A stretch of DNA of 64,000 nt from Eledone cirrhosa (lineage: Eukaryota): positions 350,734,001 through 350,798,000 of the forward strand of contig OZ024742.1 in NCBI GenBank assembly GCA_964016885.1, in the 5' to 3' direction. Both the position numbers and the translations under genes were made by a program. Positions 1-64,000 of this stretch are shown piece by piece. Under the pieces are notes generated by a model. It saw nothing but the letters and a program-made list of their open reading frames with translations. It was not told the origin of the DNA and made no database searches. Position 1 is the first letter of the stretch. Each line of letters starts with the position of its first letter.

Positions 1-848
1 CACCGTGACTATACTACCGTCACCGTAACTATACCACCGACCTAACTATACTACCGTCACCGTAACTATACCACCGACACTAACTATGCCACCGACACCG
101 TGACTATACTACCGTCACCGTAACTATACCACCGACACTAACTATACCACCGACACCGTAACTATACCACTGACACCGTGACTATACCACCGACACTAAC
201 TATACCACCGACACCGTGACTATACCACCGACACCATGACTATACCACCGACACCGTAACTATACCACCGACACCGTAATTATACCACTGACACCGTGAC
301 TATACCACCGACACCATGACTATACCACCGTCACCGTAACTATACCACCGACACTAACTATACCACTGACACCGTGACTATACCACCGTCACCGTAACTA
401 TACCACCGACACTAACTTTACCACCGACACCGTGACTATACCACCGACACTAACTATACCACCGACACCGTGACTATACCCCCGACACCGTATCTATACC
501 ACTGACACCGTGACTATACCACCTACACTAACTATACCACCGACACCGTAACTATACCGTCGACACCGTGACTATACCATCGACACTAACTATACTACCG
601 ACACCGTAACTATACCACTGACACCGTGACTATACCACCGACAGCGTAACTATACCACTGACACCGTGACTATACCACCGACACCGTGACTATACCACCG
701 ACACCGTGACTATACCACCGACACCGTGACTATACCACCGACACCATGACTATACCACCGACACCGTGACTATACCACCGACACCATGACTATACCACCG
801 ACACCGTGACTATACCACCGACACCGTAACTATACCACCGACACCGTA
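1..848. repeat. ~20-bp minisatellite (caccgacaccgtgactatac variants)
   Basis: About 40 tandem units with 18/20-bp variants; the array runs off the window start. Confidence 0.95.
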
Positions 849-984
849 GTATAGTTTGTTTTACTGAGTTAGATATTGGATGCGGTAAGTTTCGACTTTT
901 CTCAAATGGCTTCAAGAGACAACTTTCAAATCAGAAAATGGGTGTTGATAGATAAGCAGATCGAGTGACAAGTCAGTCAATCAT

Positions 985-1295
985 ATTGGTGGTCTCCTCA
1001 CAGCCGCGGAGGACAGAATGGAGAAGGCGTTTCTCCGGAGGACGGCAAGGGAGACGCGCTGGAAAAGCAATTGCAGTTCGCGAGGCTCACACCTGCGGCT
1101 GGCCAGCTCAGCGCCTATGGTGATGAGTAGGGAGGTAGCCTAGGACCAAGGACACCAGAAGTCTCCACTGCCAAGGGTACAACAGCAAACCTGTTGGAGA
1201 GCGACCGGTATTTGAAGAGTTTGGCCTCCTCAGCCCGACCTGCAGCAGAACCTGGGTTAGTCGCAGACTGCACCAGTTTGCGGCTGGAGAAATGG
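985..1295 (-). mobile_element. 3' fragment of a CRE-clade non-LTR retrotransposon (RLE C-terminus)
   Basis: Minus-strand translation gives RFAVVPLAVETSGVLGP...LFQRVSLAVLRRNAFSIL, matching the CRE-type QRxSxxxxRGNA C-terminal motif; homologous to 47850-48160. Confidence 0.7.
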
Positions 1296-2397
1296 GTGTT
1301 GATGGGGGAACTAGTCACTAAAGAGGAAAATCAATAGCAAGTTGAAGTAAATATTTAAATGTGTCCCGTCGCTGACCTCCATGTTAACGCTATCGTTATT
1401 CATTCAGTCCGTTTGGACTAAGAAGCGGATTGCCCTCGGAGTTCTGCACACCAGGCTCATATCATTGGGGAGGCTGAGATGAAAGTTACTGAATGTCGTT
1501 AGCCCCAGGGAATACTATATATAACGTATAAATAAAACATGAAAAAATTTGAAAAATATTGGACAATCAAAGCAAAAGTGTTTGGAGTAGAAATTTGTTG
1601 AAACGCATGGGGAATATTCCAAAATAATATTGAAGTAGGCTAGTTTGACAGAACGGATGATTGCTATATAGTCTTGTAAAATAAGAAGGTGCTTGATGTT
1701 GGATGTATGGTTCAAAGAAATATCTCCCGTAATTGGATTTTTTGAAATGTATATTCCTTCACTAGATATTGAATTCCTTTAAAAAAATCTCATCGATATT
1801 GCAAAGATTTTATATAACTTCAAAATCAGACTCTCAACTCTAGTGAGGGAGAGTGTTTTGTTTGACAATCAAAACAACTTTCAATTATTGATCAGTGACG
1901 TATTTTTCAAGTGAAAGAATTTCATTCTGTCTGTCAAATACGAATAAAGAAGGATAACAAAACAAAATGTCGAGGTTCCTATGACCCAGACAAAAGAAAT
2001 AGTCAACAATGGAATCACGTGATAGTTGGATGAATTTAAAGGCACCTTCCATCAAACTATTTAATTGGGTGGTTTTTGTGTAATAATTGTAATACTTATA
2101 TAATACCGAAATAATAAATAGAATACAACCAATCGAATGAATGTATTCCTACACACAGCTAGACACACACGTACACTCACATACACACACACACGCACAC
2201 ACATACACACACACACGCGCGTATATAGTATATACAGAGATGCACAGAGTGATATAAATATATGGTTGATTCGATTCTTTGTATGTGTCTATATGTTTGA
2301 GTGTGGGGTTGTGTGATTGTAAACTCATTCATGTTCAATTTATCTCGTTCCCGAATTCGTTGTGTATAGAAACAAACATATGTATATATATATACAG

Positions 2398-2465
<68 letters not shown>

Positions 2466-2529
2466 TTATCTATTCTTTTACCTCTTCCAGCCTTTCAGCT
2501 GAGGCTATGCTCGATATATATATATATAT

Positions 2530-3322
2530 ATCTTTTTAACCTGTTAGTATTTTCGTTGCTATGGTAATGTGCGTTGGTCCTACCACAATGTTCAATTTGT
2601 CAAGCTATTTAAACGTATGTTGTTACTTTAAGGACCTACCCTTATTGAGTGCTTTGCTAACACATTAATATTGTAGGTCGACTTTTGCTTGTTCACAGCC
2701 AAAGCTTCCACATGTATTATTTCTCCTAGATTGAATAATTAACTAATTAATTTAATTAGACAATTCTGTTGATTGGTTAATTATTTGTGTTTGTTTAATC
2801 ACATCTGGTTGAGAGCTTTGTTCTGAATGTTAGCGGAAATTATAATATTTCCTTTGTTTAACACTTCGAATCTACCCGCCAAAACCGGGGGTTGCTTCCC
2901 TTGTTGGAAATAAGACGTGATAACTAAATGTACGTTTAGCTTGCTCATAGCAGCAGCATTTAGAATCCACCTCGCATTTGGACAGAACGGAACTCCTGTT
3001 GATGAAATGAATCCTCTGTTCGATCATAAAATACCACGAGCGTGCCTGTTCCGTAAGTCGGATATTGGATTTTGGATTCACAGAAACACTTTAAACATTT
3101 ATCGTTTAATTTGTCCAGGTTTATCTTTTTTAACCTGTTAGTATTTTCGTTGCTTTGGTATTGTATGTTGGGTTTTGCCTACCACAATGTTCGATTTGTG
3201 AAGCTAATTATACGTATGTTACTCTAAGGACCAACCCTGATTGAGTGCTTTGCTAAATTATTCATATTGTAGGTCGACTTTTGCTTGCTCACAGCCAAAG
3301 CTTCGATTTTACTAAGCTTCCA
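2530..3322. repeat. Pair of ~185-bp diverged direct repeats (about 2530-2713 and 3122-3322)
   Basis: Both run from tttttaacctgttagtattttcgttgct to cacagccaaagcttc; the whole is flanked by (TA)n. Confidence 0.8.
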
Positions 3323-3325
3323 CAC

Positions 3326-3384
<59 letters not shown>

Positions 3385-3440
3385 TAATTATAATATATAT
3401 ATATAATTATAATATATATATATAATTATATTCTGTTTTT

Positions 3441-3520
<80 letters not shown>

Positions 3521-3649
3521 AAAAACAGAATATAATTATTCCATTACAAAAGGTTTCAAGAAACTAGACGATTCTTACAGAAACGTCTAGCTCATTCCTC
3601 ATATGAATTAGTTATCTAGATAACTATTTCATCTCATATATGTAAATAA

Positions 3650-3826
3650 TTTAATATAGAAATGGCTTCTACAGGACTAGAACTGTTTAATTCGAAGGAA
3701 ATCATCAGGGATATATTTCTTTCAACCATACAAACCCAGTGAGGGAACGAGATGAATTTGCTGTTTACAACCTACTAATGTATTGAGTACCTTACTTACT
3801 GTGGTTAATCTCGATTCAACCCGGGC
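3650..3826. mobile_element. Rearranged PLE pseudo-LTR fragment with a degenerate HHR on the minus strand
   Basis: Homologous to 37013-37208 (ctacaggactagaactgttt...atcatcagg and gtattgagtaccttacttactgtggtt). Confidence 0.6.
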
Positions 3827-4497
3827 CTCGCACACACACACGCGCACACACACACACATATATATATGAGTGTGTGTGTTAATGATACCCCGATTCATTA
3901 GCTATCATGTCATCAACACGCAGTTTCATGAATGGAGAATTTACGGCAGACACGCAGATATAAACGATCCTTATTGATGTTTAATAATTTCGAATGTAGT
4001 GAGGTAAAAAGTTTGCAAAATTGTATCGAGGGATATTCGTTTAATGCATTTATTTAGTGAGAATGTAAGGTTCATCGATTATTTGGTAATCAATAAATCG
4101 ATGCTGTCTTCCTTATATTACCATGTGTAACCACGGGCCTACAAACAGTGCAATCCCGTTACACTCTCCTCATTCATCAAAACGTTCGTGGAACAAAATG
4201 CATCATTGACTTGCAAAACTTTAGAATATTATTGATACAGCGACTTCATATACTATAGGCTAAGCGCAGCATTGTCGAAAGATTAACTGGCTCGCTTCGC
4301 AATCATAAGGGCTAGAGCTCGATCCTATTGCATGGAGTCTTAGTTAAGTGTTTTGTATCTTCTCTCCGTGTCGATACTTGCCATGTAAGTGAAATTGGGT
4401 AGATGGAAACTGTTTGGAATCCCACTGTATAGGCTGTATCTACAATTCAGAGAGCCAGCCTTATTACAGATGCGCCAAGGTAAATCACTCTGATAAT

Positions 4498-4688
4498 AAT
4501 TGTTTCTACTTTTGGCACAAGGCCAGCAATTATCCCAGTGTATTACTGGTACTTTATTTTATTGACCCCGTAAGGATGAAAGGCAAAATTAACCTCGGTG
4601 GGATTTGAAGTTAGTTCATAAAGGGCTGTAACGCTTTGCTGCAAAGCATGGCGTCCGACCGTCTACCGATACTGCCAATCCACCGCCG
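4498..4688 (-). mobile_element. tRNA-derived SINE (Nin/Deu-domain-like core)
   Basis: Dispersed repeat with at least 9 copies in the window; A-box TGGCAGTATCGG, B-box-like TTCAAATCCC and core GCCTTTCATCCTTACGGGGTC. Confidence 0.8.
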
Positions 4689-5392
4689 TTATAATAATCG
4701 TCTAATAATAATGGTAAGGGTACATGTGTTTTCTTCTGAATTGTAAACAAGAAGTTACACATTGAAAAACATTGAATCCTTCATTCATTACAAGACTTAA
4801 AGATATCTTTCTTTATTTTATTTATTTATTTACAATATCTTACACCTTTTCATGAAAATGCTAATCATAATAACGCGAATAAAGTAGTTACATATTTCTT
4901 AACAGAAATTTAGACAAGGAGCACCAGCTGACAATTATATATTTAAACAACGAAAGTGATTTATTCCAATAATTGATGCGAATTTCACTTCATTAAGCTG
5001 ATTCAGAATGTAAGGCTTTAGCAGGAAATCAATCCTTTCACACAATTCAATAAACACTGAACTGAATGAACAACATAATCCCAGAAATACGAGAATTGCG
5101 TGTTGTCTGAATAAGCTTCAAAGGATGTCATGGAAATGTCCTCCCTAACTTCAAATGAACGTTAACCTATTCGATAGAAATGGATACACATGATTTAGGA
5201 AGATTTTTATAAGTACATATAAGATAGAAAATAGTTTTTTCAGAAACTCTTAAATAAGTTACCATTTACGAAGAGAGGTTAAACAGGGCCCTTATATAAA
5301 GCTTCATAGACAATTTTAACAATGCTATAATGAACCGTTATCTGTACAGTTAGAAAAATACATTATATAATGTACTGAAATATTGCCCTCAA

Positions 5393-5514
<122 letters not shown>

Positions 5515-5645
5515 GTGAGGGTTTTTTTACAAAATGAAAAATAACCGAGGTGTCCTACACGAGTGGAAGTATAACAAAAAAGGGATGAAATCGAAAATGC
5601 AACTGAAGTCTTATTTTTTTTTAAAATATATATATTTATTTGGTT

Positions 5646-5683
5646 CCTTTACCGGTTTCGCAGTTCTTCTGCTTTTCAAAAGG
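5646..5683 (-). ncRNA. Minimal type I hammerhead ribozyme, U3-A8 variant
   Basis: CCUU UUGAAAA GCAG-aagaa-CUGC GAAAC CG GUA AAGG; stems I, II and III all pair. Confidence 0.8.
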
Positions 5684-6258
5684 TGAGTTGAGATGGATGG
5701 TCTGTGGTTTTTCTCACATATATATATCAAAGAAGAGAGAAATAGGACGAAGGTAAACAGTTACAAAAGAATTTAATCCACGTATTAACAATTGTTTCAT
5801 CACAATTTCAGTCCATTATTGTAACACTATGTAATAATAGGCAATCAAGAAAGATACTGTAGCATCCGAATTTTCAAAATACAAAGTTGGAATGACCTTA
5901 GGAAATGAAATAAGGGGTAGTAGTGTAAGATAGAGGAACAGAGAGAGAGAGGGGCAAAAGAGGGAGAGAGAGAGAAAAGGGATGGAGGTAGGGAGAGAAA
6001 GAGAAAGAGATAGGGTGGTGTGAGAGGATTTGTATAGAATATAGTTAAGTTACAAGAAGGGAGGGGGAGGAGGGTTGTGTGCTAAAAGTTGTGATGAGTA
6101 GAGGGAGAGAGAAGGAAGATATAATTTTAAGTGGCATTTGATAGTGAACAGGCGAAAGACTTACCAGAGAATAGATGAAGGAAGAAAGTATTAAATTTCA
6201 TATATAGTCTATTTTTAGGAGTGTGGAATTGTTATTTAGGGTAGAAAGATAGGTAGTG

Positions 6259-6648
6259 TTAAGATTTAGTTGAAGGTTTGAAGTGTGAGAATTTCGCTTT
6301 CAGTTTATGCTGGCAAAAAATTGACCTTTCAATTTTGTTGTTTAGTAGTTGGTGGCTTGAGCTTAGGATATGGAAGATCTCATTATTACACAACGGGCAC
6401 GTTTTCATCCCACTCCAGTATGGAGGAGCATGTGAGAGTTTGGTCCATTTAAGGGTGTATTGTCGGTTATTTCCTTTTAAGTGCCAAATTTTGTCGGCGA
6501 GAGTCGTTACGTAACGGTGTTGGTGGTGCTTTATTGCGTAACGATGCGTGTACCAACGAGTTTTGAAGGTGTTTGCAGTGCTGCCTATGTATTGCCAGGT
6601 TTGGTTGCCCGACTCAACCGAGCACCGGTACACTAGGTTTGAATGCAA
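6259..6648 (-). pseudogene. GIY-YIG endonuclease domain of the PLE
   Basis: LVY...YIG motif and C-terminal CxxC; preceded by an in-frame TGA and an upstream frameshift. Confidence 0.85.
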
Positions 6649-6993
6649 TCATTCGTTATTCAATGGACAAGTCTCTGGAAGGTGGCAATTACAATTTCTG
6701 TTATGGGCAGTGGTGGAGTTATAGGTGGGCTGGATGTGTGTGTGAGTGTGTTTTGTGCATACTGTTTGTTAGTGGGTGGTTGTGTATTAGGTGTATTATT
6801 GTGTTGAGTGATTGGGGTGTTGTTGTTACGGATTTTTTTGCCGTTGAGCATCTTAATGTGTGCGTCTAGGTTTGGTGCAGTGGAATAAGATAGTCTAATT
6901 GTTTTGGTATTAAGTATACAACTATATTTATGTGAATTTGGAAAGTGTTTTTTTAATAATTTTGTAGAATGTGGAAGGTAAGGAGTGGTAGTT

Positions 6994-7038
6994 AGCATTG
7001 ATAAGCTTCAACAAAAGCGAAACAAGGCCTTGTCGGCT
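6994..7038 (+). ncRNA. Minimal hammerhead ribozyme (U3-A8 variant), copy 1
   Basis: AGCA UUGAUAA GCUU-caacaa-AAGC GAAAC AAGGCCUU GUC GGCU; stem III is palindromic. Confidence 0.75.
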
Positions 7039-7310
7039 TATCTCCCCTGTTTGCTGAGATTAAAGTAAGTGAATTTGTCACTACTCTAAAACAATAGCAT
7101 ACGGTCTTCAAAATGCTTTTAATTAAGCATAAAGTGTATTGCAAAATACATTATATATACATCCATATATATATTGCTATTTCAGAGCTCCAATTCTAAT
7201 TTTTTATTTCTGCCTGACCAACAATCGCTCTGTATAATCAGTTCCTGATTATTTACTAGAATTCTATAAGAATATAACATCAGTAATCTCAGTAGACAGG
7301 AGGGGTAGTT

Positions 7311-7355
7311 AGCCTTGATAAGCTTCAACAAAAGCGAAACAAGGCCTTGCCGGCT
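7311..7355 (+). ncRNA. Minimal hammerhead ribozyme (U3-A8 variant), copy 2, cleavage triplet mutated to GCC
   Basis: AGCC UUGAUAA GCUU...AAGC GAAAC AAGGCCUU GCC GGCU, within a ~190-bp direct repeat of 6981-7170. Confidence 0.7.
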
Positions 7356-7479
7356 TATCTCCCCTGTTTGCTGAGATTAAAGTAAGTGAACTTGTCACTA
7401 CTCTAAAACAATAGTATACGGTCTTCAAAATGCTTTTAATTAAGCATAAAGTGTATTGCAAAATACATTATATATACAT

Positions 7480-7510
<31 letters not shown>

Positions 7511-7513
<3 letters not shown>

Positions 7514-7700
7514 CGAAGGAAATGTGGTAAGGAACCAGGTGGCACATAACGCACCAAAGTACTCAATACCCGGGGTAGTAGAGTGGGTAATAGGAACAAG
7601 TAAGACCCCGACGGCTGAGCTCAAGCCGTTTCGACGGCTAATTCAGTCCAGAATTAGCCGTCGAAACGGCTTGAGCTCAGCCGTCGGGGTCTTATTTGTT

Positions 7701-7705
<5 letters not shown>
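7511..7705 (-). mobile_element. Tiny PLE-end insertion with a 54-bp fold-back palindrome
   Basis: Arms 7591-7644 and 7651-7704 with one mismatch; contains an HHR 3' half; its end is homologous to 20120-20212; flanked by (TA)n. Confidence 0.7.
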
Positions 7706-7746
<41 letters not shown>

Positions 7747-7922
7747 CACAGTTCAAGAGTAACCAATCTTAAAGAGAGAGATTGAGATAGTTGAGGAGAT
7801 ATGAGAGGAAAGATTGGTGAGTTAGAAGCCAAAGCGTAAAGGCATGTGCTCAATGTGCAATATGCAGTAGAAAGCAGCTAGGTGGCTGGGTTCATGCAGA
7901 GGTTAGGTGCGCAGAGCTGGAA

Positions 7923-10264
7923 ATATTCATTAGTTAAGCAAAACAAGACCAAAAATTTCACAAGGAAGACATTATTAAAAGATTGTCAACATATTTAGTT
8001 TGATGTAAGGAATGTAGAGAATAATAATAATAATAATATTAATAATAATAATGCCCGTTTACAATTGTTTCGCTACTCCATATAATATTTCTGGATCAGA
8101 TGACTATGTATCATAATTGATCTGGTTCAGTTGAAAATAATTAACATATTTAAAAAAAACAGAGTGGCTCATCGGAACTCAAAGGAATATAAATTAAAAT
8201 AATGTTACATAATATAATGTTCCATATATTAGTTTTTACTATGGTGCCTTTGTTTCATCAGCCATAATCAAGCAGTACTCATCTGTCGAGGCTGCATTGT
8301 GTGAGATCTGCCTATGGGTAACATGTTGGCTGCCAAAGGGCATATTTACCTTACTAATTAGAGGGTGGTTTCAGGGGAAGTAACTTCTCGAGAGATTAGA
8401 GATTGTGTGTATTTTATAGTTATGTGCTAGTATTTAAATTATTTAATTGAGAGACAATGTACGGGAGGTAACTTATAATTATCGAGTTGTTCATAGCAAT
8501 TTAACTTATTAGCTACAATTAGAGATGGGGCTACATGACTAAGTTAGGTCAAAAACTCTATTGGCGAAGGAATTAGCCCTTCGATGTTGACAGCTAATGG
8601 TTACCTCCGTGCTATCGTTAATTGGTAGAGGTCTTGATTGAGTTATGTAATATGCTTCCGTAACACAGAGATCACAAGATTTCCTTCGTCCATTGAACGG
8701 TTGAACCCTAGCCACGATATCCCATTTTAGTGAGTGTTGAACTTTGTTTAATTTAAGGTTTTTAATGAGCCTAGCTAGCGATGTCGAACATCTATTGCTA
8801 GGGTCTCGGAAGGAAAAAGTGTGCGCGTTATAGCGTACCTTAAAAGGGTTAGAGGTAGAATCGATATAAGAGCTGGTATTCGAAGCAGTCTCAACTGTGC
8901 ACCTATAGACTATGTTGGGTGTCAGGCAGTGTCGATTTAATGGGCATGCATTGGGGTACCGGCAGTTGCAGTTGCTTCTGTGGTTAGTGAGAGTAGGGTT
9001 ATTTAACCTAAGCAGTTGGTCCGTGCTAGAAGGATTAGATGGGGGAGCTGTGCTACTAGAGTAATTATTGGTGTAGTGGTGTGGTGTATTTGAAAGGCGT
9101 GGTGCTACCGCGGTGTGGGAGTTATAGTGTCTTAGCTTATGATGGTTACTGAACGCGATGTGGCTAGCTAGGTTAGGTGTAGTGGAGAATGAGATTTTAA
9201 TGTTGTTTTTATTAAAGAGTTTGTAATATCTATGGTTAGGGGGGAAGTGTTTGGATAGGATAGAGAAGAAGCGATTGGGGATATTAGTGGCTAGATTAGA
9301 TGAGAATGGTGGGTTAAGCCAGGTGATACTTCTAGGCCTATTCCTTCTAGGGGTTCTAGTGGCGTTGGTAGGGGCCTTCCTAGGGTTATTATTACCTGGG
9401 GGTTGTTATTTGTCATCCCATTTCTCATTCCTATTCTAGGGTTGATTCTTAGTTTGCTACTAGGAGTGGGGAGCAGGCCGCTGCCACCATTAAAGTTCCC
9501 TGTACAGGTGCTGTTACTGCTAAAATTCCGGCGAATCTGGCTATATGCTAAGGTATTTCTAGTTCTAGTGTTAAGTTTATTATGGTGAGTTGCTGTGTTA
9601 TGGCATTTTGGTATGTAATAAATTGATTGTTTATAACCAGATTCAGAGAGAGCCTTATTATAATATTGTGCGTGGTTTATAAATATCTCTTCATTTGCTG
9701 ATAGCATTGAGATCCTATAGGAGATAGATTTGATTACTGCTCTGATGACTGCCGGTGGGTGGTTAGAGTGTGGGCTAATATATGTGAGTATTTCGCCTGG
9801 TTTATGGTAAGGGTTATAAAGGTTATTGTTGAGATCAAGGGTGACGTCTAGGATGTTTACTACTTTATGGTTCAGCTCGATGGTGATAGATAGCCTCGAC
9901 AGATGAGTACTGCTTGATTATGGCTGACAGCTAATGAAACAAAGACACCATAGTAAAAACTAATATATGGAACATTATATTATGTAACATTATTTTAATT
10001 TATATTCCTTTGAGTTCCGATGAGCCACTCTGTTTTTTTTAAATATGTTAATTATTTTCAACTGAACCAGATAGTCATAGTCATCTGATCCAGAAATATT
10101 ATACGGAGTAGCGAGACAATTCTAAACGGGCATTATTATTATTATTAATATTATTATTATTATTATTCTCTACATTCCTTACATCAAACTAAATATGTTT
10201 ACAATCTTTTAATAATGTCTTCCTTGTAAAATGTGTGGTCTTGTTTTGCTTAACTAATGAATAT
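7923..10264 (-). mobile_element. 5'-truncated, degenerate Naiad-like PLE bracketed by ~370-bp inverted repeats
   Basis: Minus strand reads LSITIELNHKVVNILDVTLDLNN...HSNHPP...SYRISMLS and CNCRYPNACPLNRHCL..NIVYRC; inverted arms 7923-8293 and 9892-10264. Confidence 0.85.
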
Positions 10265-11440
10265 ATATATATATATATTTAATTTCAGTGAGAGTATCTA
10301 AAACGTCAGAATTGTGATTTATATATTTTCCGAATTAATATAATATACGCAATGTACTATTAAACACACCTTCTAGGCTATTTTCGATTATACGCATAGC
10401 TCTCCCAAAAACATATCAAAGTATATTAAAATATGTTTCCAAGTATGTTTTACAATAAAAAAAACACTATGAAACTCAATATTTTTTTTATTTTTGAGGA
10501 ATTGGTGGAATATTGTTTAAACATAGACATAATCACCCCCCCCCCCCCGCCACATATAAAGAGAAAAAAAAATAGAAATCAATAACATTTTCTTTCGCGT
10601 GGGAAAACCTTTGTATTTTGGTATGTTATAAAATATATCTATGGAAGAAACTTGTAAGTACTTTCCAGATTCTGTGATATCTTTAGTTTTATAAAGCAAC
10701 ACGTACGTTATTTTTTTGTCTAATAAATAAGTAATTTTTCTGTCGAAAATTACATTTCTAATAAGTGAAATATTTTAGCAAATAGTATGAAGTGTCAAAT
10801 TTTGTTGAAAATTAAAATTGAATATCATTAGTGAACGGCTAAACATAACGACAAACGTTAAAAAACGAGTTAGGTATTATGTAAATTAAATTGTTTGTCT
10901 AATAACATGAAAAATATCCGCCATCTCTTGGCACACTCCTCGGAACTTCCTTAGGAACTTACCCACGAACATACACTCACAATCATTTTTTGAACCACGC
11001 CACCTACATCCACACCACGTATAAACACCAACACACACGTGCGTACCCCCACATATACACAATCAGCCTCCGGAATCCTCCCCCACCCCTCTGACGCCTC
11101 CCCATCCACACGCACGCACACACCGACCTACATCCCACCCCACACAACACCTTTTCCTGAACATAGAACCTCGTTCTTCCCCCAAATCTCACATTCACAT
11201 AAACACACTCACACACGTACACAAACACCACCTTCAGCCCTCCCCGCTCGGACCCCCGGCCCCCGTCTCCCTACTACACCCGCCACCACCCCTACACGCG
11301 CCACACCCTTCCACCTCTTGTTTATCTTTATGTTTATTTTTATTATTATTTGTACCCCTTCCACCGTCCCCCCACTTTTTTCTAAGTGTCTCTCCATCAC
11401 TCCCCCACACACCCTCGGAATTCTCTTCCCACCCACTTCT

Positions 11441-11474
11441 CTCCTGAAGAAGGGCTTATGCCCGAAACGTAGTC
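11441..11474 (+). ncRNA. Hammerhead ribozyme-like motif in a probable PLE pLTR remnant
   Basis: CUGAAGA A GGGC-uuau-GCCC GAAAC GUA; stem I is imperfect. Confidence 0.6.
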
Positions 11475-11810
11475 CCCCCCCCACTCTCAAGAACGTGAAA
11501 CTAATAAACATTTGTTTGTACTGCCTCTCTGTTTTCGTTCCCGTCCCAGTTTCCACTATATATATATAGAGAGAGAGAGATAGGTATATGTATGTGTGTG
11601 TACGTGTGTGTGTGTGTGTACGTGTGTGTGTGTACGTGTGTGTGCAAAAATATGTATATATATTAATTTTGGTAATGCTAAATAGTCAGTAATGTTACGC
11701 TGGAGTTTCGTCTTTCTAATAAATTGAATATTAAAACACTACACCGGTATTGAGTACTTTTTTCTCGCAACTGTCAATGACATACGTATATATATGTATA
11801 ATCCGATAAT

Positions 11811-11849
<39 letters not shown>

Positions 11850-11939
11850 TGTAAGGGGTCTATTACCATGAAATAAGGACGGTATATTCCATGATAAAAT
11901 ATATTTTAGGCCGGTGTGCAACCCACCAATGTTGATTAT

Positions 11940-12120
11940 AATTATTTCTACTTTTGGCACAAGGGCAGCAATTATCCCAGTGTATTGCTGGAACTTTATT
12001 TTATCGACCCTTTAAGGATGAAAGGCAAAGTTAACCTCAGTGAGATTTGAACTCAGACCGTATAGGGTCGTAACTCTATGCTACAAAGCTTGGCGTCCCA
12101 CCCACTACCGATACTGCCAA
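11940..12120 (-). mobile_element. tRNA-derived SINE
   Basis: Same family as 4498-4688. Confidence 0.8.
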
Positions 12121-13187
12121 AATGCTAGTTTGATAACATTAATCTTGATTATAATATCTACATTCGACGCCAAACATACACAGACACACATATCTCCCAG
12201 TCAACAATCAAATTAATTAATTAAAGTTATATTTAAAAAATGAGATATACCTACAAATAAATTAGGGGTACAGACAATATACCTAAGAAAATCGTTTTGC
12301 ATATGATGTACCCTACAAGTAGAGACCCACATTCTAAACATGCTGAGTGGCAATACATTCACTTGACTGATATTTTATTAGCAATAGAAACCAGCCATGG
12401 AGATCCGATAGGATTAGCTCACCGAAAATATTGGAAGATTGTAAACGTATTTAAAATATATCAATACATTATCGCAGATAGGTATTTTTCGAAAGTGCCT
12501 GGTAAAAATCTGTGGGTAAAGTAAATCGTGTCATGCATAATATATACGACTTAATAATATATTAACAATGTTTGCTTATGTTTTGATAAGTGTGGAGAAT
12601 ATCGGGATGACTGTAATTGGACAACGGCATAATTGTATACAAAGATGGGATGAACACAATCAAGGTTCAGCACCTATTATCGACTTGCTATCATTGGATT
12701 GATATTATCTTACTTTTATCTTTGCATATTATACGGGGTATGGGCAGGATGGATTTCTTCCTCTAAATGCATATATATATTCTACCATTGACTTTTGTTG
12801 CCGATATTACCAGGTAGAAGCTGTCGGTGGTACCATTTCCTTCTTGATTCGTAGACATAAGCAGCCACCGTGTTTACCATTATCTCAACCAATGGTTAAG
12901 CTTAGATCGAAGTGATACATATAAGCATTTCAGTTAAGAATATCTTTCACCATTCCACATAATTTCGCTGTACCACTGGAACGTTCTGGCCCCTTACAAT
13001 TCCTTATTTTACTAAGCACTTACACACACGCAAATACATCCATACAAACGTATATAACAGTAATAGGTATGTAAACATATCGAAAGTAGAGAGCAACTAA
13101 AGTCTGTAGGGCTAGGGTATGTTCGTACTTGGTATGCCTCCACCGCTCTCGTAACTGGCCTTAATAATTATATAATCAATATGTACT

Positions 13188-13225
<38 letters not shown>

Positions 13226-14493
13226 TATAGACATATACATAAACTGATCGCAGGCCCTAGACGTGTGTTGATTGAATCACAATTTGTTTTGTGAATGAAT
13301 ATATTATAAGGTCTGACGTTTCTCAACTAATTTATGTTGACATCCTAGAAAGTTTTATTTATCAAAGTAAGAACTAATCGACCATTAAATTTAGAATTAT
13401 ACCTATTTATCACGGTTGTCTGTCAGAATCAAATACACTGAAAGAACATTAATATTCTGCTAGAAATAACATAAGATTGCACCAAAATTCAAATTACCTC
13501 TCTGTAATGTTTCTCTGTAGATATACGTAGATATGATAGAATAGTTTCCTTTCATTAAAATCAGATAATTCCTCAACCAAAACTGTAGATTATACCCAGA
13601 TAAACGTTCTCTTCAATGAAATATGAATTCAAATAAATTGCTTATATATACAGAATTATAAATGTTTATATAATATCTCGTGTTTCAAGGAAATATTTTT
13701 GGTTTTGAGTTAAGTTAATATTATAAACCATCCCACATCTGACAAACGTCCAGACTACATGGTACAACATAGTAAAGGTTTAAACTTCGGTTTAATTTGG
13801 TCAGGAAATTGCGGTGCCCCAGCATGGCCTCAGCCTGTCCGCTGGAACATGGGTTAATACGAGTTAATATGGTAATATCTCAACGAAATGAAAATTCAAT
13901 ATCAGATTCTCTATATTTCCTTAAGTTCGACTAGCGTTTATATAACTCTCTAAGGAACAGTAAATCTAATATAAAATTGCGATATGTGTATATATATTGT
14001 AAATCTAAACTGTCACCTGTTTTGCGAACAGCAGATTCAGGGGAGTGAACTCTACCTATATAGACATTGAGACACAGTCGTTCACCTATAAATAATCAAA
14101 AAGAACACACATACAAATACACATGGACACACACACATACAAATACGTAAGCGCGCGCACGCATTCACACATACAAATACACACACACCACACACACACT
14201 GTGTTTTTATAAAGAGAAATATCATCATATATAAAGATATATAGGTTTGTGTACGTGCAATAAATCGTCTATTCATCATATTTATTTTATTTATTTCAAT
14301 ATTTTTGAGAGCATATTCTGAACTCTAGATTTTCAATTATAATTTCAATTCAGGAATTCTTTAAGGAAATTTGTGAATTTTGAATATATATACATTTTTA
14401 TGGAGCTTTTTCCAACAATATATGTTTACTGCCATAGCCAGCGCAGACTGGAAGCGAATCCTATCGATCGATTGATTATTGATTAGGCGAGAA

Positions 14494-14602
14494 CCGCTGA
14501 TGAAGCCACATGCACCGATTGTGCATTATTGCATAATAAATGCAGACAATGGCTACTATACGCTCTCCTACTGCATCAATTGTGGGAGAAACTCGAGTAC
14601 GG
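14494..14602 (+). ncRNA. Hammerhead ribozyme with a long stem II insertion
   Basis: CCG CUGAUGA [AGCCACA...UGUGGGA] GAAAC UCGA GUA CGG; stem III is the palindrome ACUCGAGU. Confidence 0.7.
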
Positions 14603-14740
14603 GTATAAATATATACGTGTGTTGTATTGAGGCAAATAACTTTGCGCCTATTCTGGGTTATATACATAACCTTACCTATTGAGTACGCTGAGATGCAACC
14701 GGTACTAGCAAGGAAACCTCATACTAATCCCGTTAACCTC

Positions 14741-14926
14741 GTGGATTGGCAGTATCGGTAGAGGGTTTGACGCCATGCTTTCTATCATGGAGTTACGGTC
14801 CTTGCCCTTCTAAGTTCAAATCCCGCTGAGGTTAACTTTAGCTTTCATCCTTACGGGGTTGGATACAATATAGTACCAGTAATGTACTGGGTATTTGCTG
14901 GCCTTGTGCCAACAGTAGAAACAATT
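14741..14926 (+). mobile_element. tRNA-derived SINE
   Basis: TGGCAGTATCGG A-box, GTTCAAATCCC B-box and the shared core. Confidence 0.8.
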
Positions 14927-15518
14927 ATATATATATGTGTGTGTGTGCGTGTGTGTGTATGTGTGTGTGTATTTGTGTGTGTGTACTGTATATGTAAATA
15001 TATATATAATATGAACGTATGTGTATGTGAAAGAAGTAGTATGTGGGCGTTGTCGTGACGGTATGAACAATTAGTTAATCAATAAATGCAAATATTGCAC
15101 ACGAAAATACAGCCACTTAATGAAATCTCTTTGTTTACTTGGAATAAATGAACCTTAAACATATGTGTGGGTGTTAGTAGGTATAATTGTCTCTAGAGAT
15201 ATCTGAGTGTGAATGTGAACCATATCGGTGTCAGTGTATTAATGTGTAAATTTCTAAATCTATTTTCTCAAAGAATCCCTGGTCAATGACCTCTACCCAT
15301 CCTCAAAACCACTACCTTTCCTAACCACCAGAAAACATAAATACCACCATATTAAAATGAATATTAGGACCCTGATGCTTTCCTTTGAATGAAACAGTAC
15401 AACTCCTGTAGAAACCATTTCTATGTTAAATTTGTTGTATAACATATATATATATATATATATAGGAAAATTATGACCTCGACATATATATAGATATACA
15501 TATATATATATATGCATA

Positions 15519-15554
<36 letters not shown>

Positions 15555-15624
15555 ATACTTGGGGAGGGTCATATTTGTGTAACATTGCCAGAATTAATAA
15601 TAGAATTAATAATAGAATTAATAA

Positions 15625-17909
15625 TAGATGACGAGACAGAAGCACAGTTTACCATGGCTAGAAATAAGGTTAGACAAATAGTAGACCGGTATACTAAGAG
15701 ACAGATGCCCAACAACTTGGGAGGAAACCTGTAGAAGGCTTGGTTAGCCTCAAGCAGCGCACAAGGGATGGTGAGGTAGCATGTCTACCCACGGATAAGT
15801 CTGGTAGCATGCCAATAGATAGCATGCAGAACTACATCAAGGCTATGCAACCCCACATCACCAACACGAGCGAAATTGCACAACAAACACATGATGGGAG
15901 AGAGAAAATCCTCAACGCTCACATGATGATGTGGACTGACATCCTAAAGCCAAGCAGACGCACTGCCAACAACTTCCAGGCGTCTAACAATGGCATACCA
16001 CCCTTGTATGAGCTCCGCAAAGACCACAAGGCAGTCGACGACCCGACAACAAGACCACCAACAAGACCCGTATGCGGAGCTAATATAGCTAGCAACTACA
16101 GGATCTCCTACTTCCTCAATGGTTATACGCCCCATAATCAAGATGTCCCCAGATGTATGTGACAGTACAGAGGACCTCCTCAGCAGAATCAGTGAGTGCA
16201 ACAAAAGCAGGAACCTATCCAACTGTATAATAGGCTCATGGATGTGGTATCACTGTACCCATCCATTAACATTGATTTTGCTGTGGAAAAATGTGTGGAG
16301 ATGATCATTGAGAGTGAGGTGGAGTTCTGCGACGTCGACACAGACGAACTGGGCCTCCTACTTAGACTTACCTACGACACTGACTACCTCGACAGCCATG
16401 ACCTTAGACGTTTCTGCCCTAGTAGACCCATAAGGGGTAGACACCCCACCATAATCTCCATGGCAAAAAAGACTCCCATGGGAATGTGAATTGGGTGGAC
16501 CAAAGCTATACGGACCCCCCAAAACAAAGATCAGGTAAGAAAAATGGTCGCACATGCATTAGGGGCTAGTATCAAAACTACCCTAAAGGGCCACATATTC
16601 AAGTTCAAAGAGAAGATCTACACCCAAAATGAGGGAGCAGCCATTGGCGTCAGCATAGCTGGTGATGTTGCCAACCTTTTTATGGTATGGTGGGAAAGGA
16701 GACTTAAAGATCTCCTTAATGAGAGCTCCAAGGACCTCATCATGTACTCTCGTTACGTAGACGATATCAATATAGTTATAAGAACATCCCCTCTAGAGAG
16801 CACTAACAAGTTTGATTTAGAACGTAGCACAATGGAAAGCATCCAGCAGATAGCTAATTCCATACACCAGAGTATAACTGTAACTATCGACTACCCTTCC
16901 AAACACCCTAACAATAGACTACCTGTATTAGAAACGGAACTCTGGATTAACACTATAGACGAGAGAGCCCAAATTCTCCACTCACACTATGCTAAATCCA
17001 TGGCCTCCAAATACCTGACACTCAAAAACTCAGCAATGTCCAGTAGTGCTAATTTTAATAATCTGATCGCAGATTTAGAACGAGTGATGAAGAATGTGTC
17101 CCGCATGTGCGACCCAACAAAATGGAAAGACACATCTAACACTTCATCAACCGCATGCAGTTCTCTGGCTACAACCAAAGAGACAGAGTCAGAGTATACG
17201 AAGGAGCCATGGAGAAGTACAAGACGCTCATAGAACTGGACATGAAAGGAATTTACCCATTATACAGGAGCACATCCTGGAACAGCTTAGATAGGGCTAG
17301 ACATAAGATAGGGAAAGCCACCTCATGGTACGACAAAAAGAGATACCAGAGTGTCAGGTTTGTGGATGCAACCCCTGGAGGGAAATTAGCTAACTAGTGT
17401 AGAAAGGCCCTGATTTAGACCCACTTAAAGATTAAGGTGGTAGAAAAGACAGGAACCACCATAAAATCCCTGATCAGCAAAACCTACCCTTTTAAGAAAC
17501 CCACTGTACTAATAGGAAATGTATCATATGTAAGGTAAACCCCCGGATAAACTGTAAAACTAGAAACGTAGTCTATAGCATAAGATGTACAGAGGGTACT
17601 TGCAGAAACATGACAACAACATACATAGGTGAGACAGCTCGTAGCATAGGGGAAAGGATAGACCAGCACTGGGGGGAACTAAAAGGACGAAAAAACAGGT
17701 CAGTACTATACGAACATGCCAGACAACAACACGACGGTAACATAGACAACATAGAAATTAGAATAATATCTAATCATAGAAATGACCCAGCAGATAGGCA
17801 AATCAGAGAGGCCAGTGAAATAGAACTTAGAAGGCCAAGACTAAACAGAAAGAATGAATGGAATAACAACAACACCCAAACAAACAACACTGACCGAAGA
17901 GAAGTATAA
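15625..17909 (+). pseudogene. PLE reverse transcriptase-GIY-YIG pseudogene
   Basis: ORF pieces 15740-16162, 16196-16489, 16544-17233, 17155-17397 and 17610-17909, joined by frameshifts and stops. Confidence 0.85.
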
Positions 17910-18187
17910 ATAAATAAATAAATAGATAAATAAATAAATAAATACATAACACAAGCACAATAACAACAAACACATATAAACACAAGCTAGTAAACATAGA
18001 ATACATTAACCAATACACAGTCACCCAATCATGAACGCACATCAAACAAAACACTATACACACACGCAAACTCATGCGCAAAGAAGACAAAATAAAATAG
18101 ACAAACAAACAAATAAATAAATAAATATATAAACAGACTAAATAAAGATGGCGTAGAAGTACAATGCAACGGGAGTAATCTATAGCA

Positions 18188-18227
18188 CCACTGACGATGT
18201 TGCTGACGGGCAACGAAAGAACTTTGA
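18188..18227 (+). ncRNA. Hammerhead ribozyme-like motif in the 3' pLTR
   Basis: CCA CUGACGA U GUUGC-ugacgg-GCAAC GAAAG AA CUU UGA. Confidence 0.6.
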
Positions 18228-18503
18228 TAAACTATATATATGTGTTTGTGTCTATATTGTATCTGTATTATTTTTGAGCGCCGGTCAGTCAATGGCAACA
18301 TTGAGGACCGAATAAATTAGATTGCCGATATAAAAGACACAGAAGCGAGAAGCGAAAACCAACCAAACAGTGAGTGTGTTCTGTTATTAATTCTGGCAAT
18401 ATTACACAAATATGACCCTCCCCAAGTATAACAATATTTGTTTAGACACACGATTTCATATAAAAAACCTCGCAAAACTAATTCATCGCCGTTATATATA
18501 TAT

Positions 18504-18534
<31 letters not shown>

Positions 18535-18552
18535 GTGCATATATATATATAA

Positions 18553-18628
<76 letters not shown>

Positions 18629-19274
18629 GTATATATATATATATATACATTATGTGTCGGTAAATATTTTGAAATTCCCTTTTAAAATAGTAATTAAATA
18701 CCTTTCCCTCATTTTTTCGCAGAAAAAGAAGGTGGATATATCTATATGGGAAGTGAAGAAATTTCTATAAGGTTAGTTTGGATTTGATATCAAAACATTG
18801 ATGCATTCTATGCAAGAATTGCCAAATTGCCAAAGAATAGTCTGTTTTTGTTGAGAGTGTAATAATACCGTTTAGCTTGGAGCAATAGAAGCAAGAAACA
18901 TATATATTTCTAGTGGTTTGATAATTTTTGGTGCCAGTTTAATTGAAAAACCGAGCGTTAAGAAAGAGTTGATTATAGATGTATTGAAAAGTTCTATATA
19001 GGAAAATGAGAAAAAAATGTAAGGAAATGAAAAGAAACCACCAACACGACAAAATGAAAGAAGCAAACGATACAAAACAAAGATAAATAAAGAAAAGCAA
19101 TTGTAATACAATTCGCGAAGAAATTTAAAAGAGGAACAAAACAAAATGTAATTAAATAATATATGAGAACGTTCTTGTAATTACACGTAACTCCCATGTA
19201 AAATACATTTGATCTCACAGATGTAATTATTATACAGACTAGAACATACAAACATACATACATAAACCCACAAC

Positions 19275-19313
<39 letters not shown>

Positions 19314-19466
19314 GGGGAGGGAGTGTGTATGAGGGAGAGAAAGAGCGAGAGAAAGAGAAACACGTATACATACACATATATATATATATATATGTACATA
19401 CACATACACACACACACATATATATATATATATAAATATATACATATAGGTATATATATACATGTA

Positions 19467-19511
<45 letters not shown>

Positions 19512-19732
19512 TTATATCATATATATATATATGTGTGTGTGTGTGTGTTTGTGTGTGTGTGTATATATGTGTGTGTGTGTATAGGCTTGCACCCCAGGAG
19601 TGTGTATAATGGGGTATATATGTAAATATGCCTGTAGTATTTCCATTTCAATGCATTTTACTATTTCACTCTTCAGTACAAAAATGAACATGTTCTAATA
19701 GATATAGAGGTAAGTTAACTCTATATCATTCA

Positions 19733-19948
19733 ATATACATGTTCACACATGTGTACTCTAAACGTACAATATACATGTTCACACATGTGTACTCTAAACG
19801 TACAATATACATGTTCACACATGTGTACTCTAAACGTATAATAAACATGTTCACACATGTGTACTCTAAACGTACAATACACATGTTCACACATGTATAC
19901 TCTAAACGTACAAGATACATGTTCACACATGCGTACTCTAAACTTACA
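19733..19948. repeat. 36-bp minisatellite, about 6 copies
   Basis: Tandem units of atacatgttcacacatgtgtactctaaacgtacaat. Confidence 0.9.
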
Positions 19949-20619
19949 ATATATATTTATATACAAGTGTCTTATTGATATTGGAACTGTTGGAACCGTT
20001 AGTTTCATATTGATGTTATGAAGCTGTAATCCCTATGTATGTCTTAATTGTGGTGTGTATCTTCTTTAACTGTTAAACATTAATAGACATAGACCTCACC
20101 CTTCTATATATATATATCAAAACATTTTCCTATCACCCACCCTACTACCGTAAGTATTGAGTACCCTAGTGCGTTATGGTCCACCTGGTTCCTTACCAAA
20201 TTTCCTTCGTTATATATATATATGTATATATATATATATAATTCTCTAAAAGGCTACAAAATATATTCCAAAAACGGGCGTTAAATTTAATGAACTTCTT
20301 CACGTGACAGTCATGATTTCATTTATAACCAATCAAATTACATTTATAAAATAAAACCCCTTCGTGAGCCCATTTTTTTAAGTAAAAAGAAATTCAAACA
20401 AACTGGCGCGAAAGCTGATTTGCTTATTCACGTGACTGCATCAATCAACCAAATTTCCCTCATATATGAACCCCCCCCCTTTGTTTGAAGAACTTTGTAA
20501 CGCGAACTGGCGCGAAATTTATTATGTTTATTCACCACCCAACCAAATTACTTCTCTAAAAACCTGGCATTTCGAGCCACTTTTTTCTATATGAAACAGA
20601 AGTAACATTCAAAGACCAA

Positions 20620-20752
20620 CCAGATGTGAGAAAAACTACAGACCCTCCATCTCAATTCTACTTTTGAAAAGCAGAAGAACAGCGAAACCGGCAAAGGAAG
20701 CAAATAAATATATATTCAAAGAAAAATGACTCCAGTTGCATTTTCGATTTAT
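20620..20752 (+). mobile_element. PLE pLTR remnant with a degenerate U3-A8 HHR (20661-20697)
   Basis: Reverse-complement homolog of about 5590-5720; the cleavage triplet is mutated to GCA. Confidence 0.7.
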
Positions 20753-21215
20753 ATGATGCAACACTGATACTCTGCTCCCCAAGAACATTGAGTGTTCATT
20801 CGTCAGCCTTGGACTTGTGAATATCCCGATTTCCGTAGGTGCAGTCAATTCTGGCACGACACCGAAATATTTGATTTTCTATCCTCTAGCCAACTCTACG
20901 TTAGCACAGGATTTTTGTGACCTAACAATGTCACCGACTGCACCATTTCCGCATCTTGTTTACTTCTGTTGGTCCATAATTGCTTATTCGTCAGTCTGGA
21001 GACCTCCAATATCGCAACTAGCCATCATCTGTGATGAGCATATCACTTACCTCCACCTGCACACAGTTCTCTAGTAGGACAGCTCAGAGTGGGCACTAAA
21101 ATGTTTTTTGGGGAAATATGCTTCACCCTTATAGCTTAAATATGTTCTTTTATGGATTCACATTGATCATAAACGTATCCAGCAATTATGTACCAAAAGT
21201 TTGAATAGTATGAGT

Positions 21216-21297
<82 letters not shown>

Positions 21298-21311
21298 ATA
21301 TGTATAGTATG

Positions 21312-21342
<31 letters not shown>

Positions 21343-21528
21343 AGTTTAGCGATGCTAATATACGTCGTTTGAAATGATAGGAAGATTGCGTGACTAAGAG
21401 GGAAAGTAATTAGTTGAGTGTGAATGGAACGGTAATTAAATTTCACTCCGCATAATTTTTTTACAAACAAGTGTGTGTGTCACTCTCTATGTCTCCTCCC
21501 CTCTTTCTCTCTCCTCTCTCTCTCTCAC

Positions 21529-21574
<46 letters not shown>

Positions 21575-21739
21575 ATATTAATAAATGGAAACTATATTTA
21601 TAAAACCATATTTATAATATTTTAAATCTAGTTTCCATTTATTAATATATTGTGTATTTACTTCACTAACTCTTGAGTGCTTTATAACAGTTATACACTT
21701 TTTAAGCTTGTTGAATCCCAACAAATTAAATATAACCTC

Positions 21740-21815
<76 letters not shown>

Positions 21816-22674
21816 TATATACAGTATTTTCCGTTGTGTTGTAATATAAATATTACACACAGTAGATTATCAGCTCACGTAGAGTTTGCTCGACGGTTCC
21901 AGTTGTAGTTCCAAAAGTAATCCGGAGAAAAATAGAAAGATTTGAATGGATACAGTTTAGTTGAAAGGAATTTATTGACACGTGTTTCTATAACAGTTAC
22001 ATAACCTAAAACAGCTATCTACAAACTTTTAGTTATGCAGACATTCAATATTTCAATGTTATTATTTACTGTCATTTCATCAGAATAATATTACTGAGGA
22101 CCTATTTAGTTTTTATAGAGAATATTAGGAGGGAGGGGTGAAGTTGTTAGAAGAATAGTTGAAGGAGTGGTTTTTCGATAGCAGTGAGAATTCTTGGTGG
22201 CAGTGAGTAATTAGATTCCCATCTGTTGTTTTGACATTTTTTATAGAATATATTATTGGTTATTTTTCTAAATCTATAGAAGGATTAGAGATAGTGAAGA
22301 TATGCGTGGTTGGTTTTGTGTTTGCACTTAATTAACATTCAGACTTAAATTTTTCTTTCAAGTGTACGTATCCTTTCACCCACGCATTCACACACAAATA
22401 TATTTGCACACCTCTACAAAATACATATACACACAATTCACATATTCATACTTACATATATATACACATGCATACACATATATATACACACATGTATTTA
22501 TGTACATACATACGCGCTCATGTGTATACATTTTCATACTCAACTTATCTTTATATACACACGTATAGACACACACATATATACATACATACTCTAGTCC
22601 ATGTGTACACACATACACATACATACACATCCATATACACATATATACATACACATATATACACACATATATAC

Positions 22675-22745
<71 letters not shown>

Positions 22746-23072
22746 CATATACATACATACACAAACATACATATACACACATATACATATATATATACAT
22801 ATAAGCACTTTAATACATGAATACACTTACATCTAACTATACACATCAAACATATATATATATTTACTTATTTATATACATTTTCACATATATATACATA
22901 CTTATGGACGTTTTTAGACACATTCATTATCGCATATTTGTACCTATTCTCATCAGCATATCTTTTCATTATTAGTATGGTAATTTAAGGTTATTAATAT
23001 ATGTTGAGAAGAGATTGTTTTTATATTTTTCTAACTAGATTAAGGTTTATATAGTTGGGGGATGTCCCTCTT

Positions 23073-24449
23073 TTATGTAATATTCGGCTTGTAGTGGGAA
23101 AAAAGGGTTTTAGTTCTGTGACGGCAGAATAATGTTCGTTCAATTCTGTTATTCAGCAGTTTCTTCTTGTGTGTGATTATGTAATAAATCTCAAGATTAC
23201 ACAATTTGCAGAAATTTTGGCTCCTGGAAAAGCTTTGGGTTTTAGCTAATTTTTCCCATTTTAGGGTAAACTTTTGATCGCTATCCCTGAGCGTCCAAGC
23301 TTTTTCTGCTAGAGTTGTTACATTTCTTTGGCTCTGGTGTTTTATTGAGTAAGAATGCCTATACAATCGAGATTTAAACGATGTTGCCGTTGATCCCACG
23401 TAATACCACTCGTTGCCTCCGGATTTAATGGTACACTTATAAATAATATTTTTTTCCAGGCAGTTATTGCCGAGGGGGCAGTTGTCAGGATAGGTGCAGT
23501 TACAGTTGTGTACGTTGGGTTTTCTCTGGAGTAGTATTGCGGACGAACTTAGGTGTGGTTTATTTATGTTCTGTAGTGTATTGTCTACTGTTTTTTTTGT
23601 GTTCTTTGTACTTAAGTTCTTAGTGTTTTCGTTTAACCTTCTAGTATTGATCTTTTTTATGTGTTGTTCAAGGTTTAACGCTGTAGAGTATGACAGTCTT
23701 ATAGTGGTAGGGTTTAGGATTTTGTGGTATTTGTGTGATGTGGGAAAATGTCTTTTAATTATTTTAAAGAAGAGTACTGGTAAATTTGTACTAATGGAGC
23801 TATTGTATTCGGGGTTATACCATAAGTACTCTTTGCATCGCTTTCTATTAGTTTTGTTTGTTGGTTTACTGGTGTGCATACTATGGTAGTAAGTGTGGTT
23901 TGGTGTTGTGTTATTATATCTACCTATGTGGGATTTATTTTGGGTGTTTTGATTGTTCCCATCTATGTACTCTATTTTGTTGAGGTAGCCTGCTTTACTA
24001 AGGGCGTTATCGTAGTACTCGGCGTGTTCCTTAAATACTTGTATGTTAGAAGATAGACCCGAGATTCTAAGGGAAATATTTTTAGGGATAGATTTAATTA
24101 TAGAGATGGGGTGGTTAGACCCAACATTTACGTATTTAAGATTTTCATTCAATTTATGAAACGGTTTAATCAAACCAGAGTTTAAATTGAGTGTGACATC
24201 CAGGAAGTTAACTACTTTAAGGTTGTATTCATATGTTATAGTTAGTCCTATTTCGAGTAGTAGTTTTCTTATATCTTTGCGTAGTTTTTCTAGTTTTTGG
24301 TTATTAAGGTTTTTAGCTAGGAGGAGAACATCGTCGCGGTATATTCCGCCGTGGAGATTGCTGAATTTTTCCTGGAGTCTAAAGGCGATAAATAACCCCA
24401 CAATATCAGTTATTTCCGCCGAATCGTTAGAGCCCATTGTTATGTCAAA
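23073..24449 (-). CDS. PLE RT (C-terminal half) plus Cys motif and GIY-YIG; uninterrupted but 5'-truncated
   Basis: FDITMGSNDSAEITDIVG, GIYRDD, CNCTYPDNCPLGNNC, NIIYKC...YVGST, CKLC. Confidence 0.85.
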   Translation of the reverse strand, partial: FDITMGSNDSAEITDIVGLFIAFRLQEKFSNLHGGIYRDDVLLLAKNLNNQKLEKLRKDIRKLLLEIGLTITYEYNLKVVNFLDVTLNLNSGLIKPFHKLNENLKYVNVGSNHPISIIKSIPKNISLRISGLSSNIQVFKEHAEYYDNALSKAGYLNKIEYIDGNNQNTQNKSHIGRYNNTTPNHTYYHSMHTSKPTNKTNRKRCKEYLWYNPEYNSSISTNLPVLFFKIIKRHFPTSHKYHKILNPTTIRLSYSTALNLEQHIKKINTRRLNENTKNLSTKNTKKTVDNTLQNINKPHLSSSAILLQRKPNVHNCNCTYPDNCPLGNNCLEKNIIYKCTIKSGGNEWYYVGSTATSFKSRLYRHSYSIKHQSQRNVTTLAEKAWTLRDSDQKFTLKWEKLAKTQSFSRSQNFCKLCNLEIYYIITHKKKLLNNRIERTLFCRHRTKTLFSHYKPNIT

Positions 24450-24981
24450 GAACACAAAAAAAACAGTAGACAATACACTACAGAACATAAATAAACCACA
24501 CCTAAGTTCGTCCGCAATACTACTCCAGAGAAAACCCAACGTACACAACTGTAACTGCACCTATCCTGACAACTGCCCCCTCGGCAATAACTGCCTGGAA
24601 AAAAATATTATTTATAAGTGTACCATTAAATCCGGAGGCAACGAGTGGTATTACGTGGGATCAACGGCAACATCGTTTAAATCTCGATTGTATAGGCATT
24701 CTTACTCAATAAAACACCAGAGCCAAAGAAATGTAACAACTCTAGCAGAAAAAGCTTGGACGCTCAGGGATAGCGATCAAAAGTTTACCCTAAAATGGGA
24801 AAAATTAGCTAAAACCCAAAGCTTTTCCAGGAGCCAAAATTTCTGCAAATTGTGTAATCTTGAGATTTATTACATAATCACACACAAGAAGAAACTGCTG
24901 AATAACAGAATTGAACGAACATTATTCTGCCGTCACAGAACTAAAACCCTTTTTTCCCACTACAAGCCGAATATTACATAA
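24442..24981 (+). CDS. Inverted copy of the Cys motif plus GIY-YIG domain with a junction-created ATG (179 aa)
   Basis: ATG TCA AAG AAC... is in frame with the duplicated endonuclease domain; expression is unknown. Confidence 0.4.
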   Translation: MSKNTKKTVDNTLQNINKPHLSSSAILLQRKPNVHNCNCTYPDNCPLGNNCLEKNIIYKCTIKSGGNEWYYVGSTATSFKSRLYRHSYSIKHQSQRNVTTLAEKAWTLRDSDQKFTLKWEKLAKTQSFSRSQNFCKLCNLEIYYIITHKKKLLNNRIERTLFCRHRTKTLFSHYKPNIT

Positions 24982-25308
24982 AAGAGGGACATCCCCCAAC
25001 TATATAAACCTTAATCTAGTTAGAAAAATATAAAAACAATCTCTTCTCAACATATATTAATAACCTTAAATTACCATACTAATAATGAAAAGATATGCTG
25101 ATGAGAATAGGTACAAATATGCGATAATGAATGTGTCTAAAAACGTCCATAAGTATGTATATATATGTGAAAATGTATATAAATAAGTAAATATATATAT
25201 ATGTTTGATGTGTATAGTTAGATGTAAGTGTATTCATGTATTAAAGTGCTTATATGTATATATATATGTATATGTGTGTATATGTATGTTTGTGTATGTA
25301 TGTATATG

Positions 25309-25369
<61 letters not shown>

Positions 25370-25957
25370 GTATATATGTGTGTATATATGTGTATGTATA
25401 TATGTGTATATGGATGTGTATGTATGTGTATGTGTGTACACATGGACTAGAGTATGTATGTATATATGTGTGTGTCTATACGTGTGTATATAAAGATAAG
25501 TTGAGTATGAAAATGTATACACATGAGCGCGTATGTATGTACATAAATACATGTGTGTATATATATGTGTATGCATGTGTATATATATGTAAGTATGAAT
25601 ATGTGAATTGTGTGTATATGTATTTTGTAGAGGTGTGCAAATATATTTGTGTGTGAATGCGTGGGTGAAAGGATACGTACACTTGAAAGAAAAATTTAAG
25701 TCTGAATGTTAATTAAGTGCAAACACAAAACCAACCACGCATATCTTCACTATCTCTAATCCTTCTATAGATTTAGAAAAATAACCAATAATATATTCTA
25801 TAAAAAATGTCAAAACAACAGATGGGAATCTAATTACTCACTGCCACCAAGAATTCTCACTGCTATCGAAAAACCACTCCTTCAACTATTCTTCTAACAA
25901 CTTCACCCCTCCCTCCTAATATTCTCTATAAAAACTAAATAGGTCCTCAGTAATATT

Positions 25958-26001
25958 ATTCTGATGAAATGACAGTAAATAATAACATTGAAATATTGAA
26001 T
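25958..26001 (+). ncRNA. Minimal HHR-like motif in the PLE pLTR (mirror copy at 22043-22086, minus strand)
   Basis: CUGAUGA AAUG...CAUU GAAAU AUU; palindromic AAUAUU stem III and a weak stem I. Confidence 0.55.
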
Positions 26002-26114
26002 GTCTGCATAACTAAAAGTTTGTAGATAGCTGTTTTAGGTTATGTAACTGTTATAGAAACACGTGTCAATAAATTCCTTTCAACTAAACTGTATCCATTC
26101 AAATCTTTCTATAC

Positions 26115-26156
<42 letters not shown>

Positions 26157-26506
26157 ATGTATATATAAAACAATACGGGTGCCTGGTGAAGAGAATATGT
26201 TAAATTCAATCTACATATAATGATAACCTCGCGTTTACTGTTGGGTAACCACATATAATTATGTGTTTGGTGTAATCTCATAGGAAGAACCATGCCAATA
26301 TGATGATTAACAATTCTCAATTGTAACCTCCTCATCAATAGTTTTTTGTTAGGTTTGTCTTTCTCAGAACCAAGTGCAATGGCTCCGTAAATTGGAGAAA
26401 AGGTACATGGCTATCGTTATGGCTGCGTGCTCTGCTGAATAATGATAGGTTACTATTTTAAATGATCACTGTTTCACATGTTTCACATGATGATGATTAT
26501 GATATG

Positions 26507-27545
26507 AATGGCGGTGATGTTTTGATGTCAATGGCGGTGATGTTATGATGTCAATGGCGGTGTTGTTATGATGACAATGGCGGTGTTGTTATGATGACAA
26601 TGGCGGTGTTGTTATGATGACAATAGCGGTGATGTTATGATGACAATGGCGGTGTTGTTATGATGACAATGGCGGTGTTGTTATGATGACAATGGCGGTG
26701 TTGTTATGATGACAATAGCGGTGATGTTATGATGACAATGGCGGTGTTGTTATGATGACAATGGCGGTGATGTTATGATGTCAATGGCGGTGTTGTTATG
26801 ATGACAAAGGCGGTGATGTTATGATGTCAATGGCGGTGATGTTATAATGACAATGGCGGTGTTGTTATGATGACAATGGCGGTGTTGTTATGATGACAAT
26901 GGCGGTGATGTTATGGTGACAATGGTGGTCATGTTATAATCACAATGGCAGTGTTGTTATGAAGACAATGGCGGTGATGTTATGATGACAATGGCGGTGT
27001 TGTTATGATGACCATGGCGGTGATGTTATGGTGACAATGGCGGTGTTGTTATGATGACAATGGTGGTGATGTTATGGTGACAATGGCGGTGATGTTATGA
27101 TGACAATGGCGGTGTTGTTATGATGACAATGGTGGTGATGTTATGATGTCAATGGCGGTGTTGTTATGATGACAATGGTGGTGATGTTATGATGACAATG
27201 GCGGTGATGTTATGATGACAATGGCGGTGTTGTTATGATGACAATGGCGGTGATGTTATGATGACAATGGCGGTGTTGTTATGATGACAGTGGCGGTGAT
27301 GTTATGATGTCAATGGCGGTGTTGTTATGATGACAATGGTGGTGATGTTATGATGACAATGGCGGTGATGTTATGGTGACAATGGCGGTGTTGTTATGAT
27401 GACAATGGTGGTGATGTTATGATGACAATGGCGGTGATGTTTTGATGACAATGGCGGTGATGTTATGGTGACAATGGCGGTGTTCTTATGATGACAATGG
27501 CGGTGATGTTTTGATGACAATGGCGTTGATGTTATGATGACAATG
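26507..27545. repeat. 23-bp minisatellite, about 45 copies
   Basis: Units of aatggcggtg(a/t)tgttatgatgac with period 23. Confidence 0.95.
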
Positions 27546-28183
27546 ATGATGATTATGATGTGAATGGTGATGATGAAAATGGTGCTGCTCCTACTGCTGC
27601 TGCTGCTGCCGCTGCTGCTGCTGCTGATGATGATGATGATAATGGTGCTGCTGCTGATGATGATGATAATGGTGGTGATGATGATAATTGTGCTGATAAT
27701 GGTGCTGATGATGATGATGATGATAATGGTGCTGAAGATGACGATGATGATGATGATAATGGTGCTGATGATGACGATGATGATAATGGTGCTGAAGATG
27801 ACGATGATGATGATGATAATGGTGCTGATGATGATGATGATGATAATGGTGCTGATGATGACGATGATGATGATGATAATGGTGCTGATGATGACGATGA
27901 TGATAATGGTGCTGATAATGGTGATGATGATAATGGTGGAGATGATGATGATGATGATGGTGGTGACCATAATGATGATAATGGTGATAATGGTGATGAT
28001 GATGATGACAATGGTGATGATGATGACAATGGTGATGATGATGACAATGATGATGACAATGGTGATGATGATGACAATGGTGATGATGATGATGACAATG
28101 GTGATGATGATGACAATGATGATGACAATGGTGATGATAATGTTACTGATTATGATAATGTTACTGATGATAGTGATAATAAT
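27546..28183. repeat. (GAT)/(GCT)-rich trinucleotide low-complexity tract
   Basis: Produces spurious poly-D, poly-M, poly-S and poly-I ORFs. Confidence 0.9.
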
Positions 28184-29157
28184 ATTTCTTCCTAAAGTAC
28201 ATACAAGGCTATTTGATTAGAAGCCACCCCAATAAATGACTGGTATTACATTATATTGACCACCCGTTGGAGCTAGTAAAAGGGGACAAATAAGAATGTA
28301 AAGAAAGATAAAACAATCATATGGACACCTTTAAGATTCTTATGAACTCATACATTAATGATAGTTTCTACATTTGGCACAAGGCCAGCAATTAACCTCG
28401 GTTGGATTTGAATTCAGACCATAAAGGGCCGTAACTCTTTGCTGCAAAGCATCGTGTCCGACCCTCTACCGATATTGCCAATAATATTTTTTTTCTAATA
28501 TTGGCAGAAGGCTAAAAATTTGGAGGAGAGGAAAAATCGATATATATCGATGCCAGTACATAAGAGATACTTTACGTGGTCGATTCCGGAGTGAGGAAAT
28601 GTGAAGTTGACCTCGGTGGTAATTCAATTGAGATTCAGAATATCCAAACTATATAATATAAAGCAAGTCAGTCGCTCTTCTCGTATTGCCAACAACTGCT
28701 GTTATGATGATTTCTGATTTAAGCACAAGGCCAGCAATATGATGCTTTAATGTATCGACCGCGTAAATATGATAGGCACAGCTAAGCTTGGCGAAATTTG
28801 AACACAAACGTAAAGGGTCATAGCTCTATGATGTAAAGCAGTGTATAGTCGCAACATAGTCGCAGGCTGATGACTAAATCCAGGAAACGTGTGAAAAGAA
28901 TAATGATAGAATAAAGTAGGGAAATGAGGACTGATACATTTAGAATATGCTGAAAGTTTAGCGGTAGAGAGATTGAGGAAGTTTGCCGTCGATATTTAAA
29001 AAAAGAGATTATATAATTGTTAAAGGAAAAAATGAAATGTTCAATATCAGAAATCAAGAGAATAATCTGAAATCGTACCCGGATATTTCGTTTTGTAGGT
29101 TTACAAAGATTATTACCACGCAGTCGTGGTTTAGACCAATATTATTATAATTTAGGA

Positions 29158-29340
29158 GGGCAGTGGATTGGCCGCATCGGTAGAGGGTCGGACGCTATGT
29201 TTTGCAGCAAAGAGTTACGTTCCTTTATGGTCTTAGTTCCGTGGTTAACTTTAGCTTTCATCCTTACGGGGTCGATAAAATAAAGTACCAGTAATACACT
29301 GACATACATTCTGGCCTTGTGCCAAAAGTAGAAACAATTA
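29158..29340 (+). mobile_element. tRNA-derived SINE (duplicate at 33783-33967)
   Basis: Same core and tail as the other copies. Confidence 0.75.
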
Positions 29341-29706
29341 TTATAATTTAGGATGGTCCTACTGTCACTAAATATACAAGCACTAGTTAGTATTTCACTT
29401 CAGTTGAATTATTTGTTAGGTGACTAATCCATGCCGTGATTAGTTTACTAACCGTATGATAATTTATTTGTCAGGAAATTAATTCTGTTTTGCTATCTGT
29501 TATACATGAACAAGTTATACAATGATGAAAATATTTAAAAAATAAAAAAAATAAAAAAAAAATTTAAGAAAGAAAAACAGGGACAAAGAAGGGCAGATCT
29601 GGCTGAATGGGAGAGTAGAGGAAAGGACTATAAATGCCTCAAATTGAGAGTAAAAGGAAGGTAAGATCAAGGACAATAGAGAACGGGAAAGGAATTTAGA
29701 ACACGG

Positions 29707-30644
29707 AAGAAAGAGAAGGGGATGGGAGAGAGTGACATGCGCTACGTCTAGAGCGGGATGGTGTTTATTTCTTAAGAAAGAGAAGGGAATGGGAGAGAGT
29801 GACAGGCGCTACTTCTAGAGCGGGATGGTGTTTATTTCTTAAGAAAGAGAAGGGAATGGGAGAGAGTGACAGGCGCTACGTCTAGAGCGGGATGGTGTTT
29901 ATTTCTTAAGAAAGAGAAGGGAATGGGAGAGAGTGACAGGCGCTACTTCTAGAGCGGGATGGTGTTTATTTCTTAAGAAAGAGAAGGGAATGGGAGAGAG
30001 TGACAGGCGCTACTTCTAGAGCGGGATGGTGTTTATTTCTTAAGAAAGAGAAGGGAATGGGAGAGAGTGACAGGCACTACTTCTAGAGCGGGATGGTGTT
30101 TATTTCTTAAGAAAGAGAAGGGAATGGGAGAGAGTGACAGGCACTACTTCTAGAGCGGGATGGTGTTTATTTCTTAAGAAAGAGAAGGGAATGGGAGAGA
30201 GTGACAGACGCTACTTCTAGAGCGGGATGGTGTTTATTTCTTAAGAAAGAGAAGGGAATGGGAGAGAGTGACAGGCGCTACTTCTAGAGCGGGATGGTGT
30301 TTATTTCTTAAGAAAGAGAAGGGAATGGGAGAGAGTGACAGGCGCTACTTCTAGAGCGGGATGGTGTTTATTTCTTAAGAAAGAGAAGGGAATGGGAGAG
30401 AGTGACAGGCACTACTTCTAGAGCGGGATGGTGTTTATTTCTTAAGAAAGAGAAGGGAATGGGAGAGAGTGACAGGCGCTACTTCTAGAGCGGGATGGTG
30501 TTTATTTCTTAAGAAAGAGAAGGGAATGGAAGAGAGTGACAGGCACTACTTCTAGAGCGGGATGGTGTTTATTTCTTAAGAAAGAGAAGGGAATGGGAGA
30601 GAGTGACAGGCGCTACGTCTAGAGCGGGATGGTGTTTATTTCTT
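29707..30644. repeat. 67-bp tandem repeat, 14 copies
   Basis: Unit aagaaagagaagggaatgggagagagtgacaggcgctacttctagagcgggatggtgtttatttctt. Confidence 0.95.
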
Positions 30645-32256
30645 ATATTTAATTGTCAATGATCTTTCGTCACACATTCTGTGACCCTGTAATTGATGTT
30701 TTTTGGGCTCCAAATTACTGAATGACACCGAGAAAAGTAAATATTTCTATAGTTAAAGACGTAGAATCTGAAGAAACTAATAGAAGGGTTCATCTTTCTC
30801 AGCAGATTAATCTGAATGTCGGACTGCTTGGTCCAATTCGTTCCGGCACTCTGCTGCGCCCTCTTTCTTCAAATCTCGCTGAGGTTAACTTTACCTTTCA
30901 TTCATTTTTGGTCGGTAAATAAAATACCAGTCCACTACTAGTTCGATTCTTCCTCCATATCACTTTCTCTATTCCTCTCTCCTCAGCTCTCTCTTTCGCT
31001 AGAAAAATCTGGTTGTGTTTTGATCTGGGAAGAGATGAGCCCTGGAAGCTCTTAAATGTCCAAAGGGCTCTGTATATCATCAGCACGGCACCACTACAAC
31101 TTCATCATGATTTAAGGGTCAATACATAAATAGATTCGAAAATAGAATTATGAATTGTGAGCTGTGGGGTCAGCTGGTTTGGGGGGCAATAAAAAAAATT
31201 GTCCCAGACCCAGGATTACTGATCACCTGCCCTTGATCTCAAAAGGCTTGGTTAATGTTTGTCCTGTATTGAGAAGGGAGGGTGGATAGAGGACGAAACT
31301 AGCGGCCATGCCACCATTAATCAAATTTGCTCTAGGAACGACTAACCGTCGCCCAGATATCTGTAGCAAGTGGAAAGAACTAGAGAAGGAGAAAAAAAGA
31401 TAATAGTGTAGCCGTCGAAATTGACAACTATTGGAATGTGTCAGCCTATTAAAGTGCATCTTGTAGTACATTACTATATGTGAAACATGAATATGGCCAA
31501 GAGGTAATTTATTGTGAACCAGTTCACTTTGTCAGCAAATATATCATACGTAGTTAAAGTCGTAAATATTACTTTCATTAACTCATTCACACCTACACAA
31601 TTGAAAAACAAGCTCATGTGTGTATGTCACTGATAATTTGTGTTTTGTGCTTATGTAGGTACCGCTGTATGTAGTATGCATGGTCGTATATACAGGTGTG
31701 TAGTGGCTATGGTCATATATACAGGTGTGTAGTGGCTATGGTTATATATACAGGTGTGTATATTTCAATTTCGAATGCGAAGAAACCAGTCTATGATATA
31801 AAAGTGACTAAAACATGTGTATAGATAACACAAATAAATAAACACACACACACACATACACTCTCTCTCACCCGCACACACGCACACACGCACACTCTCT
31901 CTCTCTCTCACTATCTCTCACACACACACATACACTTATACTATCTCTCACACACACGCACACTCACACACACACTCTCTCTCTCTCCCTCTCACACACA
32001 CACTCTCTCTCTCTCTCACACTACCACATACACTATCTCTCTCTCCTCTCTCTCTCTCTCAACCACACACACTCTCTCTCTCACACACACAGACACACAC
32101 TGTCTCTCTCTCACACACACACGTGCATACACGCACATATACACACAAACATAAACTCATCTCCTTCTCTCTAATTATATACTTACATTCATCATATACT
32201 TACACAAACCCACACATTACACACACATACATACGCAGACACACTTAAATATATAT

Positions 32257-32370
<114 letters not shown>

Positions 32371-32594
32371 GCACGTGCTCAAGTTGACCTCTTTTTACAA
32401 AAGATTTTTTTATCCATCCCTGGTAGATTCGCTCCATCATCCATTTCTCTAAAAAAATAAATCATACATAAAACCCCAGCACCAACAGTTTTGCAAGAGA
32501 TGTCAACATGAATGGACCTATTATTTTTTTCTAAAGATATTTTTTCCAATTCCATCCTGCCCGTCCCCTCAATCTATTTCATTTCTCATTCTTC

Positions 32595-32628
32595 CTTCTG
32601 ATGAAGGATTAGCGCCCGAAACGTTAAG
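32595..32628 (+). ncRNA. Minimal HHR in a PLE pLTR remnant
   Basis: CUU CUGAUGA AGGA-uuagcg-CCC GAAAC GUU AAG, with one stem II mismatch. Confidence 0.6.
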
Positions 32629-34355
32629 ACCCTCTTCCTGCTATATCAAGCGTTAACCTAATATATACCTTCCATATACTGTACCGATTGTGTTATTTCT
32701 GTTTACCTTTTACATATATATATATATGTTTGTGTGTCCATGTGTGTGTGTATGAGGCTGTGTGTGTATGTGCATGTGCGCGCGTGTGTGTGTTTGATTC
32801 TCTGTATATGTGTATATGCGTACGTGTGACTGTATGTATATGTGCATGCGTGTGTGTATGAGTGAGTTTGTGTGAGTGTGCGTGTTTATATGTGTGCGTG
32901 TGTTTGTTTAATGAGATAGAGAAGTGTATCAATGGTACTTTATTTTATCGACCCCGTGCGTATGAAAGGAAAAGCTAACCTGCGCGGGATTTGAATTCAG
33001 ATCATAAAGGGCCGTAACTCTTTGCTGCAAAGCATCGTGTCCGACCCTCTACCGATATTGCCAATAATATTTTTTTTCTAATATTGGCAGAAGGCTAAAA
33101 ATTTGGAGGAGAGGAAAAATCGATATATATCGATGCCAGTACATAAGAGATACTTTACGTGGTCGATTCCGGAGTGAGGAAATGTGAAGTTGACCTCGGT
33201 GGTAATTCAATTGAGATTCAGAATATCCAAACTATATAATATAAAGCAAGTCAGTCGCTCTTCTCGTATTGCCAACAACTGCTGTTATGATGATTTCTGA
33301 TTTAAGCACAAGGCCAGCAATATGAGGGGAGGGGAAAGTTGATTAAAGCAGCCCTACTGCATTACTGATGCTTTAATGTATCGACGGCGTAAAGATGATA
33401 GGCACAGCTAAGCTTGGCGAAATTTGAACACAAACGTAAAGGGTCATAGCTCTATGATGTAAAGCAGTGTATAGTCGCAACATAGTCGCAGGCTGATGAC
33501 TAAATCCAGGAAACGTGTGAAAAGAATAATGATAGAATAAAGTAGGGAAATGAGGACTGATACATTTAGAATATGCTGAAAGTTTAGCGGTAGAGAGATT
33601 GAGGAAGTTTGCCGTCGATAGTTAAAAAAAGAGATTATATAATTGTTAAAGGAAAAAATGAAATGTTCAATATCAGAAATCAAGAGAATAATCTGAAATA
33701 GTACCCGGATATTTCGTTTTGTAGGTTTACAAAGATTATTACCGCGCAGTCGTGGTTTAGACCAATATTATTATAATGTAGGAGGGCAGTTGATTGGCCG
33801 CATCGGTAGAGGGTCGGACGCTATGTTTTGCAGCAAAGAGTTACGGTCCTTTATGGTCTTAGTTCCGTGGTTAACTTTAGCTTTCATCCTTACGGGGTCG
33901 ATAAAATAAAGTACCAGTAATACACTGACATACATTCTGGCCTTGTGCCAAAAGTAGAAACAATTATTATAATTTAGGAGGGTCCTACTGTCACTAAATA
34001 TACAAGCACTAGTTAGTATTTCACTTCAGTTGAATTATTTGTTAGGTGACTAATCCATGCCGTGATTAGTTTACTAACCGTATGATAATTTATTTGTCAG
34101 GAAATTAATTCTGTTTTGCTATCTGTTATACATGAACAAGTTATACAATGATGAAAATATTTTTAAAAAAAATAAATAAATAAATAAAAAAAAAATAAAA
34201 AAAAAATTTAAGAAAGAAAAACGGGGGAAGGAACAAAGAAGGGAAGATCTGGTTGAATGGGAGAGTAGAGCAAAGGACTATAAATGCCTCAAATGAGAGT
34301 AAAAGGAAAGTAAGACCAAGGACAATAGAGAACGGGAAAGGAATTTAGAACACGG

Positions 34356-35293
34356 AAGAAAGAGAAGGGGATGGGAGAGAGTGACAGGCGCTACGTCTAG
34401 AGCGGGATGGTGTTTATTTCTTAAGAAAGAGAAGGGAATGGGAGAGAGTGACAGGCGCTACTTCTAGAGCGGGATGGTGTTTATTTCTTAAGAAAGAGAA
34501 GGGAATGGGAGAGAGTGACAGACGCTACTTCTAGAGCGGGATGGTGTTTATTTCTTAAGAAAGAGAAGGGAATGGGAGAGAGTGACAGGCACTACGTCTA
34601 GAGCGGGATGGTGTTTATTTCTTAAGAAAGAGAAGGGAATGGGAGAGAGTGACAGGCACTACGTCTAGAGCGGGATGGTGTTTATTTCTTAAGAAAGAGA
34701 AGGGAATGGGAGAGAGTGACAGACGCTACTTCTAGAGCGGGATGGTGTTTATTTCTTAAGAAAGAGAAGGGAATGGGAGAGAGTGACAGGCACTACGTCT
34801 AGAGCGGGATGGTGTTTATTTCTTAAGAAAGAGAAGGGAATGGGAGAGAGTGACAGACGCTACTTCTAGAGCGGGATGGTGTTTATTTCTTAAGAAAGAG
34901 AAGGGAATGGGAGAGAGTGACAGACGCTACTTCTAGAGCGGGATGGTGTTTATTTCTTAAGAAAGAGAAGGGAATGGGAGAGAGTGACAGACGCTACTTC
35001 TAGAGCGGGATGGTGTTTATTTCTTAAGAAAGAGAAGGGAATGGGAGAGAGTGACAGACGCTACTTCTAGAGCGGGATGGTGTTTATTTCTTAAGAAAGA
35101 GAAGGGAATGGGAGAGAGTGACAGGCACTACGTCTAGAGCGGGATGGTGTTTATTTCTTAAGAAAGAGAAGGGAATAGGAGAGAGTGACAGGCGCTACTT
35201 CTAGAGCGGGATGGTGTTTATTTCTTAAGAAAGAGAAGGGAATAGGAGAGAGTGACAGGCGCTACTTCTAGAGCGGGATGGTGTTTATTTCTT
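34356..35293. repeat. 67-bp tandem repeat, 14 copies (duplicate array)
   Basis: Same unit as 29707-30644. Confidence 0.95.
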
Positions 35294-36674
35294 ATATTTA
35301 ATTATCAATGATCTTTCGTCACACATTCTGTGACCCTGTATTGGATGTTTTTTGGGCTCCAAATTACTGAATGTCACCGAGAAAAGTAAATATATCTGTA
35401 GCTATAGACGCGGGATCTGAAGAAACTAATAGAAGGGTTCATCTTTCTCAGCAGATTCATCTGAATGTCGGACTGCTTAGTCTAATTCGTTCCGGCATTC
35501 TGCTGCGCCCTCTTTCTTCAAATCTCGCTGAGGTTAACTTTACCTTTTATTCATTTTTGGTCGGTAAATAAAATACCATTCCACTACTAGGTCGATTCTT
35601 CCTCCATATCACTTTCTCTATTCCTCTCTCCCCAGCTCTCTCCTTCGCTAGAAAAATCTGGTTGTGTTTTGATCTGGGTAGAGATGGGCCTTGGAAGCTC
35701 TTAAATGTCCAAGGCACTCTGAATTTTATCCGCACGGCACCCCTACAACTTCATCATGATTTAAGGGTGAATACATAAATAGATTCGAAAATAGAATTAT
35801 GAATTGTGAGCTGTGGGGTCGGCTGGTTTGGGCTGGCAATAAAATAATGGTCCCAGACCCAGGATTACTGATCACCTGCCCTTGATCTCAAAAGGCTTGG
35901 TTAATGTTTGTCCTGTATTGAGAAGGGAGGATGGATAGAGGACGAAACTAGCGGCCATGCCACCATTAATCAAATTTGCTCTAGGAACGACTAACCGTCG
36001 CCCAGATATCTGTAGCAAGTGGAAAGAACTAGAGAAGGAGAAAAAAAGATAATAGTGTAGCCGTCGAAATTGACAACTATTGGAATGTGTCAGCCTATTA
36101 AAGTGCATCTTGTAGTACATTACTATATGTGAAACATGAATATGGCCAAGAGGTAATATATTGTGAACCAGTTCACTTTGTCAGCAAATATATCATACGT
36201 AGTTAAAGTCGTAAATATTACTTTCATTAACTCATTCACACCTACACAATTGAAAAACAAGCTCATGTGTGTATGTCACTGATAATTTGTGTTTTGTGCT
36301 TATGTAGGTACCGCTGTATGTAGTATGCATGGTCGTATATACAGGTGTGTAGTGGCTATGGTCATATATACAGGTGTGTAGTGGCTATGGTTATATATAC
36401 AGGTGTGTATATTTCAATTTCGAATACGAAGAAACCAGTCTATGATATAAAAGTGACTAAAACATGTGTATAGATAACACAAATGAATAAACACACACAC
36501 ACACATACACTCTCTCACACACACACACTCACACTCTGTCTCTTCCACACACACACACACGCACATTCTCTCTCTCTCTATGTTTCACACACACACATAC
36601 ACATACACTCTCTTTCACACACACACACACACACTCTCTCTCTCTCTCACACACACATACACTATCTCTCTCCC

Positions 36675-36705
<31 letters not shown>

Positions 36706-36923
36706 TCTCTCTCTCACACACACACACTATCTCTCTCTCCTCTCTATCTGACACACACACAAACACACTGTCTCTCTCTCTCTCACACACACGCACATAG
36801 ACGCACATATACACACAAACATAAACTCATCTCCTCTCTAATTATATACTTACATTCATCATATACTTACACAAACACACACTTTACACACACAGACATA
36901 GGCAGACACACTTAAATATATAT

Positions 36924-37012
<89 letters not shown>

Positions 37013-37013
<1 letters not shown>

Positions 37014-37204
37014 GTTGTTCCGGGTTGAATCGGAGGTAACCACAGTAAGTAAGGTACTCAATACATAGCAGAGTATAACAGTTTTAATATAGATGAGATT
37101 CTACAGGACTAGAACTGTTTCATTCATTAGAAATCATCAGGAATCTCCTGATGATTTCTAATGAATGAAACAGTTCTAGTCCTGTAGAATCTCATCTATA
37201 TTAA

Positions 37205-37208
<4 letters not shown>
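37013..37208 (-). mobile_element. Tiny PLE-end insertion with a perfect 63-bp fold-back containing an HHR-like core
   Basis: Arms 37080-37142 and 37146-37208; absent from the other copy of the duplication. Confidence 0.75.
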
Positions 37209-37270
<62 letters not shown>

Positions 37271-37494
37271 GCACGTGCTCAAGTTGACCTCTTTTTACAC
37301 AAGTTTTTTCTTCCATTTCTGGTAGATTCGCTCCATCATCCACTTCTTCTAAAAAATAAATCATACACAAAACCCCAGCACCAACAGTTTTGCAAGAGAT
37401 GTCAACATGAATGGACCTGTTATTATTGTCTAAAGATATTTTTTTCCAATTCCATCCTGCCCGTCCCCTCAATCTATTTCCTTTCTCATTCTTC

Positions 37495-37528
37495 CTTCTG
37501 ATGAAGGATTAGCGTCCGAAACGTTAAG
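37495..37528 (+). ncRNA. Minimal HHR (stem II GGA/UCC intact)
   Basis: CUU CUGAUGA AGGA-uuagcg-UCC GAAAC GUU AAG. Confidence 0.7.
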
Positions 37529-37610
37529 ACCCTCTTCCTGCTATATCAAGCGTTAACCTAATATATACCTTCCATATACTATACCGATTGTGTTATTTCT
37601 GCTTACCTTT

Positions 37611-37665
<55 letters not shown>

Positions 37666-39198
37666 GTGTGTCCATGTGAGTGTGTGTGTGGCTCCGTGTG
37701 TATGTGTATATGCGTACGTGTGACTGTATGTATATGTGCATGCGTGTGTGTATGAGTGCCCTTGTGTGAGTGTGCGTGTTTACATGTGTACGTGTGTTTG
37801 TTTAATGAGACAGAGAAAAGTCTATAATAAAGAGCGGGCGTAGAATGAGACATAAATAAGCAGGCTAGCTGGACCTTGTTGATCAAAGCTAACTTATCAT
37901 TAACACATTACGTGCTAGCTCCAACTTTAACTAATATCATTTAACACTTCACTAGATTTCAATCTGGTCGGACAGGATATTATTTTTAAATTCGATAGCT
38001 ACTGAGAAGCATTTTCGAAAAATGTAAAGTTGCTGCTTGCACGGCGTTATTTTATCAATATTTGCCTGAAAACGATAGCTATTTCTGTCAAAGTGGGCAG
38101 TGATATATGAGCTGAACAGTGAAACGATTAAGGGAATATGAAGGAAAGTAGCAAATGAAGTGAAGAAAAGAGGAAGTAAGATCATAAGTATGGTATTTAC
38201 TACATCATTTCTTGATCATCGACATACAAATACAAAACTGCTGTTCAATATTTAAGATATATTACCCAATATGTACATATTTGTCGTTATTGATATTTCT
38301 AACAATATCTTCTGGGTTGATCGAGTGGTGTGTTTGGTAAAAGGAAAAAGAAAAAAGCAATATGGTTAAAGATATGTAGGAAAATGAATAGAACAGAAAA
38401 TATATTGGAAAAAAATTAATATTACGATGCTCGAGGCGTTAACCTTGGGTGGGATGGGGTCCACATACAATAATTGTATTGGTCATGTAAGAATGATGTA
38501 GATATAAATTTCGATCGTCAAACGCGTCGTAGAAACCATATGTACTGTAATAAACTTATGTTTTTTTTAAATATATATCGAAGACATTGGGCAATAAATG
38601 TCACCATTAAACACACTGAAAATAGCGATATAACAAGCTATGTAATGTATGAAATATTGATTATTTACTTATTTATAAATATATTGATGTATTTTCTGTA
38701 TATAATGAATATTAACAGCAGATATATGCTATCATGAATATGCGTCATATGGAACAAATACCAGCTACGTACCAGCGCCCGAATATAAGTGATATTAGGA
38801 GAACGATTGGGTTAGATAGGTAGATAGATAAATAGATAGCTCGATAGCTAGATATATATAGATATAGATAGGCAGATAGGTAGATGGATGGATAGATAGA
38901 TAAATATGTATATAAATAGATAGATAGATAGATATGTTTCTTTTATTTGCCACTAGGGCATCAAAAGTGGGACAAGTACAAAGGGGGGAGTTTACACAAA
39001 AAGGCGTCCTCAATAAGGAGGAGGCAATAACAAAATATAAAAATAAAATGAGATATAACAAAAAATAAAATTTTTAACAAAATCCTCAATAGAGAGGAGG
39101 CGCCTTGGGGGATCGCACACACCCCCGAAAAAAGTGTGCAACCCTTCTCCTCAGGAGCACAGAGAAGGGGTGCTCCCTTGGTCTTTCATCTTCCTCAC

Positions 39199-42100
39199 CT
39201 ATAGTCTGATGTAGAGTGAAGGCCCATTCACACGGGCCATTCTCGCCACTTTCACCCATCTTTCATAGAAACGGCTGGGGTGCAGCACCTCTCTCTCCAT
39301 CCTGATCCTTCTTCCGAAATGATATCGGAAGAAACGGACCAGTTGTTGGCCAGAGAGAAAGGTGCCCGACCTCAGTCCTATCAGACGCGTCCACCATACA
39401 ACCTCTTTCGCCATGGCTATTACGCACAGAAACACCGCCTCTGCTTCATCTTTGAAGGGGGGAGGCGGCTTGATCATTACAATAGACTCGGTGGTCAACC
39501 GGATCGGTTCCACCCTTGACAGCAGTTGTTCGACATAGCCCCACAGATCGGCTACGCCCGAGCAGTGTACCAATGCGTGTGCAACGGTTTCCTCGTCGCA
39601 CACGCATCTGGGACAGATCTTTTTGGCGGGGTCCCTACCCGGGCGCCCGTGTCTGTAGAGCCTTTCTCGAACGGGTAAAGCCCCTCGGTAGCACTGCCAG
39701 GCCAGGGACTTCTGGAAGTTGTCCATAGGTCCCGGGCTGAATGTCCTACCGAACAGGCTGGCCAGTTCGTCCTCCTCCATGTCTAGGGCTTCTCCAAGGG
39801 CGTCGTCGCACCTGCTGCGCACCAGCCCTCTATAGAATGTTGCGGTGGAGTCTCCACTGATAACCGGATCCGCCTGCCAGAGGGCGGTGAGCGCCTGGGC
39901 ACACTCAGTGTGCCAGGCGCCCAGTTTTCTCGGTCTTTGCTTGACCCAGGATTGCAGCTCGGTGAGTGAGACGAGTCTGGGAAAGGTTCGTCTCACAAAC
40001 GAGGCCCACACCGGTTGTCCGGTGAGGAATACGTAGAGGTGCCGTAGCCTTAATGCGTGTTTACGCATCATTAGCCACGGCATCCCCAGCCCTCCTTTCG
40101 AAGGGTGTTGACAGCAGATGGATCTCCTCACCATAGGAGCCCGCCTCTTCCAAAGGAATTGGAAGAGCGCGCGCTCCATCTTGGTGAGGGTTTCCCTTGG
40201 GCAGGGCACTACGGTCAGGCGGTAGTAGATGACGGACGCTATGTAGGTGTTCGCCACCTCCGCCCGACCTTTCAGGGATAGTTTGCAACTGGCCCACTTC
40301 TGGGTCAGTGCAAACACCCTGTTCGTAACCTCCGCCCAGTTTTTCTCCACCTGGAGGTCCGGTCCGAACCAGACCCCGAGCAACTTCACCGGGCCCTCCG
40401 TCCAGCGTCCGACGACGCTATCGGAGGGCATCGGTCTGCCCCTCCACGTGCCGAGTTGCAAACCGATCGACTTGTCCCGGTTCAGCTTAGCCCCTGTGAA
40501 CTTTTCGTACTCCTCCAGTAAGGTGCCAACCGCCTCGATTTCGGAGGCCGTCGACACCATTACTGTCACGTCATCGGCGTAGGCCGACACCGCTTTCCGC
40601 AATCCCGGTTCCATAGGGATGCCCTGCAACAACTCCAACTTCCGCAGTAGTGGCTCGAGAGTCAACACATACAGAAGGGAGGAGAGGGGGCACCCTTGTC
40701 GGATGGACCGCGCGATTTTGAACGGCTCCGAGAGGTAGCCGTTCACCTTGACCCTAGAGCAGATGCGGCTGCTGTGCATAGCAGTGATCCAGCCCCTGAA
40801 AACGGGTCCGAAGCCTGCCGCCGCTAGCACCGCATCCAGGTAACCATGGTCGACCCTATCGAACGCCTTAGATTGATCCAAGTTGATCAGAGCCCCACCA
40901 AAGCCGGGTTCGTTCCCAACCCTCTCTATGATGTATCGCATGAGGTGGAGGTTGTCATGGATGGACCTGGACGGGATAGCGCATGTCTGCGCATCTCCCA
41001 CCAGGTTGCCCACGACAAGCGCCAACCTCTTTGCTAGCACCTTGGCCAAAATCTGTAACTCTGTATTTAGCAGTGTTATGGGCCTGAAGTTACTTATTTC
41101 GTCCCCCTTGTTCTCGTCCTTCCTCACTAGCGTGACTACGCCCTTGGTCACAGTACAGGGAATTCTCCCGTTCTGTTGCCAGTTGCAGTAGACCGCCTCG
41201 AGGAGATCGGGGAACAAGTCCGGCATAGCTAGATATAATTCGTAAGGAAGACCATCGAGACCCGGGGATTTGCGTTTGCCGCATTGGCTCAGCACGTCCT
41301 CTATCTCAGCGGCCGAAATCGGCTCCTCGCAGGACTTCGCCTCCCTGTCTGAGAGGCGCGGCAGGCCGTCGAGGTATGGACCGAAGTCCACGTTCCCAAC
41401 CGGCTCCCCGCCCCTCCCGAACAGTCGGGCTAAGTGCCTTTGAAAGGCCTCACACATCTGCTTAGGCTCAAGAATCGCCCGTCCATCCAGGTCTCGCAAA
41501 GACCGGATGGTGGATTTAGTTCCACTGTTGGCCTCTGTCACGCGGGCCCAGCTAACAGCTTTGGTCCCCTCGTTCCCTAGAGCACGTATTTTACTTCGGA
41601 CAACGCAGCCTTCGTGCTTCGCGTCGAAAAACTGGCTCAAAGCCGTTCTCGACGCTAGCACTCTGGCCACGTCGCCGCTTCTAATTGCCTCTTCTACTCT
41701 ATCTATTAGCTCCCTTTCCTTCCTATTCCTATCCGCAGCTAGAACCTTACTAAATTCTATCGAGACTACTCTAATCTCTCTCTTTAGAGATACCCACCAC
41801 CTGCTGTTGACGATCGCTCCAGTCAACCGTTCCTTAACTAACGTACTAATCCGATTCCTGTAGGCTCTACTTGCCGGCAAGGACAAGTTGAGCTTCCAGT
41901 AACCGGGGCCCTGTCTATGAGTTCTGTCAAGGTTGACCATGCAGGTCACTAATTTGTGGTCTGAATAGCCAACAATGCGCATTTTTGGACAACTTAAAAA
42001 GTCCTTATCCTTAATTCTAACTAAGAACCTATCTAGGTACGACCTAGATGATCCGCTACGATTTGCCCAAGTCCAGGTTGGCGCAGTCGGAAAATCTAGT

Positions 42101-42636
42101 CGATATCTATCGGCCAGGTCAAATCGACCGATTATCCCTTTGAGGCTATTACACCCCTCTCTATCGGGGCAGGCCCCTACGTAGTCCCAGCGTGCATCTA
42201 GGATACCATTCCAGTCCCCCACCAATAGCAAGGAGCGGGACGTCCCTAGAAAAGTCTCCAGACGATGGAAGAAGTCCGGCCGCATTGACCCGAAAGGGCC
42301 GTAGGCGGCTACCAACCTAAACGCTCCGCCTTTACCACTGCCAAGGTCCAGAACCACTAGTCGACCCTCCGGGTCCAAATGTACCATCTGTGTTGCGAGA
42401 CCCAGATGTTTTTGCAGCAGAACGACAACTCCACCCCCACCTCCGGGCTGACAGAGAGATGCGTGCATCTCAAAGTCATCAAAGGTGGGGGCCAGCTGTC
42501 GCACGTTGCTGATCCGGGCCTCGCAAATAACCATCACATCTATACGTTGTGACCTGAGGTCATTTAGAAGCATTGCTTGCTTCCAAGTTGAGCCCAGGCC
42601 ACGCGCATTTAAACAGCCTACTCTTAGCATAGCCAT
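39199..42636 (-). CDS. ORF2: AP endonuclease, reverse transcriptase and C-terminal Cys-His motif
   Basis: LNARGL, VGDWN, SYLDR, SDH, PGYWKLN, KSPGLDGL, FRPITLLN, DQSKAFDRVDH, RQGCPLS, AYADD, CPRC..ETVAHALVHC. Confidence 0.95.
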   Translation of the reverse strand: MAMLRVGCLNARGLGSTWKQAMLLNDLRSQRIDVMVICEARISNVRQLAPTFDDFEMHASLCQPGGGGGVVVLLQKHLGLATQMVHLDPEGRLVVLDLGSGKGGAFRLVAAYGPFGSMRPDFFHRLETFLGTSRSLLLVGDWNGILDARWDYVGACPDREGCNSLKGIIGRFDLADRYRLDFPTAPTWTWANRSGSSRSYLDRFLVRIKDKDFLSCPKMRIVGYSDHKLVTCMVNLDRTHRQGPGYWKLNLSLPASRAYRNRISTLVKERLTGAIVNSRWWVSLKREIRVVSIEFSKVLAADRNRKERELIDRVEEAIRSGDVARVLASRTALSQFFDAKHEGCVVRSKIRALGNEGTKAVSWARVTEANSGTKSTIRSLRDLDGRAILEPKQMCEAFQRHLARLFGRGGEPVGNVDFGPYLDGLPRLSDREAKSCEEPISAAEIEDVLSQCGKRKSPGLDGLPYELYLAMPDLFPDLLEAVYCNWQQNGRIPCTVTKGVVTLVRKDENKGDEISNFRPITLLNTELQILAKVLAKRLALVVGNLVGDAQTCAIPSRSIHDNLHLMRYIIERVGNEPGFGGALINLDQSKAFDRVDHGYLDAVLAAAGFGPVFRGWITAMHSSRICSRVKVNGYLSEPFKIARSIRQGCPLSSLLYVLTLEPLLRKLELLQGIPMEPGLRKAVSAYADDVTVMVSTASEIEAVGTLLEEYEKFTGAKLNRDKSIGLQLGTWRGRPMPSDSVVGRWTEGPVKLLGVWFGPDLQVEKNWAEVTNRVFALTQKWASCKLSLKGRAEVANTYIASVIYYRLTVVPCPRETLTKMERALFQFLWKRRAPMVRRSICCQHPSKGGLGMPWLMMRKHALRLRHLYVFLTGQPVWASFVRRTFPRLVSLTELQSWVKQRPRKLGAWHTECAQALTALWQADPVISGDSTATFYRGLVRSRCDDALGEALDMEEDELASLFGRTFSPGPMDNFQKSLAWQCYRGALPVRERLYRHGRPGRDPAKKICPRCVCDEETVAHALVHCSGVADLWGYVEQLLSRVEPIRLTTESIVMIKPPPPFKDEAEAVFLCVIAMAKEVVWWTRLIGLRSGTFLSGQQLVRFFRYHFGRRIRMEREVLHPSRFYERWVKVARMARVNGPSLYIRL

Positions 42637-42660
42637 GTTGGTGGTGAAGAGAAAAGGCAC

Positions 42661-44448
42661 TTACCTCTCTGCGTCCCGGGTATCGGGCTGCACAATTTCC
42701 ATTAGGGTGGGGGATGGGTTGTTGGGTGGGGTGGTGGTTTGTGGAAGTGTGGGGGCATCAGTGTGTTGTGTGGTTGGGGAGCTTGGAGTTGTGAGGGTGT
42801 TTGGCGAGGGGGTGGGATAGTTTTTTAGGAGGACGCGGTTAATGGGCCCGACGCAGGGGGGACCCACGTCCTCTTTAAAATTGTTTTTTAAAGTTTTATA
42901 GGTGTCCTGTGGGGCCTTAATCATTTTGAGGTGGGGGAAATCCCCTGCCTGGGTGAAGTTAGGCCCTTGTGTTTTTATTAGATTGTTGTTGTACACAATG
43001 TTTAACAGTTTTTTGTTTCTTGTATTTATGTATGTGTATGCATGTTTTTGTTTTTGTGTGGTGTTTTTTGTTTGCTGTTGTGAGCTCTTTTGTGTTGGTG
43101 TCAGTGTTATGTTTTGGGGAGGGGTTTTTTTCATTTGTGTGTCTGAGGTGTGTTTTCTTTTTTTTCTTTTGATTGTGTGGAAGTGCTCCTCCTCGTCTGA
43201 CGACGAACTAGGGTCATCTTCCGCGTTGGAGGGGAGGGGTATATTTTCGGGTTGTGTTTGCGGTACGGGTGTTTTGGAAATTGTTTTTGTTTTTTGAGTG
43301 GAGGGGATGGGTTGGACATTGTTTTGTTTTGGTTTGAGCTGTGGTGGTTGTTTTTGTAGTGGTAGTTGTGGTGATTGTGTTGGTTGTGCAGTTGTTGGTG
43401 GTGTAGGCAGGATTGGGGTTTTCTTATTAAGTTGGGGACATACAGCCCTCAGGTGACCTCTGGTTCCGCAGAGGTAACACGAGGGCCGTCTACCCTCAAC
43501 GGTAATGTTGATGAAGGTTAGATCATCCAGTATGACGCGTTCAGGGATCTGGGCGATCCTTTCGGGCCTCATTTGAACTACAAGTTCGAGGCTCGTTCCA
43601 CTGAACGCGTCACCCGATGCCTTTCCCATGGACACCAGCATGTCATCCTCCAGGTCCAGAAAACCTGTCAAAACCCACCATATGTCCATAATCGGCAGGA
43701 TGGTGTGGATTTTTATTTTTTGTGTTCTTCTACCCATGTACGTAGGGTAGAAGGTGTATGCGGTGGATGTGATTGGTTTGATGGACAGTTTCACTGCTGT
43801 GTCCCTGTCCTTCATGAGAATGGATAGACTTCCGTAGAGTCTATCCTTCTGAATGAAGGTGATGTCCTTCATGACGTCTTTTAAAACCAGCTCTATCTCG
43901 CTCTGTGATGGTTGAGCTGGTTTTTTACTTTTGTTCGAGATTGTCCTAAACATGACCGTGTTTAGGAGTCTCTGGCTTTTTAGTTCCGGGGGGGAATGGA
44001 TTGTGAATGAACCATTTTCCCCGTACACTATATATTTTTTCGCATCCGCCAGTAGCTCCTTCGCTTTTGTTATATCTACTGGCAGATAGTCGAGGGTTTT
44101 CCTTGTCGTCTCGGCGAAGGAGAAATTTTGTTTGTTTGTGTTGTTGTTGTCGTTGGTGGTGTTGTTGTTATCATTGTTGTTGTTGTCACCGTTATTGGTC
44201 TTGTTGTTGTTATTGTTATTGTTATTGGTGTTGTTATCGTCCGTCGCATTGTTGTTGTTGTTGCTGTTGCTGCTGGTTCTTTGGGTTGTTGCCATGGCAA
44301 CGTCAAGTTGTCGGTTAACAGGTGGAGAGAATTCTTCCTCTGGCTGACCTATCTTCTTGACCTCTGCTACTGTGACAGTGGCAGGGGGAAGCTGTAAGTT
44401 CATCTTCCCCTTTCCTCCTTCGAATTTTGGTGAAGAAGCTTCAGCCAT
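42661..44448 (-). CDS. ORF1: nucleic-acid-binding protein with a CCHC zinc knuckle
   Basis: CYLCGTRGHLRAVC; Asn-rich N-terminus; lies directly upstream of ORF2. Confidence 0.9.
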   Translation of the reverse strand: MAEASSPKFEGGKGKMNLQLPPATVTVAEVKKIGQPEEEFSPPVNRQLDVAMATTQRTSSNSNNNNNATDDNNTNNNNNNNNKTNNGDNNNNDNNNTTNDNNNTNKQNFSFAETTRKTLDYLPVDITKAKELLADAKKYIVYGENGSFTIHSPPELKSQRLLNTVMFRTISNKSKKPAQPSQSEIELVLKDVMKDITFIQKDRLYGSLSILMKDRDTAVKLSIKPITSTAYTFYPTYMGRRTQKIKIHTILPIMDIWWVLTGFLDLEDDMLVSMGKASGDAFSGTSLELVVQMRPERIAQIPERVILDDLTFINITVEGRRPSCYLCGTRGHLRAVCPQLNKKTPILPTPPTTAQPTQSPQLPLQKQPPQLKPKQNNVQPIPSTQKTKTISKTPVPQTQPENIPLPSNAEDDPSSSSDEEEHFHTIKRKKRKHTSDTQMKKTPPQNITLTPTQKSSQQQTKNTTQKQKHAYTYINTRNKKLLNIVYNNNLIKTQGPNFTQAGDFPHLKMIKAPQDTYKTLKNNFKEDVGPPCVGPINRVLLKNYPTPSPNTLTTPSSPTTQHTDAPTLPQTTTPPNNPSPTLMEIVQPDTRDAER

Positions 44449-44692
44449 TTAAAAAAATATTGACTTTTCAACAAGAAAAAACTTTTTTTTTAACTATTTC
44501 GCCTAAAGGCGTAGAATATTTTGAGAGACTGACCAGATCAAAGTTTGACCTGGCAGTCCCTCTACAAAATGGTACAAAAATTAAAGTTATCAGACAAGAA
44601 TTTCTATAGAAATTTAAACAGAACTTACTCAGCAAGTTATACGCGTGTGTCCATCCCAGAGATAGATAGATAGATAGATAGGTAGATAGATA

Positions 44693-46660
44693 ACTTTCTT
44701 TTTATTTGCCACCAGGGCATCAAAAGTGGGACAAGTACAATGGGGGGAGTTTACATGCAATGGCGTCCTCAATAAGGAAGCGGCAATAACAAAATATAAA
44801 AATAAAATAAAATATAACAAGATAAAATTTAAAACAAAATCCTCAATAGAGAGGAGGCGCCTTGGGGGGTCGCACACATCCCCGAAAAAAAGTGTGCAAC
44901 CCTTCTCCTCAGGAGCACAGAGAAGGGGTGCTTCCTTGGTCTTTCATCTTCCTCACCTATAGTCTGATGTAGAGTGATCCTTCTTCCGAAATGATATCGG
45001 AAGAAACGGACCAGTTGTTGGCCAGAGAGAAAGGTGCCTAACCTCAGTCCTTTCAGACGCGTCCACCGTACAACCTCTTTCGCCATGGCTATTACGCACA
45101 GAAACACCGCCTCTCCTTCGTTTTTGAAGAGGGGAGGCGGCTTGATCGTTACAATAGACTCGGTGGTCAACCAGATCGGTCCCACCCTTGACAGCAGTTG
45201 TTAGACATAGCCCCACAGATCGGCAATGCCCGAGCAGTGTACCAATGCGTGTGCAACGGTTTCCTCGTCGCACACGCATCTGGAACAGATCTTTTTCGAG
45301 GGGTCCCTACCCGGGCGCCCGTGTCTGTAGAGCCTGTCTCGAACGGGCAGAGCCCTTCTGTAGCACTGCCAGGCCAGGGACCTCTGGAAGTTATCCATGG
45401 GTCCCGGGCTGAATGTCCTACCGAACAGGTTGGCCAGTTCGTCTTCCTCCATGCCTAGGGCTTCTCCGAGGGCGTCGTCGCACCTGCTAACCACCAGCCC
45501 TCTATAGAATGACGAGGTGGATTCTCCACTGACAGCCGGGTCCGCCTGCCAGAGAGCCGTGAGCGCCTGGGCACACTCGGTGTGCCAGGCGCCCAGTATT
45601 CTCGGTCTTTGTTTGACCCAGGACTGCAGCTCGGTGAGTGAGACGAGTCTGGGAAAGGCTCGCCTCACAAACGGGGTCCACACCGGTTGACCGGAGAGGA
45701 ATACCTGGAGGTGCCGTAGCCTTAATGCGTGTTTACGTATCATTAGCCACGGCATCCACAGCCCTCTTTTCGAACGTTTCCCTTGGGCAAAGCACAACGG
45801 TCAGGCGCTAGTAGATGACGTACGCTATATAAGAGTTCGCCACCTCCGCCCGACCTTTCAGGGACAGTTTGCACTTGGCCCACTTCTGGGTCAGTGCAAA
45901 CACCCTGTTCGTTACCTCACCCCAGTTCTTCTCCACCTGGAGGTCTGGTCCAAACCAGACCCCGAGCCACTTCACCGGGCCCTCCGTCCAGCGCCCGACG
46001 ACGCCATCGGAGGGCATCGATCTGCCCCTCCACGTGCCGAGTTGCAGACCGATCGACTTGTCCAGGTTAATCTTAGCCCCTGTAAACCTTTCGTACTCCT
46101 CCAGTAAGGTGCCGATCGCCCCGATTTCCTAGGCCGTCGACACCATTACTGTTACGTCGTCGGCGTAGACCGATACCGCTTTCCGCAATCCCGGTTACAA
46201 CGGGATGCCTTGCAACAACTCCAACTTCCGCAGCAGTGGCTCTAGAGTCATTACATACAGAAGGGAGGAGAGAGGGCACCCCTATCGGATGGACCGCGCG
46301 ATTTCGAACGGCTCCGAGAGGTAGCCGTTCACCTTGACCCTAGAGCAGATGCGGCTGCTGTGCATGGCATTGATCCATCCCCTGAAAACGGGTCCGAAGC
46401 CCGCCGCCGTTAGCACCGCATCCAGGTAACCATGGTCGACCCTATCGAACGCCTTAGATTGATCCAAGTTGATCAGGGCCCCACCGAAGCTGGGTTCGTT
46501 TCCAACCCTCTCTATGATGTATCGCATGAGGTGGAGGTTGTCGTGGATGGACCTGGACGGGATAGCACATGTCTTCATTTGATTATAACCTGGACGGGAT
46601 AGCACATGTCTGCGCTATCCCGTCCAGGTCCATCCACGACAACCTCCACCTCATGCGATA
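44693..46660 (-). mobile_element. 5'-truncated, degenerate copy of Tx1-like family A
   Basis: Clear homology to 38935-41000 with stops and two internal deletions; the 5' end has a short duplication plus inversion; flanked by (TATC)n. Confidence 0.92.
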
Positions 46661-47478
46661 GATAGATAGATAGATAGAAGGCGAGATAGACACATAAATG
46701 GCCAGAGTGAAATAGTGAGATAAATAGATAATGAAGAGAGAGTGAGAGAGAGGGCGAGAGCGAGAGCGAGTGAGAGTGAGTGACTGAGAGCGACATGGAG
46801 AGAGAAGACTAAGAGAGACAGGGAGAAAGAAAGAGATAGAGTGAGACAGGGAGAAATAAAGAGATAGAGAGATAGATAGCAGGCGTCCATTAGGACACGG
46901 TTTCAACACCGGATTGATTCCAATTCGCTTGATATTCAATATTTCTCCTGGATCTATAATGAATTATCAATATATGTAAAATGGGTTTCATTATAAACAC
47001 TTATATAGGGATATCTCATATTAACATATAACAATTATATGAATATAAGGGAGACATTTCGTCATTTCAACATTGATATAATAATGTTCAATATGGTTAT
47101 AATCAAATGAAGATTCTTATTATTTGGCTTCAGTTGGATGTTATATATTATATTGAAATACGTCTGACAAATTAAATAAAAACAATAGTACACTCAAGTA
47201 TCTTAGCGAAAGGGAAACAAATAATTGTCCCGATTACACACAAGCACATACATAGCTAAGGCCCCCACCCCCACCCCCACATTCTCTCTCACACATACAC
47301 ACATATATATATATATATACATAAGCACACGGACACAAACATATATACATATATACATATATACATATATACATATACATATACATATATACATATTCAT
47401 ACATACATACACATACACACACATATATATATATATACACATGTATACACACACACAGACACACAGAGTCACACACAC

Positions 47479-47517
<39 letters not shown>

Positions 47518-47849
47518 AGTGTGTGTCTATTTCACATCTCTTTTTTTTCTCACACTTTATATAATTACACGCATATACACAAACATACACACACATATAT
47601 TATAAAAGAGTGGATAATTTGATTTATTCAAGTTCATATCCACCAATTAAATAGTAATCAAATATAATTTAAAGAGTGCCTCCTCTCACACCATCATATA
47701 ATAATATTGGAGATCAACGGTAACACATGACAAAATACTTGTCTACCTCTACAATTTATGAAACAATATTTCTATATTTCGATCGTATTTTCAGGTTCTG
47801 TAAATGAATGCCAACTAAGAAAAGTATCAATAAACTACACAATACTTAC

Positions 47850-48160
47850 TTTCTCCAGCAGCAACCTGGTGCAGTCTGCGACTAACTCAGGTTCTGCTGC
47901 ACGTCGGACTGAGGGGGCCACCTTTTCAAATAACGGTCGCTCTGCGACAGGTTTGCGGTTGTACCCTTGGCAGTGGAGACTTCTGGTGTCCTCGGCCCTA
48001 GGGATAACTCCCTATTCACTACCATAGGCGCTGAGCTGGCAGGCCGCAGGTGTGAGCCTCGCCAGCTGAAAAGTCTTTTCCAGCGCGTCTCCCTTGCCGT
48101 CCTTTGGGGAAACGCATTTTCCATTCTGTCCGCCGGGGCTGTGAGGAGGCCACCAATATG
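47850..48160 (+). mobile_element. 3' fragment of a CRE-clade retrotransposon
   Basis: AVETSGVLGP...LFQRVSLAVLWGNAFSIL; homolog of 985-1295. Confidence 0.7.
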
Positions 48161-48416
48161 ATTGTCTGACTTGTCATTCTATCAGTCAGATGTTCCAATG
48201 ATTCTATATATATATATATATATACGTTCATATATATATATATACATTTATGTTTAGGTTGTGCCTTGAAATCAATTAGTTTTAATCCAATATACATATA
48301 TATTAATCCGGTTAGCTTAAAGGAACTATACATATTTACTAACTCATTCTGTTATCTGGGCTACATATGGTGGCACACAGCCAACTGATGTTCAATAAGA
48401 CTAATGCAGTTAGTAT

Positions 48417-48598
48417 AATTGTTTCTACTTCTGGCACAAGGCCAGCAATTATCCAGTACATTACTGGTACTTTATTTTATCGACCCCGTGAGGATGAAAG
48501 GCAAAGTTAACCTCGGCTGGATTTGAAATCAGAATGGCAAGGGCCGTAACTCTATGCGGCAAAGCACAGCGTCCGACCCTCTACCGATACGGCCATTC
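48417..48598 (-). mobile_element. tRNA-derived SINE
   Basis: Same family core. Confidence 0.8.
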
Positions 48599-48659
48599 CC
48601 TATAATGCCTGACCAAATACTTATGTGTAGGGATATATTGAAACAAATGCTTAATAACA

Positions 48660-48985
48660 TGGGTAACATTACTTGATAGAGTATGAAGCTTAGAGATCAG
48701 AGAGTCTCTCCAGTTAGAGCTGCTGCTTGTCCGAATTGAGAGATCACAGCTCTGATACTATGGGCATGTGGTTAGAATATCTCAGGAAAGAATCACTGGA
48801 CGGGTTCTACATGCGAAACCAACCGGCAGGTGACCCAGGGATAGATCACGAGCAAGGTCGTTAGATAACATTCATCAACTTGGATGATCTCATTTGGGGA
48901 TCCAGTCGGATCAGTTGAAGACTATTGCTTTTGACAGGGCCAGCTGGAAGGAATGGTTGATATCTCTTCGCGTGACCCACTCAGA
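48660..48985 (+). mobile_element. 3' fragment of an RTE-clade LINE, followed by (GAA)n
   Basis: IERSQL*YYGHVVRISQERITGRVL...DRASWK resembles the RTE C-terminal LRWxGHVxR motif. Confidence 0.65.
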
Positions 48986-49499
48986 AACAAGAGAGCGAAG
49001 TGGAAAACGAAGAGGTAAACGAGAACGAAAAAGAAGAAGAAGAAGAAGAAGAAGAAGAAGAAGAAGAAGAAGAAGAAGAAGAAGAAGAAGAAGAAGAAGA
49101 AGAAGAAGAAGAAGAAGAAGAAGAAGAAGAAGAAGAAGAAGAAGAATATATTAGTGCAACACTGAAAATATATAATTGAATAATAATAAAAAAAATTGTG
49201 AGAAACTTCACACTTCAGCATAATGAACTAATTCCTCTCCTTGCTGGATTGCTGACATTCCAGATTCATTCTGCTATTAAATTCTATATCCACTATAACA
49301 AATTCTCTCACCTTTGTTCCTTTCTATTAGTCGGGCCTTCAAAATACTCATACCATATATGTGATAATAATAGTATTTATACTTATATATAAACTATATA
49401 CAATTATAAATACGAAAGGTTAGTATGTTGTACAACCCAATTACTACGAAACGATCGTCAGCAATTAAATGCATTAAACAAAAATGTGATTATATTTTG

Positions 49500-49572
<73 letters not shown>

Positions 49573-49722
49573 GACCGCAGCTAGTAAACAAGGAACCACA
49601 CCCCACCCTCCCGCACCAAAATTAGACTTATCGTCCCCTACTTTTGCTCTTTACTCTCCTTACTCTTTGTTCTTGAATGTTTGGTTGGTAGAGTCCATAA
49701 CACCAATCAAACCCCTTTTATA

Positions 49723-49767
49723 GCTCTGACGAATCCTACGGTTACGTAAGGAAGAAACATTGTAAGC
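49723..49767 (+). ncRNA. Type I minimal hammerhead ribozyme in the 5' pLTR
   Basis: GCU CUGACGA [AUCCUACG-guua-CGUAAGGAA] GAAAC AUU GUA AGC. Confidence 0.85.
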
Positions 49768-49978
49768 CAATAGAAATGTTGTGATGTTGTAGACTCTCTT
49801 GTGTTCTTTATCATATATACGGCTCTGCTCCAAAGCATAGAGCTAATTATTATGCTGCCAATACCTTAATGGGACAGGGGTATACAACACCTAACTCCTA
49901 TTAACCTAAGTATTTCTACGGCTCCCCCCGGTTTAGCTAAATCCTTATAACCTGTCCACCTTGTGTGTATGATTATAA

Positions 49979-52529
49979 TTGATTGGCTGCATGCTAACTA
50001 AAGACTACCTACCTATATCACTCAAGAACATCCCAACCCCATCCAGGACTACTTACGAGAAATTACTGATAGCTAGTGTCAACTCCTTCGTTAAGCGTAT
50101 TAGATGGCGCACTTTCCACTTCGATAAGAGAAATAAGAAAACAACTACGGTGTCCTCCAATAACAAATTCGGTTTTAAAACCTATAGGAGCCCGCCCCAT
50201 AACTCCATGCTAGATGGATTTGAGAATGACCTCCTATCACTAGTAAGGAATATTAAGTTTAAAAACCCCCATGGGAATAGCAACAAATTCCGAATGAAAC
50301 TGGAAACCTTAGTTAAGGACTTTAACGATAAAAGAGATATCCTGGTCACCTCGGATAAAACCAGAAATATTTATAGCTTAAATTATGATACGTATCGTAG
50401 GTTTATATACAATGAATTAAATAGAAACTATAAAAAGACAACAAGCGCAAACTTAGATGAAATTAATAAGGAAGCATGCGCCATAGTGGATAAACTAGGT
50501 CTGGAAAAGTATACCCAACCATATACCCCTAAGCAACCCAGGTTCACCCTTAAAGACCATAAGGCTGACTTCATTAGTAAACCCTCTGTTAGATTAATTA
50601 GCCCATCGAAGTCAGATATAGGTATTATCAGCAAGAACATTTTAGACGGCGTTATACCCACCATCACGAGGAATATATATCTAGAGCTATGGGAGAATAC
50701 GGAAGAGGTTTTGAAATGGTTTTCAAGCCTTAGAAACCATAAATCCCTTAAATTTATACAATTCGACATCGATGCGTACAACACCTCAATCTCCCCCATA
50801 CTCCTTAATAAGGCCCTAATCATGGCCATGCATAAAAGTCACCTCACTAGGTCTCAAATTGATGTCATTCTTGCGGCCCGGAAAACGATAATCACATTTG
50901 AGGATGAATTGTGGACCCGCAAGAATACGCCCAATAACTTCGACATCACAATGGGATCTAGTGACTCTGCACAAGTAACGGACCTGGTAGGATTGTACCT
51001 CTTAAAGGAGTTACATGAGACATTACCGCACTTGAAGGGCGGCTTATACCGTGATGACGCCCTCCTCACTCTCGAGTATAAAAAGTGCAATATAGAAAGA
51101 ACTAGGAAACAGTTACGTAGGTTCTTTAAAAACTTTAATCTAAGTATTACCATAGATGCAAATGATAAAACAGTAAACTTCCTAGACGCCACCCTTGACC
51201 TAGAAAGTAAAACATTTGCACCCTACCATAAACCTAACGATAGACTAACATATGTAAACTCCAGATCTAACAACCCCAAATCAGTCCTAAATGCTATTCC
51301 CAAGGGGGTCTCTAATAGAATTAGCAGACTGTCCTGTAATGAGAGTATCTTCAACTCCAATGCAGAATATTATGACAAGGCCCTAGCAGAATCTGGTTAC
51401 GGGAGTAGATTATCATATATACATAAGGACTCCCAATCCATGAGTGTGAAACCTACCAACATAATCACACATAGTATGGCCACAAAGCCTAACCAACTTA
51501 GAGGCAAGAATAATAGTAAGAACCCTATTGGTGGTAACCCAGCTAAATGTAAACCACGTAAAGACAATACTAGAGTCCCTCACCACAACTCTAAAACAGT
51601 AAATGATCACGCCATGAATATAAACCATCCGGGCTTAAGCAAAACAGACAACGCCACTAACGTTAATAACGGAACCCTACAAAATAGTACGCACAGTAGC
51701 GAGACTCACCCCACAGATAAGAAAAATAGAAGAAAGAAAAGCATGTATTTAAACCCACTATTTAATTCTCAGGTCCTCACTAACCTCCCCAGAGTATTCT
51801 TCTCATTATTGGAATAAAACTTCCCACCAGGCAATAGATATCGCAACATAATTAACAAAAACGTAATTAAATTATCCTATTCGACCACACCTAACCTCGC
51901 ATCACACCTAGCACGCAGGAACATTAAGAAAACTAGAGAAGGTTTCGAAGCAATTAAAATGGCAGTTAACCACCAGCAACCGACTACACTTGAAAATGGG
52001 CAACATAATAGCATCAATGAGCCATCTAATGATATAGAGGCACCTAGTGATAATGCTAGTAACCAAACTTCGGGAGGTACGCTAACTAATCGAACCCGCA
52101 GTTGCAATTGTAGGCGGAGTAGTAATTGTCCCCTAAGGGGGGATTGCCTCATCAAAAACATCGTATATGCATGTGACGTAACCACACACAACTCTATCAA
52201 AACATATATAGGAGCAACGTCCAATACATTTAAAACTAGATTTAACGCGCATATGTACACGATAGACACGATAGACATAAGAATGCCACCTCACTGGCGG
52301 TATACATCTCCTTCTTAAAAAATAATAGTACCCCATAAAACTTTTTTGGAGGAAGTTTACTAGATCCACGCCATACCGACCGCAGAGCGGAAGTTGTGAC
52401 CTGTGTTTACTGGAATGCCATGCCATAATACACTCTAAACTGAACCTGCTTAACAGGAAATCGGAAATTTTCTGCTCATGCCAACACAAAATCCTGAGTT
52501 CCTTCTTCTATTTTAAACCTAGCACATAG
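49979..52529 (+). pseudogene. PLE RT-GIY-YIG ORF (stop at 51815, frameshift near 52260)
   Basis: SDKT, TLKDHK, QFDIDAY, FDITMGS, GLYRDD, CNCRRSSNCPLRGDC, NIVY...YIGAT, CDLC. Confidence 0.9.
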
Positions 52530-54825
52530 ACGTAACATATATCACGCTACCCCCACCTAGACTATAGCCCCCCCCATCCCCTCCTCCCCCCAGCCCGTAA
52601 CCCAGATAGATAGATACCATAAGGATGGTACAGTCCACTACAAGGTTGGTGTTTTTGCGTGTGTGTGTGTATGTGTGTGTATGTGTGTGTGTGTGTATTC
52701 TTCTTTTTTCTCTCTCACACAAACACACACACACAGACATATGTATGTGTGTGTGCGTGCGTGTGTGCATGCATGCATGCATGCATGGGTGCGTACATTG
52801 TATGCATGTATATTGTATATATATATATATATATGTATATTGTATGCATGCGTATTATATTGTGTGTATGTGTATATGTGACATGTATGTGAATATATGT
52901 ATGTATGCGTATGTGTGTGTATGTGTATGTGTGAGTGTATGATGTGTGTATATATGTGTATATGTATGTATACTTTTCTGTAGAAATCCTCTCTATATGT
53001 GGTGTGTGGCACGAATTCCTCCTATAATACTCTTCTTTGAGAGGAGCACGATATGCAGAGTAACACATATGTATCGCCGAAGTTGAAACTGAGAACCACC
53101 ACCCCTCCTGCTGACCCAAATGTTTACCGAGGACCAGAACACCATTCTCCGCAATATAAGAGAGAAATGCGCTTGCCAGACTATTGATGACCATAACATC
53201 ACATTCCAAGGTAATGGCAAAACACAGTGAATGCTATGCACGACCAGAACACCACAACATGCACATCTGAGCAACACAGATATAATATCAATAACCGAAT
53301 CAACTGAATTTTTTGTAGTTGAAATACATATGGATATGTGTCTGTGTGTATCGGACACACGTACACATAAAGAAGCTGCTGATCTAAATGTACCTGTCAT
53401 GCCTGTCAGAATTCCTAAGGGAATTTTCGGCCAGTTGCTGTCTTGACCGATTGTAGTACCAGTGGGTGAATCAATTGAGTTTTTTTAGTTGAAATACATA
53501 TAAATGTGTGTCTGTGTGTGTCGGACACACGTACACATAAAGAAGCTGCTGCCTAAATGTGCCTATCATGCCTGTCTGAATTCCTAAGAGAATTTTCGGT
53601 CAGTTGCTGATTTGACCGATTAACACCACAATTACTACGTAGCGGTTCTTGCACGTGACTGCTGGACCCGGATGAAACGAAGACGAAGAATTTCCTTGCG
53701 TACCGCTTTGTACCACAGACGCGATCTCACCCTGCCTCGTTAATGTTCTATCGACACCAAAGTTCAACGTTCGGGCTAATATAATTGAATCCAACCAGCA
53801 ACAACATAGCTGGATGACCGATAATCACACCAAACCGGAGTACTGTGATCCTTGTGATTTCGAGATATACAATCACTGACACTGTTACGAAGACCAGAAA
53901 ACCATACTCCATAATATTGAACCAAGTGATTGATTTGTGCGACCAAAGTAACACCACACACATATTGAACTAGGAATATTGGATCCTCCGTCAATGTCCG
54001 GGTGAGCAAAAATAGATTTCTATCTGCATTGGAATTTACGAACTTGTGCATCTGCTGTGGTGTCAAAAACAAACGCGCATGACCGCACAGATAAACAATG
54101 GACTATGCCACGTGGCTTGAACATGTAAGTGAATTGAAGGTTCTGTAACTCTGATACACAGATTATTTATTATTAAGATGTATAAACTTGACATAACTAT
54201 TATCATCTTATATTCTCTCAACTAATCACATTTGATCATATTTCTCTATCCCGTTTTCTCCCCCCATAATTATAATATTTTGATTTTTATTTGAAAAAAT
54301 CGGTTTTTTTACATTATGTTTTCCCCTCCAAATATTCGCTTATATTTCTTTATATATTCTCTATATATTTTTTTACATATATATTTTTTTATCTTTATTA
54401 TTTCCACTTTTATCCTCCTTTATATTTTACCTTATTCTTACTTTTATACCTTATTATAGTGTAATCTTCCCCATGCCTTATTATACATTATTAATTATAG
54501 ATTATTATTATTACTCTTTTTCCATTTCTAATTACCTCATGTACTTTCTCCTCCGTTATATATATATATTGTATGCCCTTTGTGTTTGTGTAGCCTCTGC
54601 ACACCCTCTGCACCCTACTATCGACGCCACCCCATCTATGGTTCAGCTAACCGCTCGACTCCCGGGAATGAATATGACCGCAGCTAGTAAACAAGGACCC
54701 ACACCCCACTCTCCCGCACCAAAATTAGACTTATCGTCCCCTACTTATGCTCTTTACTCTCTTTACTCTTTGTTCATGAATGTTTGGTTGGTAGAGTCCA
54801 TAACACCAATCAAACCCCTTTTATA

Positions 54826-54870
54826 GCTCTGACGAATCCTACGGTTACGTAAGGAAGAAACATTGTAAGC
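54826..54870 (+). ncRNA. Type I minimal hammerhead ribozyme in the 3' pLTR
   Basis: Identical to 49723-49767. Confidence 0.85.
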
Positions 54871-54978
54871 CAATAAAAATCTTTTGATGTTGTAGACGCT
54901 CTTGTGTTCTTTATCGTATATATTTATATATAGTAATAATAGACGTGAAGACTATAATCAGACGAGGGCTCGATAGGG

Positions 54979-55028
<50 letters not shown>

Positions 55029-55467
55029 TAAGGGTGTGTTGTTCGTGTTCATGTATTGTGGTATCGTATTAGTGTACGTCGTTGTGTATAGTCGACCTCT
55101 ACGGTGGTGAGAATTAGATGAGAAAATTGTGAGATATGAAATATTTTTGGTTATACCTTTTGAGCATTTAAACCATTGGATTATAGATCAACTATATAGG
55201 AATTCAATAATTTTCCAATGATTTCGCAGTGCCGGTACAATTATCCTTCAATGAGCTACATATATGCAATAAGAAATAGAAGCCTACAGCAACGTTTTAC
55301 TCGAGTGCTTTAATGAGTCCTTAAGCAGAACATTAGGAGCACTCTTGTAATCTGTATATCTTTTCGTCTATTCGTCTTACTATCTACTATCTATCTATAA
55401 AACCTTTACCTCTTCACGCATACTATATGAAGACACAAATATATATATATGTATATATATATACCTA

Positions 55468-55500
<33 letters not shown>

Positions 55501-55537
55501 GTATATATATATAACATATATTTATATATATATAATG

Positions 55538-55598
<61 letters not shown>

Positions 55599-55610
55599 GC
55601 ATATACACTA

Positions 55611-55673
<63 letters not shown>

Positions 55674-55876
55674 TAATAAATCTAATGCTTGAAACGCGAC
55701 AAATTACAGATGGATGTAATTAAATATTTAATGAGTATAATAATTAAGTCCATTTATTTCAGACGTAAAAAAAAAAGTTAAACACATTTATATGAATGTT
55801 GTTTACAACGTTTTATTAACGACTTAGTGTAGATCGTTATACTGATAACAATCTTGTCAATATTATTACTATTGCA

Positions 55877-56116
55877 GTGAAATGGCATTATCGGTAGATG
55901 GTCGGATGACGTGCTTAGCAGCATAGAAATACGGCCCTTTACGGCCTGAGTTCAAATCCAGCCTCGGTTAACTTCGTCTTTCGTCCTAACGGGTTCGATA
56001 AAAAAAAGTACCAGTCACGCACTGGGGTCGATTTTAATCACCTTTCCCTTTCTCCCACAATTGCTGACCTTGTGCCTATATAAGAAAGCATTATTATTAT
56101 TATTATTATTATTATT
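55877..56116 (+). mobile_element. tRNA-derived SINE with a (TTA)n tail
   Basis: TGGCATTATCGG A-box, GTTCAAATCC B-box, core and tail. Confidence 0.75.
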
Positions 56117-56325
56117 GGTTGGTAAAGCCACGCTTCTTATCGCCTCCAGTCTTTTTCAACGTTTTGCCTCTCTTTCAACCGTTCTAAACCTTTTATTCAA
56201 GTTTTAAATTTGATAAAAGTTTTGAAGAAGTGACCCACCCAATACAGGGGTTCACTAGTAAATAATACGGCAGCCATTTACGGGGTGTCGTATTCGTGTA
56301 AAAATACTTTTTGAAAAATTTCAAC

Positions 56326-58370
56326 ATGGATAACACAAAAAAGAGAGAGAGAGCGCTGTCAGACAACACAGAGAGAGGGAGACTTTTTCAGCATGTCAAC
56401 AAGACAGCGTTCCAGCGGAGGTAAATATAAATGAAAATATTACAAAGGAAAAAAAGATTGTTACAGATTTAAAATTACCAAATATTTCTAACACAAACAA
56501 CACCACCAACAACACCAACAACATCGCCAACAACAACAATAACAGCGGTAAAGTCGAGAACGACAATAACAAAAATAACAGCGGTAAGGTCGAGAACGAC
56601 AATAACAAAAATAACAGCGGTAAGGTCGAGAACGACAATAACAGTGACAATAACAACAGCCACAACAACAATAATAGTAGGATCAGTATCAACAAAAACA
56701 ACAATAATAACAACAGCCACAATAACAGTAACAGCAGCAACAGTATCAACGAAAACAACACCAACAACTGTACCAGCGAAAAGAACAACAATGACACCGT
56801 AACCTGTAATAGCGACCTCAGCACCACTAGTAAGACCAGTAGCGCCAGCAATAGTGGTGCTGCTGAAAAAGGTACCACTTCTTTTGCATGTGTCGCCCGA
56901 AATATCGAGACAGTGTTAGTCACAGAGGAGGAGATGGCAGTCGCAAGGGCCATGGTGACAAGAAGCGCAAATAGAGTTCCCCTGAAACCTCCACCCGATT
57001 TTTTCAAGGACCAGCAGCTACGAACGGTGATTTACCGCACCGTAAGCAAAATCTCACACCGAGTGGAGAGAGCCACGGAGGCTCAAATCCAAAAGGCCTT
57101 GGTGTGCGTCTGGGCACGCAAAACCCACATCACCCGAGGCAGAAAATACGCCACAGTAGACGTATTTTTCGCCACCCCCCAGGAAGCAAAGTCTCACTCT
57201 TTGGAAACCCTAAAGAGTGAGGAATTAGTCTTGGTGCCCTCCTACTTCGGGCAGACAATTGTGAGGGTCAAAGTGACCCAGGTCCAACCCGACGTGCCCA
57301 TACCTTGGCTGGCCGTGTCTGTCCTTGCTGGAATTGAGAACAAGGCGACCATGCTGCAAGTAGAAAAAATAGGGAAAGAGAACTGGTCAGGTATAGGCAT
57401 GCAAATGCTTATACAAACTGACCAGGAATGTATCGAGGCTATCCCCGATATCATAGACTTTGAGGAAGGACTCCAACTCCCTATAAATGTAGAAGGAAGA
57501 CGGCCAAAATGTTATCTCTGTGGGTCGAAAGGTCACCTCAGGGCCTTTTGCCCGCAGAAGACACCGAAGAGGGCCCCTCACCTTCCAATACCTGGTCCGC
57601 TGCTACCAAGAGCAGGACAGGCAACAAACGAAGAAGCCCCTTCGACGGTGAGTAGGAGGGCAACGTCCGTAGCACCCGTACCAAGGCCACGGATAACTAA
57701 AGCAGCATCATCAGTAGCGGCAACACCGATAGCTACATTTGAAATAGCTACACCAGCAACAACATTGCCGAAGAGGGCTCCACTACCACCACCAACAGCC
57801 GTGGAGCACATACCCCTCCCAGACGCCACTGAATCCGACATGCAGTTTGAGGCGGGAGTGACATGGCAAACAGTCTGCCACAAAAAAACAAAAACAAAAA
57901 AAACAACCTTAGATTCACCCTCCAAAAGCGAAGGCATACGAAGAGGGGTAAAGGCAGCAAGGAAACTTGCAGCAACACCACCACAAACACCAACAACGCA
58001 AACACAACAAGACACACACACCAAACAGCAACAAGAAGAAAACGGCAACAAAATCACCCCTCCCCCCAAAAAGTACACAGCCATAAACATAGCAAAAAAA
58101 GAACTTATAAAATATATAAAGTAGCACACAGACATCACGGAAACAAACTACTACACCCCACCAACACCAAGAACTCTCCCGACAAACATAAGCATCATCG
58201 AAATCTCAATAGAACAATAGAAACCTTTAAAACAAAAATTCCCCAACGCAGTTGAAGACTTCAGAGGGACGGTTACCAAGAGGATATACACTGACATCCT
58301 CTTGGAAACACCCATGACCAGCGAAAGGGACGGTTCTACTGTCCCTTCACCACACGAACGAGGTAAGTGA
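56326..58370 (+). pseudogene. ORF1 of family B (zinc knuckle, Asn-rich repeats)
   Basis: Frameshift near the start and two premature TAGs (58122 and about 58218); natural end ...ERGK* at 58368-58370. Confidence 0.8.
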
Positions 58371-58402
58371 CCCTTTCTCATTTGCCCCATTTCTCATCCA
58401 AC

Positions 58403-61400
58403 ATGGCTGTACTCAGAATAGGCAGTATAAATGTACGTGGCCTGGGGTCATCTTGGAAGCAGGGTCACCTGCTCAATGACCTCAGGTCACTAAACATAGA
58501 TGTGGTGGCCATCAGTGAAACCAGAATCTCCGAGGCACGGGCCTTCACACCGATCTTCGGCGGCTACGATGTATACGCATCTGCCAGCCGTCCAGGATCG
58601 GGGGGAGGGGTTGCCGTCCTTTTTCGGAGAGGCTTGGATCTCGCGATACGGGCCATCTTCCTGGATCCAGAAGGTAAGTCGGTGGTGCTGGACGTGACCG
58701 GCAGCGAAGGCAATGCTTTCAGGCTAGTAGCCGTCTACGCCCCAGCAGGGGCTGGACGGCCAGATTTCTTCAGACGTCTAGAGACCTTTCTTGGAACGTC
58801 CCGCTCTTTAGTGTTAGTGGGCGGCTGGAACGGTATCTTGGATGCACGCTGGGATCGTGTGGGGCTAGTGGATAGGGGAGGAGGGTGCAAGAGCCTCACC
58901 AACCTGCTCAGACGGTTTGAACTGTCTGACAGGTATCGACTGGATCACCTGAATGTGCCAATGTGGACATGGACAAACCGCATCGGGTCACGCAGGGAAC
59001 TAGATAAGGCTAGTATAAATTGTACACAATTTAAAATAGTCGACTACACAGACCACAAATTTGTGATCTGTGAGATCGACATAGATAGACTTCATAGACA
59101 AGGGCCTGGTTACTGGAAGCTGAACGTCTTTCCCGGCGCGCAAGGCCTACAGAGACCGGATTAGCGTATTAGTTAAGCGGGCGTTGACGGGAGCGGTCGT
59201 CAGCAACAGTCGATTAGGTTTAGCAAAGGAGTAATGATAGAGGAAAATAGAGTAGATGGAGCTCTAGTCAGAAAGCTAGAAGAGGCGTTTAGGACAGGCA
59301 TCGCAAACGACGTGCTTGCGGCGAGATTGGCACTCGACCAATTCTTCAACGCAAAACACGAAGGCTGCGTTGTCAGAGCTAGAGCGCGTGCTTTGAAACA
59401 CGAGGGGACAAAAGCCGTCCAATGGGCCCCGGTGGCAGAGGCGCGCTGTGGCAATAAAGCCACAATTCAGTCTTTGTCTGACCAAAACGGGTGCGTGATG
59501 CTCGAACCCGAGCGGATGTGTGAAGCTTTTCAGCAGCAATTTGCTGAACAGTTCGCGTGCGGCGGCGGCCCGGATCGGGGCATGGACTTCAGTGCATACC
59601 TCGACGGACTCCCTCGGCTCTCGACGACCGCAGCACAGTGTTGCGAAAAGCCAATAACAGCCGGTAAAATACGGGAAGCGATAAATCGCCAGGTTTAGAT
59701 GGTCTGCCCTACGAGCTTTATGCATTTATGCCAGACTTGTTCGGTGACCTCTTGGCAGACTTCTACTCCAACTGGCAGCAGAACGGGAGCATTCCCAGTT
59801 TTGTGAGCCGGGGAGCAGTGGCGCTGCTGAGAAAAGACCCGAACAAGGGCGATGTTATTGATAATAACGCAGAGTTCAAGATTTTGGCCAAGGTGTTAGC
59901 AACGAGGTTGGCGCTTGTCGTCAAGGGTCTGGTGGGAGAGGCGCAGACACGCGCCATCCCGGACAGATCCATACACGACAACCTCCACCTCATGCGATAC
60001 ATCATAGAGAATGTGGTTAAGGAACCTGACAAGGGTGGGGCCCTGATCAACTTGGATCAATCCAAAGTATTCGATAGGGTCGACCATCGGTACCAGGCGG
60101 CGGTCCTCGAGGCAGCCGGTTTCGGGCCCGTTTTCAGGCGTTGGATCGCAGCAATGTACAGCGACATCTGCTCAGTTGTGAGGGTGAACGGTCACCTGTC
60201 GCAGCCGTTCAGTATCATGCGCTCAGTGCGCCAGGGTTGTCCCCTCTCGTCCCTCTTGTACGTAGTCCCACGCGAACTAGGATGCGGGAAATCCGAGTCG
60301 GCTTACGCTGACGACGTCACCGTGGTGGTGTCGAGCACCAGACACGTCCAGATGCTCGGCACCGCTCTCAAGGAATACGAAACGGTGATCGGAGCAAATA
60401 TAAACCAGGAAAAGTCGGTGGGCTTGCAGCTAGGCACCTGGAGAAGCAAGTCCATGCCGTCCGACAGCGTCGTGGGGCGTTGGACGGACGGACCGGTTAA
60501 ATTGCTCGGGGTCTGGTTCGGACCGGACCTCCAGATGGAGAAAAACTGGAACGAGGTGACGAGCAGGGTGGCCTCCCTCACCCAGAAATGGGCTGAGAGG
60601 AAGCTATCCCTGAAAGGCCGGGCGGAAGTGGCGAATGCGTACATCGCATCCGTCATCTGCTACCGCCTCACCGTCGTCCCTTGCTCCAGCCCAACTCTCA
60701 CCAAAATGGAGCGCCTCCTCTTCCGCTTTTTGTGGAAGGGACGCGCTCCCATGGTCAGACGATCCATCTGCTGTCAACACCCGTTGCGTGGAGGACTGGG
60801 CATGCCATGGCTGATGATGCGCAAACATGCGCTGAGGCTGCGACATCTCTGGTGCTTCCTTGATGGTGAACGGGTGTGGTGGCCGTTCGCCAGGCATATT
60901 TTCCCACAGCTCGTCTCCTTGACGGAGCTGCAGTACTGGGTCAGAAAAAGACCGAGGGATAACGCTTGGAAACTGGAATGTTTCCAGGCGCTCACTGCCC
61001 TCTCCCAGTTGGGCACCAGTATCGGTGGAACATCCACCTCGGCGTTCTATAGAGGACTAGTGGAGGGGAAGAGCGACGACGTTCTCGGAGAGATCCTGGG
61101 CGTCGAAGAAGATCAGCTGCTTGCTCTCTTCCGGAGAACTTTCAGCTCGGGGCCTATGGATAACTTCCAAAAATCCCTGGCCTGGCAGTGCTACCGGAGA
61201 GCGCTGCCGTTTCGAGATAATCTCTACAGGCACGGAAGTGCCGTCAGCCGAGCCTGTCCGAGATGCGCGCAGAGCGACGAAACCGTTGTGCACGCACTCG
61301 TTCAGTTCCCGAGCATTGCTGACTTGTGGAGCTATGTCAAACAGTTGCTGTCACGTGTGGGACTGATCCGGTTGTCGACTGAATCTATTGTGCAGATGGT

Positions 61401-61671
61401 CTCGCCGTCTTCCTTTGAGGAGGAAGGGCAGGCGGTTTTCATCTGCCTGGTGGCCATGGCGAAAGAGATTGTGTGGTGGACAATGTTAAAAGGATTAAAG
61501 ACAAACACTTTCCTCTTCGGCGAATCCCTGATTAACTTTTTCAAGTTTCACTTGAAGAGGAAAATCAGGGTGGAGAGGCAAGTGCTGCTTTCTAGCAAGT
61601 TTGTTGAAAGGTGGGTGAATGTAGCGAGAATGGTCCGAGTGAACGGGACCACTCTGAATATACGTCTGTAG
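58403..61671 (+). pseudogene. ORF2 of family B (APE-RT), frameshifted
   Basis: ORF pieces 58367-59164, 59234-59698 and 59728-61671; RQGCPLS, AYADD, CPRC. Confidence 0.9.
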
Positions 61672-61961
61672 TTTGAGAGATGGAAACATTGAGAGAGGGC
61701 GCTTGCTCTGGTAGTCAGGGTGGCCGTGGTCTTTTGTGTGGTTTTCGCCACGAGTAACCCTCGGAGGTTTCCCCCCTATTGGGGAATTTTTCATTGTTTC
61801 AATTTTCATTTTATTATTTATATATATATATATGTATTATGTCTTTTTTCTTTTCTCATATAAATAATAAAAAATATTTACACGCACAAAACCCACATCG
61901 TACCGTCCTGTTCCGTCTGTGATTTTTTTCTTGATGTCAGCCCTTGTGGCCAATAAAGAAA

Positions 61962-61998
<37 letters not shown>

Positions 61999-61999
<1 letters not shown>

Positions 62000-64000
62000 G
62001 GCGACCTACGTAGTAAATCGTATCATCGTGAGTTCCGCAAATGTTTGTTATTTCCGTTTGTTAAAAATTGCTATTTATGGAAACTTTTATTGTTAACTGT
62101 TTATAAGCGCACATACATTGTTTTCCGAAAAGGACACCCATAAGGATTGGGGCCTTGTGCCCACAATTTAAACATTTATAATTATCAAAAAATTCCTTTG
62201 AAAAAAAAAACATGGAAGTCTCACAGCCACACGAAGCTGACAGCCTTCCTCATAAACTAACACCTCACACCGACACCACCATTGTAAATATTACTACGTT
62301 TGCCAACACTAAAAATTTAATCAGTAGCAATATTTTTAATTTGTCTCAGGCAGACATTCATTTCCCGCCATTACCAATGACTGCAGGTGTTAAAGCCGCC
62401 ACCATCACCACCACCGCGACAACCACCACCCCCACCACCACCGCGACAACAGAAACAAAAGGAAAAAATAAATCAACTCGTGATGTCGAAATGTTTTCAA
62501 CCAAAATGGACTCTTCCACACCCAACACCACTGACGTCACCACCACCACAACTGAAACTAAAATTAATAATAACACAAATAACGATAACAACAACAACAA
62601 CAATGACATTAAAAAAGCCACCCTGAGTTTTGCCAGAGTATCAAAACAGTGCGAAGCATTTACGGTAACTCAGGAAGAATGAGAAAATGCCCAAAAAATG
62701 GTAAAGAAAGATGGGTACAGGGTCAGCCCCCACCCACACCTAATAAAATGGAGCATCGGCGCCTATGCACCGTGTCGTATCGAACAATTAATGTAAAATC
62801 GCGCCGAGTGGAACGGGCATCCGAGTCCCAAATCCCAAAAGCTTTGTGACATGTGTGGGCAAGAAAAACCCACATCAGACGTGGGCAGAAGTATGGAACC
62901 GTGGACGTGTTCTTTGAAACACCAGAGGAGGCTAGAGAACACTCCATGGTCCCATTAAGAAGTGACGACTTCACACTCGTCCCAAGCTATTGTGGCCAGA
63001 GACTCGTAAAGATCAGGGTGACCCACGTTCCACCGGCCATCGAAATTCCCTGGCTAATAGCGGCCGTCCTCGCCGGCATCGAAGCCAACACCAAGATAAT
63101 AGCAATAGCAAAAGAAAAGCAGGAGAACTGGTCCGGATCTGGGATGGAGCTCCTGATCCAAGCGGACCAAAAAAGCATTGAGGAGATCCCAGAGGTAATA
63201 GACCTCACTGACGGCAGCCACCTCACCGTAATTGTCGAGGGCAGAAGGCCTAGGTGTGTAGTTTGTGGTGAAGGAACCCACCTAAGGGCTTTCTGCCCTC
63301 AGGCTGAAAGGTTGAGGCCACCTCTCCTACCCACACCAGTGACTCAACCATCAACACCACCAGTAGCAGAGATGGCAGCAACAACTGTAGCAGCAACAAC
63401 CGAAGCAACTATAACAGCAACAACCCCAGCAACAGTAGCAAAACCACCACCACCACCACCACCAGCAAAACCAACACCACCACCATCCAACGCTTCAGAA
63501 CTAGCACCAGCGCCTACACCATCCACCACGCCACAACCAAAAACTAACGCCTGTGGAGGATTTTCCACTCCCCGGCCTATCACAACTGGAGACAGATTGT
63601 GACGACGAGGAGTTGGAAACGGTATCAGGAAAAAAGAAAAAAAGAAACCAAAAAAGAAAAAATTCTCTTCCTTCCCCCTCCAAAAACAAAATACAGAGGG
63701 AAACAAATAAATTAACAAACAAAAAAGTTAGGACAGATATGCCACCATCCACACCAGCATCACCAACCCCATCACCCCAAACACCAACACCATCACCATC
63801 ATTAACCCCAACACCACCATCACCTACACCACAAAAGTCACCAAAATGCGAAACAGAAACAAACCCACAACAAACGCAAACAAAACAAAACAACCAAAAC
63901 GATACACACTACACAGCATTAAATTTGAACAACAACCAATTATTACACTACATCCAACACAACACCAGCATCACAGAAAAAGACTACACACCAACCCAAA
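61999..64000 (+). mobile_element. 5' part of a third Tx1-like LINE related to family B; ORF1 pseudogene, runs off the window
   Basis: ORF1 from ATG 62212 with SFA, VERASESQI, WARKTHI and CVVCGEGTHLRAFC; contains stops and frameshifts. Confidence 0.85.

Follow-up and report, generated by a model that had tools for sequence, protein, structure and literature searches.

The window, a stretch of 64,000 nucleotides of the Eledone cirrhosa genome (assembly GCA_964016885.1, contig OZ024742.1, positions 350,734,001 to 350,798,000), contains a LINE of a family that we named A, and this copy (A1) lies on the minus strand, as do all its features given below. Its ORF1 (42661..44448) encodes 595 amino acids with the CCHC knuckle CYLCGTRGHLRAVC and terminates with AGG TAA. 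Its ORF2 (39199..42636) encodes 1145 amino acids with an AP endonuclease, a reverse transcriptase and a C-terminal zinc finger (zf-RVT), and its closest solved relative is the human L1 ORF2p. ORF1 of this copy has no Pfam match: the CCHC motif is visible in its sequence, and the Pfam zf-CCHC domain was matched only in family B (E 0.004, below its cut-off). The search for ORF1 homologues returned none, no relatives were found among viral contigs, and Rfam yielded no match for the three loci searched. Copies of these families target (TATC)n/(TGTC)n or (ATT)n repeats, form tandem arrays and present a repeat tail rather than poly(A). Judged by domain order and microsatellite targeting, the element is an L1-group, Tx1-like LINE, presumably resembling the microsatellite-targeting Kibi/Koshi type. 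The 3′UTR (38935..39198) carries AATAAA at 38947-38942, followed by a (TATC)n tail, and a pyrimidine-tract TAG is located at 38953, immediately 5′ of this AATAAA. Directly upstream, a second, 5′-truncated family A copy (44667..46574, minus strand) represents a tandem insertion into the TATC tail. The window further contains a family B copy on the plus strand (58360..61680), with its donor GT at 58363 in phase 1 (GGT AAG TGA) and an ORF2 (58403-61671) terminating with TAG/TT TGA. A family C copy follows it in tandem from about 62000.

ORF1 of the A1 copy terminates with GAG AG/GTAAGTG, a 5′ splice donor (GAG/GTAAGT, 42659..42667; GT at 42664-42663) that overlaps the stop codon. It is followed by a pyrimidine-rich inter-ORF spacer (42637..42658) in which CCAAC precedes the ORF2 ATG. 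At the other end, the terminal CTA TAG of ORF2 (39201-39199) is followed by G TGA. This candidate acceptor, TAG/G TGA (39195..39220), is accompanied by a nearer CAG (39208-39206) and a branch-like TTCAC (39220-39216). The first-pass annotation proposed that ORF2 is a spliceosomal intron bounded by these sites, and our inspection confirmed all of their positions: excision of the proposed retained intron (42664-39199, 3466 nt) would produce ...DAER*, the same end as the unspliced ORF1.

We then analyzed the conservation of the donor. The conservation of GTAAGT at the ORF1 end across related families was borne out, since GGTAAGT is invariant in all 13 representatives of five lineages (69-97% nucleotide identity). 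The motif occurs in two codon phases (phase 2 in families A, C, E and F; phase 1 in B and D). All seven of its bases are invariant; in the upstream columns the count is 3 of 59, and among four-fold sites the share is 19%. Conservation covers bases −1 to +6, leaving +7 and the codon phase free. When elements were sampled blindly with respect to the donor, 27 of 30 presented the strict motif and the other three were single-change variants; the natural variants GTGAGT and GTAGGT both match the 5′ splice-site consensus. The genome contains 1522 exact matches to the A-family donor, and the donor combined with the spacer and ORF2 start gave 7645 matches versus 291 for the reversed control. The donor is also present in a relative sharing 40% amino acid identity, 1 nt after its ORF1 stop. 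A second distant family (L218) has neither the donor nor the TAG, and no strong donor was found at the ORF1 stop of metagenomic relatives at 21–30% amino acid identity. Across the sequences compared, the donor is conserved beyond chance, as a nucleotide sequence irrespective of codon phase. Donor-like motifs also occur close to the 5′ terminus in A1, A3, C, D, E and the relative at 40% identity, and such motifs also lie downstream of the ORF2 stop codon of both distant families. In the A1 copy, such a GTAAGT lies ∼30 nt from the 5′ end of the element and opens an intron-like stretch of 67 nt (44562..44628) with a U-rich tract and TTTTGTAG. No copy spliced at this 5′-end site was found in A1 or C.

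The conservation of an acceptor at the ORF2 end held in part: the terminal codon is TAG in A, B, D, E and F, but TAA in lineage C. The relative at 40% identity also stops its ORF2 with a YAG, at a non-homologous position, and the genome presents 2747 exact unspliced matches to the A1 acceptor region. As a baseline for this TAG, G is found in at least four of the five lineages at 37% of the 49 two-fold A/G sites. Among 87 conserved AGs, the stop TAG comes 8th by pyrimidine content (mean pyrimidine fraction, 0.63), and its retention did not exceed that of neutral sites. Retention of the G of TAG can be explained by pairing alone, because it pairs with a spacer C in the helix predicted below. The first-pass annotation described the acceptor as preserved in the second family A copy: this copy does retain TAG/GTGA (TAG at 44959-44957), but the branch-like TTCAC is missing with an ∼85-nt deletion (seen as a BLAST gap at 5398-5482). 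A conserved branch point and pyrimidine tract were not found, TTCAC being present only in A1, with TTCTC in A2 and A3. Splicing would leave the ORF1 end unchanged in A1 and F only. A stop is encountered 0–3 codons past the join in A1, F, B (3/3) and D (3/3), and the tail would be extended by 70–78 codons in A2 and A3, 27 in E and over 40 in F2. A terminal acceptor before AATAAA was observed in A and B and is absent from C, D and E. That splicing normally uses the ORF2 stop as its acceptor is unsupported or unproven.

HAL1 (half-L1) elements consist of ORF1 only, a structure that an ORF2-less spliced RNA would share, and the first-pass annotation had anticipated processed copies of this kind. 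The exact ORF1-end/ORF2-end junction was found nowhere in the genome, against 1522 donors and 2747 acceptors, with exact patterns that overlook diverged copies and a fixed trailing W that drops some sites. Wider searches in families A, B, C, D and E/F likewise recovered no ORF2-less processed copies, one of those in family A being run without a positive control. Because no such copy was found, HAL1-like elements do not appear to have formed. An ORF2-less RNA would need to be mobilized in trans, which weakens, without removing, this absence as counter-evidence. In Logan contigs (runs of unrecorded kind), which drop rare forms, the 39198-42665 joint was not among the 15 joints listed of 136, and no joint was found for X5 and X6.

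Folding predictions suggest that the two ends of ORF2 are held together by a covarying long-range RNA helix. Its 5′ arm (42616..42700) covers the ORF1 end, the donor, the spacer—which forms the inner strand—and the AUG. Its 3′ arm (39127..39223) covers the last ORF2 codons, the TAG and the first ∼72 nt of the 3′UTR, and 69 inter-arm base pairs are predicted in this copy. Own-lineage arms ranked first of 120 pairings, with 10 control windows at ranks 17–120, and the best partner window within the element was the opposite arm in 6/6 and 3/3 representatives. Two-sided changes were identified at 6/54, 5/34 and 6/28 pairs. A homologous helix is predicted in the relative at 40% identity; unlike these elements, the metagenomic relatives at 21–30% lack it (0/22), as they lack the strong ORF1-stop donor. 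When short arms were used, foreign UTRs were better partners for the A spacers than their own, and adding the 3′ arm reduces the predicted accessibility of the donor only modestly in A and D1. It is likely, on these predictions, that the RNA clamp would control a putative excision of ORF2.

Signs that the donor is used were found in chimeric elements. We identified three independent junctions at which the ORF1 of one family, cut exactly at the donor, is joined after a CAG of another element. At the first, an F-type ORF1 is joined to A1 after GTGCAG (at least 15 loci among the 100 listed of 117 lines; 11/11 fetched loci confirmed). The A1 site receiving this ORF1 is the CAG at 42690-42688, 23 nt 5′ of the donor, within the cryptic acceptor TTGTGCAG (42688..42707), which has a branch-like CCCTAAT at 42707-42701. 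At the second, the ORF1 donor is joined to CCGCCAG at −76, exactly in L290 and L298 and with a 1-nt indel in L291; translation of two copies did not bear out a restored ORF1 frame. At the third, a B-type ORF1 is joined after AAGCAG of C in all 10 records of the type that we named C2. The C2 ORF1 is 68% identical to B without any long match to C, and its ORF2 is 96% identical to C. C2 is a multi-copy subfamily with long open ORF2s, apparently founded by this junction. All three joins are out of homologous register, duplicating 23–76 nt, and all follow a CAG, YAG accounting for 1.5% of positions in that region. Each also presents a 2-nt AG microhomology on both sides. The acceptors used are all cryptic, and the stop TAG is used in none. 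The searches covered the donor position and one control position, an AG/G that precedes the F donor by 11 nt, at which no long-range join was found in 17 loci.

Three independent chimeric junctions lie exactly at the donor, which indicates indirectly that the spliceosome very likely uses this site; the donor also likely swaps ORF1 modules between LINE families. As to ORF2 being a spliceosomal intron, the donor half of that claim has held up, through conservation and the chimeric joins, but the ORF2 stop as normal acceptor has not. Other candidate junctions were examined and set aside: L203 and L204 are local micro-inversions, L205-L207 are non-LINE junctions, L208 looks like a host helicase exon, L302 is not a LINE, and three B-like matches on C28 represent a 59-bp satellite. 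In L270, an E-like ORF1 fragment stops at the donor and is followed by a 21-nt satellite in the TAG register; neither a tail nor a target duplication was found at the far end of this ∼104-kb array.

With a probability of about 0.5, we favor the explanation that a working donor is gated by the predicted helix clamping the ORF2 ends, such that some transcripts lose ORF2 and yield an ORF1-only mRNA. The data show that the donor is conserved, that chimeric elements are joined at it and that the two arms are complementary and covary; the remaining steps we infer. U1 would bind the donor during transcription of the 3.5 kb of ORF2. The newly made start of the 3′UTR would then pair with the arm spanning the ORF1 end, donor and AUG, masking the donor and the ORF2-stop bases, and this would keep most of the RNA unspliced and available for retrotransposition. 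Transcripts committed before the clamp closes would be spliced to a YAG close to where ORF2 terminates; for the A1 copy the most probable one is the stop TAG, which would yield ...DAER*. The removal of ORF2 would raise ORF1p over ORF2p, as in copia/EVD. By tandem read-through or in trans, the donor could instead join a cryptic CAG 23–76 nt 5′ of another element's donor. Such chimeric RNAs would retain ORF2, retrotranspose in cis and found families with a swapped 5′UTR and ORF1. Several observations fit this explanation poorly. Lineage C is abundant despite its terminal TAA, no ORF2-less processed copy was found in the families searched, TTCAC is unconserved and the spliced tail would be 27–78 codons longer in A2, A3 and E. 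The observed junctions use cryptic acceptors, never the stop TAG, and each has an AG microhomology. The donor-like site at the 5′ end appears unspliced in A1 and C, even though RNA spliced at that site would retrotranspose in cis. Finally, with short arms the A spacers favor foreign UTRs, and the change in accessibility is modest in A and D1.

The donor might instead be a landing pad for the U1 snRNP, which would block premature polyadenylation, aid transcription or mimic a pre-mRNA. The helix would then mask the donor once the RNA is complete, splicing would be accidental and the TAG stop would be held by pairing. We consider this somewhat unlikely as a full account, and as to the donor's use we give about even odds between an ORF1-only mRNA and a U1 landing pad. 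The lineages share no common acceptor, the observed junctions lie at cryptic sites, and none of the donor-like motifs at the 5′ ends, or after the ORF2 stop in the distant families, was found spliced. ORF1 contains 0–6 AATAAA, and a splicing-independent role of U1 is described for EVD (PMC5580714). However, the signals to be blocked are few within ORF2 itself: AATAAA/ATTAAA is absent from A1, C, C2 and E, which consequently lack a cryptic poly(A) signal of the copia/EVD type inside the proposed intron, and occurs 1–3 times in A3, B, D1 and D3. Moreover, a landing pad need not lie a few bases from the ORF1 stop, as the donor does in three registers, and a stop lies 0–3 codons past the join in 8/13 TAG-bearing representatives.

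It is rather improbable that the helix serves mainly translation, by making the AUG of ORF2 face the stop codon of that ORF, coupling ORF1 termination to ORF2 reinitiation or enforcing cis-preference, with GGTAAGT being part of the structure. The predicted folds do pair the AUG region with the last ORF2 codons, and a CACUUGC-like stretch of the 3′UTR pairs with the whole donor in B, C and E. Yet the invariance is just as strict in A and D, whose donor UAA stays unpaired, and B retains a U facing a G, a position at which C would give the better pair. Furthermore, conservation stops at +6 and the chimeras join exactly at the GT.

We regard it as very improbable that the motif was inherited without any role in splicing and that the chimeras arose from template switching of the reverse transcriptase or DNA repair at AG microhomology. 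An AG is common to both sides of each junction, and there are only three independent events, from searches confined to the donor and one control position. However, each of the three joins duplicates 23–76 nt, where a switch driven by homology would have stayed in register; all three follow a CAG, and the control position gave none. Internal ORF2 deletions in 23 aligned loci included none with GT-AG ends, and the motif is invariant out to 40% amino acid identity. We give hardly any credence to a fusion of ORF1 to ORF2 through a short intron that would run from the donor to an AG close to where ORF2 begins: a YAG/G is conserved at about +111 in ORF2 (12/13), some spacers have a YAG before the ATG (D2, D3 and F) and the E copy L301 joins the donor 1 nt past the ORF2 YAG/G site (1 nt off a precise splice), but the phase fits the phase-2 lineages only, the first ∼28 endonuclease codons would be lost, and such RNA would retrotranspose in cis whereas the search for exact copies found none.

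Elements known from other systems resemble parts of our favored explanation, in which ORF2 is optionally removed. The Ty1/copia elements EVD of Arabidopsis and copia of Drosophila make a subgenomic gag RNA: a conserved U1-type donor lies near the end of the structural-protein ORF, and the pol region is an intron that can be retained. This intron measures about 3 kb in Drosophila copia; that of EVD is short and linked to early termination. U1 acts in splicing and also protects RNA that stays unspliced (PMC5580714). The likeness lies in the conserved donor at the ORF1 end and in ORF2 as a candidate retained intron. In contrast, copia and EVD are LTR elements in which gag and pol share one frame and for which the RNAs have been demonstrated, whereas the element studied here is a bicistronic LINE analyzed in genomic DNA. 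It also presents a predicted helix spanning the ends of the proposed intron, and the main text of PMC5580714 never mentions secondary structure. The spliced integrated retrotransposed elements (SpIREs) of human L1 carry deletions of the 5′UTR or 5′UTR/ORF1, amount to about 2% of full-length L1s and are mostly dead ends, as outlined in PMC5860796. As with SpIREs, exact donor/acceptor joins in retrotransposed copies (the three junctions above) reveal splicing of LINE RNA. The SpIREs described there are intra-element, whereas our joins are between elements, with the donor at the ORF1 stop, and are amplified rather than dead ends (at least 15 loci for the F-to-A1 junction; multiple copies of C2). 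Chimeras of mRNA and LINE-1 are outlined in bioRxiv 10.1101/2025.02.02.635956 as products of cis- or trans-splicing followed by retrotransposition, with 5′ segments that stop at donors, and as a proposed route of promoter renewal. Their donor belongs to a host gene exon, whereas here it is the LINE's own and the whole 5′UTR and ORF1 are exchanged. L1-Tx1 families have been tabulated for Octopus vulgaris, in a survey whose main text is silent on splicing and ORF1 (PMC13282606).

Our results tentatively suggest, at somewhat less than even confidence, that in this clade of LINEs ORF2 is a structure-gated retained intron and that the same donor exchanges promoter-plus-ORF1 modules, thereby making new active families. 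If true, the donor and the covarying clamp would constitute a switch between ORF1-only mRNA and genomic RNA. How an excess of ORF1p over ORF2p is obtained from one RNA, and how a 5′UTR and ORF1 are replaced while ORF2 is retained, are open questions, usually answered by reinitiation and by template switching, respectively. A single donor encoded by the element bears on both: it may give a non-LTR element a route to ORF1p by splicing, like that of copia, and in at least two hybrid lineages that have amplified, the join falls exactly on it.

The intact minus-strand LINE of the window, which comes from a 3.0-Gb animal assembly, encodes an ORF1 of 595 aa (44448-42661) and an ORF2 of 1145 aa (42636-39199) with endonuclease, RT and zf-RVT domains, for which human L1 ORF2p is the nearest solved relative. 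Its domains and microsatellite targeting suggest that it is likely a member of Tx1. The first-pass annotation had read ORF2 as an intron running from a donor at the ORF1 stop to an acceptor at the ORF2 stop. The sequence letters are exact (GAG AG/GTAAGTG and CTA TAG/G TGA, respectively), 3466 nt separate the two sites and the joined ends leave ...DAER* unaltered. This observation is confirmed; its interpretation is partly supported. Elsewhere in the window, ORFs judged by eye to resemble Penelope-type reverse transcriptase/GIY-YIG elements are found at 16544-17233, 23073-24981 and 49991-51817.

Copies were assigned to lineages A to F by spacer sequence, the intact copy of the window belonging to A1. 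The donor with spacer and ORF2 start yielded 7645 genome matches, against 291 for the reversed control. The proposed conservation of GTAAGT at the ORF1 end was borne out: across five lineages, whose ORF2 is 69-97% identical to A1, all 13 representatives share an invariant GGTAAGT. The same comparison finds 3/59 upstream columns, 2/17 columns of the spacer and, among 262 four-fold sites, 19% to be invariant. A motif-blind sample picked by protein similarity presented the strict donor in 27 of 30 copies and one change in the other three. ORF1 meets the donor in phase 2 (R-TAA) in A, C, E and F, and in phase 1 (GK-stop) in B and D. Judged from these sequences, the donor is under selection at the nucleotide level. 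A relative at 40% aa identity, taken from a MAG as probable host DNA, presents the donor just past the end of ORF1, at a distance of one base from the stop in 73 of 74 occurrences and of two in the remaining one (overlapping loci), with position +7 free to vary. The bacterial-MAG contigs (L218-L256, L259, L261) are tandem arrays of a eukaryotic LINE with a period of 6.4 kb and are probably co-binned host DNA; a second family in the same MAG (L218) has neither donor nor TAG. No strong donor was found at the ORF1 stop of relatives at 21-30% aa, among which the GTGAGT of one locus (L156) is at about chance level.

Other donor-like motifs were also observed. Most lineages, B excepted, present GTRAG and a U-rich tract near the element 5' end (window 44628-44562, minus strand), about 30 nt from the end or about 50-60 nt in A3. 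Beyond the window, the motif lies in 5'UTRs of A3, C, C2, D and E loci and at position 1780 of L223; A1, C and E yielded no spliced copy of the site. Both 40%-aa relatives, L223 (7486-7735) and L218 (about 3891-4045), possess an intron-like 3'UTR segment with a long pyrimidine tract and TAG downstream; its donor begins 14 or 38 nt past the ORF2 stop and is unspliced in 46/46 occurrences (overlapping loci). That such motifs near the 5' end and past the ORF2 stop are never seen spliced favors the main rival explanation, in which the donor is a U1 landing pad and splicing is accidental. Against this explanation, which we consider possible but rather doubtful, speaks that ORF2 contains few poly(A) signals.

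A predicted long-range helix would clamp both ends of ORF2. On the minus strand, its 5' arm (42700-42616) takes in the end of ORF1 together with the donor, spacer and AUG, and its 3' arm (39223-39127) covers the final codons and stop of ORF2 plus ~72 nt at the start of the 3'UTR, with 69 predicted inter-arm pairs in A1. The 3' arm window is the best partner within the element in 6/6 representatives and 3/3 F copies. Assigning arms to their own lineage ranks 1/120 (lineage means -66 to -79 kcal/mol), while ten control windows rank 17-120, and both sides have changed at 6/54, 5/34 and 6/28 inter-arm pairs within lineage groups. The short spacer alone gives a weaker pairing signal, and A spacers favor foreign UTRs. 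Predicted pairing of the donor is complete in B, C and E; the UAA is unpaired in A and D1. A homologous helix is predicted in the 40%-aa relative (best or near-best in 4/5 variants) and in 0/22 distant elements. A translational role of the helix, which would be compatible with either splicing or a landing pad, seems improbable. In A1 and A2, ORF1 and ORF2 share a frame across the UAA, unpaired in the predicted helix (window 39127-42700, minus strand), and editing or readthrough is conceivable there; this common frame is absent in A3, B, C, D and E.

Searching each family's exon side followed by any base other than the native one yielded chiefly point mutants, plus three independent long-range joins. 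In J1, an F-type ORF1 ends at its donor and continues into A1 directly past TTGTGCAG, 23 nt 5' of the A1 donor (window 42688) and below the A1-specific CCCTAAT. J1 was counted at at least 15 loci among 100 listed of 117 lines and confirmed in 11/11 fetched; across seven loci, downstream sequence is 92-93% A1 and upstream sequence nearer to F2. In J2 (L290, L291 and L298, L291 with a 1-nt indel), a J1-type element has a further F-type donor joined into it 76 nt upstream, directly past CCGCCAG. In J5, which defines subfamily C2, a B-type exon end is joined to C directly past AAGCAG in 10/10 C2-type records (seven distinct loci). The ORF1 side of C2 matches B (68% over 1.45 kb) rather than C, its ORF2 is 96% C, and an additional G restores the frame to C's stop. 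All three joins are out of register with homologous sequence duplicated, and each is preceded by CAG; in the relevant part of A1, YAG and AG occupy 1.5% and 4.2% of positions. No long-range join was found at a control AG/G 11 nt 5' of the F donor (17 loci), nor GT-AG ends on ordinary internal deletions. The donor is thus very likely used in splicing, as far as genomic copies can tell. The joined RNA would derive from read-through of tandem copies or from trans partners, and the B copy followed by a C copy within the window is an instance of the arrangement that read-through splicing needs. The chimeras might instead stem from template switching at a shared AG, but splicing is the simpler reading.

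Several other rearrangements were noted. L301 and L270 are additional donor-join candidates not counted among the three; in L270 (G000:C5:21847250-21952400), an E-like ORF1 fragment within (TCT)50 ends at the donor, followed by a ~104-kb 21-nt satellite array. In A3 (L066-L070), ORF2 is 90% identical to A1 but the 5'UTR differs, and ORF1 reaches only ~65% identity to A2; this is another ORF1 swap, in which no splice-type scar was noticed. L203 and L204 are short local inversions centered on the C-family donor region, and L215 and L216 (G000:C28) are long 59-bp satellite arrays.

The acceptor is the weak link of the splicing proposal. In A, B, D, E and F the ORF2 stop is TAG, as a YAG acceptor demands, whereas C and C2 have TAA. 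Among 49 comparable neutral sites, 37% show such retention, this TAG ranks 8th among 87 conserved AGs by pyrimidine content, and in the predicted helix its G is paired with the spacer. The suggested TTCAC branch point is A1-specific and not conserved. An unchanged ORF1 end after splicing holds for A1, but 27-78 codons would be added in A2, A3, E and E2 and >40 in F2; a stop lies within 0-3 codons of the join in A1, F, B, B2, B3, D1, D2 and D3. In the 40%-aa relative, ORF2 likewise ends TAG/G at a non-homologous position and the ORF1 stop precedes the donor, which counts in favor of the acceptor.

Processed copies with the exact junction, which had been anticipated, gave 0 genome matches against 1522 unspliced donors and 2747 unspliced A1 acceptors. 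Nor did wider searches reveal HAL1-like ORF1-only elements in A (8 and 13 variant loci, plus one more search), B (14 and 9 loci), C (34 loci; 95 lines), D (6 loci; 36 lines) or E/F (12 loci and the exon-side search). The deletions encountered differ from one another. Because an ORF2-less RNA needs trans mobilisation and each deletion is different, the negative result weighs more heavily against HAL1-like elements than against a spliced mRNA.

Our literature search, by terms and by the titles and abstract openings of papers chiefly outside subscription journals, found no description of such a system. The chimeras resemble SpIREs of human L1 (PMC5860796), whose type of exact donor/acceptor join is also present in genomic copies of J1, J2 and C2, and mRNA/L1 splice chimeras (bioRxiv 10.1101/2025.02.02.635956). 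Unlike these, the joins use the LINE's own donor, swap ORF1 between families and are amplified. The proposed mode of working is akin to the subgenomic gag splicing of copia/EVD, although the present element is not an LTR element; in EVD, U1 both splices and prevents early termination (PMC5580714). Direct support extends to the conservation, the chimeric joins and the complementarity and covariation of the arms. Under the splicing reading, to which we assign as a whole a probability of about 0.5, U1 would occupy the donor while ORF2 is transcribed, the 3' arm would subsequently mask the donor and preserve the genomic RNA, and a fraction of transcripts would be spliced to a YAG close to where ORF2 ends, yielding an ORF1-only mRNA.

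What the first reader, a model, noticed from the sequence alone, without database searches (positions are those of the whole stretch)
58359..61676. The divergent family B keeps the same ORF2-as-intron design with a compensating phase shift
Seen: ORF1 ends CGA G|GT AAG TGA, the same GAGGTAAGTG 10-mer as family A, followed by a pyrimidine run and CCAACATGGCT. ORF2 ends ctgaatatacgtctgTAG|TTTGA. Here the donor is phase 1 rather than phase 2, and the downstream TGA is shifted by one base accordingly, so splicing 58363-61671 gives GTT TGA (Val-stop). ORF1 and the 3' UTRs are otherwise poorly alignable between families A and B. This covariation of phase and stop position is independent support for selected splicing.
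Basis: partly seen in the sequence, partly recalled or inferred. Interest (0 to 1): 0.82.

Follow-up and report, generated by a model that had tools for sequence, protein, structure and literature searches.

The report
RNA clasp loops out LINE ORF2
In this abundant animal jumping-gene (LINE) group, the sequence around the start of the enzyme gene is complementary to the sequence around its end 3.4 kb away; this predicted RNA clasp likely controls when the enzyme is made and likely hides a strong splice-donor-like signal, while the proposed 'whole gene is an intron' phase match fails in most related families.

Summary
The motifs sit at the stated coordinates in a Tx1/L1-like LINE, but the phase/stop covariation argument fails. 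The shared 10-mer is a 9-mer (29 of 29 other copies read CAAG|GT). Of 18 subfamily representatives only 7 have a stop right after the ORF2-end AG in the donor's phase (permutation P=0.12). None of three donor-phase switches on the tree is compensated. The commonest family, which includes the window's third element, ends ORF2 in TAA. Family B's acceptor is weak. No spliced retrocopy was found (B 0 vs 245; A 0 vs 1,553); no RNA run was available. What holds up: a donor-like motif at the ORF1 end in all 18, and a predicted 50-63 bp duplex pairing ORF1 end, donor, spacer and ORF2 AUG with the ORF2 stop and 3' UTR start. It is the best partner on the element in 18 of 18, co-varies by clade, and is absent from 31 distant LINEs. 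B's 'compensating' TGA pairs with the spacer's TCA. Most likely role (inferred): coupling ORF2 translation to ORF1 and masking the donor. The scan noted both donor and zipper before on other copies in this genome.

The parts
56117..61963 (+). Family B non-LTR retrotransposon copy (defective), between (ATT)n tracts at 56090-56116 and 61964-61999
56346..58370 (+). ORF1 (Asn-rich N-terminus, CCHC zinc knuckle); two in-frame stops in this copy at 58122 and 58218; family stop TGA 58368-58370
58360..58368 (+). 5' splice-site-like motif GAG|GTAAGT (family majority AAG|GTAAGT), phase 1; predicted paired to 61701-61709
58349..58416 (+). 5' arm of the predicted long-range duplex: last ORF1 codons, donor, pyrimidine spacer, ORF2 AUG and first codons
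58403..61671 (+). ORF2 (AP endonuclease, reverse transcriptase, zf-RVT); frameshifted and partly deleted in this copy; stop TAG
61654..61712 (+). 3' arm of the predicted duplex: last ORF2 codons, TAG, purine-rich 3' UTR start; TGA 61674-61676 pairs with TCA 58394-58396; may extend to 61742
61952..61957 (+). AATAAA poly(A) signal
58671..58679 (+). second consensus donor-like word AAG|GTAAGT inside ORF2 (B1, C1, H only)
39199..44448 (-). Family A copy: intact ORF1 (44448-42661) and ORF2 (42636-39199); phase-2 donor cut 42665/42664; same predicted duplex (-57 kcal/mol)
62000..64000 (+). 5' part of the third element (family C); beyond the window it has AAG|GTAAGT (phase 2 in the family), ORF2 ending TAA, and the same duplex

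Best explanation
The sequences at the two ends of ORF2 are complementary and likely pair into a 50-63 bp RNA clasp that would loop out the whole ORF2 and bury the ORF1 stop, the donor-like motif, the ORF2 start codon and the ORF2 stop. Shown by sequence comparison: the complementarity, its presence in every subfamily sampled, and its clade-wise co-variation. Inferred: a ribosome finishing ORF1 runs into the top of the clasp and melts it, which frees the ORF2 AUG for reinitiation, so ORF2 is made rarely and only on RNAs that also made ORF1. Inferred: once the 3' arm is transcribed, the clasp masks the donor from U1 and the ORF2-end AG from the spliceosome, which keeps the full-length RNA intact. 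The acceptor-like CTG-TAG, the pyrimidine spacer and B's downstream TGA are mostly by-products of this pairing, not of a selected ORF2-long intron.
For: Duplex energy -51 to -78 kcal/mol; the ORF2-end window beats all other 211-383 windows on the same element in 18 of 18. 0 of 200 dinucleotide shuffles reach it in 17 of 18, 2 of 200 in K; no cross-clade 3' arm is better in 10 of 18, at most one in 15 of 18; the sense strand is more stable than the antisense in 18 of 18. It forms in whole-region folds of 3.8 kb for B1 and C1. 14 of 46 recurrent column pairs show a two-sided change; G-C to A-U at ORF2 codon 2 arose in both K and C, with G-U in B1. The duplex persists in family C, which has no AG at the stop (11 of 11 copies with an end found) and gives 98 of the first 100 of 5,224 matches, against 4,786 for all ATGGC families. 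It is absent from 31 of 31 distant L1/Tx1-like elements with a full ORF2. ORF1 already has its own stop in the unspliced RNA, unlike EVD gag. No spliced retrocopies.
Against: No RNA, probing or translation data: every functional step is inferred. The pairs were predicted from the same sequences on which they are counted, and the arm alignments are uncertain in the spacer. The donor's GT is invariant in 18 of 18 although +2 cannot pair in 6 and +3/+4 in 7-8, and in E and F the core is neither paired nor a stop codon, so the donor likely has a role of its own. In A1 and D the in-phase TGA breaks a G-C pair that A2-A4 keep, and A1's duplex is the weakest of its clade, which fits selection for splicing there. 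In A, D, F, G, I, J, K the terminal TAG ranks 1-8 among 25-121 YAGs by pyrimidine count.
Confidence: 0.5

Rival explanations
1. ORF2 is a retained spliceosomal intron (copia-like): part of the RNA is spliced from the ORF1-end donor to the ORF2-stop AG to make an ORF1-only mRNA, and the clasp tunes the ratio by bringing the sites close or masking them. It could hold in A1, D, E, F and B only.
For: Donor is the best or second-best U1 match of the element in 16 of 18; 98 of the first 100 ORF2-start matches have GT at this place, counted by eye; TAG in 16 of 18; good pyrimidine tract in the A/D/F/G side; immediate stop in 7 of 18; precedent in Drosophila copia, whose intron covers the entire pol region (PMC5580714, passages). 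Cis preference would make spliced retrocopies rare (recalled).
Against: Phase match not above chance and not compensated on the tree; family C has no AG at the stop; B's TAG ranks 22-37 among about 125 YAGs; both sites are predicted buried; zero spliced retrocopies in B, A, D, C, F/I/G although spliced human L1 RNAs do leave retrocopies (PMC5860796, abstract); splicing is not needed to end ORF1.
Confidence: 0.25
2. The donor binds U1 without splicing, during transcription, to block early polyadenylation or aid elongation; the clasp then evicts U1 once the 3' UTR exists so that the RNA can be ended and exported.
For: Donor kept where the acceptor is lost (family C); donor paired to the 3' UTR at 4-8 of 9 positions in every representative; U1 has this role in Arabidopsis EVD (PMC5580714, passages).
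Against: ORF2 holds AATAAA in only 1 of 18 representatives (plus the window B copy), so little needs shielding; three B2-type copies share a donor changed at +1 and +4, a hint that a donor-less element may have been copied.
Confidence: 0.13
3. The donor is a coincidence frozen by other constraints: +2 to +4 are the ORF1 stop codon in phase-2 families, and +1, +5, +6 pair with the 3' arm.
For: 13 of 18 are phase 2, where GT-RR overlaps TAA/TAG/TGA; +1, +5, +6 can pair in 17-18 of 18; an equally good AAG|GTAAGT occurs inside ORF2 of B1, C1 and H.
Against: It needs a near-perfect U1 match to have arisen by chance at the ancestral stop; the motif survives the loss of the stop role in E, F, B and a 43-nt insertion just upstream in C.
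Confidence: 0.12

Closest known systems
Tx1-clade non-LTR retrotransposons, microsatellite-targeting Kibi/Koshi type (PMC4494074, passages); L1-Tx1 families in Octopus vulgaris (PMC13282606, passages)
   Same: Two ORFs, APE + RT ORF2, insertion in simple repeats ((ATT)n for B, C, E; (ATCT)n for A2, F).
   Different: No donor or ORF2-spanning duplex is mentioned in the passages read; placement against named Tx1 references was not tested.
Drosophila copia and Arabidopsis EVD subgenomic gag RNA (PMC5580714, passages)
   Same: Strong 5' splice site at the end of the structural-protein gene; copia removes all of pol; U1 also blocks early termination in EVD.
   Different: LTR elements with one ORF, where splicing makes the gag stop; here ORF1 has its own stop, the acceptor is lost in the largest family, and no spliced product is seen.
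MS2 phage Min Jou long-distance interaction (PMC11339067, passages)
   Same: A long-range pairing that shuts the replicase start until ribosomes on the upstream gene melt it.
   Different: 7 bp over about 300 nt, partner inside the upstream gene, bacterial initiation; here 50-63 bp over 3.4 kb, partner at ORF2's own stop and 3' UTR; function untested.
SART1 and mammalian L1 termination-reinitiation of ORF2 (review PMC5972666, passages)
   Same: ORF2 translation coupled to ORF1 termination across a short junction; SART1 needs an RNA structure.
   Different: SART1's structure is described as downstream of an overlapping stop-start; no pairing with the 3' end is described in the passages read.
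Human L1 SpIREs (PMC5860796, abstract)
   Same: Splice sites within a LINE RNA.
   Different: Intra-5'UTR or 5'UTR/ORF1 splices, harmful dead ends that leave genomic copies; none found here.

Membership tests
L1/Tx1-group LINE | ORF2 with AP endonuclease, RT and C-terminal zinc-binding motif | tested here: met
   Pfam PF03372, PF00078, PF13966; best solved relative human L1 ORF2p, E 2e-47
L1/Tx1-group LINE | ORF1 with CCHC zinc knuckle | tested here: inconclusive
   zf-CCHC E 0.006 and 0.05, below Pfam's cut-off; motif visible in translation
Tx1 clade | Target preference (here microsatellites) | tested here: met
   B and C in (ATT)n in the window; simple-repeat 3' flank in 4 of the 6 other loci whose poly(A) end was printed, one more uninformative; not counted genome-wide
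Tx1 clade | RT phylogeny groups with named Tx1 elements | not tested
   no named Tx1 reference among the hits
GT-AG spliceosomal intron spanning ORF2 | Consensus 5' splice site | tested here: met
GT-AG spliceosomal intron spanning ORF2 | YAG with pyrimidine tract at the 3' end | tested here: inconclusive
   strong rank in A/D/F/G side, weak in B, absent in C; simple pyrimidine count only
GT-AG spliceosomal intron spanning ORF2 | Branch point | not tested
   no branch-point model was run
GT-AG spliceosomal intron spanning ORF2 | Spliced RNA | not testable with these tools
   no RNA holder listed
   7 of 18, P=0.12; tree
Copia-type subgenomic gag RNA | Splicing is needed to create the structural protein's stop | tested here: not met
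   ORF1 stops within two codons of the donor in the unspliced RNA of every representative
Conserved long-range RNA duplex | Complementarity above background, with compensatory change | tested here: met
Conserved long-range RNA duplex | Formation in cells | not testable with these tools
   needs probing

The most novel reading that the evidence does not exclude
A LINE clade runs its two genes with one RNA switch: a co-evolving clasp across 3.4 kb that, closed, protects full-length RNA and makes ORF2 translation wait for an ORF1 ribosome, and, when it fails to close in time, lets the spliceosome cut out all of ORF2 to give an ORF1-only mRNA.
Probability: 0.25. Interest if true: 0.82.

Novelty: new variant of a known kind. 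Interest (0 to 1): 0.58.

Why it matters
How LINEs translate ORF2 and keep it scarce relative to ORF1 is a long-standing question. A 50-60 bp duplex with natural compensatory variants in many young families makes it directly testable with reporter swaps, and it names a structure that my four searches on LINE splicing and long-range pairing (listings only) did not turn up. It also warns that apparent splice-acceptor and stop 'covariation' can come from RNA pairing.

Tried and rejected
RNA evidence: no RNA holder listed. DNA runs X1-X3: the predicted joint is not among the 15 joints shown of 677 nor the 15 shown of 49; most rows were hidden, so this is inconclusive. Junction patterns: ended in a not-C letter that falls on a C in most predicted junctions, so they were blind for A1, A2, A4 and for C; redone. 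Family E's junction was not searched; D has no genome-wide denominator. One search (ORF2-less C copies, gap up to 160 nt) found 0 but had no positive control. Odd hits were followed: three were an unrelated satellite and one a family-C ORF1 end; one C copy joins the donor position to an internal ORF2 site without an AG, read as a microhomology deletion. A short intron fusing ORF1 to ORF2 was rejected by eye: nearest AGs are out of phase in B, F and G, and introns would be 34-59 nt. No closer outgroup to the 40%-identical ENA relatives exists in G000, and those relatives have no DNA context here, so the claim in earlier notes that a distant relative keeps the donor was not tested. The host is probably an octopus (earlier notes and my recall of genome traits); not tested.
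Full report
What the region is. The window lies at G000:C3:350734001-350798000 of a 3.0-Gb animal genome. It holds three full-length members of one LINE clade: A (minus strand, intact ORFs), B (56117-61963, the finding) and C (from 62000 on). ORF2 carries AP endonuclease, RT and zf-RVT domains, ORF1 a weak CCHC knuckle; the nearest solved relative is human L1 ORF2p. B and C sit in (ATT)n tracts, like the microsatellite-targeting Tx1 elements Kibi and Koshi (PMC4494074, passages). The B copy is defective, with two ORF1 stops and a broken ORF2.

The observation. The donor at 58362/58363, the spacer, the ATG at 58403 and TAG|TTTGA at 61669-61676 are as described, and the ORF1 frame is right. One detail is wrong: G58360 is private; 29 of 29 other copies read CAA G|GT AAG TGA. 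The family donor is AAG|GTAAGT, a better U1 match, but the '10-mer shared with A' is a 9-mer.

Sampling relatives without selecting for the donor. I searched the genome for the ORF2 start by its protein motif and read the 60 nt upstream: 4,786 matches begin ATGGC and 5,224 begin otherwise, 98 of the first 100 of the latter being family C. In one search, 98 of the 100 listed have GT at the homologous place (by eye), in variants GTAAGT, GTAGGT, GTGAGT, GTAATT. I fetched 60 elements. 44 rows, the two window copies included, had a usable ORF2 end; the rest lacked an end within 6.6 kb, were chimeric (L076, L080) or had a damaged stop. From these I took 18 representatives (A1-A4, D, K, F, I, I2, J, G, E, B1, B1b, B2, H, C1, C2). 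They are not independent: I and I2 are one subfamily, and H, J, K are single copies.

The covariation test. A stop within one codon after the ORF2-end AG, in the donor's phase, is found in A1, D, E, F, B1, B1b, B2: 7 of 18; shuffling phases gives 4.9 on average, P=0.12. A stop in the phase-1 frame follows the ORF2 stop in 12 of 18, including 7 with phase-2 donors (I, I2, J, G, H, C1, C2). On ORF2 trees the donor phase changes at least three times (F within the I/J group; E and B; C and H), and the downstream stop does not move at any of them. The TAG-G-TGA state of A1 and D is absent from A2, A3, A4 and K, which share A1's phase. Family C ends ORF2 in TAA in 11 of 11 copies with an end, so the commonest family has no AG there; the window's third element is one of them. 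By pyrimidine count B's TAG ranks 22-37 of about 125 YAGs downstream of the donor; on the A/D/F/G side it ranks 1-8. The A-versus-B contrast is a two-point fit.

Spliced copies. Exact junction patterns found none: B 0 against 245 exon-end matches; of 29 B exon ends not followed by G, none continues into the 3' UTR; A 0 against 1,553 unspliced; D 0; C 0; F/I/G 0. Searches were blind for most predicted junctions and are not counted. Cis preference (recalled) weakens this test, but spliced human L1 RNAs do leave copies (PMC5860796, abstract). No RNA run was listed.

What explains the 3' features. Earlier notes of this scan on other copies (e1-8673698, e1-8674120) proposed pairing between the two ends of ORF2; I tested it. 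The 5' arm (donor -25 to ATG +15) and the 3' arm (stop -15 to +75) form a duplex of 50-63 pairs. In the window's B copy the donor 58362-58369 pairs with 61700-61708, the spacer with 61674-61699, and CAACAUGG with the CUGUAG stop region; the 'compensating' TGA 61674-61676 pairs with TCA 58394-58396. The cognate window is the best partner along the element in 18 of 18, beats 200 dinucleotide shuffles in 17 of 18 (2 reach it in K), beats every cross-clade arm in 10 of 18 and all but at most one in 15, and is more stable on the sense strand in 18 of 18. Mean cognate energy is -67.7 against -53.5 kcal/mol for swapped arms. It appears in whole-region folds of B1 and C1. 14 of 46 recurrent column pairs show two-sided changes; these counts lean toward the structure because pairs were predicted from the same sequences. 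Among 71 metagenomic L1/Tx1-like loci, the 31 with a full ORF2 show neither a strong donor near the ORF2 start (score 7 or less, against 7.5-8.5 in 16 of 18 here) nor a duplex better than background; a few of their start codons are uncertain.

The donor. It is the best U1 match of the element in 8 of 18 and has one equal or better rival in 8 more. Part of its constancy has other causes: in 13 phase-2 representatives +2 to +4 are the stop codon, and +1, +5, +6 pair with the 3' arm. But it survives loss of the stop role in E, F and B, stays unpaired at its core in A, E and F, and survives a 43-nt insertion beside it in C. I read it as probably functional, with its use unknown. Against need: three B2-type copies share a doubly changed donor.

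Mechanism. Shown: complementarity, conservation and co-variation of the arms; a clade-wide donor-like motif; failure of phase covariation. Inferred: the clasp buries the ORF2 AUG until a ribosome ending ORF1, whose last codons lie in the duplex, melts it, as ribosomes on the MS2 coat gene open the replicase start (PMC11339067, passages) and in line with termination-reinitiation proposed for SART1 and L1 (PMC5972666, passages). Inferred: the same pairing hides donor and AG in the finished transcript. I put this at 0.5, copia-like splicing in some families at 0.25 (precedent: PMC5580714, passages), U1 binding without splicing at 0.13, and a coincidental donor at 0.12.

Novelty. The element is a new member of a known group. 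An ORF2-spanning, co-evolving duplex that includes a consensus donor did not appear in the listings of my searches; the library lacks most subscription journals and Repbase reports, and I read no supplements. The scan had already noted donor and zipper on other copies in this genome; new here are the failed phase test across 18 representatives, the loss of the acceptor in the largest family, and the pairing of B's TGA.

Noticed in passing
G000:C1:130078389, C1:130123695, C3:4086393 (L196, L197): Three B2-type copies share a donor changed at both +1 and +4; two may be a local duplication, but a donor-less element may have been copied.
   Followed up: partly
L195:2474-2517: Family C's ORF1 end is B's end plus 43 nt placed just before the donor, which shifts the donor from phase 1 to phase 2 with no change after the ORF2 stop.
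   Followed up: yes
window 44667-46574 (-): 5'-truncated family-A-like copy directly upstream of the intact A copy, with a short rearranged stretch at its 5' junction (about 46570-46650).
   Followed up: no
G000:C1:4238260-4255749, C1:55427330-55453339: Copies of one family occur head to tail at about 5.7-6.9 kb spacing, as expected if the element targets the repeat at its own end.
   Followed up: no
window 21932-23608 and 24446-26112: 1.68-kb inverted repeat, 99.4% identical, around a 471-codon ORF at 23073-24488 (-).
   Followed up: no
window 28393-32371 and 32976-37014: 4-kb direct duplication (93%), each copy with a 67-bp tandem array.
   Followed up: no
L076, L080, L195, window A copy: Mixed elements: 5' part of one family with the 3' end or an inserted piece of another; the window A copy groups with A1 at the ORF2 start and with A2 over the last 800 nt.
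   Followed up: partly
L192, L193 (G000:C28): A tandem satellite of about 57 bp that matched the B exon-end pattern by chance.
   Followed up: yes
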